Source: Thermodesulfobacteriota bacterium (GTDB taxonomy: Bacteria; Desulfobacterota; Desulfarculia; JACQYL01). From it: DNA of 64,000 nucleotides. Made by a program: the position numbers and the translations under genes. The notes below the pieces were generated by a model. It was not told where the DNA came from, did not search any database, and worked only from the letters and a program-made list of their open reading frames with translations. This document shows positions 1-64,000 of this stretch, piece by piece. The stretch lies in contig CAXXLZ010000002.1 in assembly GCA_963675595.2 (NCBI GenBank), positions 256,001 through 320,000 on the forward strand, in the 5' to 3' direction. Position 1 is the first letter of the stretch, and every line of letters begins with the position of its first letter.

Positions 1-133
1 TGTTTGTCACTGATTCCTATGAAGCTGTAACACGGCGCTTGCTAGGCGCGGCACGCGTGGGGCTGCCGCGCGCAAGCACCGCGCCACAGCAGACCACGGC
101 AGCATCGGTTAACCGATGTGATACATAAACCGG

Positions 134-1310
<1,177 letters not shown>

Positions 1311-2459
1311 GGGGTGCGGGGCATAAGCGCTAACTTACGCCTTTTGTTTTGGTGAGGTTTATGGTACCATTGCCGCCAAAGGAGGTGGCAATGGAGCGTC
1401 TCGTTTTTTCCGAGGAAATGGAAGACTGGGAAGTTCTCCAGGGTTTTCTTCCCGATGGCTGGCAATCCAAAGCAAGGGAACTTGGTGCCGTTGTCAGATA
1501 CCGTAAGTTCGTGGACGCCGAAGGTCTGTTGCGAACGCTTCTGATCCATCTGGCGGAAGGTTGCTCACTTCGGCTGACGGCGGCCAAAGCCAGGTTCGGC
1601 AACATTACGTCGATTTCCGACGTAGCTCTCCTAAAACGACTGAATAAATGCGGAGAGTGGTTTCGGTGGATGGCCTTAGGGGTCATGGAGAAATGGTTTC
1701 GAAAGCTGCCCGCCGTTGTTTTTGGAGAGAATTCACGCATCAGGTTGATCGATGCCTCCACCATTCAAGAACCTGGAAGTACCGGAACGACTTGGAGGGT
1801 CCATTATTCCATACAATTGCCTTCGCTGCGCTGCGACGAAGTCTATGTAACAGACCCCAAGATCGGAGAATCCTTCACCAATTTCAAAGTCCATGGCGGT
1901 GAACTTCTTGTAGCGGATAGAGCCTATTGCACACCAAGAGGAATTCACCATGTCATAGACAACGGCGGCGACGTCCTGGTTCGAATGAAACACCGTGTCG
2001 CCATGGTGGACAAGCAAGGGGAACGATTCCAATTACTCCCTCATCTAAGGACGTTACGTGTAAATAAGCTTGGCGACTGGGATGCATTCGTTCCATTTGA
2101 ACAACGCTTGGTTGCAGGTAGAATCTGTGCCATCAAGAAGAGCAAAGACGCCACTGAAAAAGCTCGTAAAGCGATAGAAAAAGAGGCGAGGAAAAAAGGT
2201 CGCCAAGTTACTCCGGACACCCTCGAAGCGGCGGCCTACATATTTGTTTTCACAACATTGGGCCGTGAAATCTCGCCCTCTCAGGTCCTCGAGATGTACC
2301 GAGGTCGATGGCAAATTGAACTCGCTTTCAAGCGTCTAAAGTCCATTCTCGGTTTAGGCCATCTTAGAAAGACCGACATCGAAGGAGCCAAGGCCTGGAT
2401 CCATGGGAAACTACTGGTGGCTTTCTTAGTGGAGGCCATGATCGCCGCAGGCGAATCTT

Positions 2460-4335
2460 GATGCCGTCGTAAGAACCCCCCTTTACGAACAGGGCTGTTT
2501 TTTGGAGCATTGGAAGTTCAAGCGGCCATTGCAACACTGCCAAGGTTACTGTCATCGTGACATAGGCTACAAAGACGACGGAAATTATCGTTGCTGCCTC
2601 CCTCTATCGAGTTGGAAAGGGCCTTCTTGGCCTTATCAAGGCGGCTCTGGACGAACCTCTTGATGTTGATGGCCAGGGCCTTCATGAAAACAGATAAGGT
2701 GACCCGTTTTTTGCCTCGGGTCCACGATCGTTTCAATCCCGTGACCCGATCCGCTTCGGAGATGGTGGCCTCGATGCCGGACCGGATTTTGTAGCGTTCT
2801 TTGAAATCATGGCTTTCCTGCTGTAGTCTGCGCTTGGAGGTCGCCATGTCCTTGCGCTTGTACTTCAGTCGATAATTTCCGCCCTTGATCCGTTTTACCG
2901 GACAGATGGGGAGAAATTCGCATAGGAGACAGTGCTCGCGGGAAAACACGGCTTCCACCGCTTTGCCGCGGTCAACGATCTTGCATTCAAGTGGCGCGTG
3001 CCCCCGGATACAGTAAACGACCTGGGTGCAGTCCTCGTTCGTTTCAAAGTCACTCAACTGCATCTTATTGAGATCCGGCGCTTTTCCGCAAGTCACCGGA
3101 GCGGTAAGCTCGACTCCGTGCTCGTGAGCTTGAAGGATGTTCTCGCCGCTGCCGTAGCCTGCGTCGGCGAACAACTCTTCGGGTTTGCGGCCCGTTTCCT
3201 CCAGGCGTTCGATAACGGGCATCACGTCTTTCTGGTCGCTGTCATAGGAAGGGGCCACGTCCACATCGGTGATCACCTGGAAGGGATTTTCCTTCACGCA
3301 GGTCTCCGTGAGGGAAGCCTTATATCCTTTGCCCTTGCGCCCATAGGTGGCGTCGGGATCCGAAGGATTCTGCAGGGAGTCCGCAGGGATTTCCTTGGGC
3401 TTCTCGAGTTCTGTTTTGTCGGGATCTCCCTCGGTGAAACGGCATTGCTCCGACAGTAGTCGGGCCATCAGCCGGTATTCTTTCATTCGGCTGATTTCCG
3501 GATGACCTCGGAAGCGGTCCACCAGGTCGGCGAGATGGCGGGCGGACTTGTCCAGACGACGCTTGGCCCGCGATGATTTTGCATCGGCAAAATAGCCTGC
3601 GCGCTTCAAGTAGGCCTTGTCGTAAAGTCGGGGCAGTTTCTCATACAACTTGGGATGTTTCTTATGGAGCCGTTTCAAGAACGCCTCGATGGTGCGCGTA
3701 AAGAGCCCCAGACGGCTCAGATGAGCCATGTTGGAAGTGATCTGTGTGGAGTCCAACCGCTGTTTGTCCGTGCTAAGGGCCGCCGTCTCGATGATGGCGT
3801 CCGTGATTCCGGTAAAGAGGCTCCGCGCTTGCTTGTTGTCGGTAATCAAGGTCCGGAAATTGTGCAGGGTCTTCTGGCAGACGTGAGATTCAAAGGCGTT
3901 GATGTTGAAGGCATATTGCCAACGCAGATCGAAGTCCAGAGCGCCCAAGACTTCCGCATCGGTCAGGCTGTTCATTTCCTTCAAAACACACGCTCCGACA
4001 AGGATGGCCACGGGTCTGTTGGGCCTGCCGTTGTCCTCACAGTAGAAAGGCCGGAAAGACTCCTCATCGATCATGGGAAGCACCAGGCGCCGGAACGGAC
4101 CGGCCCACGTCTTCTCCAACGCCTCGATCCTGTCTGCGGGAAGGCAAATATCGTGGTCGAAAATGGTCTTTTGCGTTCTCTTAGGCCGAAACAAAACAAC
4201 CCCCCTAAGGACCATATTATTAATCAAGTCAGATACTTATCATACAGGACCCAAAAGAAAGGTCAACCCATAAATGCCATTTTTATTCATATTTTCAACT
4301 AGATACCTTTACGGAGAGGTTTTTACGAACTCATC
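2460..4335 (-). mobile_element. IS1182/IS5-like insertion sequence
   Basis: Imperfect TIRs GATGCCGTCGTAAGAACC / GATGAGTTCGTAAAAACC. Direct repeat AATCTT at 2454-2459 and 4336-4341. Confidence 0.88.
2518..4227 (-). CDS. DDE transposase (IS1182/IS5-like); start codon uncertain
   Basis: GRP, LDST, DPDA, ADAGY and YKIRSGIEATISE motifs, plus a Cys-rich insertion. Confidence 0.9.
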   Translation of the reverse strand: MINNMVLRGVVLFRPKRTQKTIFDHDICLPADRIEALEKTWAGPFRRLVLPMIDEESFRPFYCEDNGRPNRPVAILVGACVLKEMNSLTDAEVLGALDFDLRWQYAFNINAFESHVCQKTLHNFRTLITDNKQARSLFTGITDAIIETAALSTDKQRLDSTQITSNMAHLSRLGLFTRTIEAFLKRLHKKHPKLYEKLPRLYDKAYLKRAGYFADAKSSRAKRRLDKSARHLADLVDRFRGHPEISRMKEYRLMARLLSEQCRFTEGDPDKTELEKPKEIPADSLQNPSDPDATYGRKGKGYKASLTETCVKENPFQVITDVDVAPSYDSDQKDVMPVIERLEETGRKPEELFADAGYGSGENILQAHEHGVELTAPVTCGKAPDLNKMQLSDFETNEDCTQVVYCIRGHAPLECKIVDRGKAVEAVFSREHCLLCEFLPICPVKRIKGGNYRLKYKRKDMATSKRRLQQESHDFKERYKIRSGIEATISEADRVTGLKRSWTRGKKRVTLSVFMKALAINIKRFVQSRLDKAKKALSNSIEGGSNDNFRRLCSLCHDDSNLGSVAMAA

Positions 4336-4725
4336 AATCTTTTTTTCCCTGGGGATACCCACTCCAAAAAGAACCACCGTAGAAATCGATGCTTCTGGAG
4401 AGAGACCATGTTTATGTTACACCTGCTGAAACAAGCCGTGAACCCTAAACTCGGCTTGGCCGAATGCATTGCCGGCTGGGATAACATATCTTTTTATTTG
4501 CGAGAACCGCCAAGGAAACGAGCACTTCAGCGGCTGATTCCTCAGACGGAAAGAAGCATAGCAAACAATGCTTAAGTTAGCGCTTATGGGGGTGCGGGGG
4601 AGGACTTTTTCAAAAGTCCCCCCCGTAAGTAAGTAAATGCCTACCTTTCGTTTCCCTAAGACGATCATAGCCGAGTTCAATGCTTCCCGGCTTTGCGAGG
4701 ATTCCCTGAAAAGAAGGACTACGTA

Positions 4726-5445
4726 TTGTTCCTTGACGTGGTAAGGCTGACCAAATCTTTCGGTGGATTGACCGCGGTAAACGAGTTGGATATCGCAGTT
4801 CAGGAAGGCGAAATCCTCGGGCTTATCGGACCCAACGGGTCTGGAAGAACCACGCTGTTCAGCCTGATAACGGGATTCTTGAAGCCTGATTCGGGCGGCG
4901 TCTATTTCAAGGGCAAGGAGATCACAGGCCTCAAACCTCACGCGATCTGTGAAAGCGGTGTCGCCAGGACCTTCCAATCGGTCCGACCGTTCAGCAGGAT
5001 GACGGCCGCGGAAAATGTCATGGTGGGCAGAACCTACGGAAGGAACCCGGCTTCCGGCTTAGGTGAGGCATTGGAAGAATCCAAGGAAATCTTGGGGTAT
5101 GTGGGGCTTGAGGGGAAATGGAACGTCGCAGCGGGTAAACTCACACTGTCCGATCGCAAGAGACTTGAACTTGCCAGAGCTTTGGCGACAAAGCCTCATT
5201 TGCTTCTGCTGGATGAAGTCATGGCCGGTCTGAATCCGACGGAAGCCCGGGAGGCCGCAGAATTGGTTCGAAATATACGAGATTCCGGAGTGACCGTGGT
5301 CATGGTGGAGCACAATATCAAGGTTGTCATGCAAATCTCCAGCAGGGTGACGGTGATCAGTTCCGGAGAAAAGATATTTGAAGGCCCTCCCCGGGAGGCG
5401 GCAAGGGATCAAAAGGTCATCAATTCCTATTTGGGGAGGACCTAA
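4726..5445 (+). CDS. livG: Branched-chain amino acid-type ABC transporter ATPase
   Basis: FGGLTAV, GPNGSGRTT (Walker A Lys replaced by Arg), LLLLDE and VEH motifs. TTG start follows AAGGA. Confidence 0.88.
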   Translation: MFLDVVRLTKSFGGLTAVNELDIAVQEGEILGLIGPNGSGRTTLFSLITGFLKPDSGGVYFKGKEITGLKPHAICESGVARTFQSVRPFSRMTAAENVMVGRTYGRNPASGLGEALEESKEILGYVGLEGKWNVAAGKLTLSDRKRLELARALATKPHLLLLDEVMAGLNPTEAREAAELVRNIRDSGVTVVMVEHNIKVVMQISSRVTVISSGEKIFEGPPREAARDQKVINSYLGRT

Positions 5446-5447
5446 GC

Positions 5448-6167
5448 TTGCTCGACGTAGACAGGATCGACGTCTTTTATGGAGATCTCCAAGCAGTGTG
5501 GGAGGTCTCCTTTTCGGTGGAAGAAAAGGGAATCGTCGCAATTCTTGGATCCAACGGGTCCGGCAAATCCACCATACTCAAGACTCTGGCCGGCTTGCTC
5601 GTCCCCTCTAAAGGAAGCATACAATTCAAAGGATCGCGTATAGATACGTTATCCGCCCATAAAAGAGTGGATCTGGGGATTTGTCTCGTTCCGGAGGGCA
5701 GAGGGCTGTTCCCGGGAATGAGCGTTCTGGAAAACCTTGAATTGGGCGCCTTCAATACCGAAGCGAGAAAAAGAACGAAGGAAACCCTGGAATACGTACA
5801 CGGAATGTTTCCGATCCTTGCAGGGAGAGAACGACAGCCGGCCGGGACCCTGAGTGGAGGGGAACAACAGATGGTTGCCATAGCAAGAGGCCTGATGGCC
5901 AAGCCGGAACTGTTGCTTCTCGACGAACCGTCTCTCGGTTTGGCTCCTTTGGTTACCGGCGCCATCTTTGAGGCTATAGAGCAAGCCAACGAAACGGGAC
6001 TCACCATGGTTTTGGTGGAGCAGAATGTCGAGCGGTCTCTGAAGCTTGCGGGCACAGCCTACATCATTGAGAACGGACGTATTGTCGGACAGGGAGATGC
6101 CGATCACCTGTTACACGATCAGCGAGTTAGAGATGCCTATCTGGGAGTCGACGAATCCTCCAGCTGA
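5448..6167 (+). CDS. livF: Branched-chain amino acid-type ABC transporter ATPase
   Basis: GSNGSGKST, LSGGEQQM, LLDEPSLGLAP and VEQN motifs. Confidence 0.92.
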   Translation: MLDVDRIDVFYGDLQAVWEVSFSVEEKGIVAILGSNGSGKSTILKTLAGLLVPSKGSIQFKGSRIDTLSAHKRVDLGICLVPEGRGLFPGMSVLENLELGAFNTEARKRTKETLEYVHGMFPILAGRERQPAGTLSGGEQQMVAIARGLMAKPELLLLDEPSLGLAPLVTGAIFEAIEQANETGLTMVLVEQNVERSLKLAGTAYIIENGRIVGQGDADHLLHDQRVRDAYLGVDESSS

Positions 6168-6176
6168 GTTGGACCG

Positions 6177-7064
6177 ATGACCTTTGAATTTCTCATTCAG
6201 ATTATGGTATTCGGCGTCTTTGTTGGATCTCTGTATGGTTTGGCCGCAGTTGGGTTCAGCTTTATTTATGGTGTTATGAGGATCCTGAATATCGCCCATG
6301 GAGAACTGATTATGTTGGGCGGTTACGTTGGGTTCTCCATATGTTCCTACTATCATATCGATCCCTTTCTTTCACTGCCCCTGGTCGGAGTGGTTCTTTT
6401 TGTCCTCGGCGCGGGCTTGTACAAGGCTTTCTTCTCAAGAATCATCAAATTCAACGAAGAACTCCGGACCAATACTTCCCTGCTCATTTCCTTCGGCTTA
6501 ATCCTGATACTCGAACAAAGCGCACTTCTTTCCTTTAGTGCAAATGATAGAAGTTCCTCCCCTTCCTATGCAGGTCTCGGAATGGAAATTTATAACATAC
6601 AGTTTCCTTACCTTAGAATGGGTATACTACTCGTATCTATAGTATTGATTTTTGGACTTCAACTATTCCTGCGTAAGACCTATTTGGGCAAAAGTATCAG
6701 AGCGGCGGCGGAGAATTGGGAATCAGCGACCCTTGTCGGTATTAACATCAAACGTGTTTATCTGATCTCCTTTTCCTTGTCGTGTGCATTAGCGGGCATG
6801 GCGGGGAGCATGATTGCGGTCGGTTATTCAATCAATCCCACGATGGGATTGGAGTGGATCCTCAAGGCAATGGTCATCGCGATCATGGCCGGAGTGGGAA
6901 GCATCGGGGGCGCATTCATTGCCGGCGTCATGCTGGGAGTCGTGGAAGCGGTCAGTTCAATCTATCTGGGACCTTATATGCAGGGGATCGGACTCGTCAT
7001 CTTTCTCATGGTGTTGATGTTGAGGCCGCAAGGCCTGTTCGGAGCAAAACGGGGAAGAGTGTAA
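6177..7064 (+). CDS. livH: ABC transporter permease
   Basis: NIAHGE, GKSIRA and RPQGLFG motifs; multiple TM helices. Confidence 0.92.
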   Translation: MTFEFLIQIMVFGVFVGSLYGLAAVGFSFIYGVMRILNIAHGELIMLGGYVGFSICSYYHIDPFLSLPLVGVVLFVLGAGLYKAFFSRIIKFNEELRTNTSLLISFGLILILEQSALLSFSANDRSSSPSYAGLGMEIYNIQFPYLRMGILLVSIVLIFGLQLFLRKTYLGKSIRAAAENWESATLVGINIKRVYLISFSLSCALAGMAGSMIAVGYSINPTMGLEWILKAMVIAIMAGVGSIGGAFIAGVMLGVVEAVSSIYLGPYMQGIGLVIFLMVLMLRPQGLFGAKRGRV

Positions 7065-7065
7065 G

Positions 7066-8007
7066 ATGCTTGGGAGACGGAAAGGTCTTTTCATAGGGAG
7101 CCTGGTTGTCTCGTTGTTATACCTGCTGCCCGGAGTGGTTTCGAAGACGGACGTCTTGAATCTGTCCTGCCTTGTATTCCTGTTTGTCATGCTGAGTGAG
7201 AGCTGGAACATCCTCGGCGGATACGCGGGCCAAGTAAACCTTGGACACGCCTGCTTCTTCGGTTTAGGGGCCCTGGTAACCCGTCTCCTATGGTTCTCGG
7301 GTATGCCGCTCCTGGTGACCCTTTTTCTCGGTGGTCTCGCGGCCCTTGTGTTTGCCCTCATCATAGGTTTACCCGCCTTTCGCCTGAGGGGCGCCTACTT
7401 TGTCATAGGCACGTTGGCGCTGGCGGAAATCATGAGAATCGTCGTGAGTAACGCATTACCCACCATAAGTTCCATGCCTTCTCAATTCATTGCCTCCTAC
7501 AGCCTCGTTCCTCGCTATTATCTGTCACTCACGCTGGCTGTCGGGACGGTAGCCGTCGTTCATCTCCTCAGCCGTTCCAGACCGGGACTTGCGATGGTCG
7601 CAATCAAGGAAGGTGAAGACACGGCTGAAGCATCGGGAGTAGATACCTTCAAATACAAGCTCATGGCTCTCGGGTTGAGCACCTTTTTGGCGGGCCTGGC
7701 CGGCGGACTCTTCGCCTTTTTTCATGTGAGCTACTATCCGGCCCAACCCTTCGGCGTGCACTGGACCTTCGATGCCTTGTTCATCGCCTATATCGGAGGA
7801 ATAGGCACCGTGGGAGGCCCCATCATCGGGACGTTGTTCTATATTGGTCTGAGGGAGCTGTTTCCTCTTGTCCTACCACCCGAAATCCACACCATCGTCT
7901 TTGGTATCATGTTCATCCTGGTGATCCTGCTCATGCCCAATGGTTTGGTGGAGCTGCCGGGAAAATTTCGGAGATTCATGGTGGGCTCCGAGCCGCCAAG
8001 GGAATGA
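7066..8007 (+). CDS. livM: ABC transporter permease
   Basis: SWNILGGYAGQVNLGHACFFGLGA, RLRGAYF and PNGL motifs. Confidence 0.92.
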   Translation: MLGRRKGLFIGSLVVSLLYLLPGVVSKTDVLNLSCLVFLFVMLSESWNILGGYAGQVNLGHACFFGLGALVTRLLWFSGMPLLVTLFLGGLAALVFALIIGLPAFRLRGAYFVIGTLALAEIMRIVVSNALPTISSMPSQFIASYSLVPRYYLSLTLAVGTVAVVHLLSRSRPGLAMVAIKEGEDTAEASGVDTFKYKLMALGLSTFLAGLAGGLFAFFHVSYYPAQPFGVHWTFDALFIAYIGGIGTVGGPIIGTLFYIGLRELFPLVLPPEIHTIVFGIMFILVILLMPNGLVELPGKFRRFMVGSEPPRE

Positions 8008-8477
8008 AGTGCGCCAAGGGACGGCCTCTATCTGGAACTGAAGGCTTGCATGATCGATTTCGCGTGGGGTTTTTGGTGAGACCTGAAAAAATTGCCTAAA
8101 ATAAGCAGCAGAAAGCCGCAAGACTCGCCATGTCATCGAAACGGGCCGCTAGATTGAACAATACTTTTTGGACATTTTTTAGCCGGCACGTAACCGGTTC
8201 CGCCCATCCGATCTCATAAACTCTCGCCTTGACCTGCGCATCATCGGAAATAGTCCCCGCATACAAAATTCCATCAGCGCTTGGCAAATCGTCTACGCCG
8301 ATCTCCTCCGCCGTCACCGAGGGCGAACCGGTCTTCCTCCGCCACGAGGTCCCCGGGTACGACTCGAACCTACGATTCAACGCGTGCATTGATTCGGTTG
8401 TCGAAAGGACGCGTTGATGGTCCCTTTTGATCCTGAATCCGACCGCCCTCTCACGCGTCTTAAAATGCCCTGTGACG

Positions 8478-9302
8478 CTACTCCACGTCGCCGTCCCAGG
8501 CATAGGCTGTGACAGGAACGGGGTGCATGTACACTTCCTTCACTCCGGGCGTCTGCTGGGCCATGGTCTTGATTTGATCGGCCAGTTCCGGGGCTACGGT
8601 CAGGTTGACCTTGGCGTCTATGGTGACTTTTCCGTCTTCGGCCTGCACCTCGACCGCTGGGAAGTCGTGTACCAGCCGGACCTTGACCCGGGCGGCCAGC
8701 AGCAGGTTGTCCAAGGTCCGTTGCGACTCCGGAGTGGTCTTGAACTGCTCCAATTGCGCGGTTTCGCAGATGATGTTGACCGCGTTTTCCACATGGAGCT
8801 TGTGCACGTGCAGCACCAGGTCGTACAGGCTCGGATCCCAGGTGTCCAAACCAAAGAGATGGTGACTCCACTTCCGTCGCTCCTGGTCATCCTTGCGCAG
8901 GCGGGCCAGGGCGTCTTCACGACTCAGATGCTCCCGCTTCATCTCGAGTTCCACTCGGTCCTCCATATCCGCCAGGATACGCACCTTGAGCACATGAGAA
9001 ACTCCGTGTAAAAGAAACTGGCCGGCCAAACCGTGGTAGACCACGTTGTCATGGTGAACCCGCTCGAGGAAGGCCGCGGTGATATAGGCGAGATAGCGCT
9101 CTTTGCCGTAGGTTAAGCGCTGCAGGATGGACGGGGCGTCGTGCAGGGCGCGCTCCAGTTTGATCTCCGGTATGTTGAACTGCTCGGACGCCTCGATCAG
9201 GATTTCTCTCGATACGCACTCGTAACCCAGATTTCGGGCGACACTTTGGGCTACTTCCTTGCCTTTGCTGAAAGAGCCTCTGGAAATGGTAATTATGGCC
9301 AA
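8478..9302 (-). CDS. Cytidylate kinase-like family protein with C-terminal BON-like domain
   Basis: IITISRGSFSKGKEVA, VLKVRI, DQERRKW and DPSLYDLVL motifs; BON-like tail. Confidence 0.8.
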   Translation of the reverse strand: MAIITISRGSFSKGKEVAQSVARNLGYECVSREILIEASEQFNIPEIKLERALHDAPSILQRLTYGKERYLAYITAAFLERVHHDNVVYHGLAGQFLLHGVSHVLKVRILADMEDRVELEMKREHLSREDALARLRKDDQERRKWSHHLFGLDTWDPSLYDLVLHVHKLHVENAVNIICETAQLEQFKTTPESQRTLDNLLLAARVKVRLVHDFPAVEVQAEDGKVTIDAKVNLTVAPELADQIKTMAQQTPGVKEVYMHPVPVTAYAWDGDVE

Positions 9303-9361
9303 GACGCTCTCCTATCGATAGAAGGAAGATCGATGATTCCCCACCGGTGCGGCCCGCCGGG

Positions 9362-10150
9362 CTAGTGGCCATCGCCCTTGCGGTGAAAAATGAGGCCGGT
9401 GAGCATGCCCACTGCTCCGGCCAGCACCACGGCCAGAAGTCCGTACAATATCCCGTGATGTTGTGCCATGGCGTGCAACACGGCCGGCAACCCTTCCAGT
9501 TCAACGTTGAACGAGGCGGAGCGCTTTTCGATGATGGCGCCGTTCCGGACGATCCACATCGTCACATAGTAGGTTCCGGGTTTGAGTCTCGAGGGTAGAT
9601 GAAACTCGGCGTGAGCCCGCCACAGGTCAGGGCCTGCATGGGTGATCTCCAAACCGCCGGGGTAGAGTCGGTAGAGTTGGTCTCGCTCCTTGAGCTGCAC
9701 AAACTCCCGGAAGATGGTGTCGTCCTCCACAGGTTTGATGCGTCCCTTGAACTCGGCTTTCCTTTCCAGTTCCGCATACCCCCACGGGAAGTTGCCGGCG
9801 TCGGGGGAAAGCAGAGCCGGGTCACTGCTCGATGCCATATAGAGCAGGGGAGTGTTCTCGATATCCACCTCCCCGCTGTTCATCCACAGATCCCAGTGTA
9901 GGGACTTACGCATCATTTCCTCTTCGATCCTCTTGCCGCGCACGGTCAACACGGCCTGGCAGTCTGCGGGCAGATCGCCTCTGATGCTCATCCGCACACC
10001 GGAAAAGAGGGAAGAGATCCTGACCAGCTCCGGCCGTACCACTATTTCTCCACCGGCCGTCGCAGGCAAGGCCGTTCCCAGGCACAGCAGCAGCATCAGA
10101 GCCGCCGAAACCGCCCGGTACCCTGTTCCGCAGAACGGCATGTCACTCAC
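9362..10150 (-). CDS. TIGR02186-like membrane-anchored protein (TauE partner)
   Basis: Signal peptide, ISSLFSG, LWMN and PGTY motifs, C-terminal TM helix (LYGLLAVVLA). Overlaps the upstream TauE gene. Confidence 0.75.
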   Translation of the reverse strand: MSDMPFCGTGYRAVSAALMLLLCLGTALPATAGGEIVVRPELVRISSLFSGVRMSIRGDLPADCQAVLTVRGKRIEEEMMRKSLHWDLWMNSGEVDIENTPLLYMASSSDPALLSPDAGNFPWGYAELERKAEFKGRIKPVEDDTIFREFVQLKERDQLYRLYPGGLEITHAGPDLWRAHAEFHLPSRLKPGTYYVTMWIVRNGAIIEKRSASFNVELEGLPAVLHAMAQHHGILYGLLAVVLAGAVGMLTGLIFHRKGDGH

Positions 10151-11075
10151 CCCCCTTGAAATCGAGCATGTAGTGGGGAGTCAGGATCAAACCCAGCAGG
10201 ATTTTGACCATGACGGCCAGCACGATGCAGGCCAAAAGGATCTTGAGGTGGTTCGACCGGAGCCGGTAGCTGAAGCGCGCTCCCAACTGGGCGCCGATAC
10301 TCGATCCCAGAAGCAACAGGAGGGCCAGCATCACATCCACGGTGTGGTTGGTGGCGGCCTGCATAACGGTCACGTTGGCGCAGACGAACACCTCCTGGAA
10401 CAGGTTGGTGCCTACTACCACGTGCATGGGCATCTTTAGAACGTAACACATCATGGGCACCATGATGAATCCGCCTCCCAGTCCCATGATGGCGGCCAGC
10501 ATGCCTACGAAAGCGCCTACCAGGAAGGGCACTATGGGGGACAAGGTCACATCCGATTTGGCGAAATGGGTCTGCCACGGCAAGGTCGAGATGAATCTGC
10601 GGAAACGCGAGGGGTGAGGAACGTGTTCCAGGGGGTATCCGGAGCCCGCTTCGCGGATGTGGGACCGAACGCCTTCTACGAGCATGTAGGAGCCCACCAG
10701 GGAAAGCATCACCACGTAAGTGATTTTGATGAAGAAATCGGCGTCCCCCAGGGTGCGCAGAAACCGGATGATCTGGACTCCCACCGTGCCGCCGAGAAAA
10801 CCGCCGGCCAACAGGATGAGCCCCATTTTCAAATCCACGTTACCCATTCGGTGGTGGGCAAAACTGCCCGAGGCCGTGGCGGCCACGATCTGGTTCGAAT
10901 CCGAGGCTGCTGCGATGGTGGGAGGTATGCCGGACATGATCAAGAGCGGGGTCATGAGGAATCCGCCTCCCACCCCGGTGAGGCCGGAAAGGAAACCCAC
11001 ACCGGCCCCCAGGCCCAGAAGCATGAAAATGTTGAGGCTGTGCCCGGCGATGGGCAGGTAGAAATCCCAATTCAT
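10143..11075 (-). CDS. TauE/SafE (TSUP) family permease
   Basis: Duplicated GVGGGFLMTP / GLGGGFIMVP motifs and GAQLGAR. Confidence 0.92.
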   Translation of the reverse strand: MNWDFYLPIAGHSLNIFMLLGLGAGVGFLSGLTGVGGGFLMTPLLIMSGIPPTIAAASDSNQIVAATASGSFAHHRMGNVDLKMGLILLAGGFLGGTVGVQIIRFLRTLGDADFFIKITYVVMLSLVGSYMLVEGVRSHIREAGSGYPLEHVPHPSRFRRFISTLPWQTHFAKSDVTLSPIVPFLVGAFVGMLAAIMGLGGGFIMVPMMCYVLKMPMHVVVGTNLFQEVFVCANVTVMQAATNHTVDVMLALLLLLGSSIGAQLGARFSYRLRSNHLKILLACIVLAVMVKILLGLILTPHYMLDFKGGE

Positions 11076-11923
11076 GACGACGTCTCCTGTTAAGGAGTCG
11101 TTCTTGCTTTACCGAAGCTCGGCCGAGCACGATCGTCATCGGCTGTGGACGCGGGTCGGATCCGTTGAGTCACATTATAACAGAACGGCGGACCGGCACA
11201 AGTGGCGGCGGGCGGCCAATGGGCTGCTCCATCGCGATGGTGACGAACTGGAGAGAAGGGCCGGCGGACCACTCAGTTTACCCGCGCCGGGAAGTCATGC
11301 ACGAAAGTGGACCCCAGAGTTGGTACCAATTTTTCCGGAAAATAAGGTTTATTGTTTTGGAGCCCGCATCCGCGTTGCGGAAGTTGGCCGAGCGGAGCCT
11401 TGCGCTGCTCGGATGGAACTCTCTCTTTTCTGATTTATCCTCGCCGGTAAAAAAGCTATATTAGAAGCAGGATGTTCACAAACACGGATTGCGGCAGTGC
11501 GCTTCATCTTTTGTCATCGGGGTGGGCTTCTTCACCTACGTTACACCCCATAAGACCATCACGTCCTATCTCTCATCGTCTTCAATCCGACTCGTATCAT
11601 CGGCCTCTTTCAACGTAACGGCAAAGAGTTGTCCACAGCATGTGCTTGGTTGACCGTGAGAACGACTTCCTTGACGGCCGGGTAGGATCAAGGCGTTTTC
11701 ACCGGAACGACGGCCGCTTGAGAGTGGAAACGGAAGGTACGCTCCTCAGGCGAGAACGTTCGGAGTTTCGCCTTTCGGCACTGAGCATGGAGTGAATCTT
11801 GGCCCCGAGCAGGTCTTGAAGTTAGGGGAAAACAGGCGATCGCGCGGTTCTCCGCCCGGGGGCGCGTGCCGTCTGTGTCTTGTGGGAATACGTTGGAAAG
11901 ATTCACAACAAAAAGGAGGCGGT

Positions 11924-12667
11924 ATGATGAAGAGGTTGGTTTTGACGGCGTTGGTTCTCGGTCTGTCGATGTTTTGCATCACGGGGCTTTGCTTCGCCCA
12001 GGCCGGAATATGGAAATCGGCGACCCCTACGGACACGGTCAGCTTCTACGTGCAATCGTATGACGTGGAGGACCATTCGGCGGTGGTCATCTATTCTCCC
12101 GACGGAGTGGAGTTTGCGGCTTTCCTGGATACCGATTTCGAGGCCGGCGTGGTGAACGTAGACGATCTGGGGGGTCAGGGATATCACCTGCAGATGACTT
12201 TTGTGGACGAAGACAACGCCACCGTGATGCTGAACCGTCCAAGCGCGCCCGGAGTTAGTTACACGCTCGTGCGCTCCTTCGTGGGTTTCGGCAAAGGAGA
12301 GCAGGGAGACCAAGGCCCCGCCGGTCCCCCCGGAGCTACCGGTGCTACCGGAGCTACCGGGCCTCAAGGAGATCCCGGTACTTTCGAAGACCTGAACTTC
12401 ACTTGGGTAACCAACACCGAAGCCGTACCGGCCAATTCCCCGGGCGTGGTGGAAGTACGGTGTGGAACCGGTCAAACGCTGGTAGGAGGCGGATACGACA
12501 ACGGTTATATCTTCTTGGTCCATAGCTTCCCCTATCTGTCCTATAGCGGGCCGATCGGCACCACGGGGGACGACGCCAACGGGTGGAAGGTCGTTATCTG
12601 GAATGTCGATCCGGACGATGCACTCAACGTGACGGTGTACGCGCGTTGCGTGAGCGCGGCGCCTTAG
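11924..12667 (+). CDS. Secreted protein with a short collagen-like Gly-X-Y tract
   Basis: AAGGAGG RBS, signal peptide, about 10 G-X-Y triplets, C-terminal domain C..GGGY..W...YARC. Confidence 0.8.
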   Translation: MMKRLVLTALVLGLSMFCITGLCFAQAGIWKSATPTDTVSFYVQSYDVEDHSAVVIYSPDGVEFAAFLDTDFEAGVVNVDDLGGQGYHLQMTFVDEDNATVMLNRPSAPGVSYTLVRSFVGFGKGEQGDQGPAGPPGATGATGATGPQGDPGTFEDLNFTWVTNTEAVPANSPGVVEVRCGTGQTLVGGGYDNGYIFLVHSFPYLSYSGPIGTTGDDANGWKVVIWNVDPDDALNVTVYARCVSAAP

Positions 12668-12721
12668 AGTCAATGATCGGCGGCCTGTCGGATCTGTTGT
12701 CTTGTCCGCACCCATAGCACC

Positions 12722-12751
12722 GAATCCCCTTTCTTCGATGAAAGGGGATTC
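12722..12751. terminator. Hairpin between convergent genes
   Basis: Perfect 12-bp stem GAATCCCCTTTC-N6-GAAAGGGGATTC; no clear U-tract. Confidence 0.55.
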
Positions 12752-12844
12752 AAGGTACTTCGACGACGAACATTCGAAGTGTTACGCTAAAATTGGAAGA
12801 AACGAGGGTCCACGGATGCGGCCCTCGGAACCGCAAAACATGAC

Positions 12845-13267
12845 CTACTTGATATAATACCCGGACACCCGCCAAGCCCCGTCCTTGTCCTTCATGGGGT
12901 TGACGGTTTCCACGGCCGACTTCTTGTTTTGGAACGAGGCTTCGAACTGCAGCACCACGTATTCACCGTCGGGAGCGCCGGGCAAAGAAGTGGTGTAAGT
13001 AGCGCCGGAGAGCTTTCTGGAAATCGTGTCCCCCAGAGGTTTCCTAACAGCCGTAAGGGATTGCTTCCACTGATCCCGGCTCACCGCGCCTTTGAAGTAC
13101 GCGGCCGCCGTGTTCCAACTTTCCGTGTAATTTCCGGCATCCACCAGAGCCAGCCAAGCCTCGGCGGCCGTGGTCGCCTTTCCGATCTCCTGGTCGTTCT
13201 GAGCCCAAAGGGGCGTCGCGCCCAACACCAGCAACAAAGCGACCATCCAAACGGCAGTACGTCTCAT
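12845..13267 (-). CDS. DUF4019-like exported protein
   Basis: Signal peptide; WLALVDAGNY, RKPLG, LPGAPDGEY and WRVSGYYIK motifs. Confidence 0.88.
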   Translation of the reverse strand: MRRTAVWMVALLLVLGATPLWAQNDQEIGKATTAAEAWLALVDAGNYTESWNTAAAYFKGAVSRDQWKQSLTAVRKPLGDTISRKLSGATYTTSLPGAPDGEYVVLQFEASFQNKKSAVETVNPMKDKDGAWRVSGYYIK

Positions 13268-13818
13268 GATCCCCTCCTTCGGTGGTTCAATGTGGGTTTT
13301 CCGTCCAAAGTCCGGTTCGTCGGGACGACTCCGTCACAACAGCCTGTAGCGGGCAACCTTCTCAAACAGGCCGTCAAGCGGTCGTGGGTCGGGTCCCCCG
13401 AACGGGCGGCCATTCCGTTCGGCGGAGCCTTCAGACGTCCGCAGCGGAGTTCCGGCCTCCCTCGTCCCGGCGTCGCGGAAAAGTTATGCAAAAAACATCA
13501 TCCATCCACCATTACCTGCAACTAATGATAGCATAGGGTTCACTGGATGGATTTCCAAGAAAAAAGCGCTCCATAGCTTCAGTTTCTCCGGGAACCGGTG
13601 GGAACGATGAAGATCACACGCCCGAGTTCGGTTTCTTTGCGAAGCCGGCATGTCCGATTAAACCGCTCCCTCTTTTGACGGTCTTTTGAAAAAGAATGGT
13701 TCGAAAAACCGGTGACGGGCCATGACAGGCAAGCAGCGACGATTTATACGGATGAAAGGCGGTTCGTAATTCACAAGATCCGGACAACTTCCTAAAAAGC
13801 GCTCAAGGACTCCAAAAC

Positions 13819-15342
13819 ATGACCACAACACCCTACGAAGGCTATGTGGACGGCTTCAGGGACAACACTCTATTCGGTTGGTGCTACAGACGGGATCAAC
13901 CCGACGTGCCGCTGACCCTCGATATTCGCATCGACGGTGGATTCGTCGGCACGGTCAATGCCGCGTTATTTCGCGAAGATTTGCTGAAGGCCGGAAAAGG
14001 CAATGGAAAACATTCTTTTCGTTTCCCTTTGCCCGATCGCCTGGCGCGATCCGATACGGCGCACGCCCTCAACGTGACCGTGGCGGAAAACGGCTTCGAA
14101 TTAACCTCGAGCCCGGTCCTGCTGAAGAACGGGGCTCCGGTTCTCGCCAAGTGTTACTTTCCGTGGACCAATCTCTCCGTGAACGCCTATGGCGAGGTGA
14201 ACACCTGTTCCTGTCCGAGTTGGCTTGGGAGTACAAAATTCTCCATCGGGAACATCAATGAGCGGGCCTATGATGAAATATGGAACGGTCCGAGGATGCG
14301 GCGCTATCGAGAAGCATTCTTGAACGACGATCACAAGAAATTCTGTCGCGTTCACATCTGCCCCTACCTGACCGGTACGATCAGACAAGCGGCTCCGGGT
14401 ACGGAAGTGCTCATGGCCATGACTCGGCAAGATCTCGAATTGGACTTCGGGCCGAGTCAACTTATCTACGATATCAACGACGGATGTAATCTACGATGCA
14501 TCATGTGCCGCAATGAAGTGAGACCGGTTGATAAGGAAATCGTACACAAGGCCGTGGAAAACATCAAAACCATTGCTTCCCAAGGCAGTCTGAAAAGCAT
14601 TACGACTTCCGGCTCCGGCGAGATCTTTATGTTCGAGGAATTCGTAGACCTGATGCGTTCCGATTTCCTGTCTTCCCGCCATATCTCACTGAATCTCATC
14701 AGCAACCTGACACTGTTCACACCGAAGCTGTGGGACGAAATCAAACATAATTACATCAACAGCCTGTCCGTTTCAGTGGACGGGGCCACCAAAGAAACCT
14801 ACGAAAGCGTCAGAAGGGGCTCCAAGTGGGAGAATATCCACAAGAAACTGCTGTATGTCTCCGAGTTGGCGAAAAACGGAGAGATCGGAAAGGTGAGTTC
14901 AGGCTATGTCGTCACCACGAAGAACGCGCACGAAGTGGACAAAATGATTCAATTCATAACCGGTCTGGGGTTCAATCTGTTCTTCCTGTCTCACAGAGGA
15001 AGGCTGCCCACCAAGATGGACAACATATTCGAAACATGCAATATTGGAATGCTGGATATGGTGTATGATCGTATCGAAAGCTGCGGAGGGTTCGATACCA
15101 GCCTCGTCAATTTCGGGTCCTGCGGCATTCTCAGAGACAGGGCTTATCGTGAGGCGGGCTACCGATTGGAGATGGCTCAATATCAAATGACCCAATACGG
15201 CGATGTCGACATGGCGCAACGGATTGCGCGCGGCTGCCTCCAAGACATAGAAGCCGGAATGATCCGAGCTGATGAGGCACAGCTGGCCGAATGCAGACGA
15301 TTCATCGAGACGGAGGGTCCGACACCGGCGACCGCAACATGA
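13819..15342 (+). CDS. Radical SAM protein with N-terminal SPASM/twitch-like segment
   Basis: CNLRCIMC, SGSGE and VSVDG motifs; upstream C.FPW...G.V..C.C...IGNI...IWNG...C...C segment. Confidence 0.85.
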   Translation: MTTTPYEGYVDGFRDNTLFGWCYRRDQPDVPLTLDIRIDGGFVGTVNAALFREDLLKAGKGNGKHSFRFPLPDRLARSDTAHALNVTVAENGFELTSSPVLLKNGAPVLAKCYFPWTNLSVNAYGEVNTCSCPSWLGSTKFSIGNINERAYDEIWNGPRMRRYREAFLNDDHKKFCRVHICPYLTGTIRQAAPGTEVLMAMTRQDLELDFGPSQLIYDINDGCNLRCIMCRNEVRPVDKEIVHKAVENIKTIASQGSLKSITTSGSGEIFMFEEFVDLMRSDFLSSRHISLNLISNLTLFTPKLWDEIKHNYINSLSVSVDGATKETYESVRRGSKWENIHKKLLYVSELAKNGEIGKVSSGYVVTTKNAHEVDKMIQFITGLGFNLFFLSHRGRLPTKMDNIFETCNIGMLDMVYDRIESCGGFDTSLVNFGSCGILRDRAYREAGYRLEMAQYQMTQYGDVDMAQRIARGCLQDIEAGMIRADEAQLAECRRFIETEGPTPATAT

Positions 15343-15659
15343 GTAGTGAGATGAAAAACGGCGACTATCGCATTTTTCGTCGATCCAGCCGATTCGCCCG
15401 TTCGTCCTCGGGCTTTGCGTGTCCTGCGTGGCGCCGTTTCTCACCCCACCGGCTTGTAGCGCCCCGCCTTTCTTGACGGAATTTGCGGCCACACAGGCAT
15501 CGTTCACGGAGGGAACTTTTTGTTGGTTCCCCGGGGGAACGATTTTTCCTCGGCTCCCCCTGCTGCAGGCGCCGTCCCTTTTGGGACGAAGCTCGAGTTG
15601 GGGGGATCTTTGCCGATTCAGCCGGGGTAGGAAACGTTGGGAATTAGAGAGGAAGCCTG

Positions 15660-15757
15660 ATCTCTTCCGCAGCCTCTCCGCCGAAGGCGGTGAGGCCTGT
15701 CCAACGTGCTTTGGGAGGGGATTCGGGGGAGGACTTTCCCGAGCCCCCTCCCCCGAA
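15660..15757 (+). repeat. Dispersed REP/MITE-like repeat copy
   Basis: CTCTCCGCCGAAGGCGGTGAGGCC block plus G-run and hairpin TTCGGGGGAGG..CCTCCCCCGAA. The reverse complement recurs at ~48390-48480 and ~49905-49990. Confidence 0.7.
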
Positions 15758-15983
15758 AATGCTTACGCCACATACCTTTTCGCGCGAATCCGGTTCAAGT
15801 TCCCCAAAAGACACGCTTGGCTCGCGACCGATCTTCCCGGATATGGATCCGTCCTGAGAAGTGCGGAAACATTCATTCATGGGGAACCGGCCGATGTCGA
15901 CTGTGGATTGGATTTTCCCGGACCATGATCACTCTGAAAGCGGCCGAATGCGAACACTGTAACTCAATAACGGATGTGCCGGC

Positions 15984-18437
15984 ATGAAGAACGCGGAATT
16001 GGACGGACCCGGTGTTTCTCAGGAATTGGAGCGATTGCGGCGAGAAAACGAAGAACTTCGGCGTCGTTTGGACCAAAAGGCGCATGAATACTCCGGCGGC
16101 GGGGCTCCCGGCTCTTCCGAGCCCCGCCCATCGAACGGACCTTCCGAAGAGCGACCACGGCAGGAGCTTGTCCCCTTCCAACAATTGTTCGACCACATGG
16201 GGGAAGGCACCGCCATCTATGAAGCGGTGGACGGCGGCCGAGATTTTGTCTTTGTGGACCTGAACCCCGCGGGGCAGGCTCTCAGCAAGGTCTCCAGACA
16301 AGAGGTCGTGGGAAGAAGGGTCACCGTGCTCTTCCCCGGTGTAATCCAAATGGGTTTGCTTGAGGTCCTCCGAAGGGTTTGGCAAACGGGACGCCCGGAA
16401 CATCTCCCCCTGACCTTTTACGAAGACGGACGAGTCGAGGAGTGGGTGGAAAACGATGTTTTCAGACTGCCCTCCGGGCTTGTGGTGGCCGTTTACCGAG
16501 ATACCGGCGAACAGCGTCGGGCCGAGGAAGCGCTCCGCAAATCCGAGGAAGAGAAAACCCTCCTGTTGGATTCCTCATCCGAATCCATCGTTTATTACGA
16601 TACCGACCTCAAGATTCAGTGGGCCAACAAGACCGCCGGCAGGGACGCGAACCGATCCGTCGAGGAAATGACGGGCCGTCGCTGTTACGAGTTCCGGCGA
16701 AACCGGAGCGAGCCTTGTCCCGAATGTCCCCTGGTCAAGGCCAGGGACACGGGTCTTCCAAACGAGGGTGACATCACCACGCCCGACGGCCGCATCCGGC
16801 ACCTTCGAGGCATTCCCGTCCTGGACGAACAGGGCCGGGTGATCTCCCTGGTGGAGTTCGGGCGGGACATTACGGAACAAAGGCTGGCCGAACGGGCCCT
16901 CAAAGAGAGTGAATCGCGCTATCGGCTGCTGGTTCAGAACTCCCCCGTGGGGATCTGCCATTACGATCGGAGTCTCAAAGTCACCGACTGCAATGAGCGT
17001 TTCCTGTCCATTGCCAAGGCGAGCCGGGAGGTGGTCTTTCAATTGGACGCCCTGAACATGAAAGACGCCAGCATACTCCCGGCAATTATAGATTCCCTCC
17101 AGGGCAAGGAAGGATATTTCGAAGGACGATATCAGGCGACCTCGAGCGGAGAATATCTGTGGGTGTCCCTCAGGACCGCTCCCGTTTACAATCACAAGGG
17201 AGAGATTCAGGGCGGCGTGGGGATCGTGCTGGATATCACCGAGGCGAAGGAAGCCGAGGAAATCAAGGAGAAGCTCGAGGCCCAGCTGCTGCAGGCCCAG
17301 AAGATGCAAGCCATAGGAACCCTCGCCGGGGGGGTCGCCCACGATTTCAACAACCTGCTCGCCATGATCATGGGCTATGCCGAGCTTGCCCTGGATTCCA
17401 CAGGCTTCTGTGAAGACCTGTCCAACCCCCTCCGGCGAATCATGAAGACCGCGGAGCGGGGACGGAATCTGGTTCGACAGATTCTCACCTTCAGCCGAGA
17501 GGTGGGCTCGGAGCTCAAACCCGTGAATCTGAACTCCGAACTGTCTCGTGCGCTGGAAATATTCACTCGCACCCTGCCCAAGATGATCACCATCGAAACC
17601 CGTCTGGAAGAGCCGCTTCAGCCCGTCCATGGAGACGCCGGCCAACTCGATCAATTACTGTTCAATCTGGCCGCCAACGCGGCGGATGCCATGCCTCAGG
17701 GAGGCCGGTTGACTTTCGCGACCCGTAACGTTCGGGTGGACGAGGCTTACTCCAAGCGACACCTTGAACTGCGCCCCGGAGAGTATGTCCTGCTGCAGGT
17801 CTCCGACACGGGCCAGGGCATGGACGAGGAGACCCTGAAACGAATTTTCGATCCGTTCTTCACCACCAAAGAGCCGGGTAAAGGCACCGGCTTGGGCCTA
17901 TCCACCGTTTTCGGCATCGTAAAGAGTCACGGAGCGCACATCGGTTGTTACAGTGAGCCGGGCGTGGGCACCTCTTTCAACATCCATTTTCCCGCCCACG
18001 ACTCCCCCGAGCCGTTCCCTCACCGGCCTCCCGCGGAGAATGAATCGGTCCTCCGAGGAAACGAAACCGTTCTCGTGGTGGACGATGAGGAGGATTTACG
18101 AAACCTCTGGGAGAGTATGCTCACCGGCGTGGGTTACCGGGTGGTGAAAACGGACAGCGGAGAGAACGCGCTGGAGGTCTTCCACTCGGGAAAGGAGCGC
18201 TTCGACCTGGTGATCCTCGATTTGGGCATGCCCGGCATGGGGGGCGCGAGGTGTTTGGAGGAACTTCTCTTGACGCACCCGGACACGAAGATCGTGGTGG
18301 CCAGCGGGTATTCGGACAACGAACAGGTCCGGTCGGTCCTTGAATCCGGAGCGTCGGGTTTCATCGCCAAGCCTTTTCAGCGAACGGACTTCCTGCGCAC
18401 CGTGAGAAGGGTTCTGGATTCGGCATCGGCCGAATGA
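15984..18437 (+). CDS. Multi-PAS hybrid histidine kinase/response regulator
   Basis: Three PAS domains; AHDFNN H-box; [14 protein letters not shown] and GTGLGL motifs; C-terminal REC ([12 protein letters not shown]). Confidence 0.95.
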
Positions 18438-18604
18438 ACGGAGAGAGATACGTTCCGTATCCAGGGAAATACCCCGGAGAACCGAAAGCTTTATCGAGTG
18501 GCACCCGCGGCGGACGTTCCACCGCGTAGAAATAAAGGATGAACCCAAGCCCGCCTCCGGTGGATGGATACTCATTCCCAACCAACGGCTGAGGGCCTAT
18601 TCAC

Positions 18605-19000
18605 ATGGCCGTCTTATACGCACCCAAAGGCAACGCGGGGGAATGCGCGGCGTTGACGGCCAACCTGTATTCGGGTTGCGGACACGGAAGCCCTTATTGA
18701 TACGTGCCCATGCTGTTGAAACGAAACGCCGCGCAGTTCAGGGAAAATTCCGTGCCCGGAAAGGGCGCGCCGGATCAGTCGGCCAAAGACGCCGCCAAAA
18801 TGAAGGGTGACTCAAGGGAGACATTTCTCGGCTGCGCATCACGCGGGGAGCGCTGGAAATCCTGATACGGCACGGTCTCCGGTTCACCGTGCCGACCAAA
18901 GGCGGCAACAGGGCGGCCCGGGACTTCGACCTGTTCCGCGACTACCCTTTGGTTCGACTGGGAGCGAGTTTCTCCCTGTTCGACGACGACCGAGCGGCAT
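18605..19000 (+). pseudogene. Decayed radical SAM (spore photoproduct lyase-like) gene
   Basis: Translates MAVLYAPKGNAGECAALTANLYSGCGHGSPY*YVP, i.e. CxxxCxxC broken with TGA at 18698. A later frame reads ITRGALEILIRHG..TKGG.RAARDFDL. Confidence 0.7.
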
Positions 19001-19020
19001 GACCTGCTTGTCGGTACTTC

Positions 19021-20499
19021 CTACCAGTCGTAGAGAATCTCCCAGTGGTCCGAAAACAGCGCTTCTTTGGGGCTGAACCGCTGCCTCAGGGTCTTCCCTT
19101 TTCCCGGTCCTCCGCTTGTATCCTGGCTCCAGCAGCGCAGCTCGATGGCGGGCATCGGGGCTTCGGCCTCCTCTTTTCGATTCGTGTCCGGCTCGATCCA
19201 CAATTCCCGCTCCTCGATCACCTTCCAGACGGTATCGTCCTCTTTCCGACGCACCCGCTCGCCCACTCGCGGAAGGCCCAGTTTCTCCCGGAGCTCCTTG
19301 AAACGATAGGAGGAGACGTCTCCCCGTTCCAGGTACCTCTCCCCCGCCCACATGATTCCGATGGCCCCCAGCGGAGCGGTGATGAGGATGGAAAGCACCG
19401 CCACCGCGAGGATGACCTCCCCGGATGCGACTCCGGCGGCCAGGGGCACCGCCCCGATGGCGGCCTGCACCGTGGCTTTGGGCACGTAAGCGATAATACA
19501 GAACAGCTTTTCCTTGCCCGACAGGGGGGTTCCCCACAAAGACACGTAAGTCCCCAGGCTCCGAAAGATCAGACCCACGAAGATCACCGCCATGCCCGCC
19601 AATCCCGCTTTCCACGCCACGGATACGTTTACCTGCGCCCCCACGAGCACGAACAGCAGCAATTCGGCGAACATCCACACTTTCTTGAGCTTCTGCGAAA
19701 TCAGGTGGGCCACGGCCTCGGACTTCTCAAGGATGATGAAGCCGACGGCCATCACCCCAAGCAACGAGGCGATGGGGACCACATCTTCCACGGCGCCCTC
19801 GAGCCAGGTGAGCATAATGGCCACCCCCATGACCAGGATGGTGCGCTTGGGAGGACGCCAGTCGTATTTCTTGAACCATTTGACGAGAATGTAGCCCGGA
19901 ATCAGACCCACGCCGATCCCCAAGACAATGGACACGGGAATCTCGGCGAGGGCGGTCCAGATATTGGTTTCCCCGCCCCCGTACATACCCAGAAATATGG
20001 TAAAGAGGACAATCACAAAGACGTCGTCAACGGACGAAGCACCTAAAACCAGCGTGGGAATGCCCTTTTTGGAACCCCACCCCTTGTCCATGAACTCGAT
20101 CATCAAGGGAACCACCACCGCCGGAGAAACCGCGCCCAAAATGGTACCCAGTATGGCGGCTTCCAGATAGGATATGTTCAAAAAGAAAGGAGCGACCAGC
20201 ACCACTCCGACAATCTCGAAAATCGCCGGAACCGCGCTCATGGTCAAGGCGGCGCGTCCCACCCGGTTGAGAGTATCCCGACGCAACTCGAACCCCGCCC
20301 TCAGAAGAATCACGATGAGGGCGATCTTCCGGAAGTCGCCGGATACGGCCTGCATCTCCGGAGACATGAGATTCAGCACATAGGGACCGGCGATGACACC
20401 CGCCAGCAACATGCCCACCAGTCCGGGAAGCTTGAATTTGCGGAAAGCCAGGTCCCCAAGAAGACCCAAGAGAATGATCAGGCCGATACTAAACGCCAT
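19021..20499 (-). CDS. Cation:proton antiporter (CPA1/NhaP-like) with extra soluble C-terminal domain
   Basis: IILLRAG-like, AVSPAVVVP, SSVDDV and PKATVQAAIG motifs; ~95 aa Trp-rich tail. Confidence 0.9.
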   Translation of the reverse strand: MAFSIGLIILLGLLGDLAFRKFKLPGLVGMLLAGVIAGPYVLNLMSPEMQAVSGDFRKIALIVILLRAGFELRRDTLNRVGRAALTMSAVPAIFEIVGVVLVAPFFLNISYLEAAILGTILGAVSPAVVVPLMIEFMDKGWGSKKGIPTLVLGASSVDDVFVIVLFTIFLGMYGGGETNIWTALAEIPVSIVLGIGVGLIPGYILVKWFKKYDWRPPKRTILVMGVAIMLTWLEGAVEDVVPIASLLGVMAVGFIILEKSEAVAHLISQKLKKVWMFAELLLFVLVGAQVNVSVAWKAGLAGMAVIFVGLIFRSLGTYVSLWGTPLSGKEKLFCIIAYVPKATVQAAIGAVPLAAGVASGEVILAVAVLSILITAPLGAIGIMWAGERYLERGDVSSYRFKELREKLGLPRVGERVRRKEDDTVWKVIEERELWIEPDTNRKEEAEAPMPAIELRCWSQDTSGGPGKGKTLRQRFSPKEALFSDHWEILYDW

Positions 20500-20599
20500 G
20501 GCGGATTTCCCCTTTGTTTGAGCTTCGAGAAAATGGCGGGACACGCGTACCCGGCGCGTGAATGCGGAAAGGCATGGGAGCCGCCCGACGCGCGGATTC

Positions 20600-20632
20600 A
20601 AAAAAAAATCCCCCCGGTTTCCCGGACGGGAC
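20600..20632 (-). terminator. Intrinsic terminator in the riboswitch expression platform
   Basis: Minus strand TCCCGTCCGG-GAAA-CCGGGGGGA followed by T9. Confidence 0.8.
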
Positions 20633-20668
20633 TCTTACGCCGACTTCCACCCCCGGCTCCCGCCCAAG

Positions 20669-20722
20669 GTAGAAGTCATTATCCCCCGGCACGGGGGCGG
20701 TTCATGGCAGACTTCATTGCCC
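20669..20722 (-). ncRNA. Fluoride riboswitch (crcB motif)
   Basis: GGCAATGAAGTCTGCC-ATGAACCGCCCCCG...GGGGGATAATGACTTCTAC fits the aptamer consensus, including the GAAGTC/GACTTC pseudoknot. Confidence 0.9.
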
Positions 20723-20997
20723 TAAATTGTGTTTTCAATCCAAACAGAAAACCGTGTTGATGTCAACGCTTGTCCACCGCGTTTTCCTTCGATGCACGGA
20801 CGCGTTCTTCTTTGCGGCCCGAGAGAGCACGGGCGCGCCTGTGGAAGAATCGCCCGCCCTCTCTCGCTCGGGTCGGGTTCTCCGGCAGGACGCGCCAATC
20901 CCGAGGAATGATGCGCAACAGAAGTACGTCCGCTTCTCAACGGTCCGGCGGTTCATGCGGACCGGTCATTCAGTGATAACGGAAGAGAGATCGAACC

Positions 20998-21435
20998 TCA
21001 GGGGCGGATCGTCACCGTTGCCTCCTCTTCCGTGAGCATCCTCGCTTTGGCTCCTCCACAGCTGGACTTGGCGATCAGACTCACACGCACTCTCAGCCGG
21101 TAGATCCCCGGTTCGGCACAGGTGATTCGGATTCGAGGGTAACCCGGAACCAGTTTTGGCTTCTCTCCTTCGGGGGTTTCGAGAAAGTCCACGGACGTCA
21201 CCGCAAAGAAACCCGACGGAAGATTTGGGGGCTCCAGCCGAACCTCCAGGAACAAGGGTTCTCCCATCGTGCCGGAAACCTTTTTGGTGAGCAGCTTCGC
21301 CTGGTAGACTTCCGAACCGAGGGGGCAGGCAGGCCTTTGTGGGCCGTTGTCCGAGGCGACGCCTCCGTGGGCCACCCACGAAGCCGTCATCAGGAGAAAG
21401 GCAATGAGCAGCGCCGCGAAATTGAATCTCATCAA
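20998..21435 (-). CDS. Hypothetical exported protein
   Basis: GAGGAG RBS, signal peptide, beta-rich sequence with PGIY and SSCGG. Confidence 0.65.
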   Translation of the reverse strand: MMRFNFAALLIAFLLMTASWVAHGGVASDNGPQRPACPLGSEVYQAKLLTKKVSGTMGEPLFLEVRLEPPNLPSGFFAVTSVDFLETPEGEKPKLVPGYPRIRITCAEPGIYRLRVRVSLIAKSSCGGAKARMLTEEEATVTIRP

Positions 21436-21527
21436 TGAGGCTCCTCAAGGGAAATTCTACGATGATTGTCCCTTATGACCAGTGATGGTATACTTTTGAA
21501 CAAGATGCCGTCAATACGACCTTCCCT

Positions 21528-23240
21528 ATGGAGTCCTTCATGTCCGTACCCCTGATCCTTGCGATCCCACAGTACCTGGAGTCATTTCTGAACAAATGGT
21601 CCGCCGGCATGGACCGGGCCGGATACCTGAAATACACCACGGCCAAGCGTGAAGACTGTATTTCATCCTTCGAGGCCTTCATCACCCCTCTCTTGGAGTT
21701 TTCGGCTTCCTACAACCTGCTGCCGGGTTTCGGGGAGGTTTTGAAAGACCATAGGCACTGGGCCGATCGGACGGTGGAAATCGCACGGAGGCATCGATTC
21801 CGGGGCATCACCGCCGAGATGTTCCTCGGTTGCTTCTCAACGCTCGTGCATGCGGTCTGCGAAGTGATCCGGGAGATGGACGCTCCGACGGAGGACCGGC
21901 TCGAAACGATCCAATCCATCGGTGAAGTGGGAGACGCTTATTCCGCCGTAATCCTGGCCGATTGGACAGCCCTGTCCCGCGACGAAGAAGTCCGGGAGCT
22001 TGTGGAAGCCAATCGCCGGCTCACCCTGGAGAAGAACCGGTACGAGAATCTCTTCGCCGCAACTTCGGACATGGTCTTGGTGACGGATGCCGACGGTTGC
22101 GTGGTGGAGGCCAACGCCACCGCTCGGGCCGTACTGGGAGGTCGGAACGTTCTCGGAAAGTGGTTCTGGGAACTACTCGACCTGGAGGGGCGAAACATCC
22201 ATGAGGTGATGCATTACTATCGCATGGAGGATTCCCATGAAATCAGCCCGTTCGAAGACGGTTCCGTTTTCAAGTTGAGGCTCTTTCCTTTGAAATCAGT
22301 GAGCCTGGCCTCCAGGGGATATATGGTGCTTCTGAACAATGTCAGTTGCCTGGTGGGCCAGAGGGAACGCCTCGAATCCGTCGTAAACGAGAGAACCACC
22401 GCCCTGGAGAATACGGCCAAACAGTACAAATCCCTCTTTCAGGCCGCCGGGGAGAGCATTCTCCTCGTGGACACGGACTTCAAGGTAGTGGGGGCCAACC
22501 GGCGATCCACCGACGTCTTCGGCCTTTCCAGGGAGGAGTTCACGGGTCTTCCCTGCAGCGCCCTGTGCCCGACCGACACCGTCGTGAATCTGAACAACGC
22601 CATCCGAAACCTGGACGAGGGCGAAATCCGGCAGTGGGAGATGGTGGGCCGAAGAGCGAGCGGAACTTCCTTTCCCATGGACGTGACCATCAACCGGGTG
22701 GACCTGGATTCTCGTACCCTTTTCCACGTTTTGGTGCGGGACGCCACGCAGAAAAAGGCCATGGAGAACAACCTGCGGCGTGAAAAATCCCAGATGGAGG
22801 AACTCAACATTACCTTGCGCAACGTCATGAAAACCATCGACCACGAACGACGGGACGTACAACGAGCCGTGGCCGAACGAATTCGGGAGTTACTGCTTCC
22901 CGCCGTGGACCGCATTATGCACGAAGGTTCCGCGGAAGTGCGCAAAGGCTATCTCGAAATCATCCGTGATCAGTTGGAAAAGCTGGCCGCGGGGTCCGCA
23001 GGAGAAACGGACGCCCGCCTGCTGAAATTGACGCCCACGGAGATGAAGGTCTGCCGATTCATCCAAGCCGGAAGCACCACCAAGGACATTGCCGAAGCAC
23101 TGAGTCTTTCGGCTGATACGATCCAGACCCACAGAAAGAACATCCGAAAAAAACTGGGGATCCGAGGACGCCAAGTCAATTTGTATACCTACCTGTTGGC
23201 GCATGAACCTCGAGACTCCGGAGCGGCCGGAAGCCGCTGA
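21528..23240 (+). CDS. PAS-PAS-LuxR transcriptional regulator with helical N-terminal sensor
   Basis: C-terminal LTPTEMKV..KDIAEALSLS.DTIQTHRKNIRKKLG HTH; two PAS domains. Confidence 0.9.
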   Translation: MESFMSVPLILAIPQYLESFLNKWSAGMDRAGYLKYTTAKREDCISSFEAFITPLLEFSASYNLLPGFGEVLKDHRHWADRTVEIARRHRFRGITAEMFLGCFSTLVHAVCEVIREMDAPTEDRLETIQSIGEVGDAYSAVILADWTALSRDEEVRELVEANRRLTLEKNRYENLFAATSDMVLVTDADGCVVEANATARAVLGGRNVLGKWFWELLDLEGRNIHEVMHYYRMEDSHEISPFEDGSVFKLRLFPLKSVSLASRGYMVLLNNVSCLVGQRERLESVVNERTTALENTAKQYKSLFQAAGESILLVDTDFKVVGANRRSTDVFGLSREEFTGLPCSALCPTDTVVNLNNAIRNLDEGEIRQWEMVGRRASGTSFPMDVTINRVDLDSRTLFHVLVRDATQKKAMENNLRREKSQMEELNITLRNVMKTIDHERRDVQRAVAERIRELLLPAVDRIMHEGSAEVRKGYLEIIRDQLEKLAAGSAGETDARLLKLTPTEMKVCRFIQAGSTTKDIAEALSLSADTIQTHRKNIRKKLGIRGRQVNLYTYLLAHEPRDSGAAGSR

Positions 23241-23297
23241 CCCCCGGAACCCGCCTCCGCTCGGCATGATCGATCCGCCTCACGGGACGCGCTTCAC

Positions 23298-23317
23298 CGG
23301 GTAGATACATCTACCCG
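23298..23317. promoter_or_regulatory. Palindrome upstream of the molybdoenzyme operon (candidate operator)
   Basis: CGGGTAGAT-AC-ATCTACCCG with perfect 9-bp arms, ~90 bp before the TorD gene. Confidence 0.4.
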
Positions 23318-23408
23318 ATAATTCCCCTATTCCTCCCCTTGTCGATCTCCCAAAGCCCCCGTATCCTGAAATCATGGGCGTAAACTTGATTCTCAACTGC
23401 GAGACGTC

Positions 23409-24023
23409 ATGGGCATGAATCAGCCCCATCGGGATATTTTGGCCGCGCTGCGGGACTTTTTCGCCGCAGGGGACGCGGACAAACGGGCTGAAGCCTTCCG
23501 GAATCTCACAGGCCCGGCCGGGCCGTCCCTTTCGGAGGATTGGAACGCCATCGAATACGCCTACAACCGACTCTTCGTAGGTCCGGCCGCTCCCATCGCC
23601 CCCCCTTTCGCCTCGGTCTACCTGGAACCCGAGCCTCGGCTCATGGGAGAAACCACCGTCAAGGTCGGCCACTTCCGCCGGATGATCGGACTTCACGCCC
23701 CTTTCCGGGAAGACACACCGGAAGATCATATCGCCGGCGAACTCGACATTTGTCTCCATCTGCGCGACACCATCGAACGCTCGAACTCACCGGAGCTGAA
23801 GGCCGCCTACGCCTGGTTCCTCGGCAGGCACATGGCCGCCTGGATTCCCGAATTCCTGGACAGAGTCCGTTGTTCCGAAAATATTCCGGGCGAGATCGTC
23901 CAAACCTGCGCGATTCTCCAAGACCGGCTCCTGCAGGAGCTCAATTGGGCTCGCGGCGGAGACCACGATGCTCTCTCAACACCCCAACCGGGAGGAGAAC
24001 GAAGCCATGAAACCCTGGACTGA
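23409..24023 (+). CDS. TorD/DmsD family molybdoenzyme chaperone
   Basis: YNRLFVGP, PPFASVYLE, PEDHIAGEL and HMAAW motifs. Confidence 0.92.
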   Translation: MGMNQPHRDILAALRDFFAAGDADKRAEAFRNLTGPAGPSLSEDWNAIEYAYNRLFVGPAAPIAPPFASVYLEPEPRLMGETTVKVGHFRRMIGLHAPFREDTPEDHIAGELDICLHLRDTIERSNSPELKAAYAWFLGRHMAAWIPEFLDRVRCSENIPGEIVQTCAILQDRLLQELNWARGGDHDALSTPQPGGERSHETLD

Positions 24024-26277
24024 TGCTTGGATCGAAAAGGCGTTGTCGTCTCCCTTCACACGGCGGCGGTTTCTCAAGGGATTGATCGCCGCGGGTGTGG
24101 CGGCGGCCGCGCCCTGCGGCCTGCCGATCGGAAGCGCAAACGCGGAAGAGATCGTTTACGACGAACCCTACCAGGTCTTTCGGAACGCCTGCCCTCGCAA
24201 CTGCTACGACACCTGTTCCATCAAGACTTATGTGAAGGACGGGGTGGTCCACTTCATCGAAGGAGCTCCCGAATCCTCCTTCACGGACGGCGGCCTTTGC
24301 GTCAAGGGCTTTTCCTACCAGAGGGAGACCTACAGCCCGGATCGAATCAAGTACCCCATGTTCCAGGAAGGCCGAGGATCGGGCAATTGGAAACGGGTCA
24401 CGTGGGAGGAGGCGCTGGATCGTATCGCCCGAAAAATACTGGAAATCAAAGAAAAGGACGGCTCCCTGTTGGGCCTCGGACTGACCAAGTATTCGGGCAA
24501 TTTCGGCATCACCAACTACGGCGTGGAAGGCATGATGACTTCCCTGGGATATACCACCCGGTTCGTGGGAACGCCCTGCTGGCCCGCCGGCATCGACGCC
24601 CAGAATTACGACATGGGAGACATGTGGTGCAACGATCCCGAGGATCTGGTCAAGAGCCGGTATATCATTCTTTGGGGAGCCAATCCGGCTTGGTGCTCGA
24701 TCCACTCCATGAAGTACATCTACGCGGCCCAGGAACAAGGAGCCAAGGTGCTGGCTATTGACCCCGTGTTCACCCAGGCCGCGGCCAAAGCGGATGAATA
24801 TTGGCAGGTGAAAACCGGAGAAGACGGCGCCCTCGCCTTGGGCATGGCCCGGCATCTGCTCGACCGAGAAATGGTGGACCGTGATTTCCTGAACCGTCAC
24901 GCGTTGGGCTTCGAACAGTTCGCGGATTATCTGAGGCAAGAGGTGACCCTCGACTGGGCGGCGAATCGATGCGGCATCCCGGCCGAGCACATCGCCCGGG
25001 CGGCGGAGGAATTCGCCTCGGCCAAACCCGCCACCGTCTGGATCGGCTACGGTCTGCAGCGTCACGTCAATGGAGGAGCCACGGTTCGCGCCATCGACGC
25101 TCTGGCGGCCATGACGGGAAACGTGGGCAAGGAGGGGGGCGGCGCCCGTTACGGTCACCTGTTTACCTGGGGATTCAACTACCATGCCCTGGTGCAGAAG
25201 CAGCCCGAAGGGTCCGTCGGATTCTTGGGCGAATCGGGGCCCAAAGGCGAATTCGATTTCAAACAGGAAAAAGCGACCTATTCCGACCGCACGGTGAACA
25301 TCAACAAGACGGCGCGATCCATCCTCGAGTTGGACAATCCCCCCCTGCGCATGCTTTGGGTTTCCTGCAAGAATCCCTTCAGTCAGGATTTCGACCTGAA
25401 CATGATGAAGAAGGCCTTCGACAAACTCGAAACCATCGTGGTGGTGGATAAGTTCTTCAACCAGACCGCTCAGAACGCGGACATCGTTCTTCCCGTAACC
25501 ACGAATCTGGAAGAATGGACCGTCAACGTATCCTACTGGCATTACTGGATCGGCATCAACGAACAAGCGGTGAAGCCCCTGTTCGAGGCCAAATCCAATA
25601 TCGAGATCGCGGCGGCGCTCTCCAAGAAGATGAACGAACTCTCTCCCGGGTCCTGCACCTTTGCCACGGAGATCGACACCAAGGAATGGATGGAGAAGGA
25701 ATTCAATCAGGGAATCTACGATCTGTTCGGCATCCAATCCTGGGAGGACTTGAGGGAGGGTCCTCGCAAAGCCAAGCTGCCGTCATCCGCCGCGTGGCAC
25801 GATTTGAATTTCAAGACACCCTCCGGCAAATACGAGTTCTATTCCCGATTGGCCGCAGACCACGGGCACGACGCACTGCCCAAATACAAACCCAACCGTA
25901 CTCCTTACGGCCCCTTTCGACTTCTGACTCCGCATTCCAAGTTCAACATCCATTCCCAGTTTCAACATCTCGACTATATGGAGGATTTCAATCCCAAGCC
26001 TTTCGTCTACATTCATCCGGACACCGCAGCGGGCAAAGGCATCGGAAACGGCGACCGGGTGAAGGTTTTCAACAAGGTGGGTGAAGTGGTCCTGACCGCG
26101 CAATTAACGGACAATGTCCCGCCGGATACGGTGCTCCTGTACGAAGCATGGTTCCGCAACAATCCCTATAATGTCCAAAACGTTGTGGACGATGAATCGG
26201 CGGATATGGGTCTGTACAAAACCGGCGCACCGGGCGTGGCCATCCACGACCAATTCGCCGATATCGCCCGGGCGTAA
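24007..26277 (+). CDS. Tat-exported Mo/W-bisPGD oxidoreductase catalytic subunit, substrate unknown
   Basis: TRRRFLK Tat motif, CPRNCYDTC...LCVKG Fe-S motif, WGANP, ADIVLP, IHSQF and IHPDTA. Confidence 0.93.
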   Translation: MKPWTDAWIEKALSSPFTRRRFLKGLIAAGVAAAAPCGLPIGSANAEEIVYDEPYQVFRNACPRNCYDTCSIKTYVKDGVVHFIEGAPESSFTDGGLCVKGFSYQRETYSPDRIKYPMFQEGRGSGNWKRVTWEEALDRIARKILEIKEKDGSLLGLGLTKYSGNFGITNYGVEGMMTSLGYTTRFVGTPCWPAGIDAQNYDMGDMWCNDPEDLVKSRYIILWGANPAWCSIHSMKYIYAAQEQGAKVLAIDPVFTQAAAKADEYWQVKTGEDGALALGMARHLLDREMVDRDFLNRHALGFEQFADYLRQEVTLDWAANRCGIPAEHIARAAEEFASAKPATVWIGYGLQRHVNGGATVRAIDALAAMTGNVGKEGGGARYGHLFTWGFNYHALVQKQPEGSVGFLGESGPKGEFDFKQEKATYSDRTVNINKTARSILELDNPPLRMLWVSCKNPFSQDFDLNMMKKAFDKLETIVVVDKFFNQTAQNADIVLPVTTNLEEWTVNVSYWHYWIGINEQAVKPLFEAKSNIEIAAALSKKMNELSPGSCTFATEIDTKEWMEKEFNQGIYDLFGIQSWEDLREGPRKAKLPSSAAWHDLNFKTPSGKYEFYSRLAADHGHDALPKYKPNRTPYGPFRLLTPHSKFNIHSQFQHLDYMEDFNPKPFVYIHPDTAAGKGIGNGDRVKVFNKVGEVVLTAQLTDNVPPDTVLLYEAWFRNNPYNVQNVVDDESADMGLYKTGAPGVAIHDQFADIARA

Positions 26278-26289
26278 GGAGGGGAAGAC

Positions 26290-26859
26290 ATGAACAAGAA
26301 TCAGGTCGCATTCTTTGTGGATGTGAAGCGCTGCATCGGCTGCTTTTCCTGCGCCATGGCGTGTAAAAACCAGTACCACCAACCCCCCGGGGTGGTGTGG
26401 CGATACGTCTACTCCCTGAAAGAGGAAATCTACGCACACCACGAGCGGGCCTTTTTGTCCCTGGCCTGCAACCATTGCGAACATCCGACCTGCCTGGAGG
26501 TCTGTCCGGTGGAGGCCTACACCAAACGGGAGAAGGACGGCATCGTGGTGCACCATCAGGATAAGTGCATCGGGTGCGGCAACTGTATCCGATCCTGTCC
26601 CTATGGAGCCCCCAGATATAATCCCGAATTGAAAAAGGCGGAGAAATGCAGCTTCTGCTGGGAACGGCAGGACGCCGGCCTGAAGCCCGCGTGCATTCTG
26701 GGATGCCCCACCAAGGCATTGCAGATCGTTCGCCTCGCGGATTTCAAACGACCCGGCTCGCTTCAATACATCGCAGGATTCCCGCGGATGACCGCGCTGA
26801 ACCCCTCGGTCCGATTCAATCCTCCGCGTCAACCCATGGAAGTCAGGAGGGCGTTATGA
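26290..26859 (+). CDS. DmsB-like 4x[4Fe-4S] subunit
   Basis: CIGCFSCAMAC, CNHCEHPTCLEVCP, CIGCGNCIRSCP and KCSFC..PACILGCP. Confidence 0.95.
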   Translation: MNKNQVAFFVDVKRCIGCFSCAMACKNQYHQPPGVVWRYVYSLKEEIYAHHERAFLSLACNHCEHPTCLEVCPVEAYTKREKDGIVVHHQDKCIGCGNCIRSCPYGAPRYNPELKKAEKCSFCWERQDAGLKPACILGCPTKALQIVRLADFKRPGSLQYIAGFPRMTALNPSVRFNPPRQPMEVRRAL

Positions 26860-27662
26860 ACGGCATGGAATTACCTTTGGTATTCTTCACCGTATTGGGC
26901 CAGGCCGCGGTAGGCATGACCCTCATCGCGGCCATGCGCCGACATGCAACCGATTCCGGAGGCCCCGTCTTTGCCGGCCGTAACGAGTGGCTCACGGCCC
27001 TCATCATCCTCGGCGTAGGCATGGCCGCCAGTCTGTTCCATCTGGGGCATCCCACGGGAAGTCCCAGAACGCTGGTCCATCTGAGCACTTCCTGGCTGTC
27101 GAGAGAAGTCCTGATGCTCGGACTCTTCGGCGTGCTGCTCGTCATCGGATTTCTCACCGTCCCCCAAACCTCCGGCTCCTCCGTACTGATCACCCTTACC
27201 GCTTTGGTGGGCCTGGCGGGCCTCATCGCTTCGGGGCTGACCTATGCACCGCCCAGTTTCCCCGCTCTGAACAACGGCGTGCCCGTCCTGCTCTTTCTAC
27301 TCACCGCTTTGATCATGGGGCCGGCGGTCTGCTCCTATTTCACTTCGGAAGACACACAGGCGCTTCTCACCGGGATTCTGGGCACGGCCCTCATCCTGGG
27401 GCTGGTGATGAACCTTATTCTGCCGTCGGTCTGGATGTCCGGAGGACGGGTCATGCAAATGACCGGAGCGGCCCACTACGGTTCGGCCCTTTATTGGATT
27501 CGACTGGGGGGCGAGTTCGGTGTGGGTTTGGCCGTGATCGCCGCAACGAGAAGAATCCCCGTCTGGCTGCCCGTGGTGCTGCTGGCCGGGGAAATCCTGG
27601 GGAGAATTCTGTTCTTCTCCAAAGTCGTCCACACGGCAACTAATATCGGGGGGTTGTATTAG
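26856..27662 (+). CDS. DmsC-like membrane anchor
   Basis: ELPLVFFTVLGQAAVG, SLFHLGHP, SWLSRE and GEILGRILFF. Confidence 0.92.
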   Translation: MNGMELPLVFFTVLGQAAVGMTLIAAMRRHATDSGGPVFAGRNEWLTALIILGVGMAASLFHLGHPTGSPRTLVHLSTSWLSREVLMLGLFGVLLVIGFLTVPQTSGSSVLITLTALVGLAGLIASGLTYAPPSFPALNNGVPVLLFLLTALIMGPAVCSYFTSEDTQALLTGILGTALILGLVMNLILPSVWMSGGRVMQMTGAAHYGSALYWIRLGGEFGVGLAVIAATRRIPVWLPVVLLAGEILGRILFFSKVVHTATNIGGLY

Positions 27663-28022
27663 CGGGCCGTTCGGATCCGTTGCGGGGTTCTTCCGTCGAG
27701 TGCGAGAGAAAGCCCGCAACGTCTCTCACTTCTCCGGCGGTGAAGCTTCATGCGGTGATTAGACTTGCGGACCGGGGCGCCCTTGTCGGGGGCTCCGTTC
27801 CCAATGCGTCCGACAATCGGTCTCCTAAGGCCCCCTCACCCCGGTTGCGAAGCGGAAGCGAGCAAACCGCTCAACAAGTTTTGGTGGGGTCCGGGGATCC
27901 CTTTTTCAAGAGATATCCACGCCTACCCTGTGAATAGATACAAGGAAGAAGCCGTGTCCGGCCCTCATTCCTCATGCCCACCGGGCCTTTCGACGGGTGG
28001 ATCCTTGTGGACGATTCTGCAT

Positions 28023-28733
28023 TCAGGAGCTTCGATTCTTGAAGAAGTCCTGAACATACTGGATGTGTCTGTGCATGGCGTTTAACGCGCCCTGAGGATC
28101 GCGCCGGATGATGTTCTCAAGAACCAGCGTGTGCTGCTCCAATATCCAGTGCACGTTGTCGGGGTCCTCATACAGGTGGGTCAGGTTCTTCTTGATGCCC
28201 ACGAAAAGAAAGTCGTAGAAATTCTTCATGATGTAGATATGAACCGGGTTCTTGGTGGCGTAGGCGATGGCCATATGGAAAGCCGCGTCCTCTTCGGTTC
28301 CCAACCTGCCCTCCCGCCCCTCACGCCTCATACTGTCGATGCTGCCTTTCATGAATTGGATGTCTTCCTCATCGGCCCGTTCGGCGGCAAGGAAGGCTGC
28401 GTTGCACTCCAGTCCCATACGAACTTCCAGCAGCTCGTGAATCGTGGCGTCCTGATTCTCCACCGCGGCCGCCACGATGTTCCCGATGCGGGCTTCCGGC
28501 GAACGCACAAAGGTTCCTTGGCCCTGCTTGTGCTCAAGGAGTCCCAGAACCACCAGCTTGTTGATGGCGTTTCTGACCGTGGTTCGGCTGACGTTGAGCG
28601 CTTCCGAAAGCTCCCGCTCGGGCATCAATTGCTCTCCCGGCTTGATGGTGCCCCGAAAGATCAGGTCTCGAAGCTGCTCATAAACCTGGTCGGAAATACG
28701 TTTTGCTTTGATCGGCTTGATGGTGACGTTCAT
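28023..28733 (-). CDS. FadR/GntR family regulator (LldR/GlcC-like)
   Basis: PGEQLMPERELS..VSRTTVR..GQGTFV HTH; FCD domain with FHMAIA. Confidence 0.93.
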   Translation of the reverse strand: MNVTIKPIKAKRISDQVYEQLRDLIFRGTIKPGEQLMPERELSEALNVSRTTVRNAINKLVVLGLLEHKQGQGTFVRSPEARIGNIVAAAVENQDATIHELLEVRMGLECNAAFLAAERADEEDIQFMKGSIDSMRREGREGRLGTEEDAAFHMAIAYATKNPVHIYIMKNFYDFLFVGIKKNLTHLYEDPDNVHWILEQHTLVLENIIRRDPQGALNAMHRHIQYVQDFFKNRSS

Positions 28734-30028
28734 GTTGCGTCCAAATACTCGGCGTAGAGTTGAATCGGATGTTTGACCCGGATACCGGCCTCCCCTTTGG
28801 ACAGCATGTCGGATAGCTGCATCATGCACGCGGGGCAAGCCGTAGCTACGATCCCGCATCCGGTGGATAAAATCCGATCCCGTTTTCGTTCGCCGATTCT
28901 GGCCGACAGCTCGTAGTACTGCAAGTTAAAACTGCCTCCCATGCCGCAACAAGTATCGGCTTCGGGCATCTCCACCAACCGAATTCGAGGATCGGCTTGA
29001 ATCAATTCCCTGGGCTCTTTCCACACACCCAGGGATTTCTTCAGATGGCAGGGATCGTGGTAGGTGACGCAGGTCCCACCCTCCTCCCGTGCAGGAGCCG
29101 CTCGGACCCCGACCCGTGAGACGAGAAATTGATCGATGTCCATGGTCTTCTCCGACATCCGTAGGACGCGTGCGTGCAAGGCCGCGTCCGATCGGGTCAT
29201 GACCGGCCACATCTTCTTGATGGTGGAAGCGCACGTGGCGCAGGAAGTGATCAACACGTCGAAGGGACCCTCTTCGAACCGATCAAGATTGAAACGAACG
29301 AGACGTAGGAAGGTCGCCATATCCCCGGAAGAAAGCGCCGGAATCCCGCAACAGCCCTGCTCCCCCGGGAGGAATACGGGAATCCGATGATGCTCCAGAA
29401 CCTTCAAGGTGTCTTCCGCGATCTCCGGGAAGACCTTGTCGATCAGGCAACCCACGAACAAGCCCACGGCCGTTTGGGAATCCTTCGAGGCCCTCATTTG
29501 CGGTCTGCGTCGAGCATGAAACGGCCTTTCGGCCAGAGGGCGGAAATGCCTGTCTCCGATCAGAGGCGATGAAATTCGGGCGCAGGAAGTGCCCAAGACT
29601 TCGTCGACTTCTTTGGTGAAGACCTTCTGGAAGCGGGCGCCCCACTCGGTAATCCTGTCGAACAGGGTCGGATGAGCCAGCATACCGCGCAGCAGCAGCC
29701 GTTTTCCCGGGGACATTCCCATGTAGCCGGCCAGAATGGCCCGGGCCTTGAGGAAAATTTCCAGCGCACTCACCCCGCTGGGGCAGCCGGCCGCGCAGGA
29801 ACCGCACAACAGACACCGGTTCAGCCGTTCCCAGACGCCTTGGGGATTGTCGAACATCTCCCGCATGAGGCCGTCCAGTAGTGCGAGCTTTCCCCGGGCC
29901 ACGTCGGCCTCCCGCCCCGTAACGGCATACAGCGGGCACACGGCTTGGCAAAGGCCGCAGCTGATACAAAGAACGAGCTGTTCCTCCAATTCCTTCATCA
30001 ATCGGGTCAAGGCCCTCATATCGTCCAC
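28730..30028 (-). CDS. GlcF-like 2x[4Fe-4S] + 2xCCG protein
   Basis: CISCGLCQAVCP, ARGK, CLLCGSCAAGCP, GCCG, YHDPCHL and CCGMGG. GTG start follows AAGGAGG. Confidence 0.9.
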   Translation of the reverse strand: MDDMRALTRLMKELEEQLVLCISCGLCQAVCPLYAVTGREADVARGKLALLDGLMREMFDNPQGVWERLNRCLLCGSCAAGCPSGVSALEIFLKARAILAGYMGMSPGKRLLLRGMLAHPTLFDRITEWGARFQKVFTKEVDEVLGTSCARISSPLIGDRHFRPLAERPFHARRRPQMRASKDSQTAVGLFVGCLIDKVFPEIAEDTLKVLEHHRIPVFLPGEQGCCGIPALSSGDMATFLRLVRFNLDRFEEGPFDVLITSCATCASTIKKMWPVMTRSDAALHARVLRMSEKTMDIDQFLVSRVGVRAAPAREEGGTCVTYHDPCHLKKSLGVWKEPRELIQADPRIRLVEMPEADTCCGMGGSFNLQYYELSARIGERKRDRILSTGCGIVATACPACMMQLSDMLSKGEAGIRVKHPIQLYAEYLDAT

Positions 30029-30276
30029 GACGCTCAAGCCTCCTTTGGGCCATGAAAGCGCTTCAAGCTCACAGCCGCTACCGGCGTCGACGCCCGGTCG
30101 CACCCGAAGCGAACACCCGATCCGGATGGAGAAGAGTCGAAAATAGGTGCGTGGCGAAGCTGCTCCCATGAGGCGGAGTGCCCCGAGAAAACGTTTTCGC
30201 CCCGCACCGGACGATGATATTCTTTAAGGAAAGCAGGATTCATGTAGAAGTCTCCTTGGCTTGGGCGGTGTCCGGT

Positions 30277-30440
30277 ATTGGTATGACCATTGTAAATAAA
30301 ATGGGGCACCTTCCCGGATCCACCGCCAAGATCCACATTAAGTATAAGCCGTACGTGGAAATTTGTCACCAAAATTACTAAGCGCTTGACATGGAGTCCC
30401 CCCCAAATATAAAAGGTAGGACCAATATGGACAAGACCAG
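30277..30440. promoter_or_regulatory. Divergent promoter region with FadR-type boxes and a sigma70 promoter
   Basis: ATTGGTATGACCATT (30277-30291); TTGACA-16-TATAAA (30386-30413); AAGGTAGGACCAAT and ATGGACAAGACCAG immediately downstream. Confidence 0.75.
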
Positions 30441-30598
30441 CCTCACCCGTTCTCATGTCCCCGCTGAATGGTCCCTACCTTCTCACCGGAAAGGAGGTGA
30501 TCACCTCGACGCCCGATTTCGCCCTCTCTGTCAACCCCTAACCAAGACACAGGTACATTTCCACGAAACCGGCCTGCAAACCACAGGAGGATTGGGCC

Positions 30599-31753
30599 AT
30601 GAGAAAAGCCTTCATCGGATCTATTTGTCTGGCACTCGTCTTCGCCTTCACCCTCACTCTTTCCGAAGCTGCTGAAAAACGCGGCAAATTCGGCGTCGAC
30701 GACCGACATGAAATCGCGAAACGCGTCAGTTTCAAACCCTCCACTGAAAAAGTCCGTTGGAAAATGGTGATGCCCTGGTCCAAGGGCTTGCTTTTCTACG
30801 ACATTGCCGTGCATTTCACCGACAGCGTACGCCTGGCTTCCGCCGGTCGTCTGGACATCAAAGCCTTTTCCGCCGGCGAACTCGTACCCGCCATGCAGAG
30901 CTTCGACGCCGTCAGCCAAGGAGTGGCTCAGGTCGGACACGATTGGCCCGGGTATTGGAAGGGCAAAAACGAAGCCTTCGTGGCCTTCGCCTCCGTGCCT
31001 TTCGGACTGGACGCCGAAGGCTACAACATCTGGCTGTACGAAAAAGGCGGCTTGAAAATGATGCAGGACCTGTACGGCCAATTCAATCTTTTCGCTCTTC
31101 CCGGCGGCCAGTGCGGCCAGGAGATGGGGCTCTTCTCCAACAAACGCGCCACCAAGATGCAGGATTTCAAAGGTATGCGCGTCCGTACGCCCGGATGGTA
31201 CATGGACATCATGAACAATCTCGGCGCCTCGGTCAGCCCCCTTCCCGGCGGGGAAATCTACCTGGCGCTTGAGCGCGGCGTCATCGACGCGGCCGAGTTT
31301 TCCTCACCCGCCATCAACTACCCCATGGGTTTCGATGAGATCACCAAATACGCCATTCAGCCGGGCGTTCATCAGCCGGGCATCCAGTGCGCCCTCTTCT
31401 TCAACAAGGACGCTTATGACAAGCTCCCCGAAGACCTCAAATGGATCATCGATATCTGTGCCAAGGAAACCCAGCTCTGGAGCTACAACTGGATCAACAG
31501 CCTCAACGCAGAGGCCATCCGAAGATTTAAGGAAAAAATCGAAATCGTAAAGATGGACACGGATACCCTTATCCAGTTCAGAAAAACCACCAAGCAATAC
31601 CTCGATTCCGTCAAGGAAAAGTATCCGGATGTGAAGAAGGTCCTGGACTCCCAGGAAGGCTTCCTGGAAGAGTATGCCATTTGGAGAGACGCCAGAAGCG
31701 GTGCGGCTCCCTGGCCTTATGATATCTACATCACCGGACGCATCACCGAATAA
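30599..31753 (+). CDS. dctP: TRAP transporter substrate-binding protein (TakP/monocarboxylate type)
   Basis: Signal peptide; GYWKGK, GMRVRTPG and GEIYLALERGVIDAAE. Confidence 0.93.
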   Translation: MRKAFIGSICLALVFAFTLTLSEAAEKRGKFGVDDRHEIAKRVSFKPSTEKVRWKMVMPWSKGLLFYDIAVHFTDSVRLASAGRLDIKAFSAGELVPAMQSFDAVSQGVAQVGHDWPGYWKGKNEAFVAFASVPFGLDAEGYNIWLYEKGGLKMMQDLYGQFNLFALPGGQCGQEMGLFSNKRATKMQDFKGMRVRTPGWYMDIMNNLGASVSPLPGGEIYLALERGVIDAAEFSSPAINYPMGFDEITKYAIQPGVHQPGIQCALFFNKDAYDKLPEDLKWIIDICAKETQLWSYNWINSLNAEAIRRFKEKIEIVKMDTDTLIQFRKTTKQYLDSVKEKYPDVKKVLDSQEGFLEEYAIWRDARSGAAPWPYDIYITGRITE

Positions 31754-31943
31754 TCCTGCGGCCGGTCCCTCCCGGCGGGTCCGGGAGGGGCGCCGCCCCT
31801 ATGCCGATGGGAAGACACCGGGCCACTTTGTTCAACGTGAAGAAACCCAGCGGCCGGCGGCGAGGAGGAACGGTCCGGACCGACGAAATCACACGGCAAC
31901 CTGAATAAACTTTTTCGCCAACAGACTTTGAGGAAACGGCATC

Positions 31944-32465
31944 ATGTTGGAATCCGTGTCCAAGACGATCCGAGCTTTCATACGCCTGCAGGGAGACGTC
32001 ACTTCCCTGTTGATTCTGCCTCTCCTGGGGGTGGTCATCTATGAAGTCGTCATGCGCTACGTGTTCAACGCTCCAACCATCTGGGCGTTTGAAACCACCA
32101 CTTTTCTCTACGGCATGCACTATATGTTCGGCCTGTCCTACACCGACGTTCAAGACGGACATGTGCGTGTGGACATTTTCTCCGCCAGGCTGCCGGGGAG
32201 AAAACAGGCCGCGCTGAACCTGGTCACGAATCTGATATTTTTCATGCCTGTATTCACCTGCATGACGATTTGGTCGTTTAAATTCGCCTGGGTCTCGGTG
32301 CGGATGAACGAGGTGAACTCCACGAGTTGGGCGCCGCCCGTCTACCCTTTCAAACTCGTTATGGCGTTCTGCTTCCTGTTCCTGCTGCTCCAGGGCATGG
32401 CCAATCTCCTGGACCAGATACGCGTGCTGCTGAACAAGAACGATTCAACAACAGAGGGGAACTGA
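31944..32465 (+). CDS. dctQ: TRAP small permease
   Basis: EVVMRYVFNAPTIWAFE and HVRVDI. Confidence 0.93.
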   Translation: MLESVSKTIRAFIRLQGDVTSLLILPLLGVVIYEVVMRYVFNAPTIWAFETTTFLYGMHYMFGLSYTDVQDGHVRVDIFSARLPGRKQAALNLVTNLIFFMPVFTCMTIWSFKFAWVSVRMNEVNSTSWAPPVYPFKLVMAFCFLFLLLQGMANLLDQIRVLLNKNDSTTEGN

Positions 32466-32466
32466 T

Positions 32467-33810
32467 ATGAGTCCCGAAGTCCTGACTGTGTTCATGTTCG
32501 GCGCCCTGATTCTGGCCATCACTCTGGGACATCCCCTGGCCTACACCCTTGCCGCCATTGCCGCTTTCGCCGGGTTGGTGGACAACGGTTTCAATGTTCC
32601 CGCACTGTTCGAGATGTTCGCCAACAACACCTGGGGCCTGATGGACAACTACATCCTCGTGGCGATTCCTTTGTTCATCATGATGGCCCAGCTCTTGGAC
32701 CGTTCGAAGGTGGCCGATCAGCTCTTCGAAGCCCTGTATGTGGTTCTGGGAAGCATCAAAGGTGGCCTGGGCCTGGCCGTGGTCGTTGTCTGCACCGTGT
32801 TCGCGGCCACCACCGGCATCATCGGCGCTTCCGTCGTGGCCATGGGACTGCTCGCCACGCCCGCCCTTGTTCGCAAGAATTATCAGAAGGAAATGACCAG
32901 CGGCATCATCTGCGCTTCCGGCACCTTGGGCATCCTGATCCCTCCGAGCATCATGCTCGTCATTTACGGAGGCCTGACCGGCCTGAAGGAAACCTCCGTG
33001 GGAGCCCTGTTCGCGGGTGCCATCATCCCCGGCCTAGTGTTGTCGGGCCTTTATTTCGCCTACATCTTCACTCGCTGCACGCTGAATCCCAAACTCGGCC
33101 CACCCATCAGCCGGGAGGAAGCCGGGAAATGGACGGCAAGACGGAAACTGCTCATCACCATGAAGTCCCTGGTTCCTCCCATGGCCTTGATCCTCCTGGT
33201 GATGGGAACGATTCTCGCCGGCATCGCCACTCCCACCGAGGCTGCGGGCTTGGGGGCGCTGGGCGCGCTGATCTTGGCTCTATTCAACCGGAAGCTGAAT
33301 TGGGACGTGCTCAAACAGGCAAGTTTCGCCACACTGAAGACCACTTCCATGGTGATGATGCTTTTCATCGGGGGTAAGTTTTTCAGTACGGTGTTCATGA
33401 GCATGGGCGGTGGAGACGTGGTGGCCGATCTGTTGGTGGGCAGCGGGCTCAATCGGTGGCTGGTGCTCTTCATCATGATGTTCATCGTTTTCCTGATGGG
33501 AATGTTCATCGACTGGGCGGCCATTCTCCTGGTTACGGTGCCCGTGTTCATGCCCATCGCCCAGGAACTCGATTTCAATCCGCTCTGGTTTTCGATTTTG
33601 ATGTGTGTCAACCTCCAGACCTCGTTTCTGACTCCGCCCTTCGGCTACGCCCTGTTCTACTTCAAAGGCGTGGCTCCCGAGGAATTCACCATGATGCACG
33701 TTTATAAGGGCATCATTCCCTTTGTGTTGCTTCAGCTTGCGGGATTGCTGGTTTTGGCGATTTTTCCCGGTGTGGTGACTTTTCTGCCCGATTTCTTTTT
33801 CGGCTCGTGA
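32467..33810 (+). CDS. dctM: TRAP large permease
   Basis: GTLGILIPPSI, TPTEAAG and FLTPPFG. Confidence 0.95.
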   Translation: MSPEVLTVFMFGALILAITLGHPLAYTLAAIAAFAGLVDNGFNVPALFEMFANNTWGLMDNYILVAIPLFIMMAQLLDRSKVADQLFEALYVVLGSIKGGLGLAVVVVCTVFAATTGIIGASVVAMGLLATPALVRKNYQKEMTSGIICASGTLGILIPPSIMLVIYGGLTGLKETSVGALFAGAIIPGLVLSGLYFAYIFTRCTLNPKLGPPISREEAGKWTARRKLLITMKSLVPPMALILLVMGTILAGIATPTEAAGLGALGALILALFNRKLNWDVLKQASFATLKTTSMVMMLFIGGKFFSTVFMSMGGGDVVADLLVGSGLNRWLVLFIMMFIVFLMGMFIDWAAILLVTVPVFMPIAQELDFNPLWFSILMCVNLQTSFLTPPFGYALFYFKGVAPEEFTMMHVYKGIIPFVLLQLAGLLVLAIFPGVVTFLPDFFFGS

Positions 33811-33860
33811 CCTTTCGTGCGTCGGACCGGTCATTTGATTCATGAAGGAGATACGGCGAC

Positions 33861-34490
33861 ATGACAAACCGGAAAGACTTGGAAACAAGGTTCGAAGAGA
33901 AGGCAAGAAACGTGTCCGCTTTTGTCTCCAGAGTCGATACATTGGCTCAGGCACTGGACTATACGGTGGACGTCTGTGTACGCAAGGAAGCCTGCCGTCT
34001 TCTCTTGGCCGGGTGTGAGGAACCCTTGTCCGGAGGTGCGGAAGGCCTTTGCGATGCCGGGCGAGGGAAAACGGTGGCCGCTCCGGGCCTCGGCGCGGAA
34101 GCGACCCGCCTCCTTGGTCGGAGAATTGCCCGGGAGGACGTCGTTCTGGTCGAGGATACCCTGAGAAACCATTTGGCCGGCATTGATGTGGGAATCACCC
34201 TGGTCGATTTCGGCATCGCGGAAACCGGAACCCTGGTCATTGATTCCAGCGATGAGGAGATCAGGCTGGCAAGCATGATCAGTGAAATTCACGTGGCGTT
34301 GTTGCCCGTATCGAAGATCCGGGAAACGGCCTACGACGTTGAGAAGGAACTCGTCCAGGACATGCGCAGGCCGCCGAATTTCACCGCCTTCATCACCGGA
34401 GCCAGCAGAACGGCGGATATCGAACGCGTGCTGGCTCTGGGCGTTCATGGTCCCCTTGAGCTCCACATTTTGCTCATGGAGGAAGACTGA
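33861..34490 (+). CDS. lutC: Lactate utilization LUD protein (LutC/LldG-like)
   Basis: GIAETGT and FITGASRTADIERVLALGVHGP. Confidence 0.9.
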   Translation: MTNRKDLETRFEEKARNVSAFVSRVDTLAQALDYTVDVCVRKEACRLLLAGCEEPLSGGAEGLCDAGRGKTVAAPGLGAEATRLLGRRIAREDVVLVEDTLRNHLAGIDVGITLVDFGIAETGTLVIDSSDEEIRLASMISEIHVALLPVSKIRETAYDVEKELVQDMRRPPNFTAFITGASRTADIERVLALGVHGPLELHILLMEED

Positions 34491-36670
34491 TGCAGGAGGC
34501 ACGGAACCTCAGGGAGTACAAAGACGAGGTGCGTGAGGCCCTGGACAATGAGTTCCAGCGGGAAGCGTTGGACAAATTCGCCCTCGCCTATCCCGTCGGC
34601 AGACAAAACGCCTTCGCCGGACTGGAAATCGACACGCTGGTGGACGAGGTGGCCCGCAGGAAGGACTTCGCCGTCGCCCACATGGAGGAACTCTATCAGG
34701 AGTTCAAAAGCAAAGCCGAAGCAGCGGGCGTTCACGTCCATTTGGCGCGCACCGCCAAGGAAGCCAACGACATCATCGCGGACATCGCCCGAAGCGCGGG
34801 AGCCCGGAACATCATCAAGTCCAAATCCATGACCGCGGAGGAGATTCTCCTCAACCACCACCTCGAAGCCGAGGGGTTCCAGGTCACGGAAACCGACCTG
34901 GGAGAATGGATCATCCAATTGCGTCACGAAGGACCGTCTCACATGGTCATGCCCGCCATCCATCTCTCCAGGTACCAAGTGGCCGACTTGTTCTCGGACG
35001 TCACGGGAAAAACGCAGGATGCCGAAATCGAACGGCTGGTCAAGGTGGCTCGGCGGGAACTCAGGCAGAAGTTCGTGGAGGCGGACTTGGGCGTTTCGGG
35101 CGCCAATTTCGCCGTTGCGGAAACCGGGACCATCGGCATGACCACCAACGAGGGGAACGCCAGGCTGGTGGCCACCCTGCCCAGGACTCACGTGGTCCTG
35201 GCGGGCCTGGAAAAGCTGGTTCCCAAACTCCACGATGCTCTTTCCATCAATCGAGTGCTTCCGAAAAACGCCACGGGGCAGGCCATCACCTCTTACGTCA
35301 CCTGGATCACCGGTCCCGTGGAATGCGGTGCAACCCCGGACCGGAAAAAGGAGTTGCACGTCGTCTTTCTCGACAACGGGCGCAGTCGGCTGGCTCGTGA
35401 TCCCGTTTTTTCCCAGGTGCTTCGCTGCATTCGCTGCGGAGCCTGCGCCAACGTCTGTCCCGTTTACCGAATGGTGGGAGGACACCGGTACGGCCACATC
35501 TACATCGGGGCCATCGGGCTCATTGTGACGTATTTCTTCCACGGCCGGGAAAAGGCCCGGAACCTGGTCATGAACTGCCTCAATTGCGGGGCCTGCAAGG
35601 CCGTGTGCGCCGCCGGGATCGACCTGCCTCGCCTCATCAAGGAAGTCCACACCAGGATTCAGGACGAGGAAGGACATCCGCTGAAAGGAAGGCTCGCAGG
35701 GATCGCCATGAAAAACCGGAAGCTGTTTCATGGGTTGCTGACGTCGCTGCGTCGGGCACAACGGCCCGTGACCGGGGGAACTCAGTTCATGAGACATCTG
35801 CCCATGGTCCTGTTCGGCGCTTACGAATACATGGCGCTTCCCGCCCTGGCCGAGCGTCCCTTTAGGGAGCTCTGGCCGACGATCCACACCCGCGTGGAGC
35901 ATCCCCGTTTCCGCGTGGCTCTCTTCGCCGGATGTCTCGAAGATTTCGTCTATCCCCAACATCTGATTGCGGCGGTTCGTCTGTTTTCACGCCATGGTGT
36001 GGACGTGCACTTTCCCCTCCACCAGACCTGTTGCGGTCTGCCTTTGGACATGATGGGGGAAAAGGAGACGGCCCGAGAGTTGGCGGAGCAGAATTTGGAG
36101 GCCGCGGATCCGGCGAATTACGACTATATTGTGACCCTGTGCGCCTCTTGCGCCTCCCACCTGAAGAACGGAGTTCCTCGGTTGCTTCAAATGGCTGGAA
36201 GTCCCTCCGCCAAAGCTCGAGAGTTCTCCGAGAAGATACTCCCCTTCAGTTCATTCGCCGCCGATGTGTTGAAGCTGGGTCCGGATGACTTCTCGCCTTC
36301 GAATCGCAAGGTCACCTACCACGCCTCCTGTCACCTTTGCCGAGGGCTCGGGGTCCGTAAAGCGCCTCACGAGCTGATCCGGGCCTCGGGATCGGATTTC
36401 GGACAGGCATCGGAAGAAGAAACCTGCTGCGGGTTCGGAGGAACCTACGCGAGCAATTTCCCGCAAATCTCCGAGCGGATATTGAAACGAAAGCTCGCGG
36501 ATTTTCAGCAGACCGGAGCGGACCTGCTCGTCACGGAATGTCCGGGTTGTGTGCTCCATTTGAAAGGGGGGGTTACCCGGCAGGGAATGTCCATGGAAGT
36601 TGAACACTTGGCCGAACACCTGGCCGATCAAATGAAACCCGGCCCCACCCGGGAAAAGGAGTTGCGATGA
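34490..36670 (+). CDS. lutB: L-lactate dehydrogenase Fe-S subunit (LutB fused to LutA-like CCG domains, LldH type)
   Basis: KSKSMTAEEI, ETDLGEWI, PSHMVMPAIH and CIRCGACANVCP; two C-terminal CCG domains. Confidence 0.92.
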   Translation: MQEARNLREYKDEVREALDNEFQREALDKFALAYPVGRQNAFAGLEIDTLVDEVARRKDFAVAHMEELYQEFKSKAEAAGVHVHLARTAKEANDIIADIARSAGARNIIKSKSMTAEEILLNHHLEAEGFQVTETDLGEWIIQLRHEGPSHMVMPAIHLSRYQVADLFSDVTGKTQDAEIERLVKVARRELRQKFVEADLGVSGANFAVAETGTIGMTTNEGNARLVATLPRTHVVLAGLEKLVPKLHDALSINRVLPKNATGQAITSYVTWITGPVECGATPDRKKELHVVFLDNGRSRLARDPVFSQVLRCIRCGACANVCPVYRMVGGHRYGHIYIGAIGLIVTYFFHGREKARNLVMNCLNCGACKAVCAAGIDLPRLIKEVHTRIQDEEGHPLKGRLAGIAMKNRKLFHGLLTSLRRAQRPVTGGTQFMRHLPMVLFGAYEYMALPALAERPFRELWPTIHTRVEHPRFRVALFAGCLEDFVYPQHLIAAVRLFSRHGVDVHFPLHQTCCGLPLDMMGEKETARELAEQNLEAADPANYDYIVTLCASCASHLKNGVPRLLQMAGSPSAKAREFSEKILPFSSFAADVLKLGPDDFSPSNRKVTYHASCHLCRGLGVRKAPHELIRASGSDFGQASEEETCCGFGGTYASNFPQISERILKRKLADFQQTGADLLVTECPGCVLHLKGGVTRQGMSMEVEHLAEHLADQMKPGPTREKELR

Positions 36671-37170
36671 AGCTGCCTGTGTTTCAACGAATTCTCTTCC
36701 CCACCGACATGTCGGAAAGCGCGGGATTCGCTTTTCCCTACGCCGCGGAGCTCGCCCACCGATTGAACGGCCATATTACCATTCTCCATGTGATCGAGAA
36801 TCCGTCTCACGCCATAGAACAGCAGATTCTCTCCTATTTGGGAGAATCGGGCTGGAAAGACCTGCAGAAGCATCGGGAGGATGATTTCGTCGCGGCGGCC
36901 AAGAATCGTCTTTCCGCCTTTTGTCAAGATATGAGCGACCGCTTGGACGACTGCCCCTTTATTGTCGAGGAGATCAAAGTGCTCCACGGCCTGCCTTCCG
37001 AAATCATCCTGCACGAAGCCGAAAAGGGAGGTTTCGACCTGGTGGTCATGGGGACCCACGGCTTCGGCCTGTTGGCCAACGCGCTCATGGGAAGCGTGGC
37101 CACCAGGGTGGTGCGTCATTGCTCCAAACCGGTGCTCACCATTCGATTGCCCAAGGAGAAGCGGGAATAG
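36667..37170 (+). CDS. Universal stress protein
   Basis: ILFPTDMS, DLVVMGTHG, MGSVATRVVR and PVLTI. Confidence 0.93.
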   Translation: MKLPVFQRILFPTDMSESAGFAFPYAAELAHRLNGHITILHVIENPSHAIEQQILSYLGESGWKDLQKHREDDFVAAAKNRLSAFCQDMSDRLDDCPFIVEEIKVLHGLPSEIILHEAEKGGFDLVVMGTHGFGLLANALMGSVATRVVRHCSKPVLTIRLPKEKRE

Positions 37171-37286
37171 AGACGCGGGAACCAATCGGTTATCTTTGTC
37201 CCGGATGCCGATCTCGATCTTCACCGGCCTGAGTTGCAGTCGAGCATACGGAATGGAAACGGCTTTCGCCTTGGAAAGGATGCACA

Positions 37287-39056
37287 TTGAATTCATTGGA
37301 GTCTTCGTTGTTGAAGGAGCGCGGATTGCGATTCAATAAGCTTCACCTTCTGATGGTTTTCTTGTCGGTCGTGACTCTGATGTTTGTCGTCGATGCGGAA
37401 GCAGGCTGGCGACTCGATGGGGGGCGCTTCCAGGCGTCGGTGCACGGTGGAATGGGATGCCTGGATTGCCACGAAAATATCCCGCAACAAACTCCGCACC
37501 CGAACCCTTCCGACGTGAACAAGTCCCTATCCGATTTCTTCGAACCGGAACACTGTCTGACCTGTCACGAAGAAGTACGGGACGAGATCGAAACCGAAGC
37601 CGTTCACGGTGGAGAAGACGTCCATGACACGCAACGCTTCTTTAACTGCGTGGCGTGCCACGATCCACACTACCAGGGAACGACCGAGGATGAGGCGGGC
37701 TCCGAGGCTCCGCAATGGAGCGAAGCGGACCGGCCGTGTATGACCTGCCATGAGCGGGTGCCGAAAGACGATCCGGCTCGACTGACGAAGGACCGCGACT
37801 TCTGCTTCGTCTGTCACGCCGCGAATTCGAGCACGCCCGCTTGGTTGCCGGCCATGGACCCGGCCGAATACACCCAATCCACCCATGCCGCGCAGGATTG
37901 CCTGTCCTGCCACACACGGGCCGACGGGTATGGACATGATCGCCAACCCAAGGTAGATTGCCGCGCCTGCCACCAGCCCCACGCGGAAAAAGTGACGCAC
38001 GACGCCCACTCCCTGGTTTCCTGCGAAGCCTGCCACTTGGGAGACGTGTCGCCCCTGCGCGACCCTCAAACCCATCAAGTGCTCTGGGAACGTACTCGAG
38101 CCGCCGGCGCGCTCTCGACGGTGCACGATTTTTCCGCCTCGGATGAAAGCACATGCCTTCGCTGTCACTTCAAGGGCAACACCGTGGGCACGGTTGCCAT
38201 GGTCCTGCCTCCCAAGAGTGTTTTGTGCATGCCCTGCCACGCGGCCACCCTCAGCATCGGAGATACCGTAACTTGGATCTCGCTGCTCGTGGCTTTTATC
38301 GGTTTCCTGGGGGTCGCGACCCTATGGTTTTCGGGACGGTCGGGCGAAACATCCGACAGAAGCCCCTCCGGCAATCCGACAAGCCACGCTCACAGCGCCG
38401 GTTTCTCTCATAGGCTGCCGGCCGTATTGGAGGCGATATTCTGGGATGTGCTCCTGCAACGACGGCTCTTTCGCAGGTCTCCGAGGCGCTGGGCCGTCCA
38501 TGCCCTGATTTTCTGGCCTTTCGTCATTCGCTTCGTCTGGGGCGTCTTGGCGCTGTTTTCAACGAACTATCTAAAATCATGGCCCTTTTCCTGGATCCTC
38601 GTGAACAAGAATTATCCGCTCACCGCCTTATTGTTCGATCTCACGGGAATCTGCCTGGCAATCGGAATCGTCCTGGCTTTTGTCCGGGGGGCCGCGGCGG
38701 ACCGAACCCGCACGCCCGGCTTGCCGTCCCAGGATCGTTTGGCCCTCGGCCTTCTGGGCGGCATCGTTTTGGTGGGGTTCGTCTTGGAAGGCATGCGTAT
38801 CGCGCTCACGGGCGCGCAGGGCCCCGCGGCCTTTGCGTTTTTAGGATACGGCATCAGCCGTCTGTTCACCGGGATGAACCAACTCAGCGTCGTTTACGGC
38901 TACGTCTGGTACCTGCACGCCGTCCTGACCGGGGCCTTTGTCGCCTACTTGCCCTTCAGCAGGATGATGCACATCATCATGGGACCGGTAATTTTGGCCA
39001 TGAACGCGGGAGCCGATCCACACCACGCCGGGCGACCGACGAAATCGAATCATTAG
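37287..39056 (+). CDS. Decaheme cytochrome c fused to a NarI/HdrE-like membrane cytochrome b
   Basis: Signal peptide and 10 CxxCH motifs, then TM helices with WAVH, GFVLEGMRI, YLH and PFSRMMH. Confidence 0.85.
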   Translation: MNSLESSLLKERGLRFNKLHLLMVFLSVVTLMFVVDAEAGWRLDGGRFQASVHGGMGCLDCHENIPQQTPHPNPSDVNKSLSDFFEPEHCLTCHEEVRDEIETEAVHGGEDVHDTQRFFNCVACHDPHYQGTTEDEAGSEAPQWSEADRPCMTCHERVPKDDPARLTKDRDFCFVCHAANSSTPAWLPAMDPAEYTQSTHAAQDCLSCHTRADGYGHDRQPKVDCRACHQPHAEKVTHDAHSLVSCEACHLGDVSPLRDPQTHQVLWERTRAAGALSTVHDFSASDESTCLRCHFKGNTVGTVAMVLPPKSVLCMPCHAATLSIGDTVTWISLLVAFIGFLGVATLWFSGRSGETSDRSPSGNPTSHAHSAGFSHRLPAVLEAIFWDVLLQRRLFRRSPRRWAVHALIFWPFVIRFVWGVLALFSTNYLKSWPFSWILVNKNYPLTALLFDLTGICLAIGIVLAFVRGAAADRTRTPGLPSQDRLALGLLGGIVLVGFVLEGMRIALTGAQGPAAFAFLGYGISRLFTGMNQLSVVYGYVWYLHAVLTGAFVAYLPFSRMMHIIMGPVILAMNAGADPHHAGRPTKSNH

Positions 39057-39091
39057 AAGGAAACGGCAACGATGGTTATGGAGGAAAGGTG

Positions 39092-40474
39092 ATGAACGAC
39101 GACATCAAGAAAGCCCTGAAAGAGATCGTCGGAGAAGACAATTTCACCGATCGGCTGATCGACATGGTCTCGTATTCCTACGATGCGTCCGAGCACAGCA
39201 GCCGTCCGGATTGCGCCGTGTGGGCGGAAAACGTAGAGCAGGTGTCCGAGATATTGAAAACGGCCGACAAACATCGCATCCCCGTAATTCCCAGGGGCGC
39301 GGGAACCGGCTTGTCCGGAATGGTCGTACCGGTAAAGGGCGGCATCGTTTTGGACTTGAATCGGATGAATCGGATTCTGAAGATCAGCATCGAGGACCGC
39401 CTGGCCGTTGTGCAGCCGGGCGTGGTGTATGCCGACCTGGATCGCGCATTGGCCCCTTACGGCTTCTTCTTCCCCCCGGACCCGGGCAGCGGCAGCGTCT
39501 GTACGTTGGGCGGCAACGTGGCCACCAACGCCGGTGGGGTCAAAGGCGCCAAGTACGGCACCACCCGAGATTATGTCCTGGGCTTGCAGGTGGTTCGCGC
39601 CGACGGCCGCATTATGCGGACGGGCGCGTCGACCATCAAGTGCGTCTCCGGATACGACCTGACCCGCCTGATCGTAGGCTCGGAAGGTACTCTGGGCGTG
39701 GTGACCGAAATCACCTTGAAGATCAATCCCAAGCCGACGGCGGCGAGTACCGCGGTGGCCACTTTCGGGAACCTGGAGGATGCCGGACGGGCGGTCACCC
39801 GAATCATGTCTTCGGGCATCATCCCGGCGGTCATGGAGATCATGGACCTGCCCACCATACAGGCCATCAATCAGAATACCGACCTCGGTCTTCCGGAAGT
39901 GGAAGCCATGTTGTTGGTGGAAACCGACGGGTATACTCAGGTCGAAACCGACTATCAGCTGTCCAAAGTGGTCGAGGTATTCAAAGAAAACCATTCCCTG
40001 GATATCAAACAGGCGGCTTCGAGAGACGAGGCCGCGGTGTTGTGGAAAGCCCGAAAATCAGCCTACGCGGTCCTGGCACGCATTCAGACCCACTTCGTGC
40101 TGGAGGACGTCACCGTGCCCATGGGAAGAATCACCGATCTGCTCCGGGGCATCGGCGATATCTCCAAAAAGTACGACCTCCGCATCGCCACTTTCGGCCA
40201 CGCCGGGGACGGCAACCTGCATCCACAGATTCTTTATGACGGCTACAACCCGGACGAGACGGCCCGGATGAAACAGGCGGTGGCCGATCTCTTTAAACTC
40301 TCGGTGGAACTGAACGGCACCCTCACGGGCGAACACGGTATCGGCATCGCCAAGGCTTCGTTTATGAGCTTGGAGCACGATGACGTGGAGATGGAAACCA
40401 TGCGCGCGGTCAAGCGCGCCTTCGATCCCAATAATATCCTGAACCCCGGAAAAATGGCGTTGGAGGCGAATTGA
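39092..40474 (+). CDS. glcD: FAD-linked 2-hydroxyacid dehydrogenase (GlcD/D-lactate dehydrogenase family)
   Basis: PRGAGTGLSG, PPDPGS, GSEGTLG, GHAGDGNLH, GEHGIG and NPGK. Confidence 0.93.
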   Translation: MNDDIKKALKEIVGEDNFTDRLIDMVSYSYDASEHSSRPDCAVWAENVEQVSEILKTADKHRIPVIPRGAGTGLSGMVVPVKGGIVLDLNRMNRILKISIEDRLAVVQPGVVYADLDRALAPYGFFFPPDPGSGSVCTLGGNVATNAGGVKGAKYGTTRDYVLGLQVVRADGRIMRTGASTIKCVSGYDLTRLIVGSEGTLGVVTEITLKINPKPTAASTAVATFGNLEDAGRAVTRIMSSGIIPAVMEIMDLPTIQAINQNTDLGLPEVEAMLLVETDGYTQVETDYQLSKVVEVFKENHSLDIKQAASRDEAAVLWKARKSAYAVLARIQTHFVLEDVTVPMGRITDLLRGIGDISKKYDLRIATFGHAGDGNLHPQILYDGYNPDETARMKQAVADLFKLSVELNGTLTGEHGIGIAKASFMSLEHDDVEMETMRAVKRAFDPNNILNPGKMALEAN

Positions 40475-41577
40475 TGGAGGCGAAATACGACTTTGAAAGA
40501 AAATACCGCAAGCAGATATTGCAGTGTTCGCGGTGCGGCTACTGCCAGGCGGTCTGTCCGATATTCGGGATTACTCATCGTCCCTCTTTCAATGCCCGGG
40601 GCAAGATGCTGCTCCTTAAGGAGGTCATGGATGGTAAGATCGACCTCAACGAAGAACTGATCGACACCCTCTTTCAGTGCACAACCTGCGCGGCCTGCAA
40701 GGAGAACTGCCCGTCGGGAGTGAATGTCCCCGAGATCATCAAGCAGGCCCGCAAGGACATGGTCAACATCGGGTCCTGCCATCCGGCCTTCACCGGAATG
40801 AACGAAGTCCTGCAGAAGAACACCAATATCTACGCCGAGGACGAACCGGAAGATTTCGGCCGCGAGCGCAACAAAAAGGCCGATTACGTCTATTTCGTCG
40901 GCTGCGTGGGCCTTTACCGTGAAGACGAAGCCACCGAGGCCACCCTGGACCTTCTGGACAGGCTCGACGTCGATTACACGTTGGTTGACGAAGCGTGCTG
41001 CAGCGGCGTGCTGGAAGACGTCGGACATTCCATCAACACCGACCTGGCCGACAAGAACATCGAAACCATTTTGGCCACCGGCGCCCATACGGTAATCACG
41101 GGCTGCCCCTACTGCTACCGGACCTTTAAGAACAAGGACGCCTACGCGCCCCTGAGGGAAAAGGGAATCCAACTGGTGCACATGGCGCAATTCCTGAAAG
41201 ACCTGGACATTTCCGTGACCACGGACTTGAAGGTAACGTACCACGATCCCTGCGACTTGGGCCGGCACTGCGGCATCTATGAGGAGCCCCGCCAAACCAT
41301 CCGGAAGATCGCTCCCAATTTCGTCGAGATGGCCCATCACCACGCCGACTCTCTGTGCTGCGGGTCCGGAGGCGGTGTTCGTGGGGCTTTCCCGAAGAAC
41401 TCGCTGAAAATGGCCAGACACCGGCTGGACGAGGCGTTGGATGTTCAGGCCGACGTGCTGCTCACCGAATGCAACTCCTGCGTCCACAATTTGGCCAACG
41501 CCAAACTGCGCAAGGACAAAATTCGTATCATGAACACCACCCAGTTTATCAACGAACTGATGGAAGAGGCTGAATAA
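40474..41577 (+). CDS. HdrD/GlcF-like Fe-S CCG protein
   Basis: CSRCGYCQAVCP, CTTCAACKENCP, YFVGC/CCS/CPYC and YHDPC/CCG/CNSC. Confidence 0.9.
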   Translation: MEAKYDFERKYRKQILQCSRCGYCQAVCPIFGITHRPSFNARGKMLLLKEVMDGKIDLNEELIDTLFQCTTCAACKENCPSGVNVPEIIKQARKDMVNIGSCHPAFTGMNEVLQKNTNIYAEDEPEDFGRERNKKADYVYFVGCVGLYREDEATEATLDLLDRLDVDYTLVDEACCSGVLEDVGHSINTDLADKNIETILATGAHTVITGCPYCYRTFKNKDAYAPLREKGIQLVHMAQFLKDLDISVTTDLKVTYHDPCDLGRHCGIYEEPRQTIRKIAPNFVEMAHHHADSLCCGSGGGVRGAFPKNSLKMARHRLDEALDVQADVLLTECNSCVHNLANAKLRKDKIRIMNTTQFINELMEEAE

Positions 41578-41609
41578 CGAATCCCTGAAATTCCGAAAGG
41601 AGGCGTCCC

Positions 41610-42035
41610 ATGGATATCGGCGGCTACAACATGCCCGAGGACCTTTATTACGAGCCCAATCATTGGTGGGTCAAACAAGACGGAGACTTGTTGGTCATGG
41701 GAATGGACGACTTCGCTCAGAAACTGGCCGGAGAGATCGTCTATGTGCAATTGCCCGATGACGGAAAGAAGATCACGGCGGGGAAAAAGCTCGCCAAGGT
41801 CGAGTCCGGCAAATGGCTGGGCAAGGTCATCGCTCCGGTCAACGGCGTGATCGACTCGGTCAACGAGGAGCTGGAGGAAAACCCCGGTTTGATCAATGAA
41901 GACTGCTACGGCAAGGGCTGGATGTACAAAATCAAACCCGACGACGCCGGGGACCTGTCCAAACTGATTACCGGCGCGGAAGCCCTAACCAAATGGATCA
42001 ACGAAGAGATCGAAAAGTATGCCGACACGGAGTGA
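41610..42035 (+). CDS. GcvH-like lipoate-binding protein (LbpA-type)
   Basis: VESGKW lipoylation motif (Lys68), APVNG, VNEEL and INEDCYGKGW. Confidence 0.92.
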   Translation: MDIGGYNMPEDLYYEPNHWWVKQDGDLLVMGMDDFAQKLAGEIVYVQLPDDGKKITAGKKLAKVESGKWLGKVIAPVNGVIDSVNEELEENPGLINEDCYGKGWMYKIKPDDAGDLSKLITGAEALTKWINEEIEKYADTE

Positions 42036-43239
42036 AGCCAAACCTTCCCGATTCAGCGTGCGGCAACGTATGGAGCTCACCGCGTGTACCAACTGCCGTT
42101 TGTGCGCGGATGTCTGCCCGGCCGTCAAAGCCTCGGACAAAGGTGAGCTCTCCGCGCTGAACCGCATGAAGGGTTTGCGGAAATTACTGAAGAGCCGGGG
42201 ACCCGGCTTCCTCGCCCGACTATTCGGTTCCAAGACCATGTCCGACGAGGAGCGGCGAGACTTTTCCAACAACGCTTTTAGCTGCACTCTGTGCGGCAAC
42301 TGCCGGGAAGTCTGTCCCGTGGGCATTCACCTCAAAGACCTCTGGCTTTCCCTGAGGGAGGACTTGGTTGATACGGACAATTTCCCCAAGAAAATCAACC
42401 TGATCAAGAAGAATCTCCTGGAAAGCCGCAATGTGTTCGGGGAAGACAACGAAGAACGGGCCGAATGGGTGGAAGACCTGGACGACGCACCGGACGACCT
42501 GTTGGTGCGGGATGAGGCGCAGGTGGTCTATTTCACCGGATGCACGGCGGCCTATTTCCCGGTGGCCCAGAAGATTCCTCTGGCATTTGCGGAAGTCCTT
42601 ACCAAAGCTGACGTGGATTTCTCCCTTATGGGAGAAGACGAATGGTGCTGCGGGTTTCCATTGCTGGGTGCCGGTCTGAGGGACCTTTTCCCCGAATTCG
42701 CCGAACACAACATGGAGGCGGTGCTGGAAAAGGGGGCCCGGGAAGTGGTGTTCGCGTGCCCTTCCTGTTACGAGATGTGGAAAGAGCACTACGACTATGA
42801 ATCACGGGGTATCGTCATTTATCACAGCACCCAATTCCTGTTGCGACTGATCCAATCGGGCGCTTTGAAACTCAAGGAATTGGATATGACCGTGACTTAT
42901 CACGACCCCTGCGACCTGGGCCGAGGGGCCAGGGAGTTCGAGGCACCCCGAGAGGTGATCCGTTCCATACCGGGAATTCGATTCGTGGAATTGCCGGACA
43001 ACCGTGAAAACTGCAATTGTTGCGGCGGCGGAGGCAATCTGGAGATGATCGATGCCGGGCTTTCCGCGGACATCGCCAAGGCCAAGATCGAGGAAGTCCT
43101 GTCCACGGGAGCCGACGCGGTGGTGACATCCTGCCAGCAGTGTGTGCGAACCATGCTGACCTACGCCAAGCGCAACAAGGTTCCCATCGAAGTGCTGGAT
43201 ATTACGCAACTCGTTCAACGGGCCCTGGCCGACTCCTGA
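42019..43239 (+). CDS. HdrD-like Fe-S CCG protein
   Basis: CTNCRLCADVCP, CTLCGNCREVCP, YFTGC/CCG/CPSC and YHDPC/CCG/CQQC. Confidence 0.9.
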   Translation: MPTRSEAKPSRFSVRQRMELTACTNCRLCADVCPAVKASDKGELSALNRMKGLRKLLKSRGPGFLARLFGSKTMSDEERRDFSNNAFSCTLCGNCREVCPVGIHLKDLWLSLREDLVDTDNFPKKINLIKKNLLESRNVFGEDNEERAEWVEDLDDAPDDLLVRDEAQVVYFTGCTAAYFPVAQKIPLAFAEVLTKADVDFSLMGEDEWCCGFPLLGAGLRDLFPEFAEHNMEAVLEKGAREVVFACPSCYEMWKEHYDYESRGIVIYHSTQFLLRLIQSGALKLKELDMTVTYHDPCDLGRGAREFEAPREVIRSIPGIRFVELPDNRENCNCCGGGGNLEMIDAGLSADIAKAKIEEVLSTGADAVVTSCQQCVRTMLTYAKRNKVPIEVLDITQLVQRALADS

Positions 43240-43266
43240 CCGACCCGCCTCGCTGGAACTCGAATC

Positions 43267-44859
43267 ATGACCACATGGCGTTTATTGGATACGCCGCCCA
43301 TGACGGCGGCCGAAAACATGGCCCTGGACGAGACGCTGGTGGAGCTCAAGGGCCGCGGCCGCACGCCCGATACCATCCGGTTTCTGCGTTTCAAGCCCCG
43401 GTGCGTCCTGGTGGGATACCACCAGGCCGTGCGGGAAGAGATTCGCCTCGAGTACTGCCGCGAACAAGGCATCGACGTGAACCGACGCATCACGGGCGGA
43501 GGCGCCATCTTTTTCGACGAGAACCAACTGGGTTGGGAGGTCTATGCAGACAAATCCTTCTTCAACATCGCCATTCCCAACAACCGCCTTTTCAAGGCCC
43601 TTTGTCGGCCGGTGGTCACCGCCCTGAAACGCCTGGGGCTGCGAGCCGATTTCCGCCCGCGCAACGATATCGAGATTCGAGGACGAAAGATTTCAGGCAC
43701 CGGCGGGACCGAGTCCGAAGAGGCTTTCATGTTCCAGGGAACCATGCTGGTGGATTTCGACGTGGACACCATGCTGCGGGCCCTGCGTATTCCGGTGGAG
43801 AAACTCAAGGCCAAGGAGATCGATTCGGTCAAGGATCGAGTGACCTGCCTCCAATGGGAGTTGGGTTACACGCCTCCTTTGGAGGAGATCAAAGCGGCCA
43901 TCCGATACGGCTTCGAAAGCGGGCTGGGAATCCGGCTGGAACCTGGGGGCCTTACCGATGAGGAAGAAGCGCTGTTCCGACGAAAGCTTCCGGGCTTTCA
44001 GTCTCCTGCGTGGATCGATTCCGTGAAGCCCGAGTTCGGGAGGCGCGAGGCGGTGCAGTCCTCCTACAAAGCCGATGCCGGGATGGTGCGGTACACCCTG
44101 GTCGTCAACCCGAGCCGGCGACGTTTGAAGGACATCTATATCACGGGTGATTTCCTCTGCTTCCCCGGCCGGGCGCTTTACGACCTGGAAGCGGCTCTGC
44201 GAGGCATGCCCCTGGACCGTCGAACGCTTCTCGAAACCATTCGGAGCTTCTTCGACGACGGACGCATCACCATACCCGGCATGCCCTTGGAAGCCTTTGT
44301 CCAGCCTCTGGAGCAGGCACTGGAGAAAATCAAGATCACGCGGTTCGGAATCCCCCTGGAGCACTGCAACCTGATTTCGGTAACCAACGGCTCCTTTGAG
44401 GAAATTCTGCGCATGGAGCCTTCGGTCCTGCTTCTGCCTTACTGCGCCAAGCTTACCGACTGCGACCTGCGGTACGCCAAGGGATGCAGGACCTGCGGGA
44501 GAGAGACCTGCACCATCGGTCCCGCCTGGACCCTGGCAAAAGAGCGCAAGATGAAGGTGATCAGCATCGTCAGCTTCGAGGACCTTTGGGCCGAACTCAC
44601 GCGCATGCGCGAGAAGGGAACCCGTGCCTACATCGGCTGCTGCTGTCAACCCTTCTACGCCAAACACGTGGATGATTTTCAGCGCAGCGGCGTACCGGGC
44701 ATCCTGCTGGATATCGACAACACCACCTGTTACGACCTGGACCAGGCCAAAGAGGCCTACGCCGGCCGATTCGAAAGCCAGACCGTGCTGAACCTGGAAT
44801 TGCTCGAAACCGTGCTGCGCGCCGGTGAGTCTCACTCGGCATGCCTGGAGACACGCTGA
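43267..44859 (+). CDS. Lipoate:protein ligase (Lpl(AB)) with Cys-rich DUF116-like C-terminus
   Basis: NMALDE, RRITGGGAIF, NDI, RKISGTG and ITGDF; C-terminal LPYC..C..C..C..C and GCCC. Confidence 0.9.
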   Translation: MTTWRLLDTPPMTAAENMALDETLVELKGRGRTPDTIRFLRFKPRCVLVGYHQAVREEIRLEYCREQGIDVNRRITGGGAIFFDENQLGWEVYADKSFFNIAIPNNRLFKALCRPVVTALKRLGLRADFRPRNDIEIRGRKISGTGGTESEEAFMFQGTMLVDFDVDTMLRALRIPVEKLKAKEIDSVKDRVTCLQWELGYTPPLEEIKAAIRYGFESGLGIRLEPGGLTDEEEALFRRKLPGFQSPAWIDSVKPEFGRREAVQSSYKADAGMVRYTLVVNPSRRRLKDIYITGDFLCFPGRALYDLEAALRGMPLDRRTLLETIRSFFDDGRITIPGMPLEAFVQPLEQALEKIKITRFGIPLEHCNLISVTNGSFEEILRMEPSVLLLPYCAKLTDCDLRYAKGCRTCGRETCTIGPAWTLAKERKMKVISIVSFEDLWAELTRMREKGTRAYIGCCCQPFYAKHVDDFQRSGVPGILLDIDNTTCYDLDQAKEAYAGRFESQTVLNLELLETVLRAGESHSACLETR

Positions 44860-45926
44860 TGAGCGAATCGCGGTTCGATGTTCTGGTAGTGGGCGCGGGG
44901 CCGGCCGGGTCTTCGGCGGCCGCGGCCGCGGCTCGAAAAGGCGCTCGCGTGCTCATGGTGGAGCGCCGGGAAACCATCGGCGTGCCCGTACGATGCGCGG
45001 AATTCATCCCCGCCATGCTGCTGGGCGAATTGGAAATCGACAAAGGTTTTATTGTTCAACCGGTGAAAGGCATGAAGACTCATATCGGAGACCACGCCGA
45101 AAAGACGACCCGCGCGCCCGGGTATATCATTCGAAGGGACCGATTCGATCAGACGCTGGCCGAAAAGGCGCGCACGGACGGCGTCCAAGTGATGACCGGG
45201 ACCCGAGTTTCACACATGGATGCGGACGGCCGAGTTTATCTCACGGCGCGATGCGGGCCCGGTCATGTGGTGGAGCCGCGAATCGTCATCGGAGCCGACG
45301 GTCCGCATTCCACCGTGGGACGCTGGGCGGGCTTGGTGAACCGCGGTCTTCTGCCGGCCGTTCAGGTGACCCTGCCCCTCACCCGACCTCTGGATCATAA
45401 CGAAGTGTATTTCCATCCGACCATCACCGCTGGATACGGCTGGCTTTTTCCCAAGGGTGATTCCGCCAACGTGGGACTGGGCATGCGCACCAACGAACGG
45501 GACGGGGAAAGCATCGGAAAGACCCTGGATCGCTTCGTGACCAAGCTGCGGCGCATGGACAAAGTGTCCGGCGACCCCACTTCCCGGACTGCGGGTTGGA
45601 TACCGGTTGAACCGTTGAGCCGCACCGTTCACGGTCCCATCGCTCTGGTGGGCGACGCCGCCGGACATACCCATGCCGTTACCGGGGCCGGCGTGTTCGC
45701 AGCAGTGGTCTGCGGCCGCATGGCCGGAAAGTGGGCCGGAGAAGCGGCACGAAACAATGACATCGGCCTTCTCGAAAAATACGAGCAGGGATGGCGGGAT
45801 TTTTTAGGCCGGACCCTGTGGCTGGCGAGGGAGCGTCGTCGAAAAATGGAAGCGGAATGGGACCGCTTCGCCGATGTGATACCCAAATGCTGGCCGGTTT
45901 ATCGTGAATACTATGCAAAACATTGA
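44859..45926 (+). CDS. lipT: Geranylgeranyl reductase-family flavoprotein (LipT-like)
   Basis: GAGPAG, CAE, GADG, GYGWLFPKG and GDAAG motifs; located between the ligase and the radical SAM genes. Confidence 0.75.
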   Translation: MSESRFDVLVVGAGPAGSSAAAAAARKGARVLMVERRETIGVPVRCAEFIPAMLLGELEIDKGFIVQPVKGMKTHIGDHAEKTTRAPGYIIRRDRFDQTLAEKARTDGVQVMTGTRVSHMDADGRVYLTARCGPGHVVEPRIVIGADGPHSTVGRWAGLVNRGLLPAVQVTLPLTRPLDHNEVYFHPTITAGYGWLFPKGDSANVGLGMRTNERDGESIGKTLDRFVTKLRRMDKVSGDPTSRTAGWIPVEPLSRTVHGPIALVGDAAGHTHAVTGAGVFAAVVCGRMAGKWAGEAARNNDIGLLEKYEQGWRDFLGRTLWLARERRRKMEAEWDRFADVIPKCWPVYREYYAKH

Positions 45927-46860
45927 ATATAAAAGGAAGCCGGACGAAAATTCGGCATGGGAGCGGCCAGGGCAGCACATCACCTTTTTTCTGCCGGGTA
46001 TGTTTCGACTCAACGGGCACACCGGGCGGTATCCGGCCGTTTCCATCACCGGCGGCGACTGCGCTCTGGGATGCGACCACTGCCGGGGAACGATTCTGTC
46101 CAATATGCTGAAGGCCGACGACCCGGATCGACTGCCGGCCGTGTGTAGACGTCTGGCGAATCAGGGGCATGTGGGAGTGCTCATCAGCGGGGGCTGCGGA
46201 CCGGACGGCACCATTCCCTGGTCGGGCTTCTTCGAGGCCATCCGCAAGATCAAATCCTCCACCGGGCTGTTTGTTTCCATCCACAGCGGATTGGTGGACC
46301 TCAAGACCGCCCGAAGCCTCAAGAACGCCGGCGTGGACCAGGCCCTCATCGACGTCATCGGAGATGATGCGACCTTCAGGTCCGTGTACCGGCTGCCTTT
46401 CGGCGTGGACGAGATCGCACGCTCCATGGAAGCTCTGCAAGCGGTCGGCATTCCCATTGTTCCTCACATCGTCTGCGGCATCGACCACGGCCGGATTCAC
46501 GGCGAGTATCAGGCCGTTGAAACGGCGGCCCGATTCAACATCGCCCAATTGGTCGTCGTATCCCTGATGCCCATTCCCGGCACCCCCATGGCCCGTGTAA
46601 AGCCTCCGAGCGCCGAACAAACGGCCGACATCATATCCGAAGCGAGGTCGAGAATGCCGGACATTCCCATCAGCTTGGGATGCGCCAGAAAACGAGGCGA
46701 CCATCGTCTGGAAGAACTGGCCCTGGACGCCGGCGTCACCCGCATGGCCCTTCCTTCGGAAGAGGCCGTACAGCACGCGCGAGACCGCGGGCTTCAGGTG
46801 CGTTTTCAGCCCACCTGCTGCTCCGTGCCTCCAATGCTGTATACCGATGGTTGGCTCTAG
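45913..46860 (+). CDS. lipS1: Radical SAM lipoyl synthase subunit (GCAR + CC motif type)
   Basis: CALGCDHC, LISGG, LGCARK and PTCCS; the motif set described for Thermococcus LipS1. Confidence 0.8.
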   Translation: MQNIEYKRKPDENSAWERPGQHITFFLPGMFRLNGHTGRYPAVSITGGDCALGCDHCRGTILSNMLKADDPDRLPAVCRRLANQGHVGVLISGGCGPDGTIPWSGFFEAIRKIKSSTGLFVSIHSGLVDLKTARSLKNAGVDQALIDVIGDDATFRSVYRLPFGVDEIARSMEALQAVGIPIVPHIVCGIDHGRIHGEYQAVETAARFNIAQLVVVSLMPIPGTPMARVKPPSAEQTADIISEARSRMPDIPISLGCARKRGDHRLEELALDAGVTRMALPSEEAVQHARDRGLQVRFQPTCCSVPPMLYTDGWL

Positions 46861-46985
46861 CAGGGCGGTGAAAAACGCGATCTGCTGCGTTGCACTTCAT
46901 CCCTCGTCATTGCGGCGTACTCTATGTACGCCTTCATTCCTCGGGATTTGCGCGCCTTGCATATCATCGTTTTTCACCGCCCTGC
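46860..46985. repeat. 126-bp MITE-like element
   Basis: Perfect 18-bp TIR GCAGGGCGGTGAAAAACG with internal dyad symmetry. Confidence 0.8.
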
Positions 46986-47225
46986 GGCAACCGGACTTTT
47001 GAAACGGGCTGTTAGCGATTCTTTGTGTGAGCCGGGGGACGCTTGTGCGGGGTCGCACCGCCTCCAGCGGAGCGACGTGAGGAAGATCAAGGGCGTTGAG
47101 CCGGCTCTTTAGTCTTTTTCCGTCACTTTGAAACGACGGAAAATGCCGCTTTGGAGAGGCGGCTCGTCTCTCGGTGAGCGCCTACGGGCAAACACATGCC
47201 GACACCCACTTAGAAAGTTTGGAAA

Positions 47226-47272
47226 AGGGGGGTACGGGGGGGAGAACTTTTTTAAAAGTTCTCCCCCCCCGT
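47226..47272 (+). repeat. REP-like hairpin repeat
   Basis: GGGGGGTACGGGGGGGAGAACTTTT-T-TAAAAGTTCTCCCCCCCCGT. Confidence 0.75.
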
Positions 47273-47332
47273 GAATGCTTTCAACCTTTTTGGCTTTTCC
47301 CGAGTGAACAACTGAGAAAGGAGCATCGAAGG

Positions 47333-48379
47333 ATGCCGTCCGATATGGAAACCAAAGAAAGCCCCGAATATTTGCGCACGAGTCTGGCAGCCGCCATGAC
47401 GTTGGGATTCAAACCGGGCATTTTCTACCGCGGGGCCAAGCTGTACTGCATCAACCTGCTGCTGACCTACCGCAGCGGATGCGCGGCGCGGTGCGCTTAC
47501 TGCGGGTTGTCTCGCGCCAGGTCCGGAGAATACGGCGACAAGAGTTTCATCCGGGTGAGCTGGCCCGCCTACGCTCTGGAAGAGATCATCGAAAGCATCG
47601 GTCGGCGCATGCAGCGGGTCAAGCGCATCTGCATTTCCATGATCACCAACCGGCGCGCCGTGGCAGACACCCGCGACATTTGCGCCAGACTCCGCTCCGC
47701 TTTCGACATTCCGGTATCGTTGCTCATTTCCCCCACCCTGGTGACGCGCGACGCCCTGATCGACTTCCGGGAGGCCGGAGCGGACAAGATCGGGGTGGCC
47801 TTGGACCTGGCCACCCCTGAACTGTTCTCCAGGTATCGAGGCAAAGGCGTGGGCGGCCCCCACTCCTGGGATCGGTATATGGAATGTCTCGGGGACGCTG
47901 TTGAGCTTTTCGGCCGCCGCAATGCCGGGTCCCACTTCGTGGTGGGCATGGGCGAAACCGAACGGGAAATGGTGGAGAGCATCCAGCGAGTTCAGGACAT
48001 GGGAGGCTGGACGCACCTGTTTTCCTTTTTTCCCGAAGCGGATTCCCCCATGAAGGACCACCCCATGCCGGACATGGATCATTACCGGCGCATCCAATTG
48101 GCCCGTTACCTGCTCGACGAAGGCATCTCCCGCGCCGAGCGTTTCAGGTACGACGAAGACGAACGAATTGAACACTTCGGCGTGCCCTCCCATCGCCTGG
48201 ACGAAGTGATCGACGGCGGTGAACCTTTCCGCACCAGCGGGTGCGAAGGCTATGACGGGCAGGTGGCCTGCAACCGACCTTACGCCAATTCACGCCCGGG
48301 TCCGGATATCCGAAATTTTCCCTTCCCACCCGAGGCTGAAGACATCGCACGCATTCGTGGGCAGATGGGTCTTGGGTAG
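47333..48379 (+). CDS. lipS2: Radical SAM lipoyl synthase subunit (TxGC..CNRP type)
   Basis: CAARCAYC and C-terminal RTSGCEG..VACNRPY; the motif described for Thermococcus LipS2. Confidence 0.8.
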   Translation: MPSDMETKESPEYLRTSLAAAMTLGFKPGIFYRGAKLYCINLLLTYRSGCAARCAYCGLSRARSGEYGDKSFIRVSWPAYALEEIIESIGRRMQRVKRICISMITNRRAVADTRDICARLRSAFDIPVSLLISPTLVTRDALIDFREAGADKIGVALDLATPELFSRYRGKGVGGPHSWDRYMECLGDAVELFGRRNAGSHFVVGMGETEREMVESIQRVQDMGGWTHLFSFFPEADSPMKDHPMPDMDHYRRIQLARYLLDEGISRAERFRYDEDERIEHFGVPSHRLDEVIDGGEPFRTSGCEGYDGQVACNRPYANSRPGPDIRNFPFPPEAEDIARIRGQMGLG

Positions 48380-48389
48380 GTATTTATTT

Positions 48390-48647
48390 GCCGGGGAAAA
48401 CTTTCGAGAGAGTTTTCCCCTGACCCCTTTCAAAGCCTTGAAAGCGGGCCTCACCGCCTTCGCGGAGAGGCTTTCGGCGAAAAAAATTCGGGAACGGGAG
48501 AGTAAGGCGGGCAGGTACTGTGGCCCTCCCTTCCGTCTTTTACGTAATCTCTACTCTGCCGCTCCGCCGCAGACGGCGCTGCCATGGTCCAAAGTCTTGC
48601 AGGGGTCAGGGGGGTCCGGGGGGCGCTTTTTCAAAAGCGCCCCCCGG
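48390..48647. repeat. Two REP-like repeat copies in opposite orientation
   Basis: GGGGAAAACT..AGTTTTCCCC plus GGGCCTCACCGCCTTCGCGGAG; and GGGGGGTCCGGGGGGCGCTTTT-TC-AAAAGCGCCCCCCGG. Confidence 0.75.
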
Positions 48648-48683
48648 CATCGTTAAACATCCAAACGAAGAAGGAACCGTTCT

Positions 48684-49850
48684 TTGCAGGGAATACTCAT
48701 CCTGGTCGCCTCCGTGGTCATGCAGATGTGCTTGGGGGCCACCTACTCCTGGTCCGTCTATGTTGGTCCGCTCAGGGAGCTGACCGGCATGCTGCAGGGA
48801 CCGACGCAGTTGCCGTTCACGTTCTTCTATTTCGTCTTTCCCGCCGTGATGATCATATCCGGAACGCTCCTTCCTCGGCTGGGCCCCCGATTCTGCTCCG
48901 TACTGGGCGGGCTTCTGTTCGGTTCCGGCTGGATACTGGCGAGTTGGGGTGACGTTCATTTCGCATTCACCGTGCTGGGCATCGGCATTCTGGCCGGAGT
49001 GGGCGTGGGATTCGCCTACATCGTTCCCATCGCCACGTGCATCCGGTGGTTTCCCGAACACAAGGGATTGGTGACCGGCGTGGCCGTGGCCGGCTTCGGA
49101 GGCGGTGCGGCTCTGGTAAGCCAGATCGGCGGCCGGCTCATGCACCTGCACGGAGCCACGCCTTTTGAAACCTTTCGCATTTTCGGCATCGCCTTCGCCC
49201 TGCTGGTCCCTTTGGCGGGCCTGGTCATGAAGAATCCGCAAGTCCAGGCCGGCGGCAAATCTTCAACTTCAAAGGCCCGAGGCATTGTGAATACAGGGCC
49301 CTTCCGTCTGCTGTACTTCGCCATGTTCAGCGGCTTGGCGGCGGGTTTTGCCGTGAATGCCAACCTCAAGGAACTCTTCATGGAAGGAAGCGCGGCCACC
49401 GGCATCCTGGCCGTGTCTCTGTTCGCCGCGGCCAATGCCCTGGGCCGGCTGACCTGGGGTTTCGTGTTCGACCGCCTGCCCTCTGCGACGGCGATTCAGG
49501 CCAACCTTTTCGCCCAGGCGGCCGTTCTCGTCGGCGGGCCGTGGGTGCTCAGATCCGAGACCGGTCTGCTGGTCTTTTCTCTGCTCACGGGATTCAACTA
49601 CGGAGGCGTTTTGGTGGTGTACGCGTCGTCCGCGGCACGCATTTGGGGCAATGAACGGGTGGGGAGCGTTTACGGGCGTCTGTTCTCGTCCAACATTCCC
49701 GCCGCCCTGGCGCCCATCGCAGCCGGGGTTCTGTTCGATTGGACGGGAAGTTTCACCCTGCCTTTGTGGTTCATCGGCGGGATGCTGACCGTCGCGGCGC
49801 TCATGGTGAAGAGGAATTCGGGGCGGTTGACGGAGGAATCGGACGTGTGA
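48684..49850 (+). CDS. MFS transporter, oxalate/formate antiporter (OFA)-like
   Basis: GATYSWSVY, WFPEHKGLVTG, GFGGG and NALGR motifs; about 12 TMs. Confidence 0.88.
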   Translation: MQGILILVASVVMQMCLGATYSWSVYVGPLRELTGMLQGPTQLPFTFFYFVFPAVMIISGTLLPRLGPRFCSVLGGLLFGSGWILASWGDVHFAFTVLGIGILAGVGVGFAYIVPIATCIRWFPEHKGLVTGVAVAGFGGGAALVSQIGGRLMHLHGATPFETFRIFGIAFALLVPLAGLVMKNPQVQAGGKSSTSKARGIVNTGPFRLLYFAMFSGLAAGFAVNANLKELFMEGSAATGILAVSLFAAANALGRLTWGFVFDRLPSATAIQANLFAQAAVLVGGPWVLRSETGLLVFSLLTGFNYGGVLVVYASSAARIWGNERVGSVYGRLFSSNIPAALAPIAAGVLFDWTGSFTLPLWFIGGMLTVAALMVKRNSGRLTEESDV

Positions 49851-49904
49851 AGGGATCGGAAACCCGCACCGGCTCAATGGGTTCGGATCTCCTATGGCAG
49901 CCGT

Positions 49905-49990
49905 TTACGGGGGGGAACTTTTGAAAAAGTTCCCCCCCGCGGCCCCCCTCAAACATCTCAAACGGGCCTCACCGCCTCCTGCGGAGCGCC
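49905..49990 (-). repeat. REP/MITE-like repeat copy
   Basis: GGGGGGGAACTTTT-GA-AAAAGTTCCCCCCC plus GGGCCTCACCGCCTCCTGCGGAG. Confidence 0.75.
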
Positions 49991-50114
49991 TGAAGAAAAT
50001 AGGGTTGCTCACTAATTTCCGGCTTTACTTACATCTCCTAAGCTGACCCAAAAGCTCCCTAGTTCGGCTTCGTCGCACGTCGTCGGGATAAAGCCCGCAT
50101 AAGGCGTGCAGACG

Positions 50115-52607
50115 CTAAAACTCTTCAGGCGGTGTGGGATAGAAGCTGATATTGAAGTAGGAGTACTCGTCGCACACCAGTTCTCTCGCATAGTGCGCCT
50201 GCTGCGGGCCTATGTCTTTGGGCCAGTCGTATTTGTAATCCGTGATGGCGTCGCATATCGCCTGTCCACGCAACTCGTAGGCTCTGCCCGGTACCTCAGA
50301 GTTGCCGAATTCACCAATGAAGGGGATGGGCCCCCCTTTGAAGCTCGCGGTCCAGTACTTGTCTTCCTGGCTGTAGGTGAACTGCGTGATTTCATCCGCA
50401 TTGGGGCTCAGAATCCCAGTAACGTGAATCTTCGTGTCTCCGCGCACCGCGTCGAAGCTGAAACCGTTACCGTCCATGTTTCCCGCGGTGTGCCACATGG
50501 AGTAACGTATGTTGTAGGTACCCATGGCGATGTGCCAGTCCTCTTCCGGCACGGAAGTGTCGCCGGGCACCCGTGTGTGGTGTACATCCAACTCCAGTGA
50601 GTAGCTTTGCGGGATGGGGATCACGGGTTCCGATTGCGCGCAGGGGCCGTCCCCGCCCTCTGGAGCCAATCCTCCGAGAGCGGCGTACGTCGGTGTCGGT
50701 CCGCACAATTCGTTGGACGACTCAATGAAAGGAGGGAATTGTTTCCACTCTCCTTGGGGCCTCACAAAAGTGCAGTCGGACTCGAAGAGGCCCATAAGAC
50801 ATTGACATCCGGTTCTTTGCCCATTCTTGTATTCCGTATAACTGCAGAGCCAGCTCAATCGACCGCCGGCCAACAGCTCCGTCACAATCTGTTCAAACGT
50901 GTATCCGGCTCGTAAAAAGCCGAATATGATGTACAGAAGGGTGCGCGACTCGGTCAATTCCGCGCCCGAAATACTGCAAAGACTTCTGGCTTGCGCGAGA
51001 TAATCATCTAGACCGTCTTGCGGCGACAAAAGGGGTGCCAGTGTTCGCGGCGTAAGCCGTTTCTCGTCGGCGCCGTTCGGGCCTCCGGCGCTCGCCACAA
51101 TGCCGTCCACCGACAGCCGCCCCGTCATGGCCGCATCGACCACTTCCCACAATTCGTAGCCCCGATCCACGGCGCGCACCACGGCGTCGAACCCGTCTTC
51201 CTCACCCATGCTGTTCCGGACTCTGTCGACAACAGCCTCTAGTTCATAAAGACTGAAGAACCGTGTCGCCCACATGTAGTAATTGGCGAGATCCCCGTGA
51301 GGGGCCACCAAAACATATACATACCAGCCGCCGGAAGGCACATCCAGAATCAGGAGATCCGGCAGCGCCGACTCCTCGACGACCTCGGTCACATTCGACT
51401 TCCAGGGGACCAAGCCGTCCTGATGCAGAAAACCGATTTGTCCGCCCGGCTTGATGAGAATAATACTGTTCGGATCAAGAGCGGGGCACAGCAAACCGAA
51501 ATAGATGTCCACCGGTCCGGCGAACGCGCCCAGCGCCGCCTTCAGGATAAAATCGTATCCACCCTCAGCCACGCTCCCGAAACCCACCGGCTTCGCGTGC
51601 AGGGGATCCGAGTTCACCACCGGGGAAGCACCCGCCTCATAGGGAATAATGATCTGTCCGACGGGCAAAGGCATTTTCGCCGGCTGCGCCGCATCAAACT
51701 GCGCCGTAACATTGATGTCGCTCTGCATTTGTACTAGACAGTCGCCCGTGCCCGAGCACCCGCCCCCGGTCCAACCGGTAAATACGGACGTCGCATCGGG
51801 AACGGCGCTCAGCGTCACCGTGCCTCCCTGGTTGAAGGACGCCGTGCAGGTCGTTCCACAGTTGATCCCGGAGGGCGAACTCTGAACCAGGCCCGTGCCG
51901 GACCCCGCCTTGGTCACGGTCAACAAATGCTGCGACGGCTGCGAGGAAGAACTGGCGCAAACATTGTCGAACAGGACCACGGTTCCGGCGTTCTGAGCAA
52001 ACAACCAAAATGTATCGATGTTGCCGGGGGCCGCATAGCTGAAATCCCCCGAAAAATAGACGGCGGTGTCGGATTTGTTCACCCTAAGGACCACTCGGTC
52101 CCCACGATAGGCGACCCCGACGGAGGTAACCGCGGCCGGTAGGGTCCACTCCTCCGATTGATGCCAAGTCTGTGCCGGGACATCCCAGGCCAGCAACCTT
52201 GCCTTTCCCAGGTTCGGATAGACGATGGCGCCCACGCCGGACACGTCATGGCCCGCCACATCGAAATACACCCCCGAAGAAGTATAGGGAAAGATCCCGT
52301 AACCGGCATAAAGGTCCGACCCGGCCACCCATTCCACGTCCACGTCCACGGAGAACAGGCCGGGAGGGCTGAAGTCGGTTTTGTAGCTTCCCATGCTCCC
52401 GGCTGCGGTGATCGAGGCCTGAACCCTTCCGGTTTGCACGGTCCATGACCCGGAATTTACCGTCCAAACCTTACCGGAGCCTCCGGAAAAGCCTTCGTTC
52501 AGATAGGCACAGGAGGCTTCCTCGGCATGACAGTTGGTGAGAACGGTGAAAAGAAGGACGGCGGCAAACAAGAAAACGGAGAAGATTCTTTGTGGAGCGG
52601 CGATCAT
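50115..52607 (-). CDS. Large secreted multidomain protein with InlB B-repeat-like module
   Basis: Signal peptide; LTVTKAGSGTG.V.S.P.GINCG..C...FTGWTGGGCSGTG.C repeat module; lectin-like beta N-terminus. Confidence 0.8.
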   Translation of the reverse strand: MIAAPQRIFSVFLFAAVLLFTVLTNCHAEEASCAYLNEGFSGGSGKVWTVNSGSWTVQTGRVQASITAAGSMGSYKTDFSPPGLFSVDVDVEWVAGSDLYAGYGIFPYTSSGVYFDVAGHDVSGVGAIVYPNLGKARLLAWDVPAQTWHQSEEWTLPAAVTSVGVAYRGDRVVLRVNKSDTAVYFSGDFSYAAPGNIDTFWLFAQNAGTVVLFDNVCASSSSQPSQHLLTVTKAGSGTGLVQSSPSGINCGTTCTASFNQGGTVTLSAVPDATSVFTGWTGGGCSGTGDCLVQMQSDINVTAQFDAAQPAKMPLPVGQIIIPYEAGASPVVNSDPLHAKPVGFGSVAEGGYDFILKAALGAFAGPVDIYFGLLCPALDPNSIILIKPGGQIGFLHQDGLVPWKSNVTEVVEESALPDLLILDVPSGGWYVYVLVAPHGDLANYYMWATRFFSLYELEAVVDRVRNSMGEEDGFDAVVRAVDRGYELWEVVDAAMTGRLSVDGIVASAGGPNGADEKRLTPRTLAPLLSPQDGLDDYLAQARSLCSISGAELTESRTLLYIIFGFLRAGYTFEQIVTELLAGGRLSWLCSYTEYKNGQRTGCQCLMGLFESDCTFVRPQGEWKQFPPFIESSNELCGPTPTYAALGGLAPEGGDGPCAQSEPVIPIPQSYSLELDVHHTRVPGDTSVPEEDWHIAMGTYNIRYSMWHTAGNMDGNGFSFDAVRGDTKIHVTGILSPNADEITQFTYSQEDKYWTASFKGGPIPFIGEFGNSEVPGRAYELRGQAICDAITDYKYDWPKDIGPQQAHYARELVCDEYSYFNISFYPTPPEEF

Positions 52608-53229
52608 CGTTTTCTCCTCGCTTCCGGCAAACCGGAATCATGTGATTTTCACGGGAGCGGATCACTCGTATCGTCGGCGCGGGGATGTTGACCGATCTGG
52701 TCAGTCGCTCTTATACCTGCTGCTTAACTTTTCTTCACTTTTCTTTGTAATACACTTTCGTTCGCTTTCCAATGCTTTTTTCCACGGAGATCAGCGAGGA
52801 GACGAGCGCAGGCCCCCAGACAAAAAAACAGGGGGCTCCGTCGCTGATTACACGATGAATCCTCCCATCATGCCGCGATAAGGGCAAATCCCTCATGACT
52901 GGACGATCTTCAGGGCGCTTCCATCCGGGAAAGATTGAACGAGAGGATGTCCAAGGCTGGAGAACGAAGTGCGGTTATCCGGGAACGGACTTAATTCCGG
53001 AGTTTTCACAGTGTTACTGTCGGGAGGGCAACCCGGAACCGGGCATGTTCAAGCGTGGCGGTAACACGGGAAAATTCGTGAGAGGAACCCGAACCTATGG
53101 GCCGGAAGTGGGCATTCTTTGCTGAAAATACTTCGCGCTTGGCATTGAGGCGACCTTGAAGAATCGCCGGAAAAATTCCAACTACCTGATGTTACACCGG
53201 CCCCACACTCTTCAACGTCCGCTCTAACC

Positions 53230-54594
53230 TCAATCCTCGGCGGCCAGATCGTACTTCTTCAGCTTGCGCCACAGGGACACCCGGTCGATGCCCAGAACCT
53301 GGGCGGCGCGGGTCTGGTTTCCCCCGCTTTCGGTAAGCACATACTGGATATATTCCCGTTCCCTGTCCTGGAGCGTGGGCAGGGCTCCGGATCGTGTGCG
53401 GATGGCGCGGAAGCGGATGGACTTGAGGTCTTCGGGCAGGTCTCTGGCATCCAGGTAATCGCCCGTGGCCAGGGTTACGGCTCGCTCGATGATGTTTTCC
53501 AATTCCCGCACGTTGCCGGGAAAGGGATAGTTCATCAGAATGTCCATCATTTCGTCGGTAATGCCGGCGATATGCTTGTCCTGCTTTTTCGCGTGCTTCT
53601 GCAGAAAATGGCGGGCGAGGAGCGGAATGTCGTCCTTTCGTTCCGCGAGGGGTGGAATGTAGAGGGTCACCACGTTGAGCCGATAATACAGGTCGGATCG
53701 AAACTCACCGGAACCCACCATCTCCTTCAAATCCCTGTTGGTGGCCGCCACAACCCGAACGTCCACGGACACCGGGTCCGTTCCTCCCACGCGAAGCACG
53801 GCTTTTTCCTGAAGTACCCTGAGGAGACGAATCTGCATGGACTGGGGCATATCCCCCACTTCGTCGAGGAACACGGTCCCCCCGTCCGCCGCTTCGAACA
53901 AACCCGTTTTCATGCTTGTGGCGCCGGTGAAGGCGTCCTTCTCATGGCCGAACAACTCGTTGGCCAAAAGCTCCTCCGAAAAGGCCGCGCAGTTGAAGGC
54001 CACGAAACGGTTCTCCGACCGCTGGCTGGCATGGTGAACCGCTCGTGCCACCAGTTCTTTGCCCGTTCCGGTTTCCCCCATGATCAGCACGCTGCAGTCC
54101 GTGGGCGCCACCCTGCGGATGGTTTCGATCAACTGCTCGAGCTTGGGACTCTTGCCCACGATGAAGGGAATCCCCTCGGCGGCCTTCAGGTCCTTCTTGA
54201 GCCGGTCCACTTCGTCGCGCAGTTGCTTCTTTTCCAGGGCCTGCGAGGCCAGAGCGCGCACCTCGTCGATCTTGTAGGGCTTGGGTACGTAATGAAACGC
54301 ACCCCTCTTCATGGCCTCGATGGCGGAATTCACCGTGGCATACCCCGTAATCATGATGACTTCCGTGCCGGGATGGTCTTCCCTGACCTTACGCAAGACC
54401 TCCATGCCGTCCACCTTTTCCATGCGCAGGTCCGTGAGCACGAGATCGTAAGGCTTCTTTTCCAGCATCTTGAGGGCTTCCACCCCTCCTCCCACCGTAT
54501 CGATACGCACGTCGAGCTTGGAGAGAATCCTGGCCAGATTGTTCCTGGCCGTATCCTCGTCTTCCACGATGAGCAGTCGTTGCGGTTTGGCCAT
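53230..54594 (-). CDS. Sigma54-dependent response regulator (NtrC family)
   Basis: REC domain; GETGTGKE, ELFGHEKDAFTGA, FLDEVG and FPGNVRELEN; Fis-type HTH. Confidence 0.96.
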   Translation of the reverse strand: MAKPQRLLIVEDEDTARNNLARILSKLDVRIDTVGGGVEALKMLEKKPYDLVLTDLRMEKVDGMEVLRKVREDHPGTEVIMITGYATVNSAIEAMKRGAFHYVPKPYKIDEVRALASQALEKKQLRDEVDRLKKDLKAAEGIPFIVGKSPKLEQLIETIRRVAPTDCSVLIMGETGTGKELVARAVHHASQRSENRFVAFNCAAFSEELLANELFGHEKDAFTGATSMKTGLFEAADGGTVFLDEVGDMPQSMQIRLLRVLQEKAVLRVGGTDPVSVDVRVVAATNRDLKEMVGSGEFRSDLYYRLNVVTLYIPPLAERKDDIPLLARHFLQKHAKKQDKHIAGITDEMMDILMNYPFPGNVRELENIIERAVTLATGDYLDARDLPEDLKSIRFRAIRTRSGALPTLQDREREYIQYVLTESGGNQTRAAQVLGIDRVSLWRKLKKYDLAAED

Positions 54595-54595
54595 G

Positions 54596-56032
<1,437 letters not shown>

Positions 56033-56067
56033 GGCGCTCCGCCCGTGAGGCTCTCAAGCCCTCTCGT

Positions 56068-57876
56068 CTAAAAGCCGTAAAATATGGCGATGGTTCCGAT
56101 GGTGACTGCGATGAAGATCACACTCATGATCATCCCGGCTTTCATGAAATCCACACTCCGGTACCGTCCCGGACCCATATAAAGGGCGTTGACCTGGTGC
56201 GTGGGCAACATGAAGGAATTGGACGTGGCCACTCCCACGATCAAAGCGGCCATGCGGGGATCGGCCCCCGCTCCGATGGCCATGTTGACCACCAGCGGCA
56301 CCAACAGCACCGTGGCCCCCACGTTGGAGATCACCAAGGTGAACAGGGTGGACAAGCCCGCGATGACCGTAAACAGTATGATGGGGGATACATCGCCAAT
56401 GAGGGTGAGCACCTTGCTGGCAATGTAGGCGGCCGTGCCGGACTGCTCCGTGGCGATTCCCAACGGGATCAGTCCTCCAAGCAGGAATATGGTTCTCCAG
56501 TCCACGGAATGGTAGGCTTCATCAATGGTCAGCACTTTGAAAAGCACCATCAGCAAGGCGCCGGCCATCAAGCACACGGACAGCTTCAGCCCGCTGAAGA
56601 TTACCAGGGAAATCGCCACGGCGAAAGCCAAGGACGCCCAAATGGCTTTCCGTGGCTGCAGCACTTCCGCATCCACCGGATGCGTGAATATGAAATTGTG
56701 CCGATCCCTGAGAATTTTGAATCGCTCCCAGGTTCCATGCATGAGGATGGCGTCGCCGGGATTGAGATCAATCCCGGATAGTCCCGCGTAGTATATCTTG
56801 TCCTCGCGGTACAGAGCCAGGGGCGTCACCTGGTAGGTGGGGCGGAAGTGTACTTCGTCCATGGTCTTGCCCACCAGTTCCGATCGAGGGGCCACGATGG
56901 CCTCCACGATTCCGGCCATGTCCGAAGACAGATCGTTCTTGAAGACCTCCAGTTCGGGCTTGACTTCCACACCGCACTCGGAAACCAGGGCCTGGACCAT
57001 TTCCGGGCGACCGAAAACCACGAAGACATTCCCGGGTTCGATCTTGGTACCGAGGGGAGGAGGAATCAGTTTGGTCTTACCGCCGTCGGGCGTCAGGGCC
57101 ACGGTATGCACCAGAAATTGCTGGCGAAGATGTCGGATATCCGGCTCCATGGTGCTGTTCGCCGGCATGACGAGTTCAAAGAGACGGCCCAGCTTGCTGT
57201 AGGACAGCGACACGTCGAACTGGGAGCCTTTTCCTTGAGCGTCTTCCTTTTTTGCCGGAAGCACAAGATTCCCGAAGACGATGAAGTACAAAATACCGCT
57301 CGCCACCAGGGCCAAACCCACGGGAGTGACGTCGAAAAGATTGAAGGGGGTCAGCTTATATGGAACGAGCAGGTCGTTGAGCAAGATCAAGGGGCTGGAT
57401 CCCACGAGGGTCACCGTTCCGCCGAGGATGGCGGAAAACCCTACGGGCATGAGAACCCTGGAAATCGGTATCCCGGTCTGCCTGCAGATTCTCTGGATTG
57501 CCGGCAGGAAAAGGGCGGCGGCGCCGATGTTCTGCATAAAACTCGATATAATGGCCACGGTCAGACAGAGCATGGCTACGATTCGGGTCTGACTGTTCCC
57601 CGCAATTTTCATCACCGGGGAAACCAATCGATTAATCAGGCCCGTCTTGTCCAATCCCGCGCCGACTATAATGACCGCAATGATGGAAACCACCGCGTTG
57701 CTGCTCAGGCCCACAAAGGCTTGCTGACCGGTCACCAGTCCCAATATGGGCAAGGCCACCATCATAATGATGGCCACCACGTCCACCCGAACCCATTCCA
57801 CAATGAAGAGGAAGACCGCGAGAGCGATCATCCCCATGACCAAAATCATGTCCATCGTCAACTCGGGACCGTTCAT
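56068..57876 (-). CDS. SLC13/DASS family permease with TrkA-C domains
   Basis: SSFMQNIG, GGTVTLVGSS, ISNVGATV and PTHQVN motifs; central TrkA-C region. Confidence 0.92.
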   Translation of the reverse strand: MNGPELTMDMILVMGMIALAVFLFIVEWVRVDVVAIIMMVALPILGLVTGQQAFVGLSSNAVVSIIAVIIVGAGLDKTGLINRLVSPVMKIAGNSQTRIVAMLCLTVAIISSFMQNIGAAALFLPAIQRICRQTGIPISRVLMPVGFSAILGGTVTLVGSSPLILLNDLLVPYKLTPFNLFDVTPVGLALVASGILYFIVFGNLVLPAKKEDAQGKGSQFDVSLSYSKLGRLFELVMPANSTMEPDIRHLRQQFLVHTVALTPDGGKTKLIPPPLGTKIEPGNVFVVFGRPEMVQALVSECGVEVKPELEVFKNDLSSDMAGIVEAIVAPRSELVGKTMDEVHFRPTYQVTPLALYREDKIYYAGLSGIDLNPGDAILMHGTWERFKILRDRHNFIFTHPVDAEVLQPRKAIWASLAFAVAISLVIFSGLKLSVCLMAGALLMVLFKVLTIDEAYHSVDWRTIFLLGGLIPLGIATEQSGTAAYIASKVLTLIGDVSPIILFTVIAGLSTLFTLVISNVGATVLLVPLVVNMAIGAGADPRMAALIVGVATSNSFMLPTHQVNALYMGPGRYRSVDFMKAGMIMSVIFIAVTIGTIAIFYGF

Positions 57877-58253
57877 GCATCAGCCTCCTTATCCGGTCTC
57901 ATCGGGCCGTATCGGCCCTCACATATTCCACATCCATACTCATATTCAGCGTGTCATCGCCGCTCGGGCATGTGCAATTCTTCCCAAATGAACGCCTTGT
58001 TCCGATCACCTCATACACTTTTCCCAATGGGCCGGTCCCACATAAAAGACACGGAACTCGGCTTGCGTCTCTCAATGAAACGGGAGTGACGGCACGGAAC
58101 CCGGAGGGGAAGGGAAAGGCGTATTCCTGCGTGATCGGAAAGACACTCGATCGTCGGCTCCAATAGAGAAGCCGGGTGGGAAACCCCATGCGCCCGCGGC
58201 AAAGGAAGAGCCGGTCTGAATAGTCATCTAAAAGAGTCCTTCCATCAAGCCTC

Positions 58254-59108
58254 TCATGCACAAGGCGGCAGGTCCCCGTCACACACAACCACCTCGGACA
58301 GACCCGGTATGTTTTTTACCGCCTCGTGAATTCGATCGGCGCTGTCCTCTCGGATCTGGTCCTGCACTGCGGAATCCACTTTGGGCACTACATAGGAGGA
58401 CGATCTGATTTTTCGGGAATGCACCTTTACGTAGACCACGCCTTCACAGACTTTGACATCCGCCCGGCAGAAGGGACGTATCCTCGCTTTCACGAGGTTT
58501 GTTAAGGCCAGTTCGGAGATTCTCCGTTCGGATTCGGCCGTGGTCCGGAACGAACCAAGTCGTGAGGCGTAACAGATCAAATCGCAGGCATGCTCCAGCT
58601 TCATCTTGCCCACGTTGACCACCAGGTCATACAGCAACGGGTCCTGGAGGTTTCGCTTATACAGATACTGGGTCCAACGATAGCGTTCCGAGTCTTCCTT
58701 CTCGATTCGCTCCGCGGCCTGGGCGTGAGTGATGCCCTCTTTGGACATCATAAACGCGATTCGTTGATCCATGTCCGCGACGACCCGCACTTTGAGTACA
58801 TGGGAGACGTCGGGAAGCATGAAATGCCCCGCGTTACCATGATACACCACGTTGTCGTTCTTGACCCGGTCCAGGAGAGCGGCCTGAATACAATCAAAGT
58901 AGTATTCCCGGTCGTACTGAAGTCTTTTTAATATGGAAGGGGCATCGTGCAGCGACTTGAAAAGCTCCCGCTCGGGAACCAGGAAAAGGTTGGAGGCATC
59001 GATGAGTACCTCCCGGCTGATGCACTCGTAGCCGAGTTCCTCGGCGACCATTTCCGCAAGTTCTTTACCGTGGCTGTAGCAGCCTCGGGAGATGGTGATT
59101 ATGGCCAT
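58254..59108 (-). CDS. Cytidylate kinase-like family protein (paralog of 8478-9302)
   Basis: MAIITISRG, GYECISRE, LHDAPSIL, SHVLKVR and YDLV are shared with the first copy. Confidence 0.82.
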   Translation of the reverse strand: MAIITISRGCYSHGKELAEMVAEELGYECISREVLIDASNLFLVPERELFKSLHDAPSILKRLQYDREYYFDCIQAALLDRVKNDNVVYHGNAGHFMLPDVSHVLKVRVVADMDQRIAFMMSKEGITHAQAAERIEKEDSERYRWTQYLYKRNLQDPLLYDLVVNVGKMKLEHACDLICYASRLGSFRTTAESERRISELALTNLVKARIRPFCRADVKVCEGVVYVKVHSRKIRSSSYVVPKVDSAVQDQIREDSADRIHEAVKNIPGLSEVVVCDGDLPPCA

Positions 59109-59307
59109 ATGCACGCTCGACGTGGAAATTCAGAAAGATGTTTCAACATGTACCACTCCTTAGAATCCGACACAACACCAGGAAACAATATTCTCGATCC
59201 GAGAAACCTCTCTTGCTCCTCCCCCTCCGGCCGATCAGACTCGGCGAACCATCGGTACACGGGTCGGGAGGGGAAGGCAAGGGGCCGGATCGAGTCGACT
59301 TATCCCA

Positions 59308-59880
59308 TCACGAGGCCAAGCAGAACACGGGAATGGCCGGAGCTCTTCCGTCTTCAAGGTGGGTGTCGGGCTCGGTCAGGACGAACTCGACCCTCTTGAA
59401 CTCGCGATTCACTTCCCGCATGCATCCGTCGACGCTTCCGAACTTCACCACGTGCCGCATCTGTACGCCCGCTTCTTCCGCTTTGTCTCTCAATTTGACG
59501 GCACCCTCGGAAGCCTTGGCTTCAAAGTTCTCTCGAAGTACGTCACGGAAAGGATCCACGGCTTTGGACGATTCGGCTTCTCCCAGGGGAAGACAGCTCA
59601 ATGCGATGATATCGTAAGACATCCGCTTGGCGAATCCCACGGCGTAGTCGGAGAGAGCGCTGGAAAAGCTCTCCTGGTTCCCCACCACCAGCACCTTGGG
59701 ACGTTCGGCGCTTTCACGGCGCATAACCTCCTTCGCTTCGGAATGCATCCCGGCTTCCGCGAAGGTGGCCGCCTCCGTGTACTGCTCCACCTGCTCTTCA
59801 AATGCCGCGTTCTTGCGACTCTTGACTACGAAGCCTTCTTTGTTCTTGCCGGAAAAAAGTCGTTTCACTCTCTCGATCAT
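59308..59880 (-). CDS. USP-like protein with N-terminal A(T/A)FAEA segment
   Basis: EAATFAEAG, VLVVG, YAVGFAKRM, HVVKFG and PVFC motifs; GGGGGAGG RBS. Confidence 0.7.
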   Translation of the reverse strand: MIERVKRLFSGKNKEGFVVKSRKNAAFEEQVEQYTEAATFAEAGMHSEAKEVMRRESAERPKVLVVGNQESFSSALSDYAVGFAKRMSYDIIALSCLPLGEAESSKAVDPFRDVLRENFEAKASEGAVKLRDKAEEAGVQMRHVVKFGSVDGCMREVNREFKRVEFVLTEPDTHLEDGRAPAIPVFCLAS

Positions 59881-59922
59881 GTTGGATCCTCCCCCTATCG
59901 TACTATTCAATTCAATTGTTCG

Positions 59923-59986
59923 CTCAGTCCGCTTTCAGATCACTCCGCTTTCAACTCAGTCCGCTTTCAGCTCCACCCGCTTTTCA
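59923..59986. repeat. 16-bp tandem repeat x4
   Basis: CTCAGTCCGCTTTCAG / ATCACTCCGCTTTCAA / CTCAGTCCGCTTTCAG / CTCCACCCGCTTTTCA. Confidence 0.8.
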
Positions 59987-60126
59987 CGCCGGACTTCTTT
60001 TCTGGCTTCCTTCCTCGGAGCTCTGCTTTCCTTCATCAAAGCCTCGGCCGTCTTATGGTCGTCGGCCTCGGCGAAGGCCGCAGCTGCAAACCAAGTTTCC
60101 AAAGTGGTTCTGATTTTTCCGCTCAT
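59956..60126 (-). CDS. 56-aa small protein absent from the ORF track
   Basis: GGGAGG RBS; MSGKIRTTLETWFAAAAFAEADDHKTAEALMKESRAPRKEARKEVRREKRVELKAD. The motif is shared with the next gene. Confidence 0.75.
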   Translation of the reverse strand: MSGKIRTTLETWFAAAAFAEADDHKTAEALMKESRAPRKEARKEVRREKRVELKAD

Positions 60127-60162
60127 GTTGTCCTCCCAGGCGTCAGGTTTTGCTCTCTATAG

Positions 60163-60178
60163 ATCAAGGCCCGTGCCA
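60163..60178 (-). promoter_or_regulatory. Sigma54 -24/-12 promoter
   Basis: TGGCACGGGCCTTGAT, 37 bp upstream of the small ORF; -12 reads GA instead of GC. Confidence 0.75.
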
Positions 60179-60257
60179 CATTTTGAAACACTATCTATCT
60201 GTTTGATATAACTTCATTTATTGGCGAAACAGGGCGTCCCGGCAAAAAATCGCCTTT

Positions 60258-60363
60258 TGTTGCACACCGCAACACCCGCCCGATATAAAGCCATTATATA
60301 TTTTAATTACAATAGGTTATGGATTCGTTGTTGCTTCCTTCAACACTGTTACGGATTGCAACA
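60258..60363. promoter_or_regulatory. Three TGTTGC-N5-GCAACA enhancer-like palindromes
   Basis: TGTTGCACACCGCAACA (60258), TGTTGCTTCCTTCAACA (60329) and TGTTACGGATTGCAACA (60347). Confidence 0.75.
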
Positions 60364-60479
60364 ATTTCGGGAGAAAAGAGTGGGGGCTTGGCCGGTGTTC
60401 CGTGCCTGCCGACGTCGGGGATATTGTGAGTCCTTCGTTGGGGGTCTATAATGCGGGCCGACACTTAAGGAGGAACGGG

Positions 60480-62516
60480 ATGCGTTTTTTCAAGAAGAGC
60501 GAACCGGAGGAGCCCCGGATCGATTCCGACTCGTCGGAAGAACTCGTAGTTCTTTCGCGGCGGGTTTCGGAGTCTCCCATGCCTCCCCTGGTTCGGGACG
60601 CCTCCATGAAGGAAATGGAGCGCCTCACCAAGATTCATCCGGACTCGAGCGAATACACCATCGGGATCACGTACCTGGCCTATCTGCTCTCCATGCCCTG
60701 GCGGACCCGCACCGAAGACAATCTGGACATCCGCAGAGCCCGGGTTATCCTCGACGAGGACCACTTCGCCCTTCCCGAGATCAAGGAACGCATCCTGGAA
60801 TACCTGGCGGTTCGCAAACTGAGAACGGAAAGGCGTCCGAGTATTTTGGTGGTGGAAGACGAAGAGATTACCCGAAAGAACCTGGTCCGCGTTCTGAGCA
60901 AAGAAGGATACGAGACACAGGCCGCTCCCAACGGCATAGAAGCCCTATCCTGCCTGCGTGAGCATTCCTTCGATGTGATGATCACCGACCTGAAAATGGA
61001 CAAACTGGACGGCATCGAACTGCTCAAAAGAACCAAGGAGACCCATCCCCACGTCTCCGTAATCATTATTACGGGGTACGCCACGGTGGACTCCGCTGTG
61101 GAAGCCATGAAGGTGGGGGCCGCCGACTACATCGCCAAACCGTTCCAGCTGGACGACGTGAGGTCGGCGGTCCGAGGCGTGCTGGAACAGAAACGTTTCG
61201 ACCACGAGATGCAGGGGCCCGTACTTTGCTTTGTGGGCCCTCCCGGAACGGGTAAGACCTCTTTGGGGCGTTCCGTGGCACGGGCTTTGGAGCGGCGCTT
61301 CGTTCGAATATCCCTCGCCGGAATGAAGGACGAGGCCGAGATTCGGGGACACCGGCGGACCTACTCCGGCGCCCTCCCCGGCAGGATCATCCAGGAGATT
61401 CGTCGGGTGGGCTGTGTGAACCCCGTTTTCATGATGGACGAAGTGGACAAGATCGGTCGGGAATTCAAAGGCGATCCCGCGGCCGCCCTGCTCGAGGTCC
61501 TGGACCCGGAGCAGAATAGCCGATTCATGGACTACTATCTGGACGTTCCCTTCGATCTGTCCCAGGTCATGTTCATTCTAACGGCCAATATTACGGACCC
61601 CATTCCTTCTCCCCTCCTGGACCGCATGGAGATGCTGCCCTTCTCCGGCTACACGGACGAAGAAAAAGTAGAGATCGCCGCCAGGTATTTGGTCCCCAGA
61701 CAAGTGTCCGAAAACGGTCTCGAAGACTTTCCTCCCACATTCAAACAGGAAGCGCTGCAACGCATCGTTCGGGAGTACACCAGGGAGGCGGGCCTCAGGG
61801 AATTGGAGAGACAGATCGCCGCCGTCTGCAGAAGAATCGCCCGCGATTTCGTCCAAATGGACACCGAACGCCGCTCTTTATCCGTCGAAGGCGAAGACGT
61901 TCACAATTATTTGGGTCCCAGGAGGTATTACGAGGAAATCGCCGAGGCCAAAGATCGTGTGGGCGTGGCCACCGGATTGGTGAGGACGGAATCCGGCGGC
62001 AGCATCATGTTCATCGAAGCGACCACCATGAAAGGCCGGGGAAGCCTGATCCTTACCGGTTCCCTGGGTGAGGTCATGAGAGAGTCCGCCCAGGCCGCGC
62101 TCAGTCATATCCGGAGCAACGCGGAACGCTTCGGCATTTCGGAGGATCGTTTTCTCGAAAACGACGTACACGTGCATGTCCCGGCAGGTGCGGTACCCAA
62201 AGACGGACCTTCCGCCGGCCTGACCATCGCCGTCGCCCTCCTCTCCGTTTTCACGGGCTTGCCCGCCAGCAGGAAAGTGGCCTGCACCGGTGAAATCACC
62301 CTCACCGGACGCATTCTTCCAGTGGCGGGGCTTCGAGAGAAGATACTGGCGGCGAAAAGGGCCAAGGTGGAAACCGTGATTCTGCCCGAACGAAACCGGA
62401 CCGACCTGGAAATGCTTCCGGAGCGCATCCGGACGGGTATCCGATTCCAACCCATCGACTCTTTGGAAGAAGCCATGAAAGAGTCGATTCCCGGAATCCG
62501 TCTCAATTCCGTCTGA
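60480..62516 (+). CDS. lon: Lon (S16) protease lacking the N-domain, with an inserted response-regulator receiver domain
   Basis: KERILEYLAV, then REC, then GPPGTGKTS, IRGHRRTY, MDEVDK, PKDGPSAG and EKILAA. Confidence 0.92.
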   Translation: MRFFKKSEPEEPRIDSDSSEELVVLSRRVSESPMPPLVRDASMKEMERLTKIHPDSSEYTIGITYLAYLLSMPWRTRTEDNLDIRRARVILDEDHFALPEIKERILEYLAVRKLRTERRPSILVVEDEEITRKNLVRVLSKEGYETQAAPNGIEALSCLREHSFDVMITDLKMDKLDGIELLKRTKETHPHVSVIIITGYATVDSAVEAMKVGAADYIAKPFQLDDVRSAVRGVLEQKRFDHEMQGPVLCFVGPPGTGKTSLGRSVARALERRFVRISLAGMKDEAEIRGHRRTYSGALPGRIIQEIRRVGCVNPVFMMDEVDKIGREFKGDPAAALLEVLDPEQNSRFMDYYLDVPFDLSQVMFILTANITDPIPSPLLDRMEMLPFSGYTDEEKVEIAARYLVPRQVSENGLEDFPPTFKQEALQRIVREYTREAGLRELERQIAAVCRRIARDFVQMDTERRSLSVEGEDVHNYLGPRRYYEEIAEAKDRVGVATGLVRTESGGSIMFIEATTMKGRGSLILTGSLGEVMRESAQAALSHIRSNAERFGISEDRFLENDVHVHVPAGAVPKDGPSAGLTIAVALLSVFTGLPASRKVACTGEITLTGRILPVAGLREKILAAKRAKVETVILPERNRTDLEMLPERIRTGIRFQPIDSLEEAMKESIPGIRLNSV

Positions 62517-62632
62517 ACTTCATCCGTGATCCGATCCCACTCCGCGTCACGGGGAAACTCCCCTCGCCGGCCCTCCGGATGACCGTCAACATTTGAGTTC
62601 GCCTCCCTGTAGGACCCGGGTCGGAATCCGGC

Positions 62633-64000
62633 CCTAGACATAATGGCTGCACGTGCAGGAAAGTAGGCCCGTCTCCTGCGTTGTTGGGTTATGGTGCGAG
62701 TAATCAGCACGCCCATCGAACCAACACCAAGGAGGCAGGCCATGACCGATTTTATCTTTGTTGGATTGGATGTTCACCAGAAATCGATAGACGTTGCCTT
62801 GGCCGAAGGGTCCCGTGATGGAGAAGTCCGATCTTACGGCAAGATCAACGGGGAGCCGTCGGATGTGGATCGATTGTTTCGCCGGCTGGGCTACAAGAAG
62901 GATCGGCTTCGGGTGGTCTACGAAGCCGGCCCATGCGGCTACGTTCTTTGCCGGCACCTGCATGCCCGGGGAATCCATTGCACGGTCGTGGCGCCCTCGC
63001 TGACGCCCCGACGAGCCGGCGATCGGATCAAGACGGATCGACGGGATGCGGTCACCCTGGCTCGTCTTCATCGGGCTGGAGAACTCACGGGGGTGTATGT
63101 TCCCCGTGTGGAGGACGAGGCGATACGGGATTTGACCAGGGCCCGGGAGGATGCCAAGAGCTCGGAGCGAAAGGCCAAACAGCGGCTCAACGCCTTTTTG
63201 CTGCGCCACGGTCGGAAGTACGGCGGGCCGCGGAAGTGGAGCCGGGCCCACCGGAGGTGGCTTTCGGACCAGTCGTTTGAACACCCGGCCCAGCAGATCG
63301 TTTTTCAGGAGTATATCGACACCATTGAAGAGTGCGAGCGCCGGGTGGCGCGATTGGTGGAGCAGATTGGCGAGCAGGTGGAGCACTGGCCTATGAAACC
63401 GGTCGTGGAGGCCTTCCAATCGATGCGAGGCGTGTCGTTGATCGTGGCCGCCACTGTGGTGGCCGAAGTGGGCGACATGACGCGATTTGATGAGCCCGGG
63501 CAGTTGACGGCGTATCTGGGTTTGGTCCCCTCGGAGAGTTCCAGCGGAGGACGGCGCAAACAAGGAGGCATTACCAAGTCCGGCAACGGACATGCGCGCC
63601 GGGTATTGATCCAGGGGGCCTGGACCTATCGCTATCCGCCCCGAGTGGGCCGCAGGCTGAGGGATCGGCGGGAGGAGGCGCCGTCCGAGGTCTGCAAGAT
63701 CGGCTGGAAGGCCCAGCTGCGTCTGTGCGGCCGGTACCACCGGCTGATGGCCCGGGGTAAGCCGTCGCAAGTGGCCGTCACGGCCATTGCAAGGGAGATG
63801 GCCGCCTTTCTGTGGGCGATCGCCAGAGAGGTTCCCGTTGCCGCTTAGCCTCACATCAACACCATATCGTTCGATTTGGAAGGAGGACGGCACTGTAAAA
63901 GGGAAAAACACCGGCTTCAACCTGTGAGCAGGGGCGCAACCGCGGTAAGGAGAATCCTCGTGACCTGATAGGAGATCTGGCATCTGCCGAACCCTCGTCT
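62633..64000 (+). mobile_element. IS110-family element, runs off the window; left boundary approximate
   Basis: Transposase with a short 5' leader and at least 150 nt of 3' non-coding sequence. Confidence 0.75.
62742..63848 (+). CDS. IS110 family transposase
   Basis: GLDVHQKS, YEAGPCG, KTDRRDA, YLGLVPSESSSG and VTAIARE; AAGGAGG RBS. Confidence 0.95.
   Translation: MTDFIFVGLDVHQKSIDVALAEGSRDGEVRSYGKINGEPSDVDRLFRRLGYKKDRLRVVYEAGPCGYVLCRHLHARGIHCTVVAPSLTPRRAGDRIKTDRRDAVTLARLHRAGELTGVYVPRVEDEAIRDLTRAREDAKSSERKAKQRLNAFLLRHGRKYGGPRKWSRAHRRWLSDQSFEHPAQQIVFQEYIDTIEECERRVARLVEQIGEQVEHWPMKPVVEAFQSMRGVSLIVAATVVAEVGDMTRFDEPGQLTAYLGLVPSESSSGGRRKQGGITKSGNGHARRVLIQGAWTYRYPPRVGRRLRDRREEAPSEVCKIGWKAQLRLCGRYHRLMARGKPSQVAVTAIAREMAAFLWAIAREVPVAA

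Follow-up and report, generated by a model that had tools for sequence, protein, structure and literature searches.

NarI-type membrane complexes with a CCG subunit, such as HdrDE and DsrMK, use quinol to reduce a cytoplasmic disulfide. GlcF, LutA and GlpC, enzymes not known for disulfide handling, have complete CCG motifs as well. The EtfD paper reports that EtfD overlays an AlphaFold model of HdrDE, and its authors state that Thr539 and His583 render the EtfD clusters non-catalytic and shielded. According to the abstract on the Syntrophus EMO structure, CCG-type non-cubane clusters take electrons directly from the ETF flavin. A lipoyl carrier is part of the sHdr sulfur oxidisers, whose signature is LbpA with sLpl(AB)-LipT-LipS1/S2 (Cao 2018; Tanabe 2023, sections 7–8, the name LipT being that of section 8), and sHdr is given as present in only 42% of bacteria with LipS1/S2 (Tanabe 2023). 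In the model of Cao 2018, which quotes a lipoamide potential of –0.29 V, the Hdr-like complex forms dihydrolipoyl-LbpA and E3 reoxidises LbpA. An earlier note on the DNA described here regarded its gene arrangement as new; no description of a module of lipoyl carrier, HdrD#2 and membrane cytochrome was found in the parts of the literature searched, whereas for sHdr the reduction of LbpA-bound lipoamide by an Hdr-like enzyme has already been proposed in print (Cao 2018).

The window, the whole stretch of 64,000 nucleotides that was analysed, derives from a Thermodesulfobacteriota bacterium (contig CAXXLZ010000002.1, positions 256,001 to 320,000). Genes on the + strand were assigned by Pfam and NCBIfam profile searches, which confirm the co-oriented, mostly tightly spaced gene set of the earlier note at 37287-48379, 3′ of a TRAP transporter and the LutCB pair of an LdhH-type L-lactate dehydrogenase. 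The features are as follows.

28023-28859, – strand, GntR/FCD-type regulator (Pfam GntR and FCD), divergent from the transporter genes, 5′ of dctP
28730-30169, – strand, third HdrD-like Fe-S protein (Pfam 4Fe-4S dicluster and two CCG domains)
30599-31753, + strand, TRAP DctP (Pfam)
31944-32465, + strand, TRAP DctQ (Pfam)
32467-33810, + strand, TRAP DctM (Pfam)
33861-34490, + strand, LutC-like protein (Pfam LUD/Fer4/CCG set for the LutC-like protein and the LutB/LutA fusion)
34490-36670, + strand, LutB/LutA fusion, the large subunit of an LdhH-type quinone L-lactate dehydrogenase (NF045670, 1038 bits, cut-off 800)
36667-37170, + strand, universal stress protein (Pfam Usp)
37287-39056, + strand, fusion of decahaem cytochrome c (ten CXXCH) and NarI/HdrE/EtfD-like membrane domain (fold match)
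39092-40474, + strand, GlcD-like FAD-linked 2-hydroxy-acid dehydrogenase subunit (Pfam FAD_binding_4 and FAD-oxidase_C; TIGR00387 glcD 506.5 bits, below the 567.9 cut-off; the frame opens at 38579, with the ATG at 39092 as probable start)
40471-41577, + strand, HdrD-like #1 (Pfam; two cubane-cluster motifs and two complete CCG motifs)
41610-42035, + strand, GcvH-like (LbpA-like) lipoyl carrier (Pfam GCV_H 131.9 bits; VESGKW)
42019-43239, + strand, HdrD-like #2 (profile match to PDB 9ojn_A; Hdr-type cysteines)
43267-44859, + strand, lipoate:protein ligase with LplA/B catalytic part, LplB-like part and C-terminal DUF116 (Pfam LplA-B_cat and DUF116; NCBIfam scores below cut-off for lipoyltrans, 159 bits, and for LplB, 42.5 bits)
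44841-45926, + strand, LipT-like geranylgeranyl-reductase-family flavoprotein (TIGR02032 209.9 bits, cut-off 158.8)
45904-46860, + strand, LipS1-like radical SAM protein (NF053742 218.6 bits, just below the 230 cut-off)
47174-48379, + strand, LipS2-like radical SAM protein (NF053743 222.3 bits, cut-off 270; the match starts at residue 68, with a probable start near 47333)

The genes lbpA and hdrD2 (by 17 nt), lpl and lipT, and lipT and lipS1 overlap, and the spacing is tight except for a gap of ~470 bp 5′ of the probable LipS2 start. As the earlier note stated, GcvP/T, E1/E2, Lpd and HdrA are missing from the window, both by profiles on all ORFs of at least 110 aa and by tblastn.

All ten CXXCH motifs of the membrane cytochrome are kept in 41 aligned sequences, in which H405, H544 and H562 of the membrane part are also invariant. 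This part comprises five helices (residues about 327–576). The sequence of the cytochrome C-terminus is only weakly NarI-like (Nitrate_red_gam in Pfam, 21.7 bits at a cut-off of 22.9, E 1.7e-4), a likeness supported by the predicted fold: with the structure model (pLDDT 84.7), Foldseek returned EtfD 9ojn first (E 6.3e-4) and then E. coli NarI chains, at probabilities of 0.98–1.0. Likewise, the soluble part of EtfD is the closest solved relative of HdrD#2 (profile match to 9ojn_A residues 408–744, E 1.4e-54; HdrB 8.6e-10), so that HdrD#2 together with the membrane domain looks like an EtfD/HdrDE that has been split, each matching one EtfD half. HdrD#2 retains both 'CC' pairs and Hdr-type cysteines missing from EtfD; where EtfD has C-T539 and H583, it has CC and Ser. 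Invariant in 77 HdrD#2 sequences are Cys 23/26/29/33, 89/92/95/99, 175/210/211/247/250 and 298/334/335/372/375, and in 38 HdrD#1 sequences Cys 19/22/25/29, 70/73/76/80, 145/176/177/212/215 and 261/296/297/334.

The reading that we favour, and consider about evenly poised between right and wrong, builds on established features: which genes are present and conserved, the resemblance to a split EtfD/HdrDE, the cysteine motifs, and a carrier that is independent of glycine cleavage. In this reading, the module would be an HdrDE/Tmc-like complex oxidising protein-bound dihydrolipoamide and passing the electrons to menaquinone or periplasmic haems. The module has four parts, namely the NarI/HdrE-like membrane cytochrome b, here fused to the periplasmic decahaem cytochrome c, cytoplasmic HdrD#2, whose CCG motifs, two in number, are of the Hdr type, the GcvH-like lipoyl protein dedicated to the system, and the carrier's own lipoylation enzymes (ligase with or without LipT, LipS1 and LipS2). 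The complex would be of the HdrDE/DsrMK/Tmc type, with the lipoamide arm of the carrier as thiol/disulfide substrate. Cytoplasmic dehydrogenases would give the carrier two electrons; in the window the loader would be GlcD-HdrD#1, with D-lactate or a comparable 2-hydroxy acid, brought in by TRAP, as the probable substrate, and in other genomes a 2-oxoacid/acetoin E1-E2-E3 complex, presumably via Lpd, or a GlcDEF-like enzyme. The dihydrolipoyl carrier would then be reoxidised at the non-cubane clusters of HdrD#2, from where electrons would run through two cubane clusters to haem b, and then to menaquinone and/or via the c haems to a periplasmic cytochrome pool serving sulfate reduction. Such a module may represent an undescribed route by which electrons released in the oxidation of lactate or oxo-acids reach the membrane in sulfate-reducing bacteria.

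We compared 85 loci in which HdrD#2 has a close orthologue. Since similarity to HdrD#2 was the basis of their selection and the loci are themselves related, the following counts overstate independence: a GcvH-like gene lies directly 5′ of HdrD#2 in 72 of 77 testable loci, a cytochrome/NarI-like gene 5′ of it in 47/51, and a lipoate ligase 3′ of it in 48 of 65 testable loci. The arrangement turns up in different families of the phylum and is for this reason far beyond chance. A GcvH-like gene with CCG proteins and a NarI-like cytochrome on its flanks is thus widespread, as the synteny check of the earlier note anticipated, and the invariant core is the NarI-like membrane cytochrome, the lipoyl carrier, HdrD#2 and the lipoate ligase. 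Feeders were counted in 46 loci with at least 8 kb of 5′ sequence. GlcD-HdrD#1 adjoins the core in 21 of these (form A; GlcD orthologues 57–82% identical), a 2-oxoacid/acetoin-type E1beta/E2/E3 set including dihydrolipoamide dehydrogenase (Lpd) in 12 (form B), and neither set in 13; a few loci carry GlcD-GlcE-GlcF-like genes and the lactate racemase LarA (L100 and, for LarA, L106 by Pfam; L090 and L097 from the tblastn pattern alone). GlcD and HdrD#1 are therefore an optional feeder outside the core, not part of the system as first proposed, and the labels 'NAD-independent' and 2-hydroxyacid-specific fail for the family, given the Lpd-containing sets. In this regard, the overall model of the earlier note is partly supported, in that the core and the independence of the carrier are borne out and the role of GlcD and HdrD#1 needs revision. 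Recurrence of the core beside three different electron-producing dehydrogenase sets supports the favoured reading; the 13 loci with neither main set, and the complete CCG motifs of GlcF, LutA and GlpC, speak against it.

The direction of flow may also be the opposite one, as in Tmc, DsrMK and HdrDE, a reading that we regard as unlikely but not far-fetched. Electrons from periplasmic cytochromes (H2/formate) or quinol would then travel via the c and b haems to HdrD#2 and on to lipoamide, and the dihydrolipoyl carrier would be a source of cytoplasmic reductant, possibly for NADH via Lpd, 2-oxo-acid reduction via HdrD#1-GlcD, or peroxide/disulfide detoxification. This is the direction in which HdrDE and DsrMK are known to run; the fused decahaem domain recalls TmcA/HmcA, which accept periplasmic electrons; and Lpd genes adjoin the module in the 12 loci above. 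The lactate/pyruvate couple, at about –190 mV, lies above lipoamide, so that under standard conditions electron transfer from lactate to the carrier is uphill and that from lipoamide to pyruvate downhill. GcvH-like proteins have been proposed in the literature as donors to OsmC-type peroxidases, but no peroxidase gene was seen in the window by profile search. Furthermore, the conserved neighbours are all catabolic electron producers or uptake genes (TRAP, LdhH, LarA, E1-E2-E3), with TRAP genes also adjoining the module in L031, L035, L037, L041, L053, L055, L060 and L098, and reduction of lipoamide by menaquinol would be strongly uphill. In some relatives the NarI-like protein, of 282 aa, stands alone and lacks c haems. 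The decahaem part, which the earlier note placed in the membrane complex, is thus dispensable, and these relatives point to quinone as the common membrane partner; reverse flow would leave them with quinol as the only donor.

A plain Fe-S wire, as in EtfD, EMO and GlcDEF, would lead from the GlcD flavin through HdrD clusters and haem b to menaquinone, with the carrier untouched by CCG sites and serving the pathway in a different way, for instance as Lpd/E2 partner or regulator. The flavin transfer in the EMO abstract makes such a wire possible, and likewise HdrD#1 need not act on a disulfide. EtfD and EMO, the closest solved relatives, are both fed by a flavoprotein; a further paper assigns a GlcD-like plus Fe-S/CCG architecture to DVU3027-28; and three close loci (L089, L091 and L103) have the cytochrome gene directly followed by HdrD#2 without room for a carrier gene. 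We nevertheless rate a wire as distinctly improbable: it accounts neither for the carrier and dedicated ligase that accompany HdrD#2, including in loci without GlcD, nor for the presence of two HdrD proteins. Moreover, the Thr/His substitutions specific to EtfD are missing from HdrD#2, and no ETF genes were seen in the window by profile search. Consistent with contact between HdrD#2 and carrier, as the favoured reading would have it, complex prediction gave a weak pass (score 0.34; runs 0.34, 0.34 and 0.36; best control 0.00), with runs sharing at least 78% of contacts and a partner pLDDT of 88. In calibration, 58 of 80 solved complexes and 2 of 110 mismatched pairs reached the mark, counts that are only rough here because custom alignments were used; at scores of 0.60 or less, where only 7 of the 80 solved complexes and both passing mismatches fall, a pass is more often wrong than right unless the pair is likely beforehand.

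The carrier motif E65-S66-G67-K68-W69 (ESGKW) is invariant in 75 sequences, with Lys68 as the predicted lipoylation site. Judged by genome content, the carrier is not a glycine-cleavage H protein: the host genome (98% complete) gave no match to GcvP or GcvT, and among 20 module-bearing genomes 11 had no GcvP match and the other nine each have a separate gcvH beside gcvP, as the proposal of the earlier note requires. Relatives have other GcvH-like genes (52–54% identical) between an HdrB-like protein and a GlcD::HdrD fusion, and in the host another GcvH-like gene (43% identical) adjoins HdrB-like and HdrA-like genes, so that the carrier with a CCG protein is a recurring pairing.

In the LipM/LipL route of Bacillus, GcvH serves as a lipoyl relay. 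The GcvH-like protein could similarly be a lipoyl relay or biogenesis intermediate for the E2 subunit of a 2-oxoacid complex, and would then lie next to redox genes by coincidence. A large share of the cluster consists of lipoylation genes, and in 12/46 loci the module adjoins E2, Lpd and a LipB-LipA fusion; however, in these form B loci LipB-LipA would serve E2 besides the carrier's own ligase. In addition, the host has its E2/E3 genes on a different contig from the module, and for its E2 it has a separate LipA (377.6 bits) and a third ligase/transferase gene of the LplA/B family. With HdrD#2 and the membrane cytochrome also left unexplained, a relay role seems very unlikely.

Sulfur handling as in sHdr-LbpA, with the carrier presenting sulfane sulfur that CCG proteins would oxidise or reduce, would fit the lipoylation genes, which match the sHdr signature, and the DsrA of the host (585.6 bits). 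The neighbours are, however, carbon-substrate dehydrogenases, and the minority share of sHdr among LipS1/S2 bacteria (Tanabe 2023) also speaks against it; we consider it hardly credible.

Further genes accompany the locus. Usp-like genes near the module are also found in L035, L046, L049 and L066. The third HdrD-like gene and the GntR/FCD gene, divergent 5′ of dctP, are absent from the earlier note. The top NCBIfam match of the former is the C-terminal part of LdhH (299 bits, below cut-off), and the latter is, by its position only, a candidate regulator of the hydroxy-acid genes.

The gene content that the earlier note had read at window positions 37287–48379, all on the + strand, was confirmed by ORF listing and profile scans, and includes the following genes.

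37287–39056, + strand: cytochrome fusion with ten CXXCH motifs and a membrane C-terminus
39092 (probable start)–40474, + strand: GlcD-like FAD oxidase
40471–41577, + strand: HdrD#1, the first of two HdrD-like Fe-S/CCG proteins flanking the carrier gene
41610–42035, + strand: the carrier, a GcvH-like lipoyl protein with a VESGKW motif
42019–43239, + strand: HdrD#2, the second HdrD-like protein
43267–44859, + strand: lipoate ligase with a C-terminal DUF116 domain
44841–45926, + strand: geranylgeranyl-reductase-family flavoprotein (above the NCBIfam family cut-off)

Two radical SAM proteins complete the set, with LipS1 (218.6 bits, cut-off 230) and LipS2 (222.3 bits, cut-off 270) as their best NCBIfam matches; the stretch of about 470 bp from the LipS1-like gene to the probable LipS2-like start (window 46861–47332) gave no convincing ORF and no Rfam match. 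Co-oriented genes on the 5′ side encode DctPQM, a LutC-like protein, a LutB/LutA fusion that reaches 1038 bits against the LdhH model of quinone L-lactate dehydrogenase (cut-off 800), and a Usp protein. On the − strand at window 28023–30169, divergent from dctP, lie genes for a GntR/FCD regulator, which may control the hydroxy-acid genes, and for a third HdrD-like Fe-S/CCG protein (479 aa). Among the window's ORFs of at least 110 aa there is no GcvP or GcvT, E1 or E2, Lpd or HdrA, as the first reading of the sequence had it. A promoter and terminator scan of positions 30000–49999 found sites no more numerous than in shuffled sequence, and the sole Rfam match in the whole window is a fluoride riboswitch far from the cluster (20663–20730, − strand, 45.5 bits against a gathering score of 34), 5′ of a Na+/H+ exchanger-family gene (19021–20601, − strand).

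Orthologues of HdrD#2 (55–69% identical) occur in 19 of the 40 related genomes searched, and a search of an even phylum sample with HdrD#2 (E up to 1e-130) placed the module in 26 of 301 genomes, the host's own included, and in 16 of 199 genera. The window's proteins were mapped by tblastn onto two locus sets, 15 loci from relatives and the best 80 of 588 relatives among species-representative genomes, the latter being mostly Desulfobacterota MAGs together with Desulfovibrio desulfuricans strain SFAD67. The counts cover 95 loci, of which 85 have an HdrD#2 at least 52% identical; a paralogue of 32% identity that lacks a carrier gene (L040, genome G014) was dropped, and two loci of the host's own genome (L011 and L013) served for comparison only and stand outside the counts. 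Because the loci were chosen by HdrD#2 similarity and are mutually related, the following counts among the 85 are not independent samples: the carrier gene lies directly 5′ of HdrD#2 in 72 of the 77 loci with enough sequence, a cytochrome/NarI gene lies 5′ in 47 of 51, the ligase lies 3′ in 48 of 65, and LipT, LipS1 and LipS2 together lie 3′ in 12 of 50.

Forms were counted in those 46 close loci whose upstream sequence spans 8 kb or more. The window's order, cytochrome–GlcD–HdrD#1–carrier–HdrD#2 (form A), is found in 21, with a shorter haem domain in some; 12 have a second arrangement (form B), and 13 have neither. Of the association that the earlier note had predicted for a GcvH-like gene with CCG proteins, glcD and a NarI-like gene, the carrier and cytochrome parts stood, whereas the GlcD–HdrD#1 part held in only these 21 of 46. 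Form B has no GlcD or HdrD#1, and at least two of E1beta, E2, Lpd and a LipB–LipA fusion lie directly 5′ in the same orientation, as checked by Pfam and NCBIfam in three loci (L109, L029 and L027). The specificity of the module for 2-hydroxy acids, also claimed initially, is rejected on these form B loci, in which E1beta, E2 and Lpd genes take the place of GlcD–HdrD#1. Among the 13 remaining loci, L100 has GlcD–GlcE–GlcF-like genes followed by a lactate racemase gene (LarA) and then the cytochrome gene (Pfam), and L090 and L097 show the same GlcD/GlcD/HdrD-like pattern upstream by tblastn only; a LarA gene also precedes the cytochrome gene in L106, whose upstream sequence is too short for the 46. 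A distant group (46–48% identical, labelled Syntrophaceae and the like) has GlcD–HdrD#1–carrier–HdrD#2 and then a stand-alone NarI-like protein of 282 aa with zero CXXCH motifs. As the neighbouring dehydrogenase and the c-haem domain vary, the invariant core consists of the NarI-like membrane protein, the carrier, HdrD#2 and the ligase.

The LipB–LipA fusion of form B is flanked by Lpd and the cytochrome gene (L109 5938–7527; L029 5325–6875) and, in L109, the one locus scored, reaches 137 bits for lipB and 344.5 bits for lipA, both above cut-off. L109 therefore has two separate lipoylation systems, LipB–LipA and the ligase with LipT/LipS1/LipS2, and the lipoylation genes of L029 are LipB–LipA and the ligase only. 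The DUF116 domain (PF01976, function unknown) forms the C-terminus of the carrier-linked ligase both in the window (43267–44859) and in the L109 locus of Desulfovibrio desulfuricans (11400–12980).

The carrier has a GcvH fold with a lipoyl-lysine motif (Pfam GCV_H, 131.9 bits; H proteins of the PDB, E 1.6e-36) and scores 134.5 bits for NCBIfam NF002270 (cut-off 117) and 114 for TIGR00527 (cut-off 115.85). More than 100 carrier clusters at 71% identity or more in metagenome protein collections are publicly annotated only as 'glycine cleavage system H protein'. In this organism the carrier cannot be the H protein of glycine cleavage, because GcvP (PF02347) and GcvT (PF01571) gave 0 matches each in the host genome (6.79 Mb, 98% complete). 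GcvP was likewise unmatched in 11 of 20 module-bearing genomes, and the other nine each have another gcvH beside gcvP; the gcvP-linked gcvH of L032 shares only 40% identity with the window's carrier. The independence of the carrier from glycine cleavage, on which the earlier note's proposal had depended, is borne out by these counts. A role of the carrier as a lipoyl relay for E2, which the oxo-acid genes of form B bring to mind, appears very unlikely; the host has one E2 with adjoining Lpd, on a contig other than the window's, and its genome, with a canonical LipA and three members of the LplA/B family, provides for lipoylation of this E2 separately.

The cytochrome fusion gave an AlphaFold model with a helical membrane domain (pLDDT 84.7, pTM 0.79). 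Folds were compared because the default Pfam scan named no membrane domain and a relaxed scan returned a sub-threshold NarI match. In the PDB, the membrane domain matches M. smegmatis EtfD best (9ojn, E 6.3e-4), followed by E. coli NarI chains (Foldseek probability 0.98–1.0, TM-score (target) about 0.5). H405, H544 and H562 lie in transmembrane helices and are invariant in the cytochrome alignment, which holds 41 of 44 near-full-coverage sequences (L059, L067 and L084, with a stop codon in the match, were omitted) and, as alignment A2, was built, like A3 to A5, from tblastn match ranges rather than curated gene starts. With this fold and these invariant histidines, the modelled domain agrees with HdrE in its likeness to a NarI-like b cytochrome that would serve as membrane partner. 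The HdrD#2 profile matches the soluble part of EtfD 9ojn (residues 408–744, E 1.4e-54), with HdrB next, and since both proteins match EtfD best, the membrane domain and HdrD#2 look like the halves of a split EtfD/HdrDE.

HdrD#2 has the features of an HdrD protein, with Pfam Fer4 and two CCG domains and 18 cysteines invariant in 77 sequences, including all ten CCG cysteines; HdrD#1 also keeps both motifs. In EtfD, according to the part of the structural report consulted (PMC13083937), Thr539 and His583 go with a linear 3Fe-4S cluster and a fully coordinated, shielded non-cubane cluster, and the site is non-catalytic. The residue alignment places C210-C211 and C247-P-S-C250 of HdrD#2 at these positions, that is Cys-Cys and Ser in place of the EtfD-type motif. 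The HdrD#2 cysteines are compatible with, but not proof of, an Hdr-type site open to a disulfide.

In Methanosarcina HdrDE, a NarI-like b cytochrome is joined to a soluble subunit with two cubane clusters and two CCG motifs, and the CCG site acts on a low-molecular disulfide. The reading that we prefer, and to which we give about half of our confidence, is that the module forms an HdrDE/Tmc-like complex with the carrier lipoamide as its substrate and menaquinone or the periplasmic haems as its electron outlet. The neighbouring dehydrogenase would load the carrier, HdrD#2 would unload it through haem b to menaquinone, and the c haems would offer a side path to the periplasmic pool of cytochromes. 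EtfD, the best match of both halves here, overlays with an AlphaFold model of HdrDE in the portion of PMC13083937 consulted. By comparison, protein-bound lipoamide is proposed here instead of CoM-S-S-CoB; the host is a sulfate reducer carrying dsrA (585.6 bits), and methanogenic cofactors are not expected in such a bacterium; the window's membrane subunit has ten c haems; and the direction is likely opposite. We infer the carrier-to-membrane direction because all conserved neighbours are catabolic and because quinone is the only partner within reach of the forms that lack c haems. Loading of lipoamide from lactate would be uphill at standard potentials, which counts against the preferred reading, and electron flow in the opposite direction, from the membrane to the carrier, is unlikely beside these catabolic neighbours. 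The potential of lipoamide is −0.29 V (quoted in the part of Cao 2018 consulted).

EtfD (9ojn) and the EMO of Syntrophus are the closest solved relatives of the module, and in both, electrons pass from a cytoplasmic donor through non-cubane and cubane clusters and haem b to menaquinone (EtfD paper, in the part consulted; EMO abstract). They differ from the module, which is split over two genes, has the CC pair and Ser in HdrD#2, is accompanied constantly by a carrier and a ligase and has gained a c-haem domain; ETF domains are absent among the window's ORFs. Two observations count against the preferred reading: the non-cubane clusters of EMO accept electrons straight from flavin (EMO abstract), and in three loci the cytochrome gene and HdrD#2 are not separated by a carrier gene. 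Both would suit a plain Fe-S wire with some other job for the carrier, which seems quite improbable next to the constancy of the carrier and ligase.

TmcABCD, HmcABCDEF and DsrMKJOP each combine a periplasmic multihaem c cytochrome, a NarI-like b cytochrome and a cytoplasmic CCG protein; the small thiol/disulfide protein DsrC is the substrate of DsrMK. HdrD#2 falls outside the TmcB and DsrK families, scoring 78.3 bits for TmcB (NCBIfam cut-off 735), 66.3 for HmcF (750) and 86.6 for DsrK (400). By comparison with these complexes, the small neighbour here is a lipoylated-type GcvH, not DsrC, and the c and b cytochromes are fused. By analogy, the module may work like HdrDE, DsrMK or Tmc, yet it stays below the cut-offs of those families. 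The GlcD–HdrD#1 pair resembles the Dld-II/GlcDEF type, such as D. vulgaris DVU3027–28, in which a GlcD-like flavoprotein goes with an Fe-S/CCG subunit (Vita 2015, in the part consulted), whereas here the pair sits between the membrane cytochrome gene and the carrier gene. Both proteins score below the equivalog cut-offs (GlcD 506.5, cut-off 567.9; GlcF 77.8, cut-off 333).

As in the sHdr–LbpA system (Tanabe 2023, in the text consulted), a dedicated GcvH-like protein stands beside Hdr-like CCG proteins with its own ligase and LipT-like and LipS1/S2-like proteins; in the sHdr model, the Hdr-like complex forms dihydrolipoyl-LbpA (Cao 2018, in the part consulted). The four gene types of the sLpl(AB)–LipT–LipS1/S2 set are adjacent in the window, and the matches to LplB (42.5, cut-off 65), LplAB (136.9, cut-off 550), LipS1 and LipS2 are all below the NCBIfam cut-offs, with the geranylgeranyl-reductase-family match above. 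By comparison, the complex here is membrane-bound with cytochromes and adjoins carbon dehydrogenases. The likeness to LbpA might suggest a sulfur carrier in sulfur oxidation; this reading is highly unlikely, as the window's ORFs include neither shdr genes (HdrA-like, HdrB1/B2, HdrC1/C2), and hence no sHdr system, nor sulfur transferases.

The pairing of GcvH-like and CCG proteins recurs outside the module. In two relatives (L125, G033:C1:472000-486000; L126, G009:C9:518000-531000), Pfam and NCBIfam place a GcvH-like gene, 52–54% identical to the window's carrier, between genes for an HdrB-like protein (431–451 aa) and a GlcD::HdrD fusion (886–909 aa), and coordinates compared by eye point to this arrangement in 14 of 41 related genomes, with L125 and L126 as the Pfam-checked cases. 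A predicted complex of HdrD#2 with the carrier scored 0.34 against 0.00 for the best control, with contact agreement between runs of at least 78% and a partner pLDDT of 88; in calibration, passes at scores up to 0.60 comprised only 7 of 80 solved complexes together with both of the mismatched pairs that passed anywhere, and such a pass is wrong more often than right unless the guess was likely beforehand, so this model lends the pairing weak support. More broadly, and tentatively, Desulfobacterota might use lipoylated GcvH-like proteins as a general pool of two-electron carriers, loaded by CCG dehydrogenases or Lpd and unloaded by an HdrDE-like membrane complex, an idea that we consider possible but rather doubtful. 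The loaders would be GlcD–HdrD pairs and fusions, GlcDEF-like enzymes and the Lpd of oxo-acid complexes, and the dedicated membrane complex would empty the carriers into the quinone or cytochrome pool; the carrier pool would be a protein-bound counterpart of DsrC or CoM-S-S-CoB.

In sulfate reducers, the path of electrons from organic acids such as lactate to the membrane and the enzymes of sulfate reduction is still unsettled. The membrane-bound lactate dehydrogenase of Desulfovibrio is called 'not well characterized' in the introduction of Vita 2015. For the entry of electrons from lactate and oxo acids into the membrane of these organisms, the module suggests an explanation that can be tested. 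If true, a lipoyl shuttle between CCG enzymes and an HdrDE-like complex would be a concrete carrier, would give lipoate a role beyond acyl and aminomethyl transfer and would tie the sHdr–LbpA idea to anaerobic respiration; a general carrier pool, if true, would supply the long-missing electron acceptor of HdrD-type lactate dehydrogenases in sulfate reducers and a sixth, purely redox role of lipoate. Its presence in 26 of 301 sampled genomes and in more than 100 metagenome carrier clusters makes the module frequent enough for ecological weight. The claim that the arrangement is undescribed agrees with our literature search, supplementary tables lying outside its scope, which found no account of a GcvH-like protein with an HdrD-like protein and a membrane cytochrome in sulfate reducers; the consulted text of Tanabe 2023 has no such description, and its Tables S2–S5 (LipS1/S2 genomes and contexts) could name these loci. 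Genetics is possible because a cultured Desulfovibrio desulfuricans strain (L109) also has the module.

The host has three GcvH-family genes. A second lipoyl-carrier locus (L011, C2:2780001-2800000) encodes, in order, an HdrB-like protein (294 aa), a double HdrA-like protein (949 aa), a GcvH-like protein (L011:9605-10069, − strand) with an SRKW motif and 43% identity to the window's carrier, LplA (367 aa), a LipS2-like radical SAM protein, ParA/NUBPL and TauE, and looks like another Hdr-plus-carrier system, of a soluble type. At L012 (C2:2100001-2120000), a weak GcvH-family protein (198 aa, 36.6 bits; 10442–11038, − strand), which may be a member of NF045810, a separate family named 'GcvH-related protein', is encoded directly 3′ of a DsbD–thioredoxin fusion, with a DDE transposase adjoining. 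The host's own GlcD::HdrD fusion (865 aa), with no carrier gene beside it (L127, C1:74000-86000), adjoins a 2-hydroxyglutaryl-CoA-dehydratase-like gene and the activator ATPase of that dehydratase. Three transposase genes, one of the IS110 family and two of DDE types, lie at the start of the window (134–4227).
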